A stretch of 44,157 bases of DNA, the filler included, from Jimgerdemannia flammicorona (taxonomy: Eukaryota): assembly GCA_003990765.1 (NCBI GenBank). It is 2 parts of 2 records of this genome, joined end to end, with 100 filler letters (N's around TTAATTAATTAA, not from the genome) between each part and the next. Parts side by side here need not be neighbours in the genome. Positions count along the whole stretch, not along the records: positions 22,132 to 44,157 come from RBNJ01001347.1; 1 more part is not named here. One strand, given 5' to 3'. Each line of letters starts with the position of its first letter. Within the stretch, counting starts at the first letter, position 1. Position numbers and translations under genes: made by a program. Shown piece by piece: positions 1 through 44,157 of the stretch. The notes below the pieces were generated by a model that ran no database searches, was not told the origin of the DNA, and worked only from the letters and a program-made list of their open reading frames with translations.

Positions 1-72
1 AAAAAAAAAAAAAAAAAAAAATCGCCCGGAAATTAGCACGTAGTCCGGCAATTGTGAACATGAACAAGGTAC

Positions 73-1898
73 CTGATGGCCAAACAACAATCTCGGTAAT
101 GATCTGTAAACATTGGAGGAGAGACCCGTTAATTATGTTTATTAAAATAACAAATATAGGAAGAGAATTTCCATCTTACCTCCGACAATGGCAGAATGAC
201 CTCGGACATGTAAGGGAGGAATGCGAGCTGCCTGATAGCGTGAAATTCTCGTTCGCAAGTAACTTTATGAGTGTATATCTGCCTGAGCCAGATCACCAAA
301 AACTCATAGGCTTCGCAAAGTAGATTCGAAAATTTGTGTGCCATGGTGCCATCTGGGATCTGTAAAACCAGAATATGCAATCAGCACTCTGATTCGAGCC
401 AATGCGGTTATAATTACATATCCAAAAAATAAAAATAAAATAAAATAAAAATAACGTAGCAGCAGCATACCTTATGAATACATCTGATGTCGAGCGGGTT
501 TTCGCTCGCTGCCTGTTTTTGCTCTGGGGTTGAGTTTTTCTCAAAGACACCATCGACCACCTCCGAATGATACCACAGCTGAGGATTAGCCATCACATTC
601 CGAGCTGGCCGGAAATGCTCGTCAATCACCAACTCGGCCCGAAAAGCATCCCATATGCTTTTGAACTTTTGAAAATGCCCATTCACGTCGATGGCCCCAA
701 TGCCTTCGCCTTGAGTGTTCGAAAACGATATAAACATGTAAGAAGGAAAGTGTGAAAAAGAAAAAATAGAGAGAGAAGAGAGGGTATTCCAGATTCAAGC
801 ATGCCAGCAAATAATAATTACCTTGATCAATAACTTGTTGAAGGGCCGCCTTCGCCGTTGCCACATCCGTTATTTTTGGGATTCCCCTGTCGCCCGGCAA
901 CTGCGGGGTTTCGGCGTCATCTCCGGTCTCCTTAAACATGTCGTTCACATCCTTTTTACCCAGCTCGAACATTTTTTCCGTCAAACCGTTCATGATGTCT
1001 GTGTAAAGCTGGGCGAGGTCCTTATAAAACGGCGGTTCTGGTATCTCGCCCAATGGAGACGTTTTGCCATCCCTGTAGGCGGCGACGAAATTTGGCATCA
1101 ATTCCGGCATTTCTTGGTCGATCGGGCCCCGTTCGAAAGTCAAGAAGCGCCACAAAGTATCCGGGTCGAATTGCGCAAGGACCATCGGTATCTTGCCAGA
1201 ATCGGTACCCTTTTCCTTATAGAACCAGTTCACGGGAAAATTTGGTCTTCCGAAGCTGAGAGCACAGGAGAAAACGATACAGTATGAAAAAACCGATTTT
1301 CCATACTGGTCCGGGCAACCGTTTATGAGTTCTTTTACTTACTAGGGTTCAGCACCAACTCCTACAAGCACCTGGTTCACGACGTGTAAGTGTTGCATTT
1401 CTTGACGATAGATGCTAAAATATCAGATCAAGTCCATATGAAAATGTCAAGTTCCATTAAAATAAGCCATGACAATCGCAAGATGAGGAAAATTCGAACT
1501 CGCACCTATGGATTGTCTTCTTCCATCCCCTGACCAACTCTGCTTGGTAATACTTGCGCTTCTCGTTGTCAAACTCTGCCGGAACTTTGGCAATAAGCCC
1601 ATGACAACGCAAGTTTTTACGCTCCCAAAATTAAATCAAAACAAAAACCCTCTTACCCTCAGCCTGGATCTTGAGCGAAGATGCGGCGTAGATATATTGC
1701 AGCGCGAGCATGTGCTCAACTTCTGCTGCCTCTATGAGCAACTCTGAACCGCAATAAATTTGTAAACATGATCCCGTACCACTAAACTAAATAACGAATT
1801 GATTGATTCATACCTATTACTTGCCATCGACTAGGTTTCTCCTTATCACTAACGAAATCTGCCTGCTCTGGATGTAGTGTAGAGTTAGGGGCTGACAT
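73..1898 (-). CDS. Multi-exon ferritin-like domain protein (PF12902-type, related to VioB/RebD/StaD-family ferritin-like domains); 3' end runs off the window start
   Basis: Manual splicing from the ATG at 1898 with GT-AG introns at 1744-1813, ~1585-1656, 1415-1505, 1256-1342, 710-821, 360-470, 104-179 and a probable donor at 72 gives one open frame: MSAPN...LLIEAAEVEHMLALQYIYAASSLK...IYRQEMQHLHVVNQVLVGVGAEPYFGRPNFP...FLTFERG...VIDQGEG...GHFQKF. These match the family motifs A(A)ELEH..QYLYA..SLK, EEMLH, RPNFP, IEQGEG and HY.KF. Confidence 0.85.
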
Positions 1899-1946
1899 TT
1901 TTCGCGGTCGTAATAGTTGGCTGACAAGACTTTTTTGCAACTTGTA

Positions 1947-2004
1947 AGGGCACGTGCCCTAAAATCGACGCGTCCCAAATTGGGCCTGGGCCTGGGGCTT
2001 GGGG
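1947..2004. promoter_or_regulatory. Promoter-proximal 14-bp palindrome with CACGTG core, plus a G-quadruplex motif
   Basis: AGGGCACGTGCCCT (1947-1960) is a perfect palindrome; GGGCCTGGGCCTGGGGCTTGGGG (1982-2004) fits the canonical G4 pattern. Both lie 50-105 nt upstream of the ATG at 1898. Function is inferred. Confidence 0.4.
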
Positions 2005-3269
2005 CTAAGCCTTAGCGCAAGGGGTATTTCGGGCCCTACGGCAAGTGAAACCCCGACGATCAATTTTGTGGAACCGTCACACAACTTTATGGGTATAAGG
2101 GTCCGATTCAGCCGAAAACCGGTTAGATGCTGAGAGGTAAGGAGCGGCGACACGGACGTGTACCCATTACCCAAACTACGTGTGATGCACTTGTTTCCCT
2201 TCTCCCCCGTTTCGTGAAAATCACTTCTTCATCGCCCTCAATCACCAGCATGAGCACCCTTGATTTCTAGTCACTCTGTGATTGCGTGTTGGCCTTCGAC
2301 TGCTCCTCAGTATGTTTTTTTATTTGTCCGTACGATGTTATCGTGCTAAACTAGCGAACACGCTTTACGCCTTATTCATCATGTTCAGATACAATTCTTT
2401 TTTTTATTTATTTTTTTTCTTTACCTAAATCTTCCCTCCTGTCAACCCCACGAAACTTGATCAGTTGCGCCAGTTGCAAATGGTTCGTGCGCAACATTTG
2501 CCTGTAATAAAACTGATCCTGGTACCCTGCATGACGCATCCCTTACCGTAAGCGCCTGGCTGTGAAACGTGGTCTATGGACTTGCGGAACAGTGCGGTAA
2601 GAAAGAGAAAATCCGCGTGGTGAGACGGGTTTGGGTGAATCAAAGGCTCGACGTGATGACTCAAACGCGATAAGCAAGGATAACTGCGGCAAGTCAGGTC
2701 AAAGCGACACGATAAAGGAGGAGCATGCCAACAATTCCAAATCGGTATCACCTCCATATTCATTGCCGGCACGGCCCTCTTGGCCCTGCGCCGAAGCCAA
2801 GCCCATCGACAAAGTCGCAGATGCGACGCAGCGCGTCTTCTTCCAGAACGTGGCTGCCCGGTACGAGGAGTACAGTTCTCGTCGCCGTTAACTACGTAAT
2901 GTCTTAGGGTCGGTGTTATAGCTCAAAATGGTTCCACGGCCAGGTCCGCAGCGCAGTCGGCGGCGCGACCGCCACCTACAACGACGTCAAGGTATGGGAC
3001 AACAGTGTCCGGCCCAGCCAGTGGTTCGAAAGTGATGTCGTCGCGGTGCATGTCCACGATGTGCTGTGAGGAGACCTGCGAGGCCATCGCGCCAGCGCCG
3101 GCGCTGTTACCGGATTTGAGCTCGGGTCCACCGAAATGTGATTGCCGTTCATGTAGAGCTTGAAGGACGGTATGGAAGAATAGGATTGGGATTGAAAACC
3201 AAAACCAGATATTTTATTTCTCCCTAAATAAACACCTTTAACTGACTGAAGAACGACAGAGAATACAAA

Positions 3270-4355
3270 CCTTCAAATAAACCCTACAAACGGCCGCCCG
3301 CTCGGCCTCAGAACCGTCGAGCCCCATGCGCACCTGCTTGATGAGGTGGTCGACCTCCTGCCCGAACCTGCCATACTACGTCAGGAGGGTCACGCAATGC
3401 TTGACATCAACCGCGGCCAGCATGACGAGCCTCGCGTGGTCTTGAGATCGATCTTGGTAGAGTGATCGGTGTCTGCGGCAGCGGCGTTCGTTGCCTCTGT
3501 GGAACAATGGACCGCACGTGTTAAATCATCTACCTCCCAATATGAACCCACACCAAGGAAAAAACATGGCCCTTACAAAACCCACCGTTATCCCCATTCT
3601 TTCCTCGTCGTTGTCTTCTTGCTCTCTCCCCCAGTTTCCCCCTCTCATCCCCACTGCTCTCCCAGCTCTTACCGCCGGGTCGCCCCTCACCCGCCGACTC
3701 GCCCCTCACCGCCTTAAACCTGTCTGCCCACTACCTGATCTCGGCCTTGACCAGAGCCGTACACCGCTCTGACACGTCTGTCGGGAAGGTCAAGCACAGT
3801 GAGTCGGGCGACGGGAACAGGTTGCTCGAGAAGGCCAGTAGGTGTCGCCGAGGATCTGAGAATATGAAGACGAAAAAGGGTGCCCACAAATATGTCAGTT
3901 ATCCAATTCTCGACCCCCCCCCCACGAAGATGGAAAAAAAAATAAAAAATAAAAATTACTCACCACCACTCTCTTCGCCACCTCCACGATCCAAACCCAG
4001 TTCCTGCCAGCCAGCCAGTTTGATGAACCTAGTCGCGGCGCTCCTTAAGCTCCTCGATGGCCTAGGCGGAGGTGTCGTGGCCCGGTTCCTCAGGCTGGAT
4101 GGCGCGATACCTCCACATATGATACTGCCAATGAGTGTTGATGACTGAAACGACCATCTGAAGAGGGTTGGAAACTCCTCCTCGTACCCCAATCCTCCCT
4201 TATCGACGAGACTGCCTATGAGCTGCACGGCCATGAGCTGCACGGCCATGAGCTGCACGGCCATGAACTGCACGGCGATGAGGTGCTCGATACGGGAGAT
4301 GGTGCCGCAGAGGGAGTAGAGCTGGTCGTCCGTGAATTGGGCCATCAGGATATCC
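3270..4355 (-). pseudogene. Probable degraded fragment of cohesin subunit Scc3/Psc3/STAG (C-terminal part)
   Basis: Minus-strand segments DILMAQFTDDQLYSLCGTISRIEHLI, IGSLVDKGGLGYEEE, LCLTFPTDVSERCTALVKAEI and ARLVMLAAVDVKHCVTLLT*YGRFGQEVDHLIKQ resemble, from memory and in the right order, fungal Scc3 motifs. In-frame TAG at 3376-3378, apparent frameshifts or deletions, and an intron-like GTGAGT..CAG at about 3857-3963. Needs a homology search. Confidence 0.5.
4218..4282. repeat. 15-bp tandem repeat (ATGAGCTGCACGGCC) x4.3
   Basis: Units start at 4218, 4233, 4248, 4263 (variant) and 4278 (partial); encodes (MAVQL)n on the minus strand. Confidence 0.95.
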
Positions 4356-5904
4356 TGTAGAAATGAATGAAGGATAATCTAAGAGACTGTATACGTTCGA
4401 AATAATAGTTCATAGTCCAAAACGCACGCATAGCCGCTCAGATATGACCACCCACCAATCCCACAAAAAACAGAGATGAAATCCTCACCTTCCCCTCACA
4501 TGATACAGCACACTGAGAACGATAAAGGTTTCATAGGCTTTGATCATGAGAAGGTCGAGGTAGACTTGGAACTTCATGAGCTACAGGGTGGTAATGATTT
4601 CAGCGGGAAGTGTCTTTCCCATATGGCGCGAGATAGCGTTGTGAGTCTCTCGATCTGCGTGTGTCTGGGGAGGAGGAAGGAGGAAGCAGGTTATAGGATG
4701 ATGCCGATTTCGGCAGTAAGCGCCCACATGAGCCACAAACCCACACATCCACACCACCAACCCCTACTTCCTCCTGGTCCGCAATCCACACGACCCGCAA
4801 ATCAACGCACCTTCTTCAATAAGACTAGTAATGATAGAGTACCTCTTGCACGACAGCAACAATCAGAGTGGGATAAACGCGATTTCAAACGCCGACTAGT
4901 CAATGGTAGTATACACCGAAGGGCTGTCTGGAAGATCACGAATGGCACTTCGACATTAATAATCCTTAGAGCTTAAACAACACACGTGTTGACGCGTCCG
5001 ATTTAATAAATATATAAAATACATGTAAACGCCACCGAATGGAGATGACCTAGAATAGACCGGTTTCGCCCTTGCTCAAGGGGCTCATCAGTTGGTTTAA
5101 AAGCAACCAAGACTGGCATAAGGAACTGGTCAAAATTTTAGTTCGGAGATAATTATAATTATAAAAAAAAGAAGAAAAGGGCAGGCAGAAAAAATTATTC
5201 GCATTACTTATCTTTTGGAATGAAGATCACCAGCTGGCTGGTCCCAACCCGTCGACCCGCCGGTAACGCCAAGGGCCATTTGAAACACCTTCCGAAAAAT
5301 GAAGGGCCAACCAAGTTTTCGTCCGGTGGATGGACGGCCACTGCAATGCGAAGCCACATACTGTGACTTTAGACTATCATAATATATTATCACAGAGAGT
5401 GCCCCTTGGGCGGGGAAGTTTGCGTGAGAGGGGAAAGAGAGTGGAAAACTGGGAGAGAGAACAGGGGAGGGAACTGAAAGACTGGTTGTTGCGGTTTATT
5501 TTTTGGAAAATGGAGATGGATGTTGGTATATCAAGCGAGACGTTTCAGTATACGCCATAGATTGATTCGACGCCATTCATGCATTTCACTCTACGCACGC
5601 ATTTCCTAGTTTGTTTTTCGACCTCTTTCTATATGCTTTTTCTGTGGGGTAGTGGTTACGGGTTCAAGCTTTCAATCCCTCGCTGTATTCTTTCTGTGGC
5701 AGCAAACCGTGTGATTTTATATAGTTAAAGGAAGGAATGGGTTGTACAAATAGGGAATGGAACGTGCTATCAGAAGGATCCGCGTATAGTAATTATAATG
5801 GGGCTCGACGGGTTGCTCATCTTAGACTTATGTCATGTGATACAATTCAAAACTTCAGTTCTCACCTAACAGTTTAAGGTAGACACTCGTTCATCCATTG
5901 CGAA

Positions 5905-6700
5905 CGCTTCCACCTACTGCTTGACAACCAGCACTGAAGCTTATTCCCTCGTCATTTCCTTCAGGAATCGCATAATTCCTCTCACTGGGAACCTAAATAA
6001 GAGTGGCCAGTCCGATCCGATGTTGTCGGGACCTCAACCCTGGTAAGAGGGCTGGTGAGTTTGTCCTCCGCCGGACACTAATCTCGCACCAGCGAAGTTT
6101 GCATTTGTGGGGATCATTATGCGCTGGAGGAGCATTAATGCAACTTCTTCCTCTCATCTTTACATGTGTTCGCACTTACAATTATTCGCATGAAGCAGAA
6201 ACTGAAATGATATCGCGTTCCCCAGATCAACAAAACTCTGGCACTTGTGGATACCCATTTGTTTATCCCCTGCTAATGCTTCCACCATGTGCTCGACAAC
6301 CAACACTGAAGCTTGTTCTCTCGTCTTTTTTTCTCCTGCACAAACCAACATCTGCAAACCTCGAGTAGCTGCCTGGACCAAGAAAATACTTCCTGTACCC
6401 TCAGGAATCGCATACTTCCTCTCACTGGGAACCTAATAAGAGTGGGGGATAGACTGTGGCCTTCGGGTGGCTCCGAAGAGAAAAAATTGCACCCCAACCC
6501 TGGTAAGAGGGCTGGTGAGTTTGACCTCCGCCAGACACCAATCTCACACCATTGAGGTTTGTATTTGTGGGTATAGAGTTGGCGATCTATCAATGAAAAA
6601 GCTAAGTAGTCTCTTCCTCTCATCTTGACCTTACACATGTTCGCATGGTTATCTTGTTTTACACTTACAATCATTGGCACGAAGCGGAAAATAAAATGTA
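5905..6700 (+). repeat. Diverged tandem duplication (about 5905-6210 vs 6279-6700)
   Basis: Collinear shared blocks: GACAACCA(G/A)CACTGAAGCTT, TCAGGAATCGCATA.TTCCTCTCACTGGGAACCTAA, CAACCCTGGTAAGAGGGCTGGTGAGTTTG.CCTCCGCC, CTTCCTCTCATCTT. The second copy has extra inserts. Confidence 0.85.
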
Positions 6701-7299
6701 TTTTGGCCGATGTTGGGAGTCTAACATCGGTCTTGGTAACTCTAGAATCCAACTGACGAGCCCCTTGGGTAAGGGGGAAACTGATATATTGCCCAAGTAG
6801 TAGCGCCGTGCTTACAGCGCATCTCATCTATTAGATCGAGGGAAATCCCGTCTCGCACGGGTGTACGTGTTTGGTGAACGCAGGCGTTGGCAATCTACGA
6901 CCTTATCAGCATCTTCGTTTATCCACATCCTCTATGCTCACGTGGTGTTCTTATATAGTATTAGTTAGCAAAGAGATGTAAAAATGTATAAATGTGTGGG
7001 TAAATAAAAGCAGCGTTCACAACTTATCGAAGCATAATAAAAAGAATTCTGAAGAGCCACCAAGAAGAACGCATGCCAAGTAGAACGTGTGCAATCAAAG
7101 CCAGGATCCATTATCAGCAATCCAATAGGTCATTTTTCAAGCTTAACAGGTCGCCTTGTGACTCTTTACTTACTGGCCAAAGCATCGATTTTTCGGGCAA
7201 CCGACCGGCGGGCTGAGTCATACAATTTGGTGGTTTTTTTCTTCTTTTATTGTTTGAGGTACCGCCGCACATATAGAAATTATTGATTACTTTTTATTG

Positions 7300-10000
7300 A
7301 AGTTTAGTCAACATAACCTGTAGTAGAATAAGATCAAAAAAATCTCACTCTTATCCTTATTATCTGGATTCTTATAGTCAAGATCTTTGTTATTCTGATT
7401 CCTATTATCCTGATTCTCATTATTCTAATTTCAATCTCAATATTTGAATTTATATCTCTATCACTATTGCAAATTACAAAATAGGGCAGCAGTGTAGCTT
7501 GACTTGAGCTCTTAGTTATTTTGTCAAAAAGTAACAAAATGTTCAGTTGGTTTCTAAAAGTGTAAGTTCTCTTATTTACATAATGCTGATGATTTCAGTA
7601 GTTTCCTTAATATATATGGATTTTGTACAATATAGTGATTTGGTAGATTTCTTCAAATAGCAGCTAAGTTCTTTACTTAAACTTTGGGCAAATTTTCAGA
7701 CTTTATCTAATAAGCAGGCTAAAATATAGCAGAAATCTTAAAGTTCATCAGACTTAATATGATAAGTAGATCAAAATCAGTAGACTTCTTTATATTGAAA
7801 AATAAACTAAAGTAGAAAAGAGAATAAAGCTTACAATCTCTTTAATAATAACTTTAGAGTAGATATTTCTCTTAAGTATTACAATTTTTTTCTTAGATTA
7901 AGTAGCTCTTAATAGATATATATATATCTCAAAGTATATTATAGATAGACTTGTCTTTTACTTTTTTTTTAACTTTTTGAACTGTGGTTTTTTTAATTAG
8001 ATCTTTAGTATATTTTATATAAGTTGAGTTACTATCTAGATACTATTTGAATAATTATAGTATATATATATATAATAAGACTAATATAGTAAATATTTAA
8101 TAAAATTACAAATACTAACTGAGTATACTATCTTGAATATCTGAGTCTTATAACTTTTATTATAATGAATAGAAAAAGTAATTTTATTAATAATATATAT
8201 ATAAGTTATATATTTTATATATTACTAATAAATAATATAAAACTATATACTGATAGAATTAATATATTATAGATATTTAGAGATAACTATTAGCCCTAAG
8301 TTCTGAGCTCTGTGAGAAAGTACTAAGTTTCTTCTACCTAGTGCTCTGATCAAGTTGGGGAAATTCAAACCTAATTTAAATTTGCCAACCATATATCTAA
8401 TTCAAACCAGTTCAAATTTACCACATAATGAATTTGAATTGATTCAAATTTAAATTCAGTATATAATGAGTTTAGATCAGTTTGAATCTAACTGAACTAG
8501 CTCAAATTTACCTCAGAAACTAGAATCCTAATAAATTCTTCAGACAATAAATCAAACTGAATTAGGAGTCAGCTAGCACAAATTAACAAGTCTACCAAAT
8601 AGAGCAATTCTTTGATAAAAAAAAACCCCTGAAGAAAGGACACTATATCTATTAAACTTCTAGCAAATATTCAAAAACTAAGATATAATATGAAAATCAG
8701 TTACCAAATATACAAAATATCTACAGATTTTTTTACTTCTCTAAGTTTCCAAAAAATTTGTTATAATAGTATATAGCTTCCAAGGTTCTGTATAAATATG
8801 TACTCAGAGATAAACTATTCAAAACTTCTCCATCTCCAATAACTATTGAACTATGTAGTTAATTTGAGTGAAACATCATTATTATATTAAACTCTAGTGG
8901 AACTTCAATATCATAAGCCAAATTATAGAACAAGCCCACAGATTTTGAAGTACTGTTCTTTATATTTGATGATATAGAGTAAAACAGATATCATGTCTTG
9001 ATCAGTATAAGTAGGAGAGCTTACATATTGGTCAAAAAATATATTACTGACTTTTACCATATTTTGCTCAAACTGAAATCCTCTAAGTCTAAAATATATC
9101 CTAAATTGACTTATATTCATCTGATCTCTATCTATTCTAGATAATTTCAAAGCTAATGAAGATACTGATACCAAATATAGAAACTCTGATACTGAAGTCA
9201 GGAATATCAAGAATACCAAGGATATCAAAGTTTGGAATATTAGAGATGCTGAGAATGCTGAGAATATCAGAAATACCAGAGATGCTGGAGATATCAGGAA
9301 TGCTGAGAATGCCAGAGATGCTAAGAATACCAAGAATGCCAAGGATATTGAGATACCCACTGAAATTTCCTTGAGAGATAAACAATAAAGAGTATTGAAT
9401 TGATCAAAAATTATTAAGAGGCATAATATAGTAATACATCTCTCTAGCATAAGTTAAAGTATAGTTAGCTGATATATAAGATCCAGTTCTAGTTTAAGCT
9501 TTACCATATAATCCAGCTTTCTGAACTTTGAATACCTTCTCACAAACATCCATCAAAACCTAACTTACTTGATCTCTCAATATTTCTCTCCAAATAGCAA
9601 GAACAACTTTCTTTGTATCAGTATCCAAGAGAATATAATTGCAGTATAAATTTAGAATGCCAGCTAGCAAAGTGGAGGACTCCAAAAACATTATAGTTTG
9701 AAAATGATTTTAGTACCCTTTTTCTAAAAACTTGACAGAATATCACCATCTTACTTCTTTTAAATTTTGTATATAAAGTGTTATTGTCTGACCTTCTGGA
9801 AGATCAAGCCTCAGAATTCTCAGTATTTCGAAATTCTGTAGACTTGGGATACAGAACTGAGTCTGAATAAATTTGACCTTGAGATTTTGCTGATCTATCT
9901 AGTATTATCATTGTTGATCTAAAAAATCTACTAACTATACTTTACATTAATTCTTCTTTACTTTCTAAAATAATCCAGATTAGATGAGCATACCCCCACA
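7300..10000. other. AT-rich, CpG-depleted decayed repeat or transposon DNA, unclassified
   Basis: Abrupt switch to very AT-rich sequence with almost no CG, many TA dinucleotides and no credible ORF. Confidence 0.55.
9200..9355 (+). repeat. Degenerate 9-bp minisatellite (GAATGCTGA/GATATCAGG-like)
   Basis: Period-9 pattern producing the low-complexity ORFs at 9137-9450 in several frames. Confidence 0.75.
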
Positions 10001-10011
10001 CCCCCTCTTCT

Positions 10012-10012
<1 letters not shown>

Positions 10013-10058
<46 letters not shown>

Positions 10059-10062
10059 AAAC

Positions 10063-10115
<53 letters not shown>
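10013..10115 (+). repeat. Interrupted poly(A) tract (~100 nt)
   Basis: Two long A runs separated by CCAAACC; other long homopolymers at 1-21, ~19039-19079, ~21148-21198 (T) and ~22012-22031. Confidence 0.9.
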
Positions 10116-10118
<3 letters not shown>

Positions 10119-10617
10119 TCCAGAAACTTACTTGAATAGTAGAAAGATATTAAAAAATTCAATTATATATTTTCTGAGCTGGTAGAGGAGAGCTCACAGG
10201 AAAATGAAAACACTATAGTTTAGATAATCTCTCATAGTAGGGGTTTTTAAATATCTTCTGAAGTATATCAATTCCTTACTCTATATTGATCATATAAGCT
10301 AGTAAGCCCAAAAACTTTTCTAAAATATCACATTTCAGGGGTTTTCCAAAATCTAACTCAGGACTAACTCTATCAGATAGAAGGGTTGAGAGAATCACTA
10401 AAGTGGCCTTCAACTTCTGTCTTGAAGTAGTTAGTAATTCACTTGAGTCAAAATTAGCAGAGATAAAATCAACTTCTATTTCACAATAATATACTGGAAT
10501 AACCTAGCAGTGATGGGTGCAAAGAGGGGGATTGTCAGAATGGAAAAAAAAAAAAACATAACTGACAAGAGATACTAAGGGATATGAGAGAATAAGAGGA
10601 TGCTGGAGACTGAACAT

Positions 10618-10992
10618 GAGAGATACTTCTCTAAAGAGAGAGGATATCATCAGTATAGATCAGAAGTCACCCTCCCAACCAGTCTCCATCCTTGCAACAT
10701 CTCTGCTATAGTGAGATAGATAAGGCCAGCTAAAAGAGGTCCTCTGCTAAAGTAAGAGTATATAGCTAGTGTAAATTGAGAGATACCCCCCTGATCAGCC
10801 TTCTTAGGATACTGAAGACTGGTCATAAGACGTTCTCTTCTAGAGAGAGAGTATATCATCAGTACAAATTGAGAAACATCCCCCAAATGGCCTTCTAGAT
10901 GAAACATTGAAGACAGACCACAAGAGGTCCTCCTCAGAAATGAGAGAGTATATTTTTGGCACAGATCAGAGGATACCCCCCAACTAGTTTTC
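10618..10992 (+). repeat. Degenerate ~94-bp tandem repeat, about 4 units
   Basis: Recurring AAGAGGTCC...GAGAGTATAT...AGT(A/G)(C/T)A(A/G)AT(T/C)..AG...CCCCC motif near 10620, 10734, 10827 and 10922. Confidence 0.65.
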
Positions 10993-11194
10993 ATATTACC
11001 AGCATATCATCATGGCAAACATTGGCTTGGTAAAAATCAGCTTGGCAAATTATCATGAAAATAACAAAAGCAGTATGGTGAGGCAAGATAAGGTGAGGCA
11101 GGGTGAGGCAGGTTAGAGAATATATATAAAACATCTTAGGCAGAGAGTGTAGATGGCCTTTTTAAGTGGCAAGGTATATTGGAGTGGTCAGAAT

Positions 11195-11435
11195 AGAGCA
11201 TAAATAGTCTTTTCAAGTAGTGAGACATGCAGAAAATAAGCTATAAGAAATAGAGAGTGAGAGAAGTAAAGTGAAGTAAGTGAGAGATGTGAAGTAGAAT
11301 AAGTGAGAGAAGTGAAGCAGAGCAAGTAAGAGAAGTGAAGCAGAGCAAGTAAAGTAAAGAGAAATGGAGCAGAGCAAGTAAAGAGAAATGAGATGGAGTG
11401 AGTGAAGAGAAATGAGGTAGAGTGAGCAAAGTGTA
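11195..11435 (+). repeat. Purine-rich degenerate minisatellite (AAGTGAAGTAGAGTGAG-like), copy A
   Basis: Low-complexity GA-rich array; shares CTTTTCAAGT..CTATAAGAAATAGAGAGTGAG with 18950-19025. Confidence 0.7.
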
Positions 11436-11489
11436 AGCACACAACCTCCAAGCCACCAAAATTACATGTCATCTTCAGAACTAATTTGG

Positions 11490-11800
11490 AAACCACATGT
11501 GAGACTATAAAACAAGTTACTGAAGAGATCATCTGGTTATACAAAATATGCCAGCAAGCATGAAAACCCACTGCCAAGATACAAGAATACTAGAAGAAGT
11601 ACTATAACTATAAGACCACCTCTGTATTACTATAATTAGTTTGGTGTACTGTACTATTACAAAAGGAAACCAGAAGTACCAAACTCAAACTGAGACAAGA
11701 AGGACCCTATCTCATCCATCAAGGGTTCATGAACTATGCTTATCAAACTCAAGACCAAGATATACCATAACTATATAAGATCTCATTACTTAGCAGAAGC
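11490..11800 (+). mobile_element. Ty3/Gypsy LTR retrotransposon relic (integrase C-terminal GPY/F region)
   Basis: Reads IQEY*KKYYN...STKLKLRQEGPYLIHQGFMNYAYQ (GPY at 11702-11710), matching the Gypsy integrase tail Q..QKKYYD...KL...W.GPY.I......Y; contains stops. Confidence 0.6.
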
Positions 11801-12153
11801 AAAACACATTTGAACAACTCTGTTCGCTCTATCTGTGTCACCTCTATTAGAGAGTGATAGATGCTTCATCTGAACTCAAAAAAGCTGACATTGTCAAAAC
11901 CAATCTCAAGCCATCCATGTGACAGATATTACTACTAGAAATTGCCTCAGATTATAGAAAATATCATTTCTAAGAGGTTCGAACCCCCAGGTAGACTTCT
12001 TTTACTCGAACCATTTGGAGAGAGTTAAGCTACACCAACAACTTTCAGTGAAAGACAACACATTTGTAAGTTTTTATTTCGAACATACTGGTGTACATCA
12101 TGCAGTGGGAGTCTATCTATAAGGCACAGGAAAAACTGTCAAGTTTTAGCAAT

Positions 12154-14022
12154 ATGGCTAGTCAAGAATCCTCTAGCTCTGAGTATCTGGAGAGGAGGAG
12201 GCCTGGTCTGGGGATTCCAAGGAGCTTTGCAGCTGCTGTAGGGGCTGGTGTAGCTGCTGGGGGGGCAGGTGGGCAGGGGAGGGCTGGAGGGATTGAGGCC
12301 TGGCATACAGTGGTTGGGAATAGGAGGGCTGCAGCTAGGCCCATGGGGGTTGGACAGGGGGGATGTAGTGTTGACAGGGAGAGAGGTCAGGTGACGAGTC
12401 AGGTGACAGGTCAGGTGGCTGGCAGGAGACAGGGGTCTGGTAGTGTGATGCTGGGGACTGGTTCTTCTGTAGCTGAGCAGATGGCTGGGGAGAAGACTGC
12501 AGGTGGTACAGCTGTACTGGGTGGGACCACTACTGGTGTTTCGGGGGCCAAAGGAAAGGTGCCTCTGGCAGCCAGGACTGGTGAGCTGGTGTTGAGGCCC
12601 TTCTTTCACAAATCAGTGTCAATATTGGTGATCTCAGTGAACTTCCTGGGATTGGCGATATTAGCGAGAGAGGTTCTGAGACTGGTGGGAGAGGAGGTGG
12701 CTGGAGCAGAGTCTCTGAAGTTCATCCCTTCAGCAGAGGCTGTGGAGATTGGGTTTGTGGAGGAGAAGGTGATGGTGAAGACACTGGAGAAAGGGATGAT
12801 AGTCAAGGGTATCTGGATTGGGATGGTGAGGTGCCTGAGGTGTGATCCACATGCTGTTCGACTAGTGGTGGAAGGTCTGCCTACTCTGGGCAGGCAGGAG
12901 ACCAAGAAGATGGTGGTTGAGGCACTGGGTGGATATGGTGAGATGGTGGACTTCAGATTCATGTTCTGGGAGGCCACCAAGTTGAGGAATGGTAACTGTG
13001 AGGTGATGCTGCATTTGGAAGGCAAGGAGGCAACGGGGCTGAGCCACGATTGGCCTGAAGGGATTAGAATTGGGGGGCAGGAGTGCAAGGTGTGGAGGAG
13101 GAAGGGAGCAGAACAGGAAGAGGAAGAGTTAGCAATCATTCTGGAGGAGAGGGAGGCTGCCAAGGAGCTGCAAAAGAGGAAGTGGGAGAAGTACGCAAAG
13201 GATTGGGTCTGGATCGAGATGAATGGGAAGCAGAAGAGGTGGAGAAAAGGGAACTGGGAGCATCTACAGGTAGCCCTTCAGGGGGTGGCAGTGGAAGAGG
13301 AGGCGAGAGTAGAGGCAGCCAAGAATCAGATGGAAGGAGTGGAGGTGGTGGAGGTGTCCTTCTCCCAGATGGGTGGTGTAGAGGACTCAGCACATGCACT
13401 GGTGAGAGGAAAGTGGGCAGATAAGGAGGAGGTTGGTGAAGGAGACTTTGAGGTCGATACTGAGGTGGTGTCAGAAACTCAGGTGGAGGACACCCATATG
13501 GCTGGGGTGGTAAATGTGCATTGGGAGTGCCCTGAAGCTGGGGAGGTCATTCATTTGGAGAAAGTGGTGGAGGAGGATGAGCTTGTCAATGTGGCTTCTG
13601 ATGTGTTGGCAGATAGAGAACAGCTACAAGAGTTGAGTAGGACCCCCAGGCCTTCAACTCCTGGGCCCCTGGTGATGACAGCAGAGAGTTGGTATCAGGC
13701 AGTGTTGGAGGAGCTGGCTGAGGAGGATATCAAGGAAGTGGACATGTTTCATAGATCTCAGAAGACATGGGAAGGATTTCTTGAGATAGTAATGCAGGGG
13801 CCTAAGCTGGTGATGGCGATGGTAGCTGCCCTTCTGGATGATGAAGGATATGATGTTGATGAGAGCAGGATGGCTGACATAAGGAAGGTGGCAACAGAAA
13901 GAGTGGACCTGTTCTGCAGCAGTGAAAATGGTGATCAAATCTGGAGGGCGATTTGCGAGGACCAGCGAGAGATTGTTAGGAGAAGGGCTGAGAAGGTGGT
14001 GGTGGTCCTGGCTGAGCTTTAA
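12154..14022 (+). CDS. LINE ORF1 (gag-like nucleic-acid-binding protein), open, ~622 aa
   Basis: Uninterrupted frame (alternative ATG at 12100) directly upstream of ORF2; SFAAAV motif and an RRM-like region (VEGLP...LGGYGEMV...NGNCEV) typical of L1/Tx1 ORF1. Confidence 0.75.
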   Translation: MASQESSSSEYLERRRPGLGIPRSFAAAVGAGVAAGGAGGQGRAGGIEAWHTVVGNRRAAARPMGVGQGGCSVDRERGQVTSQVTGQVAGRRQGSGSVMLGTGSSVAEQMAGEKTAGGTAVLGGTTTGVSGAKGKVPLAARTGELVLRPFFHKSVSILVISVNFLGLAILAREVLRLVGEEVAGAESLKFIPSAEAVEIGFVEEKVMVKTLEKGMIVKGIWIGMVRCLRCDPHAVRLVVEGLPTLGRQETKKMVVEALGGYGEMVDFRFMFWEATKLRNGNCEVMLHLEGKEATGLSHDWPEGIRIGGQECKVWRRKGAEQEEEELAIILEEREAAKELQKRKWEKYAKDWVWIEMNGKQKRWRKGNWEHLQVALQGVAVEEEARVEAAKNQMEGVEVVEVSFSQMGGVEDSAHALVRGKWADKEEVGEGDFEVDTEVVSETQVEDTHMAGVVNVHWECPEAGEVIHLEKVVEEDELVNVASDVLADREQLQELSRTPRPSTPGPLVMTAESWYQAVLEELAEEDIKEVDMFHRSQKTWEGFLEIVMQGPKLVMAMVAALLDDEGYDVDESRMADIRKVATERVDLFCSSENGDQIWRAICEDQREIVRRRAEKVVVVLAEL

Positions 14023-14034
14023 ACAACTTCCTTA

Positions 14035-17000
14035 ATGATGATGAGCAATCTACATATTTTATTGATCAATGTCAATGGATTGCGAGATGGTGTCAAGAGA
14101 CGGCGGCTTTTCAGATGGCTTAAAGTCAGGAGGTATGATGTTATGTTTCTTCAGGACGTTCGGGCTTATGGTGAGTCAGACTATGAGAATTGGAGTAAAG
14201 AATGGTATGGTGGCATAGGTTGGAATATGCAGGTGGGCATCTTGATTAGTATAGGCAAAGGCAAGCTAGTGGAGGTAGAGAGCTTTGGTGACAGAATGAT
14301 TTGGAGAAGACTTAAAGGTGGGGCAGGTGATGGTTTGATGGTTGGATCAGTTTACCTCCCTGTAGTTGGTAGAGAGCAAAAGCAATGGGTTGAAGGATGG
14401 CAGGTGTGGGATGGTCAGGAGGTAGTTACTTTGGACATTTTGGGGGGGGGCTTTAATACATATGGTGTATGATCAAGCACTGGACAGATCTGATGGTGGA
14501 GCAGGAGTCATGGTATCACATGGACTTTCTCAATGGCTTCAGGTGGAGCGAGATATAAACTTGGTGGATGGTGTTCGTCAGTAGCAAGGGGATGCAGTGG
14601 GACCTTTCACCAGGTGGCACCCAGTTGGAATAACCTTGGTTGGGATGCGAATAGACTGAGTGCTAGTGGCAGAGTGCTGGGGTAATGTACTGGACACTGT
14701 TGAGGTGCACTGGTGCTCTTGGTCAGATCACTGGGGAGTAGAGGTTTGTAGGAGATTCCAAGCGGTATGCAGTGGTGGTGGATGCTGGCACCTCAATGTG
14801 GCCTTACTCAGGAGAAAGAAGGAGAGGGACAATTTTGTGATAGTTATGAAACAGGAAGTTAGGCAATGGCAGAGCGAAGGGCAGTTGATAGCAGAATGGT
14901 GGAGTAAATTCAAACACTTGGCTGGTGCTTACTGGCAAGATGCGAAGGATAAAGAAAGGAGGGTGGAGAAGGGGCTGAGATGGCGATTGAAGCTCTTGGA
15001 AATGGGGAACTTATCTGGGGAGGTGTGCCAATGTTTAGCATTAGAGGTGGCTGAGTTGTAGGTAGATTTAAAGGTGTCAGAGACCAGGGTGGTGGATGGC
15101 CTGCTGGCCAGGCTATGAGCAAGATGGTTGGAAGATGGTAAGAGGCCGACAAGATATCTGTCTGATATCTTAAAGGCCAGGAGAGTATGACATAGCTGGG
15201 CTTCAGTTTTGCATGAAGATGGAGTAGAGGTCTCTGGGATTACTGATATATTAGGGGAGAATGGCAGGCTCTTTGGCAGGATGGCGAGGATGGCGGAGAG
15301 CAGTCTGAGAGCATGGAGTTTGAGGAGGATAATGACAATATGGTGAACAGTTGGCTGGTGGTGGCAATACCTGAGATAGGGGAAGTGGTCATGAAGGAGG
15401 TATCCCTGGAGGAAGTATTGGAAGTTCTGAGGAAGATGCAGACTGGATTGTCCCCAGGGGAGGATGGGTTGCCCTGGGAATTCTGGAAGGAGTTCAAGTA
15501 CGAGTTTGGTGACTGGTTGGTGGAGATGGCTAATGCTGTTCTGAAGGAGGGCTATTGGATAGGCAATAGCTCCTTAGGGCTAGTTTCTCTTCTATATAAG
15601 GAGAAGGGGGATAGATGGGTGTGGCATAATTGGTGGCCTATCATGCTGCTGAATGTGGATAGAAAGTTGGTGTCAAAGATTCTGGCAGGAAGGATGCAGC
15701 AGTATATTGGTGCACTAGTTGGAGAGGAGCAGTGTGGCTTTATTAAGGGGAGGCAGATCAGAGATAGTACTGCCTGGGTGCAGAATGTTTTGGAGAGCTG
15801 CAGGAGCCAGCAGGTGGATGGCCAGATGGTCTTCTTGGATCAAGAAAAGGCCTATGATAGAGTGTGGTGGAGTTACCTAGCAGCTGTTTTGAGAAGGGCT
15901 GGATTTGGTATAGTGGAGGCAGGGCGTTTGATGGGCTTAGTGTGGAGATGCAGAGTAGCAGTTATGATGAATGGATGGTGTGGACCAGAGTTTGCCCTGG
16001 GGTGAGGGGTACTGCAGGGGGATCCTCTCTCCCCCCTTCTTTATGTACTTTCTCTAGAGCCTCTGTTGGCATGGCTGAAGGGGCGGCTCTTAGGACTGAA
16101 GATGGGAGATGTGGTCTGGCAGCTGGGTGCCTTTGCAGATGATATGGTGGTAGGGTTGGGTAGTCAGGAGGATGTAGAAGCCCTAGAAGAAGGGGTTGGA
16201 CAGTATGAGAGGCTGGCAGGGGCGAAATTGAATTGGGACAAGTGCGAGACAATGGAACTTGGTGCTGGCCTAGGGGGTCATAGACAATTCAGACAATTGG
16301 TAGCTACAGGGAGTACAGTGCGATATCTGGGTATCTGGTTCTTGGTATATGAGACAGTTCTGCCAAAGGAGTGGTGGTGTGGTTTAATTCAGAGGCTGGA
16401 AGGTGTGCTGACAGGTTGGTCAGAGAGAAGCTTCTCTTTGGTTGGCAGGATAGTAGTCTTGAATGTGTACTGGCTGCCCAAACTGTGGTATCTGGGCTAT
16501 TATCTGGATTTCCCAGAGTAGGTGGTGCAGTGGTTGAAGAAGATTGTTGAAGAGTGGTTATAGCAGGGGAGGCATCCACAGATTAGATGGGAGACTTTAG
16601 TAATGAGGACTTCAGATGGAGGCCTGGGGTTGGTGGATTTTAGATGCCAGCTGAAGGTGCTTCAGTGCTGGTAGGGGTGCTGAATGATGGAACTAGGTGA
16701 AGGAAGTTGGGGCAGGCTGGTCATGGATAATTGGGAGGTCCGGTTTTACCCTTGGGGTGAAGTTTGGAAGGATATGTGGGGCTTGCTTCAAGTTAGGAGT
16801 ATAGGTCGACTGCAGTTTAAGGGGTTCTGGTGGGGTATCATAGATGTCTGGCTGGCCATGGGGTTGGCAGGCCCAGCAATTGAGGAGATTGGGAACTCTG
16901 AGCAGAGGTGGTGGCAACTGGGAGATCTTCGGGTCAGTGGCCACAGTCTGAAGGAGTATTCGCTGATTGAGGCAATGGAGTGGATCAGGTCTGGCCCTCT

Positions 17001-17646
17001 GGAGATTTGGCTGCCTGGATGGCAGAGAGCTGGTATCGGAGAAGACTGGGAGTGGGCCAGAATTTGGAAATGGGGAGTCTCTGTATACAAGATGGTGCCA
17101 CCCAAATACTGGGTGGTTTGGTGGCAGTTCTTAAGGTGCAATGTGATGCTGAGCTATCGAACTGGCTGGATGGTGATGGATGGCTGTCAGGACTGTGAGT
17201 GGTGTAATGAGATAGATGGAGGAGTGGTTTAGATGCCAGAACATGTCCTGGGGGCCTGCCTGGATATGAAAGGATTTTGGCAGAGTTTGGAAGATTACTG
17301 GGGCTCTGAGAGATGTAGGGCAGAGGATCTGACCAGTCTGGTGGTCAAGTGCTGGCTGGTGGGGGAAATTGGTGATATATGGGGGGGCCTTGGTCGAGTT
17401 TTAGAGGTCTGGGTCTTGATGGTGGTACATTAGTGGTGGATTTTTGAACAAGACCCATGGATGGGAATTGGAGAGATGGTGGAGTGGTAGAAGTGGCTTC
17501 TCCAGAAGGTGGTTCAGGGTTGGTGGTATCAGGAGAAGAGACTCCAACCAGGGGCCTTAAAGAAGGTGCAGGATGTTGTGCAGAGGAGTCGAGGGTACCT
17601 GGTTTTAGATGATCGAGGGGTGCAATGGAAGGAGAGAGTTGGTTGA
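14035..17646 (+). pseudogene. LINE ORF2: APE endonuclease, reverse transcriptase and C-terminal CCHC; multiple stops and frameshifts
   Basis: INVNGL, FLQD, GSVYLP, GGFN, SDH; SPGEDGL, WWPIMLLNVDRK, QCGFIKGR, LDQEKAYDRV, QGDPLSP, FADD, YLGI; CEWC..EH...C. The LDQEKAYD motif is typical of L1/Tx1. Confidence 0.92.
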
Positions 17647-17988
17647 AGGCAGTTGAAGGGCTCTATTTATATATGTTAGGTGTTGTTAGCAGTAATTTAT
17701 GGTTTGTTAGTATTGTATTAGATAGTTTGAAATAAAGGAGTAAAAAAGGGTTTGAACCCCCAGCCACAATATTGGGAGCCCTCACCCTAGACAAGGATGA
17801 CCAGTCCTTGCAAATATACCAGCAAGCTAAAAAAAAAGAGAACCAAGATCTGTTATCCTTGTACAACCACTGCTACCAAGAATAGTCATAATTTTGCAAG
17901 AGATAGAAGTGATAACACCTTTGAAACTGATAATATCAGAAGCTAGAAAACTGCTCAGACTTTACCAGTGATGATGTCATTAATAGTG

Positions 17989-18420
17989 ATGTTATCAAAG
18001 ACTAACCAGATAGTGTCTAAACCTATAAATAGCTTAGCAGTCATAGTATAGTTAGATTAGCCTTATACAATGTGACTGTGAACTGACTCAGCAGTCAGAT
18101 GATCTCTTGATATATCAGATCATACTTGTACTACATAACTATATTCTAACTTAGTAAGGTACTAAGTGCTATATCCATATTTAGTATAGTCCAGATAGCC
18201 TCTCACTAGTATAAATACCCCCTCTCTCAGACCTCAGAATCTCAGACAAAAAGACCTGAACAATCTGAACACAACTCCTGAACACTTCTCCATAATATCC
18301 TTTCACACAACTACTCCTAGTATAGCAATATTATGAATAGCAAATAAACCTATTTAATAACCCACAAACTACTCTTAAGTAAATCCACTCTCTATTAGGT
18401 CCCACTTCTAACCCCATCAT
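17989..18420 (+). mobile_element. Possible degenerate LTR of the Gypsy relic
   Basis: TG start and CA end are possible, with internal TATAAATA (~18210) and AATAAA (~18343); no second LTR or clear polypurine tract seen. Confidence 0.25.
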
Positions 18421-18704
18421 GAAATTTCCTAATTGGGTATTGTCTGTAGTAATACATCAATTCAACTAAGCTGGTCTCAGTTTCTTAAACTTCCTAAAAT
18501 GCAGAAAATCCTGAACATCTAGAACTAGTCTGAAAAAGGACTTTAGTTGAGATGTCAACCTGATCTCAAAATCAATAAGCATAGAGGACATACTCTATAC
18601 AAAATTGATCTTGATCTTAAGAAAACAGTCTTCTAGAACATCTAGAACTTCCAGAAAACCCCTCCAGAACCATAATGGTTACTCTAAAAAAGCAACCCTC
18701 TTAT

Positions 18705-19030
18705 ATAAAGGAAAATGAAGTAGAGCAAGTGAAGAGAAATGAGGCAGAGTGAGTGAAAAGAAATAAAGTAGAGTGAGTGAGACAATGAAGTAGAGTAAGT
18801 GAGAGAATGAAGTGGAGTAAGTGAGGGAATGAAGTGAAGTGAGTGAGGAAATAAAGTGAAGTAAGTGAGAAAATGAAGTAGAGTGAGCAAAAGCTCTTCA
18901 AAAAAAGAAAAAAAAAGCATAGAGAATATATACAATATACCTTGAGTAAGTATAGACAGCCTTTTCAAGTGGTAAGGTGAGATATGTAGAAGATGATCTA
19001 TAAGAAATAGAGAGTGAGGGAGAGAGTAAA
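18705..19030 (+). repeat. Purine-rich degenerate minisatellite, copy B
   Basis: GAAGTAGAG(C/T)(A/G)AGTGA units, the same family as 11195-11435. Confidence 0.7.
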
Positions 19031-19037
19031 GGTCTCT

Positions 19038-19081
<44 letters not shown>

Positions 19082-19187
19082 CAAAGAGTGGTTGTGATAG
19101 TATCTCAAACAAGGTAGATTGCTATCCACAGTATGCCTGACCCCTAGCTTGAAAAGGCTGCTATTTCTCACAGCTTGACTCTCAGAA

Positions 19188-19412
19188 GTATATCTGATAA
19201 GGTATATCCAGTAAGGTACATCTATGTCTGATAAGGTGTATCCAGTAAGGCACATCTATGTTTGGTAAGATACATACATCTGCATCTGGTAAGATACATC
19301 CAGTAAGACATATCTATGTCCAGCAAGGTGCATCCACATCTAGTAAGATGCATCTATATCCAGTAAGGTGCATCTGTATCCAGTAAGATATATCCAGAGC
19401 AAGGCACATCTG
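19188..19412 (+). repeat. Array of short (about 15-21 bp) repeats CATCT(A/G)TGTC(C/T)(A/G)GTAAG(G/A)T, probably hAT subterminal repeats
   Basis: More than ten ATC(C/T)(A/G)GTAAG cores, plus inverted copies (GCTGGATAC, CATCTTACTG) near 19460-19480, just 3' of the transposase stop. Confidence 0.75.
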
Positions 19413-19608
19413 GAGCATAGAAATGATATGTGTGATTGCCTATTTGCCAGATATTCATTTGCTGGATACATCTTACTGAATACATGCAATAAGCTAAATT
19501 TGTTAAAAAATTAATTCAATATTATTTATTGAATTAATACAACTTCTTCAAACAATTTTTTGCTAGATATTATATAGTTACAATAAGTTGAAATCAAGAT
19601 ACTGAACT

Positions 19609-21145
19609 CTACCAAGATTTTAGACACATGTATACTTGAATAGTCTCAGCTTTAAGAGAGCATCTCCTGGGTATAATAAGCTCTTTACCACCAGAAAATA
19701 CCCATTCAACTGATGCACTTGTTGCTGGAATAGCTAAATAATCTTGAGCCATATTGCTTAAATTAGGAAAGTCCATTTGATGACCCTGCAAATTTAAAGA
19801 ATTTTAGAGCTAAAAACTTGAGATATTTAATATAAATAATTATGAAAATTCTTACCTTCCACTAATCTAATGTGTCAATACTCTCTAATAAGACTACTCA
19901 ATCAATAGATAAATATATTATAAGCTCATCTATTGAAGATTCCCTTTTTCTTTTTTTACCATAAAGATTCTGTATAATAGAAACATTTACATAATTATCC
20001 AAACCATTGTCAGAACCTGGTGTAGGTGCATAGTTTTTTCAATATATATTTATAATTGATTGCTTGGTTTCTTTGATAAATTCCTTTTTCCAGCCTTGAT
20101 ATTTATGATATTGAAGCTTTAATTGTGTATCTAAAACTAATTAAATATTCAAATTATAATCAAAATAACGAAATTTCTCATTTTAATTTATAAAAAACAA
20201 TACTTTACTCACCAGTACTAACAGAAAATACAGAAGCACTTGTTTTTGAATAATATTTTTTAAGCTTCTTTAAAGATACTTCAATAGCTCCTTTTTGTCT
20301 TGAGAGGAATATATCTTCATTCTTCAATAAGTCTAGCAGGTCTTCAAGTTGATCAATCAAAAGATTGTATACTGGAATTGTAGAATATATTGTTGGAAAC
20401 TTTTGCCAAACAACTTCTTTTGTACATTCATTAAAATGCTAGAGAAAAATAAAGAGTAAAAATATAAAAAAAGATAAGTAAAATAAAACTAAATCTATAA
20501 AAATATTAATAAATACCTCTCTACTTACCTTTAAAACTTTAATAACTTCTCTCAATTTTGCCCACTCATTCTCTTTAATTACCATATTCCACATTTCTTT
20601 ATCAGCAGCAGCTATAAAATCTAGTGCCTAAATTATATATATTTAAATAAGTTAATATTAATTAATAAGCTAAATACTATTTTATATTATTATTATTAGT
20701 AACCTACATATTACAGCAAGTATTAGTACTCATTCAATCATTGCAAATATCAAGTTCCATCATATACTAAAATCCAAAATAAGTTCTTTTGGATTGAGAT
20801 TAATTGCTTTATACTGTTCAGCAAGTTTTTTTTACCATTATGGTGATGATTGAATTGTAACAATCAATTTACATAACTTTGAAATAGTATTAGAGCTCTT
20901 ACTAGTTTCACTCCAATCACCAAATAGTTGCATGAGATAATCTTGAGTAGTAAGATTCAGAACATGGGCTTAACACCATATATGATTATTATTAGTATTA
21001 AAGATTATATTTTCTTGTTGAAGTTTGATTGCTAAAATGTGGAGAAATGTGATGTTGTTGGAAGCATTGTCTGTTGTGATGGCCAATATCTATATTTCAA
21101 AATTTTAATATATACATAGAAAATAGTTAATAATTAAATATAAAA

Positions 21146-21201
<56 letters not shown>

Positions 21202-21945
21202 TTAGTTTTTTTTAAAAAAAAAAACTCATACCTTAGTTGTAATTCCAAGCTTGTGAATATAGTTTATAAACACTTCTGCAATATTTTCTCCAGAATGAGG
21301 ACTCTTAAGCTTTATGAAATCAAGAGTAAGAGTTTGAAGCTACCAATTAGAATCAATCTAATATCTCATAATATCAAGAAATGAAATGACATTGGGAGAT
21401 ATCCAGATATCAATTGTGAATGAAATTTTGCCCATAATATTCTATAGTAAAATTTAAAATATAGTCAGTAATTATAATTAATTCAATAATATTCTTCATA
21501 TTACTAATATTTTACCTGAAGCTTTTGATAAAGATTATTATATTCTTTTTTATAAGCCTTCATATTATTATTATAAATAGTATCAGTGCTTGGAGTATAT
21601 AAATCAGGCTTGATAAGACCAAAGAGACTTCATAAAGAAGGACTCTCAATTGCTGTAAATGGTTGATCATCATATATAATCTAATGAATAAGTTGATTTC
21701 AAAATTCTGAAGCAGAATATGGCTAAATTGTTTTTTTTTTTTATAAAAAAGAAAAACCTTGAATATAAAAGATACATTTTCAAATTTATATGAAAATAAA
21801 AAGAGATCATATACTTACTATAGCTGAAATATCAATTTTATTGATACTGTATTTAACTCCATTTTATCTAAATATTGGACCTTTATGTGCTTTATCATAT
21901 TTGTTGTACAACAACTGTGTGTTTTATATTTCTGTCTATATTTTA
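19609..21945 (-). pseudogene. Intron-containing hAT-superfamily transposase, decayed; 5' part cut by the contig end
   Basis: Dimerisation domain FPNLSNMAQDYLAIPATSASVEWVFS...RRCSL...MCLKSW; upstream FTIDIW, HSGENIA, ITTDNASNN, C*AHVLNL and DQPFTAIE motifs. GT-AG introns, e.g. 19786-19855, and about six more AT-rich interruptions; in-frame stops. Confidence 0.88.
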
Positions 21946-22031
21946 AAAAATTTATATTTATATCAAATAAAATATATCCAAAACAATTATAAGTTTTATT
22001 TTTTCTTTTTTAAAAAAAAAAAAAAAAAAAA

Positions 22032-22131
22032 NNNNNNNNNNNNNNNNNNNNNNNNNNNNNNNNNNNNNNNNNNNNTTAATTAATTAANNNNNNNNNNNNN
22101 NNNNNNNNNNNNNNNNNNNNNNNNNNNNNNN
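22032..22131. other. Artificial contig linker (N44 + TTAATTAATTAA + N44)
   Basis: Exactly 100 nt; the 12-mer places stop codons in all six frames, a standard concatenation spacer. Confidence 0.95.
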
Positions 22132-22252
22132 CTAACCCTAACCCTAACCCTAACCCTAACCCTAACCCTAACCCTAACCCTAACCCTAACCCTAACCCTA
22201 ACCCTAACCCTAACCCTAACCTAACCCTAACCCTACCCCTAACCCTACCCCT
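22132..22252 (+). repeat. Telomere (CCCTAA)n/(TTAGGG)n at contig start, with proximal variant repeats
   Basis: About 15 perfect CCCTAA units, then CCTAA and CCCTAC variants; orientation fits a left chromosome end. Confidence 0.95.
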
Positions 22253-22473
22253 TGGCGTTAGCCACTCACGTGATTTCCCCATTTGGCTAGACTCGGCTTT
22301 ACGGCCCGAAGCTATTCCAAATTATGAAAGCAGTCCCTTTGATTAGCTAAGCCTCTCATCGGGTATAAATACCCCCCTTCCCCATTATTTTTTTGTTGCA
22401 CAAACAAAGGTCACGTGACCCGCGTTTCACAATTTCAAACAAACAAACAAACATACCTCTGCCTATTTCGGCA

Positions 22474-23973
22474 ATGTCGGCCACCTCCTCCGTCGTCGGC
22501 GATGACGGCAACGCCACCCGTCTCTTCGCGCGCTTCGGCGCCTTGCTCCACTGCGCTGAATATCGTGGCATCAGTCTTCTTTCCCTTGGCTTCGGCAAGG
22601 GTAGCCTTACGGCGATGTGCAGGTCGTGCGGGCATACACGACCAATATCGATGTATTTATCTTCTCTGCATGATGCGGAAGATGACGAGGAGATTGCGAT
22701 CTCGTCCGATTCGGACCACGACGCCCAGCGCGTCAACTATTCTCCCATGCTCCCGCCCCTCAATCGGAACAAGCGTGGTCGCCCGAACACTAGTTTGGGA
22801 ATGACCCCGACGGCCGGTCGTGCGGGCCCCTCAGCCGACCCCGATTTGGTCACGGAGATGGCCGCGATGAGGAAGCAGATCTCGGATCTGCTGACTCAGG
22901 TAGCCGAACTGGCCAAAATCAATGCCCAATTGATGGCACAGCTCGCCGAGAGGTCAGCCGCCCCAACCTCGTTGCTGTACGGTGCTCCTTCGGGAAGTAC
23001 CCCTGCCGCCCCTTCCCCAACCACCCCCCCCAAGTCCCCGGCCCCCCCTCCTACTAGTTCTGCCGCGAACACACGGTCGAAGGCCCAGAAGCGAGCGGAC
23101 AAGCGGGCCGCTAAAGCCGCCACGTCGCAGTCTGGTGCGCCGCCAAAGGAGGCAACTCCCACGGCTGTGCCTCCGGCCGCCAAAGCCGTGCCCCCTAAAA
23201 AGGGCAAGGCCAAGGCCCCCAGGCCAGTGCCCCAGGTTATGCCTGCGGGACCCAGCGCCGCCGGCCCGTCTTCGTCCCCCGCTTCGACCCCCACCCCCCC
23301 CAAATCGTACGCCGCTGCCGCCAAGAAGATTTCTATCAAAGATAGGACCCAGGTGTATCCTGAGATGGAAAGGGCTGCTGCTGCGGCTGCCCTTTCGCGC
23401 ATGACCCGCAAGCTGACCTCTCATTTGTCACCGACTGAGAAGGGCGCTAGGCTGCAGTGCGTTTACGTCGATGGATTTGCCCATCTTAAGATCGGGCAGA
23501 TCCGGAAGAACTTGTACGACGTCCATGTGATGTTGTCAAAAGTTCTCAACATGTCGTACATCTCGGTGTCGACCATCGAATTCCTCCTATGCCCTGATTA
23601 TGTCATGGCGTTCCAAAAGAAGATGAAGGTGCTGGGGATCTCGGTGCTGATGGCCTGGGACCCTGCGCTCACCCGAAACAAGAACGCCACGGAGGCCGTG
23701 AAGACACAGGTACTCCAATCCTTCCATCCTCGGGTCTGGCAGTTGGCAGGCGAAGCCACTGTGAAGAGGCCCGAGGTGCAGACCTTCTACCGAGCGTGGG
23801 CCGCGGAACTCGGCCTCACCCTCTCCTCCTCTGCCCCCCCATTGGCCGGCCCCGCTTCGAAGGCGGGTGGTTCTGTGGCCATAATGGGTGAAATGGTGAT
23901 GGATTTGGAAGCTGAAGCTTCCTCCTCAGGTACTTCCCACGCTGTTGGCGCTAACGCGCCCGGCCCACAATGA
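22474..23973 (+). CDS. Telomeric element ORF1 (499 aa, intact in copy 1)
   Basis: First ATG at 22474. N-terminal CxxC..CxxC (consensus CAEC...CRSC), heptad segment EMAAMRKQISDLLTQVAELAKINAQLMAQL, P/A/S/K-rich linker with SYAAAAK, globular C-terminal domain (VYVDGF...NMSYIS..TIEFLL). Confidence 0.85.
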   Translation: MSATSSVVGDDGNATRLFARFGALLHCAEYRGISLLSLGFGKGSLTAMCRSCGHTRPISMYLSSLHDAEDDEEIAISSDSDHDAQRVNYSPMLPPLNRNKRGRPNTSLGMTPTAGRAGPSADPDLVTEMAAMRKQISDLLTQVAELAKINAQLMAQLAERSAAPTSLLYGAPSGSTPAAPSPTTPPKSPAPPPTSSAANTRSKAQKRADKRAAKAATSQSGAPPKEATPTAVPPAAKAVPPKKGKAKAPRPVPQVMPAGPSAAGPSSSPASTPTPPKSYAAAAKKISIKDRTQVYPEMERAAAAAALSRMTRKLTSHLSPTEKGARLQCVYVDGFAHLKIGQIRKNLYDVHVMLSKVLNMSYISVSTIEFLLCPDYVMAFQKKMKVLGISVLMAWDPALTRNKNATEAVKTQVLQSFHPRVWQLAGEATVKRPEVQTFYRAWAAELGLTLSSSAPPLAGPASKAGGSVAIMGEMVMDLEAEASSSGTSHAVGANAPGPQ

Positions 23974-26900
23974 GAGTCGGGTTCCTCAATGCACACGGAC
24001 TACCCCAGGACAAGTTCGATGTGCTCAGTCGGTTGATTGGTCCTACCCTCGACGTTCTTTTCACATGTGAAACATGGCACATCCCGCTGCGTCCCTCTCC
24101 GCTCATTCACATGTCCTCTCCCCCGGTGTCGCACAGAATCGTGCGTCACCAGAATGGTGGTCTCGTGGTCCTCGTGTGAAACCGTTTTGCTCCTCTTATC
24201 TCCGGGTCCTCCGCTGACCCCTTCCATATCTGGCTCATGTTCCAGGACCTGGCTTTGGTTGGGGTTTATGCCCCCCCCTCTCTTCCCATTGGTGGTTTCC
24301 GTGATCTGGTGTCTGGACCCTTTCCGGGTAAGGCCCTTTTGATCGGTGACATCAACACCCGCTTCGGTGCCCGCCTTGGTGACGTCAACTCTGGTCCCTG
24401 TGATCGGATGGATGTCATTGACACCTCCTTGATGACGTGGTTGTTGAACCACCTGACCCCAGTGGCTGGATCCATGCGTGTTGACCACGCGTTCGCCACC
24501 ACGTCCCTCCACGCATCCCTCACATGCTCCACCCCTCCTGTCGCCACCGATCACCCCTCTCTCCTCACCGTCTCCTTTCCCTTCTCCCTCTCGCCGATCG
24601 CTGCCCTGGCTGGCGTCCGCCGTTACTCTGCGAGATACTTGACCGATCCAGTCATCCAAGCCCACCTTCGGGAATCAGCGGATATCGTTTGCGATACCGT
24701 TGTCAGGTCTATTTACTCTGTTAGAGACTATGTTACCGGCTTTCGTTCTGTGGAAGATCGCCAGCAGTTCGTGGATTCCCTTAATGCTCTTTTGACCTCT
24801 GGTCTACAGTCTGTCTGTGAGGACATTCTTGGCTCGTATGACGCAAGAGAAATCAGAGCAGCGCCACTCCCCAGGCGAGACCTTCTCCGCAGTGCATCCT
24901 CGGTCTCTGATGCCATTCGGGGTTTTAAGCGAGTGTACCGCTCCACCCCCCTTGCTCCCCTCTAGTCTCGATCCCCCAATGTCCCGGTATTCGATGATGT
25001 GGTTGCTTACTTTACCACTATCTTCAGCCAGCCGGACGCCTCCCTCCGCCTCGATGACTCTGAAGACATCTTTCCCCTTGGCGTGGGTGCCCTCAGGCTG
25101 CAGTCTTGGTTTGACCAACCTGCGGTTTGGAAGGCTATCCGCAGCTACCCCCTCTCGAAGGCATGTGGTGCCGACTCCTTGCATGTCCGGATCCTCCGGG
25201 TGATGGCAGGCGAGAAGGACGCCCCTTGTAGCCTCTCGAAAGCCCTCTCGTTCTTCTTCCAGATGTGCGTGGTCTGGGGGCTCACTCTCCGCCGCTGGAA
25301 CTCAGCCATCATCACCCCGGTTCTTAAGAAGGAGGAATCGCATACGATCGATGGGTTTCGCCCTATTGCTCTGACCGAAATATTTCGTAGACTCTTCGAG
25401 CGGTGTTTGGAAGGATACGTCAAGAGCCGAAGTGGCCTGACAGAAATGTCGCGCTGCCAAGGCAGCTTCTGAACCCGCTTCTCGTCCCTCTCTCATGTCC
25501 TGTTATCGCACGAGACGTGGGCTAAGGGATGGGGCCGCCGTGTCTTTTTGGACCTCCGGCAGGCGTACAATCGAGTCCCCCTCAAGTGCATTCTTTCCCG
25601 CCTTGAGGCGCGAGGTGCCGATGCGGCCCTCCTTAGCATTATCCGAAGCCTGTTCAACCACTGTTCTTATCAGGTGGTTGTTAATGGCCTCGTCACCCCT
25701 TCGGTCCCCACTGAGCGTGGCCTTTTTCAGGGCTCCCTCCTCTCCCCTTGGCTCTTTGATGTCTTCATTGACCCCCTCGCCACCTCTTTTGACGAACAGT
25801 TCAAAGAGTACGACTTCCCCCTCGGGCTTTTCTTCGCTGATGATATCGCCCTTACCCCCCGCACTGCCGCGGAAGGGCAAAGAATGGTTGATTTCTGTGA
25901 GGACTGGCTTCGGGTGAATGGTATGGAACTCAATCCCAAGAAGTGTGGTTATGTTGGCCCGGCCGACTGTACCGTGCTGATTGGGGGCGAGCCCTGCCCA
26001 CGGCCCACATCTTACGTGTACCTAGGCGTACCGTACACCAACAAAGTGTTTGACTTTGTCAACCTGGCGTTGCAGAATGCGGCTAAAGCGGAACGTACTC
26101 TTGGGTTCTGCCACGCCCGTGGCCCCCTCTGGTCGCCAATGGTCAAGCTGGCCATCCTACGAATATTCATCAGGCCATAGCTGGAGTATGGCCTTCCCCT
26201 TCTACGAGCCTCCTGTCCGGCTACTACCATGGGGCTTCAGGTGTTGAAGCGTCCCGAGCAGGTCTTTGATGACACTGTCACTTGGGCGGTTGGATTTTCC
26301 GGCCGTCCCTTGCTTGGTAGTTCGATTCTCGGCCTCCCTTCCTTCCTTCGTCGTACGTCTGACCTCTGCTGCATGTTCCAAGCCCATCTGGATTAGTGTA
26401 GCAAGTCAGGCAACAACCCCATCGGCCCCCTTAGTGAGCGCTTTATCATGCGTCCTCCGGGTTCTATCATTGACAAGTTCCGGCGATGGACCTCTTGGCT
26501 TGACTTCCTCAACTGGTACTGGGACCTCCGTCCCCAGGTCCGCAAGACTCGCTCGCTCCGCTCCTTCCTCCAGTCCTTTCTTCGGGATCAGTTGCTGCAG
26601 GAATGGGACTCCTCGTCCCAGGCTCTCGTTCGGTACATCACCCCCAAAGGTCGCTTGCGATCGCGGGGCGCCGACCATGTCCTTTCCTTCCCCCCCCGGC
26701 TTGTGTATTCTGCCCTCGCCTGGTGCTATAGCTTCTTTGGCCAACCCCGCCCCTGCCCCTGTGGAAATAAGTTTCATCGTGGCCATCTCCTCAGGTGCGG
26801 TCTTCTCGACGGTTCTTATTCTGCTTTCCGAGGTTCTTCAGACCGAGATGAACAGCTCGACTGGTTTACCGGTGACGAATGGCAGGAGGAACTTCGTATC

Positions 26901-27017
26901 TACCCTCTTCACGCTCTTCACGAGACAGCCTACCACGCTATCGACACCATGTGTAATTCTGGTGGCCACCTCGCGGTCGGGTTCTGCCTGACTGAGATTA
27001 CGAAGATGCTTGGGTGA
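23970..27017 (+). pseudogene. Telomeric element ORF2 (1015 codons): APE endonuclease and RT; five nonsense mutations, no frameshift
   Basis: APE motifs LNAHG, CETWH, GVYAP, GDIN, RVDH, TDH; RT motifs KACGADSL, FRPIALTE, LDLRQAY, GLFQGSLLSP, FADD, YLGV. Stops at 24177, 24963, 25470, 26178 and 26394 are sense codons in the other copies. Confidence 0.93.
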
Positions 27018-27412
27018 TCGAGCGATCGCACATTTTCTTTATTTCTTTCCTTCCCCTCATTCGCCCTGGTTGGTTCCCCCCGTTGTTGAGAGCGCATTGA
27101 ATTATTCATTTCATGCCAGTCGTTTGGTGTTTGGTTGACGATATGGCTCATGTAGTTGGCATCGGGCGAATGTGTACTATATCTTAGCCTTTCTTTTCTT
27201 TGCTTTCTGCATTTATTATCTTTACGGCCATGACTAAATGGTTTTATCCAGCCCATCCCAAGGGTGGTCACCTCTCTGGCTTTTGTTTTGTACTTCTTAG
27301 CTAGTTGTTTACTTCGCTGGCCTTGTTTTGCTTTTCTCATCTTAGGAGTCTTTGTCTTTTGTTGCTCCGATGTACCTTGTCTTCTCTAGAATGAATAAAT
27401 TCTTACTTGAAG

Positions 27413-27440
27413 CCTAACCCTAACCCTAACCCTAACCTAA
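27413..27440 (+). repeat. Interstitial telomeric tract between copies 1 and 2 (28 bp)
   Basis: CCTAACCCTAACCCTAACCCTAACCTAA. Confidence 0.95.
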
Positions 27441-30400
27441 GCCACTCATGTGATTTCCCCATTTGGCTAGACTCGGCTTTACGGCCCGAAGCTATTCCAA
27501 ATTAAGAAAGCAGTCACTTTGATTAGCTAAGCCTCTCATCGGGTATAAATACCCCCCTTTCCTATTATTTTTCGTTGCACAAACAAAGGTCACGTGACCC
27601 GCGTTTCACAATTTCAAACAAACAAACAAACACACCTCCGCCTATTTCGGCAATGTTGGCCACCTCCTCCATCGTCGGTGATGACGGCAACGCCACCTGT
27701 CTCTTCACGTGCTTTGGCGCCTCGCTCCGCTGTGCTGAATGTCACGGCATCGGTCTCCTTTCTCTTGGCTTCGGCGAGGGTAGCCTTACGGCGATGTGCA
27801 GGTCATATGGGGATGCACGACCGATATCGGCGTATTTATCTTCCCTGCGTAATGTGGAAGATGACGAGGAGATTGCGATCTCGTCCGATTCGGACTACAA
27901 CGCCCAGCGCATCAACTATTCTCCCACGCCCCCGCCCCTCAATCGGAACAAGCGTAGTCGCCCGAATACTAGTTTGGGAATGACCCCGACGGCCGGTCGT
28001 GCAGGCCCCTCAGCCGAGCCCAATTTGGTCACGGAGATGACTGTGATGAGGAAGCAGATTTCGGATCTGCTGACTCAGGTAGCCGAACTGGCCAAAATTA
28101 ACGCCCAATTGATGGCGCAGCTTGCCGAGAGGTCAGCCGCCCCAACTTCGTTGCTGTACGGTGCTCCTTCGGGAAGTACCCCTGCCGCCCCTTCCACAAC
28201 CGCCCCCCCCAAGTCCCAGGCCCCCCCTCCTACTGGTCCTGCCGCGAATACGTGGTCGAAGGCCCAGAAGCGAGCAGATAAGCGGGCCGCTAAAGCCGCG
28301 CCCCCTAAAAAGGGCAAGGCCAAGGCCCCCGGACCAGTGCCCCAGGTTACGCCTGCGGGACCCAGCGCCGCTGGCCCATCTTCGTCCCCCGCTTCGACCC
28401 CCACCCCCCCCAAATCGTACGCTGCGACCGCCAAGAAGGTTTCTATCAAAGATAGGACCCAGGCATACCCCGAGACGGAAAGGGCTGCTGCTGTGGCCGC
28501 CCTTTCGCGCATGACCCGCAAGCCGACCTCTCATTTGTCGCCGACTGAGAAGGGCGCTAGGCTGCAGCACGTTTACGTTGATGGATTTGCCCATCTTAAG
28601 ATTGGGCAGATCCAGAAGAACCTGTACGACGTCCATGTAATGCTGTCAAAGGTTCTCAATATGTCATACGTCTCGGCGTCGACCATCGAATTCCTTCTCT
28701 GCCCTGATTATGTCACGGCGTTCCAAAAGAAGATGAAGGCACTTGGGTTCTCAGTCCTTGCGGCCTGGGACCCTGCGCTCCCCCAAACAAGAACGCCACA
28801 GAGGCCGTGAAGACACGAGTACTCCAATCCTTTTACGCTTGGGTCCGGCAGTTGTCAGGCGAAGCCACTGCGAAGAGGCCTGAGGTACAGACCTTCTACC
28901 GAGCTTGGGCCGCGGAACTTGGCCTTACTCTCCCCTCCCTCACCCCCCCAATGGCCGGCCCTGCATCAAAGGCAGGTGGTACTGTTGCCGTGACAGGTGA
29001 GATGGCGATGGATTTGGAAGCCGAAGCTTCCTCCTCTGGTGCTTCCCATGCTGTTGGTGCTAACGCGCCCAGCCCACAATGAGAGTCGGGTTCCTCAATG
29101 CACACGGACTGCCCCAGGACAAGTTTGATGTGCTCAGTCGGCTAATTGGTCCTGCCCTCGACATTCTTTTCGTATGTGAAATGTGGCACATCCCGCTACG
29201 TCCCTCTCCACTCATTCACATGTCCTCCCCTCCGGTGTCGCACAGGATCGTGGGTCACCAGAACGGTGGTCTCGTGGTTCTTGTGTCAAACCATTTCGCC
29301 CCCCTCATTTCCGGGTCCTCCGCCGACCCCTTCCATATCTGGCTCATGTTCCAGGGCCTGGCTTTGGTTGGGGTTTATGCCCCCCCCTCCCTTCCCATTG
29401 TTGGTTTCCGTGATCTGGTGTCTGGACCCTTCCCGGGTAAGGCCCTTTTGATCGGTGACATCAACACCCGCTTCGGTGCCCGCCTTAGTGACGTCAACTC
29501 TGGTCCTCGTGACTGGATGGATGTCGTCGACACCTCCTTGATGACGTGGTCGTTGAACCACCTGACCCCGGTGGCTAGATCCACGTGCGTTGACCACGCG
29601 TTCACCACCGCGTCCCTCCACGCGTCCCTCACATGCTCCACCCCTCCTGTCACTACCGACCACCCCTCCCTCCTCACCGTCTCCTTCCCCTTCTCCCCCT
29701 CGCCGATCGCTGCCCTGGCTGGCGTCCGCCATTACTCTGCGAGATACCTGACTGACCCGGTCATCCAAGCTCACCTTCGGGAATCAGCGGATATCGTTTG
29801 CGATACCGTTGTCAGGTCTATTTACTCTGTTAGGGACCACGTCGCTGGCTTTCGTTCTGTGGAAGATCGCCAGCAGTTCTTGGATTCCCTTGATGCTCTT
29901 TTGACCTCTGGTCTGCAGTCTGTCTGTGAGGAAATTCTTGGCTCGTATGACGCAAGAGAAATCAGAGCAGCGCTGCTCCCCAGGCAAGACCTTCTCCGCA
30001 GTGCATCCTCGGTCTCTGATGCCATTCGTGGTTTTAAGCAAGCGTACCGCTCCACCCCCCTTGCTCCCCTCCAGTCCCGATCTCCCAATGTCCCGGTGTT
30101 CGATGATGTGGTTGCTCATTTCACCACTATCTTCGGCCAGCCGGACGCCTCCCTCTGCCTCGACGACTCTGAAGACGTCTTTCCCCTTGGCGTGGATGCT
30201 CTCGGGCTGCAGTCTTGATTTGACCAACCTGTAGTTTGGAAGGCTATCCACAGCTACCCCCTCTGAAGGCGTGTGGTGCCGAATCCTTGCATGTCCAGAT
30301 CCTTTGGGTGATGGCAGGTGAGAAGAACGCCCCCTGTAGCCTCTCGAAAGCCCTCTCATTCTTCTTCCAGATGTGCATGGTCTGGGGGCTCACTCCCCGC

Positions 30401-32519
30401 CGCTGGAACTCAGCCATCATCACCCCGGTCCCTAAGAAGGAGGAATCGCGTACGATCGATGGGTTTCGCCCTATTGCTCTGACCGAAATATTTCATAGAC
30501 TCTTCGAGCGGTGTTTGGAAGGATACATCAAGAGCCAAAGTGGCCTGACAGAAATGTCGCGCTGCCAAGGCAGCTTCCGAACCCGCTTCTCTTCCCTCTC
30601 TTATGTCCTGTTATCGCACGAGACGTGGGCTAAGGGATGGGGCCGCCATGTCTTTTTGGACCTCCGGCAGGCATACGACCGAGTCCCCCTCAAGTGTATT
30701 CTTTCCCGCCTTAAGGCGCGAGGTGCCGATGTGGCCCTCCTTAGCATTATCCGAAGCCTGTTCAACCGCTGTTCTTATCAGGTGGTTGTTAATGGCCTCG
30801 CCACCCCTTTGATCCCCACTGAGCGTGGCCTTTTCCAGGGCTCCCTCCTCTCCCCTTGGCTCTTTGATGTCTTCATTGACCCCCTCGCCGCCTCCTTTGA
30901 CGAACAGTTCAAGGAGTACGACTTCCCCCTCGGGCTTTTCTTCGCTGATGATATCGCCCTTACCCCCCGCACTGCCGCGGAAGGGCAAAGGATGGTTGAT
31001 TTCTGTGAGGACTGGCTTCGGGTGAATGGTATGGAACTCAATCCCAAGAAGTGTGGTTATGTTGGCCCGGCCGACTATACTGTGCTGATTGGGGGTGAGC
31101 CCTGCCTACGGCCCACCTCTTACGTATACCTAGGCGTTCCGTACACCAACAAAGGGTTTGACTTTGTCGACCTGGCGTTGCTGAATGCGGCTAAAGCGGA
31201 ATGTACTCTTGGGTTCTGCCGTGCCTGTGGTCCCCTCTGGTCGCCAATGGTCAAGCTGGCCATCCTACGAACATTCATCAGGCCTCAGCTGGAGTATGGC
31301 CTTCCCCTTCTACGAGCTTCCTGTCCGGCTACTACCACGGGGCTTCAGGTGTTGAAGCGTCCTGAGCAGATCTTTGATGATGCTGTCGCTTGGGTGGTTG
31401 GATTTTCTGGCCGTCCCTTGCTTGGCAGTTCGATTCTCGGCCTCCCCACCTTCCTTCGTCGTACGTCTGACCTCTGCTGCATGTTCCAAGCCCATCTGGA
31501 TTGGTGTAGCAAGTCGGGCAACAACCCCATCGGCCCCCTTAGCGAGCGCTTTGTCACACGTCCTCCGGGTTCTATCATTGACAAGTTCCGGCGTTGGACC
31601 TCTTGGCTTGACTTCCTCGACTGGTACTGGGACCTTGTCCCCAAGTGCGCAAGACTCGCTCGCTCCACTCCTTCCTCCAGTCCTTCCTTCGAGACCAGTT
31701 GCTGCAGGAATGGGCCTCCTCCTCTCAGGCCCTCATTCGGTATATTACCCCCAAAGGCCGTTTGCGGTCAAGGGGCGCTGATCGTGTCCTCTCCTTCCCC
31801 CCCCGGCTTGTGCGCTCTGCCCTTGCCTGGCGTTATGGCTACTTTGGCCAACTCCGCCCTGCCTCTGTGGAGATAAGTTTCATTGTGGCCATCTCCTCAG
31901 GTGCGGTCTTCTCGACAGTTCGTATTCTGCCTTCCAAGGTTCTTCAGATCGAGATGAACAGCTCGACTGGTTTACCAGTGACGAATGGCAGGAAGAACTT
32001 CACGCCTACCCTCTTCACGCTCTTCACGAGACAGCCTACCATGCCATAGATGCCATGTGTAATTCTGGTGGCCACCTCGCAGTCGGATTTTGTCTGACCG
32101 AGATTACGAAGATGCTTGGGTGATCGAGCGATCGCACATTTTCTTTACCTCCTTCTTTCCCCTCATTTGCCCTGATTGGTTTCCCCCCGTTGTTCAGAAT
32201 ACATTGAGTTATTCATCTCATATCAGTCATTTGGTGTTTGGTTGATGATATGGTTCATGTAGTAGGTGCCGGGCGAATGTGTATTATACCTTAGCCTTCC
32301 TTTTCTTTGCTTTTTACATTTATTATCCCTACGGCCGTGACAAAATGGTTTTATCCAGCCTGTCTATAGAGTGGTCACCTCTCTGGCCTTTGTTTTGTAC
32401 TTCTTAGCTAGTTGTTTACTTCGCTGGCCTTGTTTTGCTTCTCTCATCTTAGGAGTCTTTGTCTTTTGTTGCTCTGATGTATCTTATCTTCTCTACAATG
32501 AATAAATTCTTACTTGAAG
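27441..32519 (+). mobile_element. Telomere-embedded retrotransposon, copy 2 (5079 bp)
   Basis: Same termini as copy 1. ORF1 (27654-29082) has a 69-bp deletion and a frameshift near 28783; ORF2 (29079-~32123) has a stop at 30216 and frameshifts near 30255, 31637 and 31862. Confidence 0.95.
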
Positions 32520-32534
32520 CCTAACCCTAACCCT
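32520..32534 (+). repeat. Interstitial telomeric tract between copies 2 and 3 (15 bp)
   Basis: CCTAACCCTAACCCT. Confidence 0.9.
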
Positions 32535-32535
32535 G

Positions 32536-35500
32536 GCCACTCACGTGATTTCCCCATTTGGCTAGACTCGGCTTTACGGCCCGAGGCTATTCCAAATTAA
32601 GAAAGCAGTCACTTTCATTAGCTAAGCCTCTCATCGGGTATAAATACCCCCTTCCCCATAATTTTTTCGTTGCACAAACAACAGTCACATGACCCGTATT
32701 TTACAATTTCACAAACACAAACAAATACACCTTCGCCTATTTTGGCAATGTCGGCCACCTCCTCCGTTGTCGGTGATGACAGCAACACCACCCGCCTCTT
32801 TGCGTACTTCGGTGCCTCTCTCCGCTGCGCTGAATGTCGCGACATCGGTCTCCTCTCCCTCGGCTTCGGCGAGGGTAGCCTTATGGCAATGTGCAGGTTG
32901 TGCGGGGATGCACGACCGATATCATCATATTTATCTTCCCTGCGTGATGCGGAAGATGACGAAGAGATTGCGATCTCTTCTGATTCAGACCACGACACCC
33001 AGTGACCCCCCTACTCTCCCACGCCCCTGCCCCTCAATCGGAATAAGCATGGTCACCCGAACACTAGTTTGGGAATGACCCCGACTGCCGGTCATGCAGG
33101 CCCCTCAGCCGACCCCGATCTGGTCACGGAGATGGCCACGATGAGGAAGCAGATCTCGGATCTACTGACTCAGGTGGCCGAACTGGCCAAGATCAATGCC
33201 CAGCTGATGGCGCAGCTTACTGCGCGTCATGCGCCCACCACCCCCTCGACATCTGGTGCTCCTTCGGGAAGTACCCCCGCCACCCCTTCCACATCTGCCC
33301 CCCCCAAGTCCTCGGCCCCCTCTCCTACTGGTCCTGCCATGAACACATGGTCAAAGGCCCAGAAATGAGTGGACAAGTGGGCCGCTAAAGCCGCCACATC
33401 ACAGTCTGGTGCGCCGCCAAAGGAGATAACTCCCATTGCTGTGCCTCTAGCCGCTAAAGCCATGCCCTCTAAAAAGGGCAAGGCCAAGGCTTCCAGGCCA
33501 GTGCCCCAGGTCACGCCTGTGGGACCCAGCATCGCCGATCCGTCTTCATCCCCCGCTTCGACCCCCGCCCCCCCCAAATCGTACGCCGCCACTGCCAAGA
33601 AGATTTCTATCAAGGATAGGACCCAGGCCTACCCCGAGATGGAAAGGGCAGCTGCTGCTGCTGCCCTTTCGCACATGACCCACAAGCCGACCTCTCATTT
33701 GTTGCCGACTGAGAAGGGTGCTAGGCTGCAGCGCGTCTACATTGACGGATTTGCCCATCTGAAGATCGGACAGATTCGGAAGAACTTGTATGACATCCAT
33801 GTGATGTTGTCAAAAGTTCTCAACATGTTGTATGTCTCAGCATTGACCATCGAATTCCTTCTCTGCCCCGATTATGTCACGGCATTCCAAAAGAAGATAG
33901 AGGCGCTTGGGTTCTCGGTGCTGACAGCCTGGGACCCCGTACTCCCATGCAATAAGAACGCCATGGAGGCCGTGAAGACACAGGTCCTCCAATCATTCCA
34001 TGCTCGGGTCTGGCAGTTGGCTGGCGAAGCCACTGCGAAGAGGCCCGAGGTGCAGACCTTCTACTGAGCTTGGGCCACGGAACTCAGCCTCACTCTCTCT
34101 TCCTTTGCCTCTCTGTTGGCCGGCCCTGCTTCGAAGGCAGGTGGTACTGTGGCCGTGACGGGTGACATGGTGATGGATTTGGAAGCTGAAGCTTCCGCCT
34201 CAGGTGCTTCCCATGCTGTTGGTGCTAACGCGCCCGGCCCACAATGAGAGTCGGGTTCCTCAATGCACATAGACTATCCCAGGACAAGTTCGATGTGCTC
34301 AGTCAGTTGATTGGTCCTGCTCTCGACGTTCTTTTTATATGTGAAACATGGCACATTCTGCTGCGTCCCTCTCCGCTCATTCACATGTCCTCCCCTCCAG
34401 CGTCGCACAGGATCGTGAGTCACCAGAATGGTGGTCTCGTGATCCTTGTGTCTAACCATTTTGCCTCTCTTATTTCTGGGTCCTCTGCCCACCCCTTCCA
34501 TATCCGGCTCATATTCCAGGGCCTGGCTTTGGTTGGGGTTTACACTCCCCCCTCTCTTCCCATTGGTGGCTTCTGTGATCTGGTGTCTGGACCCTTTCTG
34601 GGTAAGGCCCTTTTGATCGGTGACATCAATACCCATTTTGATGCCTGCCTTGGTGATGTCAACTCTGGTCCTCGCGATCGGATGGATGTTGTCAACACCT
34701 CCCTGATGACGTGGTCATTGAACCACCTGACCCCGGTGGCTGGATCTACATGCATTGATCATGCGTTCGCCACCGCATCCCTCCATGTGTCCCTCACCTG
34801 CTCCACCCCTCCTGTCGCCACCGACCACCCCTCCCTCCTCACCATCTCCTTCCCCTTCTCCCCCTCGCCGGTTGCTGCCTTGGCTGGCGTCCGTCGTTAC
34901 TCTGCGAGATACCTGACTGACCCGGTTGTTCAAGCTCACCTTTGGGAATCAGCGGATATCATTTGTGATACCGTTATCAGGTCTATCTACTCTGTTAGGG
35001 ATCACATCGCTGGCTTTCACTCTGTGGATGATCGCCAGCAGTTTGTGAATTCCCTTGATACTCTTTTGACCTCTGGTCTGCAGTCTGTCTGTGAGGACAT
35101 TCTTGGCTCGTATGACGCAAGAGAAATCAGAGCAGCGCCACTCCCTAGGTATGACCTCCTTCACAGTGCATCCTTGTTCTCTGATGCCATCTATGGTTTT
35201 AAGCGAGCGTACCGCTCCACCCCCTCTGCACCCCTTCAGTCTCGCTCCCTTAATGTCCTGGTGTTCGATGATGTAGTTACTCACTTCACTACTATCTTCG
35301 GCCAGCCGAATGCCTCCCTCCGCCTTGATGACTCTGAAGATGTCTTTTCCCTCAGCGTGGGCGCTCTTGGGCTGTAGTCTTGGTTTGACCAACCTGCGGT
35401 TTGGAGGGCTATTCGCAGCTACCCCCTATCAAAGGCATGTGGTGCCGACTCCTTGCATGTCCGGATCCTTCGGGTGATGGCAGGTGAGAAGGATGCCCCC

Positions 35501-37681
35501 TGTAGCCTTTTGAAGGCCCTCTCATTCTTCTTCCAGATGTGCGTGGTTTGGGGGCTCACTCCCCACTGCTGGAACTCAGCCATCATCACCCCGGTCTCGA
35601 AGAAGGAGGAATCGCGAATGATTGATAGATTTCGCCCTATTACTCTGACTGAAATGTTTCGTAGACTCTTCAAGCAGTATTTGGAAGGATACGTCAAGAG
35701 CCGAAGCGGTCTGACAGAAATGTCATGCTGCCAAGGCAGCTTCCGAACCCGCTTCTCATCCCTTTCTCATGTCTTGCTTTTGCACGAGACATGGGCTAAG
35801 GGATGGGGCCGCCGTGTCTTTTTGGACCTCCGGTAGGCATATGATCGAGTCCCCCTCAAGTGCATTCTTTCTTGCCTTGAGGCGCGAGGTACTGATGCGG
35901 CCCTCCTTAGCATTATCCGAAGCCTGTTTAATCACTATTCTTACCAGGTGGTTGTTAACAGCCTCGTCACCCCTTCGGTCCCCACTGAGTGTGGCCTCTT
36001 CCAGGGCTCCCTCCTCTCCCCTTGGCTCTTTGATGTCTTTATCGACCCCTTCACCGCCTCCTTTGATGAACGGTTCAAGGAGTACAACTTCCCCCTCAGG
36101 CTCTTCTTCGCTGATGATATTGCCCTTACCCCCCGCACTGCCGCGGAAGGGCAAAGGATGGTTGACTTTTGTGAGGATTGGCTTTGGGTGAACGGTATGG
36201 AGCTCAATCTCAAGAAGTGTGGTTATGTCGGCCCGGCTGACTCTACTGTGCTGATTGGGGGCAAACCCTGCCTGCGACCTACCTCCTATGTATACCTGGG
36301 CGTGCCATACACCAATAAAGAGTTTGACTTTGCCAACCTTGCGTTGTAGAATGTGGCGAAGGTGGAATGGACCCTTGGGTTCTGCCATGCCCGTAGTCCT
36401 CTCTGGTTGCTAATGGTCAAGTTGGCCATCGTACGAACATTCATTAGGCCTCAGCTGGAGTATGGCCTCCCCCTCCTATGAGCTTCCTGTCCGGCTACTA
36501 CCACGGGGCTTCAGGTGTTAAAGCGTCCCAAGCAGGTCTTTGATAACGCTGTCGCTTGGGCAGTTGGATTTTCTGGCTGTCCTTGCTCGGCAGTTCGATT
36601 CTCAGCCTCCCTTCCTTCCTTTGTCACATGTCTGACCTCTGCTGCATGTTCCAAGCCCATCTGGATTGGTGTAGCAAGTCGGGCAACAACCCTATCGGCC
36701 CCCTTAGCAAGCGCTTTGTCACGTGTCCTCCAGGTTCTATCATTGACAAGTTCCGGCATTGGACCTCCTGGCTTGACTTCCTCGACTGGTACTGGGACCT
36801 CCGTCCCCAGGTCCGCAAGACTTGCTCACTCCACTCCTTCCTCCAGTCCTTCCTCCGGGATCAGCTGCTGCAGGAATGGGCCTCTTCCTCCCAGGCTCTC
36901 ATTCAGTATATTACCCCCAAAGGCCGTTTACGGTCGTGGAGCGCCGATCACGTCCTTTCCTTCCCCCCCCGGCTTGTGCGTTCTGCCCTCGCCTGGCGCT
37001 ATGGCTACTTTGGCCAACCCCACCCCTGCCCCTGTGGAGATAAGTTTCATCGTGGCCATCTCCTCAGGTGCGGTCTTCTCGATGGTTCGTATTCTGCTTT
37101 CCGAGGTTCTTCAGATCGAGATGAACAGCTCGACTGGTTTACCAGTGACAAATGGCAGGAAGAACTTCGTGCCTATCCTCTTCACGCTCTTCACGAGATA
37201 GTCTACCATGCTATAGATGCTATGTGTAATTCTGGTGGCCACCTCACGGTCGGGTTCTGCCTGACCGAGATTATGAAGATGCTTGCGTGATCGAGCGATC
37301 ACACATTTTCTTTACCTCCTTCTTTCCCCTCATTTGCCTCGGTTGGTTCCCCCGTTGTTGAGAGTACATTGAGTTATTCATCTCATTTCAGTTGTTTGGT
37401 ATTTAGTTGTCGATACAGTTCATGTAGTAGGCGCCGGGCGAATGTGTATTATATCTTAGCCTTTCTTTTCCTTGCTTTTGCATTTATTATCTCTACGGCC
37501 ATGACAAAATGATTTTATCCAGCCCGCCCATAGGGTGGTCACCTCTCTGGCCTTTGTTTGTACTTCTTAGCTAGTTGTTTACTTTGCTGGCCTTGTTTTG
37601 CTTCTCTCATCTTAGGAGTCTTGTCTTTTGTTACTCCGATGTATCTTGTCTTCTCTACAATGAATAAACTCTTACTTGAAG
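32536..37681 (+). mobile_element. Telomere-embedded retrotransposon, copy 3 (proximal, 5146 bp)
   Basis: Same termini. ORF1 stops at 33003, 33366 and 34065; ORF2 (34244-37290) stops at 35375, 35834, 36347 and ~36479, with a frameshift near 36578. Confidence 0.95.
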
Positions 37682-37695
37682 CCTAACCCTAACCC
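37682..37695 (+). repeat. Innermost telomeric tract (14 bp)
   Basis: CCTAACCCTAACCC directly after the copy 3 end, then AT-rich DNA. Confidence 0.9.
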
Positions 37696-38499
37696 ATTTG
37701 AGTATAGATTACCTATAGGTCTCTAGTATATATAGTAAGACTCTCAGAGCTTTTACAAGCTTCTTAGTAAAAGTAGTTCTAATATAGATAATTACTTTTT
37801 AGAGATAGTTGGAATAGGAGGACAGATGGTCATTATAGAAAGACAGAAGAGTAATAATAATAAATCAGTAGAGTATTAAGCTAGAAGTAATTATTAAAGT
37901 TAATATAAGCATTATTACAGCAGAATCTTTTAATTGGTTAGCAGTAAGTAGAGTAGTATAGGGGCTATTATTCTGGCTATATCTAACTAGAACTAACAGC
38001 TAATATAATAATATAATTGAGATCTGTAGACTTTGGTTATTAGTCCTCTCTCATTTGATAATATCTAACTAGAACTAAAAGCTGAAATAGTAATATAATT
38101 GAGATTCATAGGCTTAGAGAGTAGGAGTGAGACTTGTTCAAGCTATAGCCTATATATATATATTTATCCTTTTGAGGAGGTTCTGCATATAAGTCTTTTA
38201 ATTATTACTTTGAATTTATTCTTCCTTTTATTAAATAGTTAGAGATTTTCTTTATCTCAGGTCTTTGTTTGAGTTTTAGAAATTTATTTCTTATTTAGTC
38301 CTAGTATTGCTAGATTTGATATATAGATATGTATGCTTTTATATATGGTTATAATGATTAAGTTCTGGTGAATAGAACAGTCTAGTTTATATAGTAGAAG
38401 TCAGTATATCTGATATATAAAGCTAGAATAGTGAGACTGCTAGACAATTTGATAGCTACTATAATTTATATTATACATGCTTTTATAATATACTTTCAA

Positions 38500-41400
38500 A
38501 TTATTTATTGGAGAAAGATATTAAGATAATATTGACCAGTAAGCAAGCCGATGTGCATATTAGATCAAGTGGACCTGGGGCCTTCAACTGGCAGCATATC
38601 ATGAGAGGGTATGGGCTGGGGATGTGGTCTTTCAGTAGCTCAAGTGGGCAGGACAGCTTGGGCAGTAGGGAAGGGGAAGCAGAAGGTTGAGAATACTTGG
38701 GGTACTGGGCCTTCACCTGTGGGAGGTAGAGAAAGTGGAGTAGCTGCTAGGAGTGGGAGCAGAACTGCCAGTGAAGGCATGATAGTAAATCAGGAAAAAA
38801 AAAAGAGATGTGAGAGCTGATGGCCAGGGAGGACAGAGGTTCTCGATATAGAAGGATATCTGGCAGATAGTATAATGGGAATGGTGGTGGCTCCATTGCT
38901 CAAGAAGTCGATTTCAGAGTTCACGGCTACCTTGTGCTTCTAAGGCTTAGTAGTAATGGCAAGAGTGGTCCTGGGGCTTATTTTGAAACAGGTGGCTGAG
39001 GCAGCCTTGGTGAAGTTCTTGAAGGGTCTAGAGGAGATTGATGTGGGCTTTGAGAAGACAGGCCCACTAAATAAGGCCCTGAAGACTGGAGTAGTAGTTG
39101 GTGAGATAGTGGTCTCCATGGTGTGGTGCTTGAGGTAGAACTCCAGAGTGATATAGTTTCTAGTAAGTGGGGTGTCTACAGTGACTAAGGAGGAGACTAG
39201 AAAGAGGGTGGAGGAGGTGATTGTGGAGTATGGCAACATGGTGGACATTGACTTTCAGATATGAGAGGGGACAACATTTAGGACAGGCAATGTTAATATC
39301 AGGATTCAGCTAGCAGGTAAGGAGTCTACAGGGAAGATGAGTGACTGGCTCTCAGTACTGATGTGGGGAGCCTTCATCTGTAAGGTGTTGAGAGTGAAAG
39401 AGAGTGAAGAGGAGAAGGAGGACTTGCTAGAGGCTCTGGAGGAGTTGAGTGGAGCTGTAGAGAGGAGGGTGAAGGACTGGAAGAGGTATGAGGAGTCAAT
39501 GCATCTGGAGATTGTAGATGGGAAGTATATCCATACTGACAAGAAATAGTAGAAGTGGGCCCAGAGACACAGGAGACAGAGAGAGCTATTGGCAAGTATG
39601 ACAGGAGGGGTGAAGATGAAGTTGACTAGAGCTGAGGAGACTGGAGGTATTGAAGCCAGTGTCTGGGCTAGTAAGGAAGGTGAGTAGATAGGGGCAAATA
39701 AGGAAGGAGCTGGGAAGATACTGGACAAGGATCTATATACTGATGGTACCTTCGAAGTATGGGAGTAGGATTTGGATGGCACCCCACCCCCACTTATTTG
39801 GAGGGGCCTAGTTGGGAAGTGAGGAGCAGTAGAGAATATGCTGATGCAGAGGGCCCAGCAAGTTCACTTTGGGGTCCTGGATATGAAGAAAGGGGGTCAG
39901 GTAGTAATGGTTAGTGAGGATGAGCTGGTAGATATCCCAGAGGAGGAGTGGAATGAGGCTGCCAGTGTAGGAGCTGATTTATGATGCTGGATATGGGGTG
40001 GTCTGGGACTCCTAGGGGGAAGGAGGTGGGGAACCTACTGTGGATAAGTATGGTGATGGATAATCTGACAGCTGAGGGGTTGGGAGAAGTAGACCTACAG
40101 GTAATGTCTGAGGAGTATTGGGTAAGGATTCTGCAAGGTAATGGAGTAGAGGAGGTGCTGAAGGGGTAGATTCTTGCAATTTTCCTTAAAGAGGAGAGAT
40201 ATGAGGTTGATGAGGTGAGAAAGGCAGAGCTGGTGATTATTACTGGTGAATGGGCAGCCTATTGTTAGGCTGAGCAGCTCTGGCAGAAGACCTGTCTGGA
40301 GTATCATGAGGACTTTGAGGAGAAAGAGGATGGGGCAATGGTTGAACTTCTGGGGAGGTTGGAGGTACAGGAAGCTGAGCAGAGGGAACTGGCTGCAGAA
40401 TATATCTTAGACTTGGTATAGGAGGACTTGAACATGGATTTATAGAGGATGAGTTTGATATATAATAGTATTCCTTATGAATAGGCTATGGAGTTCTGGA
40501 TGACATAACAACATTTTTACTAAGCTCAAGAGATTGGATGCTGATCTCTTTTTACTACAGAATGTATGATGTGAGGATGAGGATAATTGGGTGGAGTGGA
40601 CTAGGAAATGAAGCAGAGCTACTACTTAGTTTAGAAAGGTAGCAATTCTGATAAAGAAAGGTAGAGGGGATTTGGGAGAAATCAGAAACTGGTGGGATCA
40701 CTTGGTCTGGGGAGAATGGTATAGGCTGGGGTGAGAATCGGTAAGAGTGGGCTCTTGCTACTGCCCAGCAGTTATGGGCAAGAGGATTGTATGGATCAAG
40801 GAGCTGCTGGAGGAGGGTACTTACTTGGAGGAAGGTGTCAATGTTCTTAGTAGTGATTTTAATATAGTTCGAGATCTGCAACCAGATAGAACTGATGGAG
40901 AAAGGAATATCAGTGGGAAGAGTAGTGGTCTGGATATATGGAAGGAGGTGGAAAACCTTAACTCCTTGGGGGATATGGGCCGAATATGGTGGAGTAATAC
41001 CAGGGTCTACACCCATTGGGTAAATAGGTTGGGTACAAGGATTGACTTGATTTTAATAGCTGAATATTAGGGTGCTGATGTCTGGAAGTCTTTGGAGATT
41101 GTGTGGTGCCCATGATCTGATCACTGGGGACTATTAGGGCAGGGACAGTTTGGGGGGAGTAGAGATGGACCCAGACATTGGTGTCTTAACTCCTCCCTGC
41201 TGGCTGAGAAGGGGTTGTGGGACTCATAAGTGGCAGACATTCAGGAGAAGGTTCCTATCTAGAGGCATGAGAGTCTGTCTATGGATGCCTGTTGGATGAG
41301 GTTGAAAGAGGTTAGAAAGGCCTATGGGAAGGAGCTGGTAGAGAGACTGGAAGATAGAGGAGAAAGCATGTATGGTATACTTCTAATAGGCTGATAAGAT

Positions 41401-44157
41401 TGCAGATAGAATGGGCTGATTTACTGGGCTCTGTTGAAGTAGAGAATTGGAGGTTTGAGAGGGCTAGATTGGAGGTAGTGGAACTACAGTAGGTGTTGTG
41501 AGAGGAGAAGGAGACTCATATGTAAGAGATGGCTACCAGGCTATGGTGGCAGGGGTTGGAGGAGAGAGAGAGGCCTACTAGGTACTTGTCTAGGCTCCTC
41601 AAAGCTAGGGGGGTATGACATCAGTGGGATGGGGTCTTTAATACTGAGTGGGATTTGGTCCATGGTATGTATATAACAGATCTTGGAGATATTGAATGAG
41701 TAATGGTGGAGTCTGTGGAGTAAGAAAGAAGGGGACATGAATGTGGAGATGATTGGAGATGCACTGGAGAAGTGGGTACCACTGCAGATAGAGGGCCTGA
41801 ATGACTTGATCTTACTGGTCCAAGAGGAGGAGATCCAGAGAGTCCTTGTAGCTACTAAGCTTGGGATAGTGTCTGGGGAGGATGGGTTATCTTGGGACTT
41901 CTGGAAGAAGATAACAAAGGTCCCTAGAATGCTAGGAGAGATGGCTGCTCTCTGTGACCATGTTCTTCTATATAGCAAGTGGGTTGGAGAGCAGGACTTG
42001 AAGTTGGTGGCCTTACTATATAAAGATAAGGGCAGGCAAGAGGACTGGATGAATTTGAGACCATGATACTTTTGGATATAGACCAGAAGTTGGTGACAAA
42101 AGTGATTGTTGCAAGGCTGCAGAAGGTTGCTCAATAGGTACTGGGTAAGGAGCAGTAGAGTTTCATGGGAGGTCAGCTTATTAGAGATAGAACTGCCTGG
42201 GTATATGGCATCATTGAAGAGGCTTGAACCTGTGGGCTAGATGGTAGGCTGGTCTTTTTGGACCAGGAGAAGGCCTATGACCATGTCCAGTGGGTATAGC
42301 TGGGTAAGGTACTAGATAGAATTAGTGTCCCACTGCAGTTTTGGGTCTCTATATTGAGTTTGTTAGAGGGCAGTTAGGTGGTGCTATTGTGTAATGGTTA
42401 CAGAGGTTTGGTGTTTCTCTAGGGGAGAGAATTGCCTCAAGGAGACCCACTGTCCTCTATTCTGTATACCCTTTTACTTAAACCTTAGATAGATAGGATC
42501 TGTTGGAAGGTGGCTAGGCTCTCGATGTATGGTGTGGTATAGAAGGTAGGGGCCTTTGTAGATGATATGGTAGTTGGTCTTGAATCAGTGGTAGATATCA
42601 AGGTACTTACAGATACAGTGGATTGGTATGAGGCACACTCTGGGGCAAAACTCAATTGGCATAAGTATGAGACATTGGTGTTGGGGAATGGGTTGGTGGG
42701 TGGGGATATCATTGGAACAATTATCCCTACAGGAGAGATAGTGCGGTATCTTGATATCTTCCTTTCTATATATAGATCAGTCTTGCCACAAGTGTGGTGG
42801 GAGAGAAAGGTTGCTAGTTGTGGGGAGGCTCTGAGAGGTTAGAGGGGTCAGCACATCTCTCTAGCAGAGTGGGTGATGATCCTGAATGTGTACTGATTTC
42901 CCAAGCTATTGTATGTGGCATATCACTCAGACTTTCTGGTCTGGGTGATGAAGAGGCTGATGAAGCTAGCTCAGGATTGGATTTGGGCTAGAAGAAGGTC
43001 ACAGATTAGTTGGGATACCCTTGTGGAGCCAGTGTTAGGGAAGACCTAGGTCTTATAGATTTCCCTAGGAGGTTACACTGTCTGTGAGCTTGGTGGTTGA
43101 AAAGAGCAGTTGAACTATAGTGAGGAGATTGGGTTCTGCTGATGCTGAAGGTGTGGAAGATGAGGTTCGCACCCTGGGGGTCCTCAGGAGACTTGCTCTT
43201 TCTGGTAGAGCTGAATAGAAGCCAACAGCTATGGTATAAGGGCTTCTGGTGGGTGGTGGTGGATGGAGCACACCAGATAGGCCTATGCTAGCAGGGTAAT
43301 GAGGGAGAGGAGATATAGGGTCCTGCTATGTGGTGATGGGACAGACTGTTACTAGGAGGGGTTCTACTGGCTGAGTTTGATATTAGTGATGAAGTAGAAT
43401 ATCAGTGGAGACTTGGCCAGAATCTTTGGCCAAGCAGTTGGCAGGTGGTGGGGATTGGTGAGAAGTGGGACTGGGCAGGAATCTGAGCCTAGAGTGCTGA
43501 GGTATGGAAGTGGCTTTCTCCCAAGTTCTAGGTAGTATGGTGGCGAATGTTACAGAGGAATGTTATTCTGAATTTCTATACTGAGCATCTGGTGAATGGT
43601 GACTGATTGGATTGTGAGGAGTGTTATGATATAGGACAAGCTGGGGGATTTGTTCAGATGCCAGAACATTAGCTGGGAGAGTGTGAGGTATTGGGAGACT
43701 TTTGGATAGCTATAGGGTACAGACTGAGTATAGAAAGACAGTTAGATGATGAGTAAGATTACTGAGAGGATTTGGAATCTAGACTAGTGAGAGGTGTTGG
43801 CAATGGGTGGCTTACTGTGGAGTGGGTGATTGTAGTGTGGGTAGGATTAGCCAGATATTGGCTATTTGTTTTTGAGGAAAGGTGATAGATAGGGTTGCAA
43901 AAGAAGTTGGTGAGATGGGAAGAGTTGATGAGTAATCTTCTTACTAGGTGGTGGATCGGTTGGAATTCTTAGAGTGAGCGATATCATCATCTGGTGGAAG
44001 AGATCTGTAACTAGAGTAGTAAGAGAGTAGAGGTGGTAGCTGACAAAGTGGTCTTCTATCGGGAAGGAGTGGGGGGTAGGGAGAGGACCTCTGAGGGAGA
44101 TTGGGTAGGGGGGTCAGAGATGCTGTTTGGTGGAGAAAATCTGTGGACAGAGCAGTG
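38500..44157 (+). mobile_element. Heavily decayed L1/Tx1-like LINE related to the element at 11991-17747
   Basis: ORF1 remnants (KFLKGLEEIDVGFEK, YGNMVD); ORF2 remnants from ~40450: LFLLQE, SDFN, TRIDLIL, SDHWG, SGEDGL, FLDQEKAYDHV, QGDPLS, FVDDMVVG, CEEC..MPEH..C. Very many stops; boundaries approximate. Confidence 0.85.

What the first reader, a model, noticed from the sequence alone, without database searches (positions are those of the whole stretch)
22132..37695. Tandem array of an APE-endonuclease non-LTR retrotransposon embedded in a TTAGGG telomere
Seen: a terminal (CCCTAA)n tract, then three full-length ~5.1-kb head-to-tail elements, each bounded on both sides by telomeric repeats (28, 15 and 14 bp internal tracts), with the 5' end facing the chromosome tip. 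ORF2 has a full set of APE catalytic motifs plus RT. Known: fungal telomeric retroelements MoTeR (Magnaporthe) and Cnl1 (Cryptococcus) are CRE-like with restriction-like endonucleases, and Coprina is Penelope-like without an endonuclease; APE-type telomere targeting is known from insect TRAS/SART (R1 clade). Inference: an independently evolved telomere-targeting LINE family in a fungus, possibly undescribed, coexisting with telomerase-type repeats. The lesions are private to each copy, so the three-copy consensus restores an intact 499-aa ORF1 and 1015-aa ORF2.
Basis: partly seen in the sequence, partly recalled or inferred. Interest (0 to 1): 0.92.

Follow-up and report, generated by a model that had tools for sequence, protein, structure and literature searches.

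The report
Telomere-targeting LINE array at chromosome end
Three decayed copies of a jumping gene sit head-to-tail inside a chromosome's TTAGGG end-cap, and distant relatives from many environmental samples abut the same end-cap repeat in the same way, so the whole family appears to be specialised for inserting into telomeres.

Summary
The window is two contigs joined by an N spacer. The second contig starts at 22132 with about 20 CCCTAA repeats. Three full-length + strand copies follow (5152, 5079 and 5146 bp), 88-92% identical. Each 3' end runs directly, without poly(A), into CCTAACCC tracts of 28, 15 and 14 nt.

ORF2 (1015 aa) has an RT domain and an N-terminal APE-type endonuclease, shown by profile and fold matches to human L1 EN with all catalytic residues present. 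ORF1 (499 aa) has a zinc-ribbon-like head, a coiled coil and an RRM-like domain. All lesions are private to single copies and CpG-driven.

New evidence: 14 of 30 environmental relatives (25-34% identical) with a complete ORF2 end carry C-strand telomere repeats just after their 3' end, and 0 of 30 carry G-strand repeats. Most show the same junction phase, an AATAAA 1-13 nt upstream and an ATGA ORF1/ORF2 overlap.

This is a deep, telomere-repeat-specific two-ORF APE LINE lineage. It is distinct from the CRE-type fungal elements (MoTeR, FoTeR, Cnl1). Its EN is closer to L1 than to TRAS.

Not shown: the host (fungus only suggested), the RT clade, and whether insertion uses an EN nick or end-priming. 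My literature searches found no description; Repbase could not be searched.

The parts
22132..22252 (+). Terminal telomere tract, (CCCTAA)n, about 20 units, degenerate over the last ~30 nt. It starts the contig.
22253..22260 (+). Non-telomeric filler nucleotides at the 5' junction of copy 1
22261..27412 (+). Copy 1, full length (5152 bp). The 5' UTR is 22261-22473, with two CACGTG motifs (22267, 22412) and TATAAATA (22364).
22474..23973 (+). ORF1 of copy 1, intact, 499 aa. By the model, residues 9-69 are zinc-ribbon-like, 123-161 a coiled coil, and about 325-399 an RRM-like domain followed by helices to 445.
23970..27017 (+). ORF2 of copy 1, 1015 codons in one frame, with 5 in-frame stops. Its ATG overlaps the ORF1 TGA (ATGA at 23970-23973).
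23970..24600 (+). APE-type endonuclease domain. Motifs: LNAHGL, CETW, VYAPP, GDINT, VDH, TDH.
25335..26030 (+). Reverse transcriptase domain (Pfam RVT_1; FADD at 25833)
26754..26798 (+). C-terminal Cys/His (CCHC-type) motif of ORF2
27018..27412 (+). 3' UTR of copy 1. AATAAA is at 27394-27399, 13 nt before the junction. There is no poly(A).
27413..27440 (+). Interstitial telomeric tract, 28 nt, starting CCTAACCC
27441..32519 (+). Copy 2 (5079 bp). ORF1 has a 69-bp deletion and a 1-bp deletion. ORF2 (ATG at 29079) has three 1-bp deletions and one stop. Its EN region 29079-29798 is intact.
32520..32535 (+). Interstitial telomeric tract of 15 nt plus one extra G
32536..37681 (+). Copy 3 (5146 bp), the most diverged. 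ORF1 has 3 stops. ORF2 has a 1-bp deletion and 4 stops.
37682..37695 (+). Innermost telomeric tract of 14 nt, followed by AT-rich non-telomeric DNA

Best explanation
What it is. This is a chromosome end carrying three successive, now dead, insertions of a site-specific non-LTR retrotransposon whose target is the TTAGGG/CCCTAA telomere repeat.

The element. It is about 5.15 kb. It has a 213-nt 5' UTR, ORF1 (zinc-ribbon-like head, coiled coil, RRM-like RNA-binding domain), ORF2 (APE-type endonuclease, RT, CCHC motif) and a 395-nt 3' UTR without poly(A).

Proposed cycle.
1. A bicistronic RNA is made. ORF2 is reached by termination-reinitiation at the conserved AUGA stop/start overlap (inferred).
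2. An AAUAAA signal 1-13 nt before the element's end puts RNA 3'-end formation inside the flanking telomere repeat, so the RNA ends in a few CCCUAA units (inferred).
3. ORF2p nicks the G-rich strand so that the primer ends ...TTAGG-3'. This is inferred from the invariant junction X|CCTAACCC. The primer pairs with the CCUAA-type RNA end.
4. Reverse transcription starts at the last element nucleotide.
5. The cDNA grows towards the chromosome tip. This fixes the orientation, with the 5' end at the tip and the sense strand continuous with the C-strand (shown).
6. Telomere repeats remain, or are re-added by telomerase, distal to the new copy (a terminal tract is shown).
7. Repeated events give head-to-tail arrays with 9-29-nt telomeric spacers (shown here and in relatives).
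8. Inserted copies then decay by CpG-biased transitions (the spectrum is shown; methylation as the cause is inferred).
For: Structure and terminal position.

RT: Pfam RVT_1 at E 2.5e-22, found in 11 of 11 family members.

Endonuclease.
- The family profile aligns colinearly with human L1 ORF2p from EN residue 7 to RT residue 778, E 1.3e-41.
- The EN-only profile hits L1 EN at E 2.8e-11, then ExoIII and APE1.
- The AF2 model has pLDDT 86.8. Its top Foldseek hits are L1 EN at 3.5e-10; TRAS1 EN is at rank 14, and APE1 follows.
- N, E, Y, D, N, H and H are invariant in 20 sequences.
- Pfam Exo_endo_phos is found in 4 of 11 members.

Family-wide targeting.
- 14 of 30 loci with a complete ORF2 C-terminus and at least 100 nt downstream have C-strand telomere 8-mers within 800 nt of the stop. 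This is 12 of 22 among close relatives. 0 of 30 have G-strand 8-mers.
- Elsewhere in the loci there are 20 C-strand and 11 G-strand sites in 271,926 nt, which is about the chance level.
- The junction reads X|CCTAACCC in the window (3 times), L003 (twice), L004 (upstream junction), L016, L017, L023, L029, L042 (twice) and L010.
- 5'-truncated units flanked by telomere tracts occur in L003 (about 30 nt) and L042.
- Two different family members sit against the same subtelomeric satellite in L005 and L016.

Conserved two-ORF layout.
- ORF1 homologues lie upstream of ORF2 in 12 loci.
- Of 12 relative loci examined, 7 have the ATGA overlap, as does the window. TAATG occurs in 2 and a nearby ATG in 3.

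ORF1 fold.

Independent insertions: 5' fillers and spacer lengths differ between copies. The innermost copy is the most diverged.

Decay: 283 of 715 CpG sites are hit, against 101 of 627 CpA sites.
Against: - Only one array from the source genome could be seen. There was no genome and there were no reads, so the share of genomic copies at telomeres is unknown.
- 16 of 30 relatives show no telomere repeat after ORF2. One sublineage (L006, L011, L022) ends in A-rich tails. The 3' end of L004 abuts non-telomeric DNA.
- Of the 14 positives, L008 and L013 have only variant repeats and L010 has a single 9-mer.
- The downstream tracts are uniformly short (9-29 nt). A random nick in a 120-nt telomere does not predict this. 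It fits end-priming on critically short telomeres, or an element-templated tail, at least as well.
- The nick position is inferred from junctions and not measured. In five lineages a C-run at the element end makes the phase ambiguous.
- Pfam does not detect the EN in the window's own copy.
Confidence: 0.8

Rival explanations
1. The same element, but added without its endonuclease. The 3' G-overhang of a critically short or uncapped telomere pairs with the CCCUAA-ended RNA and primes reverse transcription. Telomerase then re-caps the new end. This is the HeT-A/TART style, and the style of L1 at dysfunctional telomeres.
For: All 17 or so measured tracts proximal to an element are short, at 9-29 nt, while the terminal tract is 121 nt. 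The 5' junction of copy 1 shows irregular repeats before regular ones, as in de novo telomere addition. The orientation is the one expected.
Against: The EN catalytic residues are invariant across 20 diverged members, which argues that the nuclease is used. The junction phase is fixed at ...TTAGG-3', whereas natural overhang ends need not be. SART1 and TRAS1, the best-studied analogues, insert within repeats rather than at ends (PMC7265360 passages).
Confidence: 0.25
2. The array arose from one insertion that was then amplified by unequal recombination or segmental duplication. On this view there were not three retrotransposition events.
For: All three units are full length and share the same 3' junction phase. 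Tandem repeats at chromosome ends recombine readily (general knowledge).
Against: Spacers differ (28, 15 and 14 nt), and each 5' junction has its own filler: 8 nt, none, and one G. Relatives show arrays whose units are 5'-truncated at different points, a mark of separate TPRT events.
Confidence: 0.12
3. The CCTAACCC run is a tail carried or templated by the element itself, like the simple-repeat tails of other LINEs. Insertion is not telomere-specific, and the terminal position here is coincidental.
For: Tails are short and similar in length within sublineages: 11 and 11 nt in L042, 9 and 9 nt in L003 and L004. Several are followed directly by non-telomeric DNA.
Against: Copy 1 is preceded by a 121-nt terminal telomere tract in the same orientation. 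L005 and L016 sit at a subtelomeric satellite boundary. The 3' end of L004 lacks the tail, so the tail is not an obligate part of the element. Head-to-tail arrays are the rule.
Confidence: 0.08
4. An assembly artefact: a collapsed or chimeric contig has joined a telomere read to a dispersed repeat.
For: No reads could be laid. Repeats at contig ends are prone to error.
Against: The three units differ by 8-12% and have unit-specific lesions and junctions, which argues against collapse or duplication by the assembler. The same architecture recurs in independent metagenome contigs.
Confidence: 0.03

Closest known systems
TRAS1 / SART1 (R1 clade, Bombyx mori and other insects)
   Same: Two-ORF APE-type LINEs that insert in a fixed orientation into telomerase-type repeats. 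TRAS, like this family, has its sense strand continuous with the C-strand. SART1 uses a stop/start overlap for ORF2 translation (recalled from the literature, not read here). The EN fold is shared: 1wdu is at rank 14, E 8.4e-9.
   Different: Their target is TTAGG, not TTAGGG. TRAS1 EN nicks TT^AGG (PMC7265360), whereas the primer end inferred here is TTAGG^. TRAS and SART carry poly(A), and a long poly(A) is needed by SART1; poly(A) is absent here. The EN sequence profile finds L1 EN, but no TRAS1 or R1Bm EN entry appears at E<=10. ORF1 here has no CCHC knuckles or any Pfam family.
Tx1-1_ACar (telomere-specific Tx1, green anole) and Zepp (L1-like, Chlorella)
   Same: APE-type, L1-group elements associated with telomeric repeats. 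They show that such targeting exists outside insects (PMC10088271 passages). The EN here is closest to L1-type.
   Different: No reference sequence was available, so relatedness is untested. Their hosts are a vertebrate and a green alga.
MoTeR, FoTeR and Cnl1, and Cnl1-like elements of Malassezia (CRE clade, fungi)
   Same: Telomere-embedded, head-to-tail, fixed orientation, with short interstitial telomere tracts, coexisting with telomerase repeats.
   Different: Those have a single ORF with a restriction-like (PD-(D/E)XK) endonuclease C-terminal to the RT. This family has two ORFs and an N-terminal APE nuclease.
HeT-A / TART / TAHRE (Jockey clade, Drosophila)
   Same: Head-to-tail terminal arrays with the 3' end towards the centromere.
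   Different: Drosophila lacks telomerase repeats and additions are made to the chromosome end. Here the units are separated by TTAGGG-type spacers and capped by a telomerase-type tract.

Membership tests
APE-type (LINE-like) non-LTR retrotransposon | Reverse transcriptase of the non-LTR type | tested here: met
   Pfam RVT_1 at E 2.5e-22, found in 11 of 11 family members. The profile matches L1 ORF2p and R2 RT structures.
APE-type (LINE-like) non-LTR retrotransposon | N-terminal apurinic/apyrimidinic-like endonuclease with its catalytic residues | tested here: met
   Pfam alone misses the window's copy but finds 4 of 11 relatives.
APE-type (LINE-like) non-LTR retrotransposon | Signs of target-primed reverse transcription: 5' truncation and variable 5' junctions | tested here: met
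   5'-truncated units in L003 and L042. Different 5' fillers in the window.
APE-type (LINE-like) non-LTR retrotransposon | Poly(A) or simple-repeat 3' tail | tested here: not met
   No A-tract lies between the element and the CCTAACCC tract in any of the 3 copies. Site-specific LINEs often lack a tail, so this does not exclude membership.
R1 clade (TRAS/SART) | EN and RT cluster with R1-clade references | tested here: inconclusive
   The EN profile retrieves L1 EN (2.8e-11), but no TRAS1 or R1Bm EN entry is among the 50 PDB sequences at E<=10. The fold is similar. No RT tree with named references was possible.
R1 clade (TRAS/SART) | ORF1 with C-terminal CCHC zinc knuckles (recalled as a feature of the clade) | tested here: not met
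   No zf-CCHC or other Pfam family in 13 ORF1 sequences. The C-terminal domain is RRM-like.
CRE clade (MoTeR / FoTeR / Cnl1) | Single ORF with a restriction-like endonuclease after the RT (as defined in PMC12857005) | tested here: not met
   Two ORFs, with an APE nuclease before the RT. I did not scan explicitly for the RHD...E...R/KPD motif.
Penelope-like telomeric elements (Coprina, Athena) | PLE/TERT-like RT, with no nuclease or a GIY-YIG nuclease | tested here: not met
   ORF2 is colinear with L1 ORF2p, including the APE domain.
L1 / Tx1 group | RT phylogeny with named L1 and Tx1 references; L1-type ORF1 (coiled coil + RRM + CTD) | tested here: inconclusive
   The ORF1 layout (coiled coil plus RRM-like domain) and the EN similarity point this way. 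However, Pfam Transposase_22 is not matched and no named references were available for a tree.

The most novel reading that the evidence does not exclude
This is an old, widespread clade of APE-type LINEs of fungi and other microbial eukaryotes. An EN profile finds 297 protein clusters (at 50% identity) at E<=1e-30. The clade has specialised on TTAGGG telomeres. Its RNA ends in CCCUAA units, so it can be primed by a G-strand 3' end in a telomerase-like way. On this reading the clade acts as a second, retrotransposon-based system for healing or extending chromosome ends alongside telomerase. It would be undescribed and independent of both the insect R1 and the fungal CRE telomeric elements.
Probability: 0.2. 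Interest if true: 0.85.

Novelty: new variant of a known kind. Interest (0 to 1): 0.68.

Why it matters
Telomere-specific retrotransposons are the main natural link between mobile elements and chromosome-end maintenance. The APE-type examples known so far are insect TRAS/SART, one lizard Tx1 family and Zepp. The fungal examples known so far are all CRE-type.

A third, deep lineage would show that telomere targeting has evolved repeatedly. This lineage has a different nuclease ancestry, a defined junction phase on TTAGGG repeats, no poly(A) and a conserved AUGA-coupled ORF2. Intact copies exist in environmental eukaryotes.

It would offer a natural TTAGGG-specific nuclease and RT for mechanistic work. 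It would also give a marker for unstable chromosome ends in the host genomes.

Tried and rejected
Searches and look-ups that gave nothing.
- Whole-genome search: no genome is held for this window.
- Sequencing runs: none was listed for 30000-39500, and no RNA holder was listed.
- Earlier notes of this scan: nothing by place, sequence or words.
- ORF1 word-based homology search: none at E<=0.001. Homologues were found instead by phmmer against ORFs of the related loci.
- Rfam on the whole window: no match.
- Foldseek of the ORF1 model: nothing at E<=0.001. Only VIA-align gave RRM-like matches, and at middling Z (best 8.0).
- PMC4700185: my search terms gave no hit.
- A paper search failed on a two-letter term. 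I ran different searches afterwards.

Host identification failed.
- The ferritin-like ORF (622-1338, - strand) was searched with lengths 'longer' and found nothing. This was a poor choice of setting on my part.
- The Atlas gave no usable hit for that ORF and only generic RT clusters for ORF2.
- Cluster look-ups named 1 of 20 proteins.

Clade placement of the RT.
- No named reference sequences can be obtained.
- The FastTree of 70 sequences and 291 columns is rooted on the window's other LINE and was read without support values. I use it only to say that telomere-associated loci are spread through the close relatives.

Considered and rejected.
- A Neurospora-type RIP explanation of the decay. 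The CpG rate is 0.40 against 0.16 for CpA, and there is no TCG preference.

Not used: complex prediction.


Full report
1. What is in the window.

The window is not one molecule. N runs at 22032-22075 and 22088-22131 flank a TTAATTAATTAA spacer. A second contig therefore begins at 22132.

That contig opens with a period-6 array of 20.3 copies at 22132-22252. CCCTAACCCTAA occurs 15 times in the window, against none in 100 shuffles. C-rich repeats reading 5'->3' at the left end of a contig are the expected orientation for a chromosome end.

Three direct repeats follow. They are c1 at 22261-27412, c2 at 27441-32519 and c3 at 32536-37681. Each ends ...AATAAA-N13 and runs directly into CCTAACCC. 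The tracts are 28 nt, 15 nt (plus one extra G) and 14 nt long. After the last tract comes AT-rich non-telomeric DNA. There is no poly(A).

Pairwise identities are 91.8% (c1-c2), 88.0% (c1-c3) and 88.2% (c2-c3).

The 5' ends are exact, with the same first bases in all three copies. The junctions differ. There are eight filler bases before c1, none before c2 and one G before c3.

2. Coding capacity.

ORF1 is 499 aa and intact in c1 (22474-23973). ORF2 is 1015 codons in a single frame in c1 (23970-27017), with five in-frame stops.

No lesion is shared between copies.
- ORF1: c2 has a 69-bp deletion and a 1-bp deletion. c3 has three stops.
- ORF2: c2 has three 1-bp deletions and one stop. c3 has one 1-bp deletion and four stops.

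I did not build the consensus.

The decay is transition-dominated. Private substitutions that are transitions number 179 of 205 in c1, 181 of 198 in c2 and 339 of 391 in c3. It is concentrated at CpG. Of 715 CpG sites, 283 are hit. The comparison figures are 101 of 627 for CpA, 90 of 913 for CpC and 39 of 630 for CpT. This is the signature of methyl-cytosine deamination rather than CpA-type RIP.

3. Is ORF2 an APE+RT protein?

Pfam finds RVT_1 at E 2.5e-22. It finds no Exo_endo_phos in the window's N-terminal part, even at E<=10. The PDB sequence search with the single protein was also empty.

Relatives settle the question. A word-seeded search found full-length proteins with 29-34% identity covering up to 96% of the query.

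A profile of 11 of them aligns colinearly with human LINE-1 ORF2p, from EN residue 7 through RT residue 778, at E 1.3e-41.

An EN-only profile of 20 sequences has N7, E34, Y100, D127, N129, H173 and H195 invariant. It hits L1 EN at E 2.8e-11, then ExoIII and APE1. No entry named TRAS1 or R1Bm endonuclease appears among the 50 sequences listed at E<=10.

The AlphaFold model of the window's EN has pLDDT 86.8. It matches L1 EN best by Foldseek (E 3.5e-10). TRAS1 EN is at rank 14 (E 8.4e-9), and APE1 follows.

Across the 11 relatives, Pfam finds RVT_1 in 11 and Exo_endo_phos in 4. It finds no RNase H.

So the APE claim is right, and by sequence the nuclease is nearer to the L1 type than to the R1 type.

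4. ORF1.

ORF1 matches no Pfam family, in the window or in 12 relatives. The word-based search was also empty.

ORFs directly upstream of ORF2 in 12 metagenome loci are nevertheless homologous to it, with phmmer E-values from 4.6e-28 to 4.6e-9.

The model gives the following parts.
- A beta-rich N-terminal module at residues 9-69. It carries CxxC...CxxC in relatives. One CxxC is mutated in c1 but present in c2 and c3.
- A long helix at 123-161 with pLDDT about 95, read as a coiled coil.
- A disordered Pro/Ala/Ser/Lys-rich linker.
- A beta-alpha-beta-beta-alpha-beta domain at about 325-399, followed by helices.

VIA-align pairs this last domain with many RRMs. The best Z is 8.0 with rmsd 3.9 over 79 residues, which is middling. 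Foldseek found nothing at E<=0.001.

The layout of coiled coil plus RRM-like domain resembles L1-type ORF1p. It lacks the CCHC knuckles that I recall for R1/Jockey-type ORF1p.

5. Is telomere association a property of the family?

This was the main test, and it is independent of the window.

A scan of metagenome contigs with the family alignment returned 80 loci, oriented with ORF2 on the + strand. I located the ORF2 end in each locus with a family HMM. I then looked for telomere 8-mers in the 800 nt after it.

The results are as follows.
- Of 30 loci with a complete ORF2 C-terminus and at least 100 nt downstream, 14 carry C-strand repeats and 0 carry G-strand repeats.
- Among the 22 close relatives (HMM score >=450), the count is 12.
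- In the remaining 271,926 nt of all loci there are 20 C-strand and 11 G-strand sites. By my arithmetic, chance would give about 25 of each.

The positives are tracts of 9-29 nt. They sit 20-320 nt after the stop in most loci, and about 720-740 nt after it in L029 and L042.

The junction reads X|CCTAACCC wherever the element's last base is not a C. This holds for the window (three times), L003 (twice), the unit upstream in L004, L016, L017, L023, L029, L042 (twice) and L010. In L002, L005, L009, L014 and L019 a C-run at the element end leaves the phase ambiguous.

An AATAAA lies 1-13 nt before the junction in most lineages.

Three further observations fit targeted insertion.
- L003 holds a unit of about 30 nt, truncated at its 5' end, between two telomere tracts.
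- L042 is an array in which a 5'-truncated unit starts right after an 11-nt tract.
- L005 and L016 are two different family members, each placed against the same subtelomeric 29-30-bp satellite and flanking sequence.

There are also exceptions.
- 16 of 30 loci have no such repeat.
- L006, L011 and L022 form an AT-rich sublineage with A-rich tails.
- The 3' end of L004 abuts unrelated DNA.
- L018 has only a degenerate tract.
- L008 and L013 have variant repeats.
- L025, a distant relative, lies 1.3 kb from a terminal (TTAGGG)n in the opposite orientation.

In a descriptive tree of the RT core, the telomere-associated loci are scattered through the close relatives. The tree has 70 sequences and 291 columns and was read without support values.

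6. A conserved stop/start overlap.

In all three window copies the ORF2 ATG overlaps the ORF1 TGA as ATGA (23970-23973).

Twelve relative loci were examined.
- L002, L005, L007, L009, L014, L015 and L016 have the same ATGA.
- L001 and L024 have TAATG.
- L003, L004 and L018 have an ATG 4-10 nt before the stop.

This points to termination-reinitiation for ORF2. From memory, this was shown for SART1; I did not read that paper here.

7. Mechanism.

Shown: the orientation (5' end towards the tip), the fixed 3' junction phase, the absence of poly(A), the head-to-tail arrays with short telomeric spacers, the 5' truncation in relatives, and the conserved EN catalytic residues.

Inferred: the primer for reverse transcription is a G-strand 3' end reading ...TTAGG. 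This implies a nick at TTAGG^G. The TT^AGG nick reported for TRAS1 EN is different (PMC7265360 passages).

Because AAUAAA sits so close to the junction, RNA 3'-end formation should fall inside the flanking repeat. The RNA would then have a CCCUAA-type end that can pair with that primer.

The short proximal tracts are not explained by random nicking of a telomere of about 120 nt. There are three candidate explanations.
- Priming happens on critically short chromosome ends. This is the main rival, at 0.25.
- Only 2-3 repeats are required on the proximal side. SART1 and TRAS1 recognise two to three repeats (PMC7265360).
- Interstitial tracts shrink after insertion.

I cannot separate these here.

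8. Comparison with what is known.

The fungal telomeric elements in print are MoTeR, FoTeR, Cnl1 and the Cnl1-like elements of Malassezia. They have a single ORF. For MoTeR, FoTeR and Cnl1, PMC12857005 places them in the CRE clade with a restriction-like endonuclease. The sources are passages of PMC12857005 and PMC10055393.

A 2023 catalogue of telomere-associated retrotransposons lists SART/TRAS, GilM/GilT, Zepp1, MoTeR1, Tx1-1_ACar and Athena. [quoted passage not shown]

I found no two-ORF APE-type element on TTAGGG repeats reported from fungi in seven full-text searches.

Repbase, Dfam and subscription journals could not be searched. Novikova et al. 2009 on fungal non-LTR clades was not read. 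'Undescribed' therefore remains provisional.

9. Spread of the family and the host.

The EN profile finds 17,275 proteins at E<=0.001, 1,821 at E<=1e-10 and 297 at E<=1e-30, among 1.84 billion representatives. Most top hits are about 1000 aa long. The family is thus diverse.

It is almost never named. Of 20 proteins looked up, one carries a name, from the fungus Calcarisporiella thermophila.

The host of the window was not identified. 'Fungus' is plausible but unproven.

10. Verdict.

Clade, host and priming mode remain open.

Noticed in passing
window 12070-17232 (contig A) and 38000-44157 (contig B, just inside the array): A second, unrelated APE+RT LINE whose coding strand has an extreme G-over-C skew (GC skew 0.40-0.50). 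It has long open frames in contig A, including a 650-aa ORF. A decayed relative with 50% aa identity lies directly proximal to the telomeric array. Its RT is only 25% identical to that of the telomeric element.
   Followed up: partly
window 22032-22131: The window is two contigs joined by N runs around TTAATTAATTAA. Nothing left of 22132 is physically linked to the array.
   Followed up: yes
window 10013-10115, 19039-19079, 21148-21213: Long homopolymer runs (A103, A41, T66) in AT-rich stretches (22-35% GC) of contig A, between 18-40-bp tandem repeats.
   Followed up: no
window 23970-23973; L002, L005, L007, L009, L014, L015, L016: The ORF1 stop and ORF2 start overlap as ATGA. This is conserved across relatives that share only about 20-30% ORF1 identity. 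TAATG or a nearby ATG occurs in five others.
   Followed up: yes
L016:1200-1420: The sequence just upstream of one relative's 5' end looks by eye like the 5' part of a eukaryotic large-subunit rRNA. It could be a subtelomeric rDNA remnant or a 5' chimeric junction. It was not checked with Rfam.
   Followed up: no
L005:4480-4720 and L016:6940-7170: Two different family members from two metagenomes abut the same 29-30-bp satellite, which embeds CCCTAACCCT, and the same flanking sequence. This is evidently a shared subtelomere type of one host species.
   Followed up: partly
window 22267, 22412, 22364 (and the same places in c2 and c3): The 5' UTR holds two CACGTG palindromes and a TATAAATA box, conserved in the three copies. 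They are candidate internal-promoter elements.
   Followed up: no
window 414-1338, - strand: A host gene fragment with a Pfam Ferritin-like domain (E 4.3e-6), apparently split by a short intron. It is the only recognisable host gene in the window.
   Followed up: partly
L017:5745-5850: After the 29-nt telomere tract, the next sequence contains two further CTAACCCTAA motifs. This sequence is possibly the 5' UTR of the next unit.
   Followed up: no
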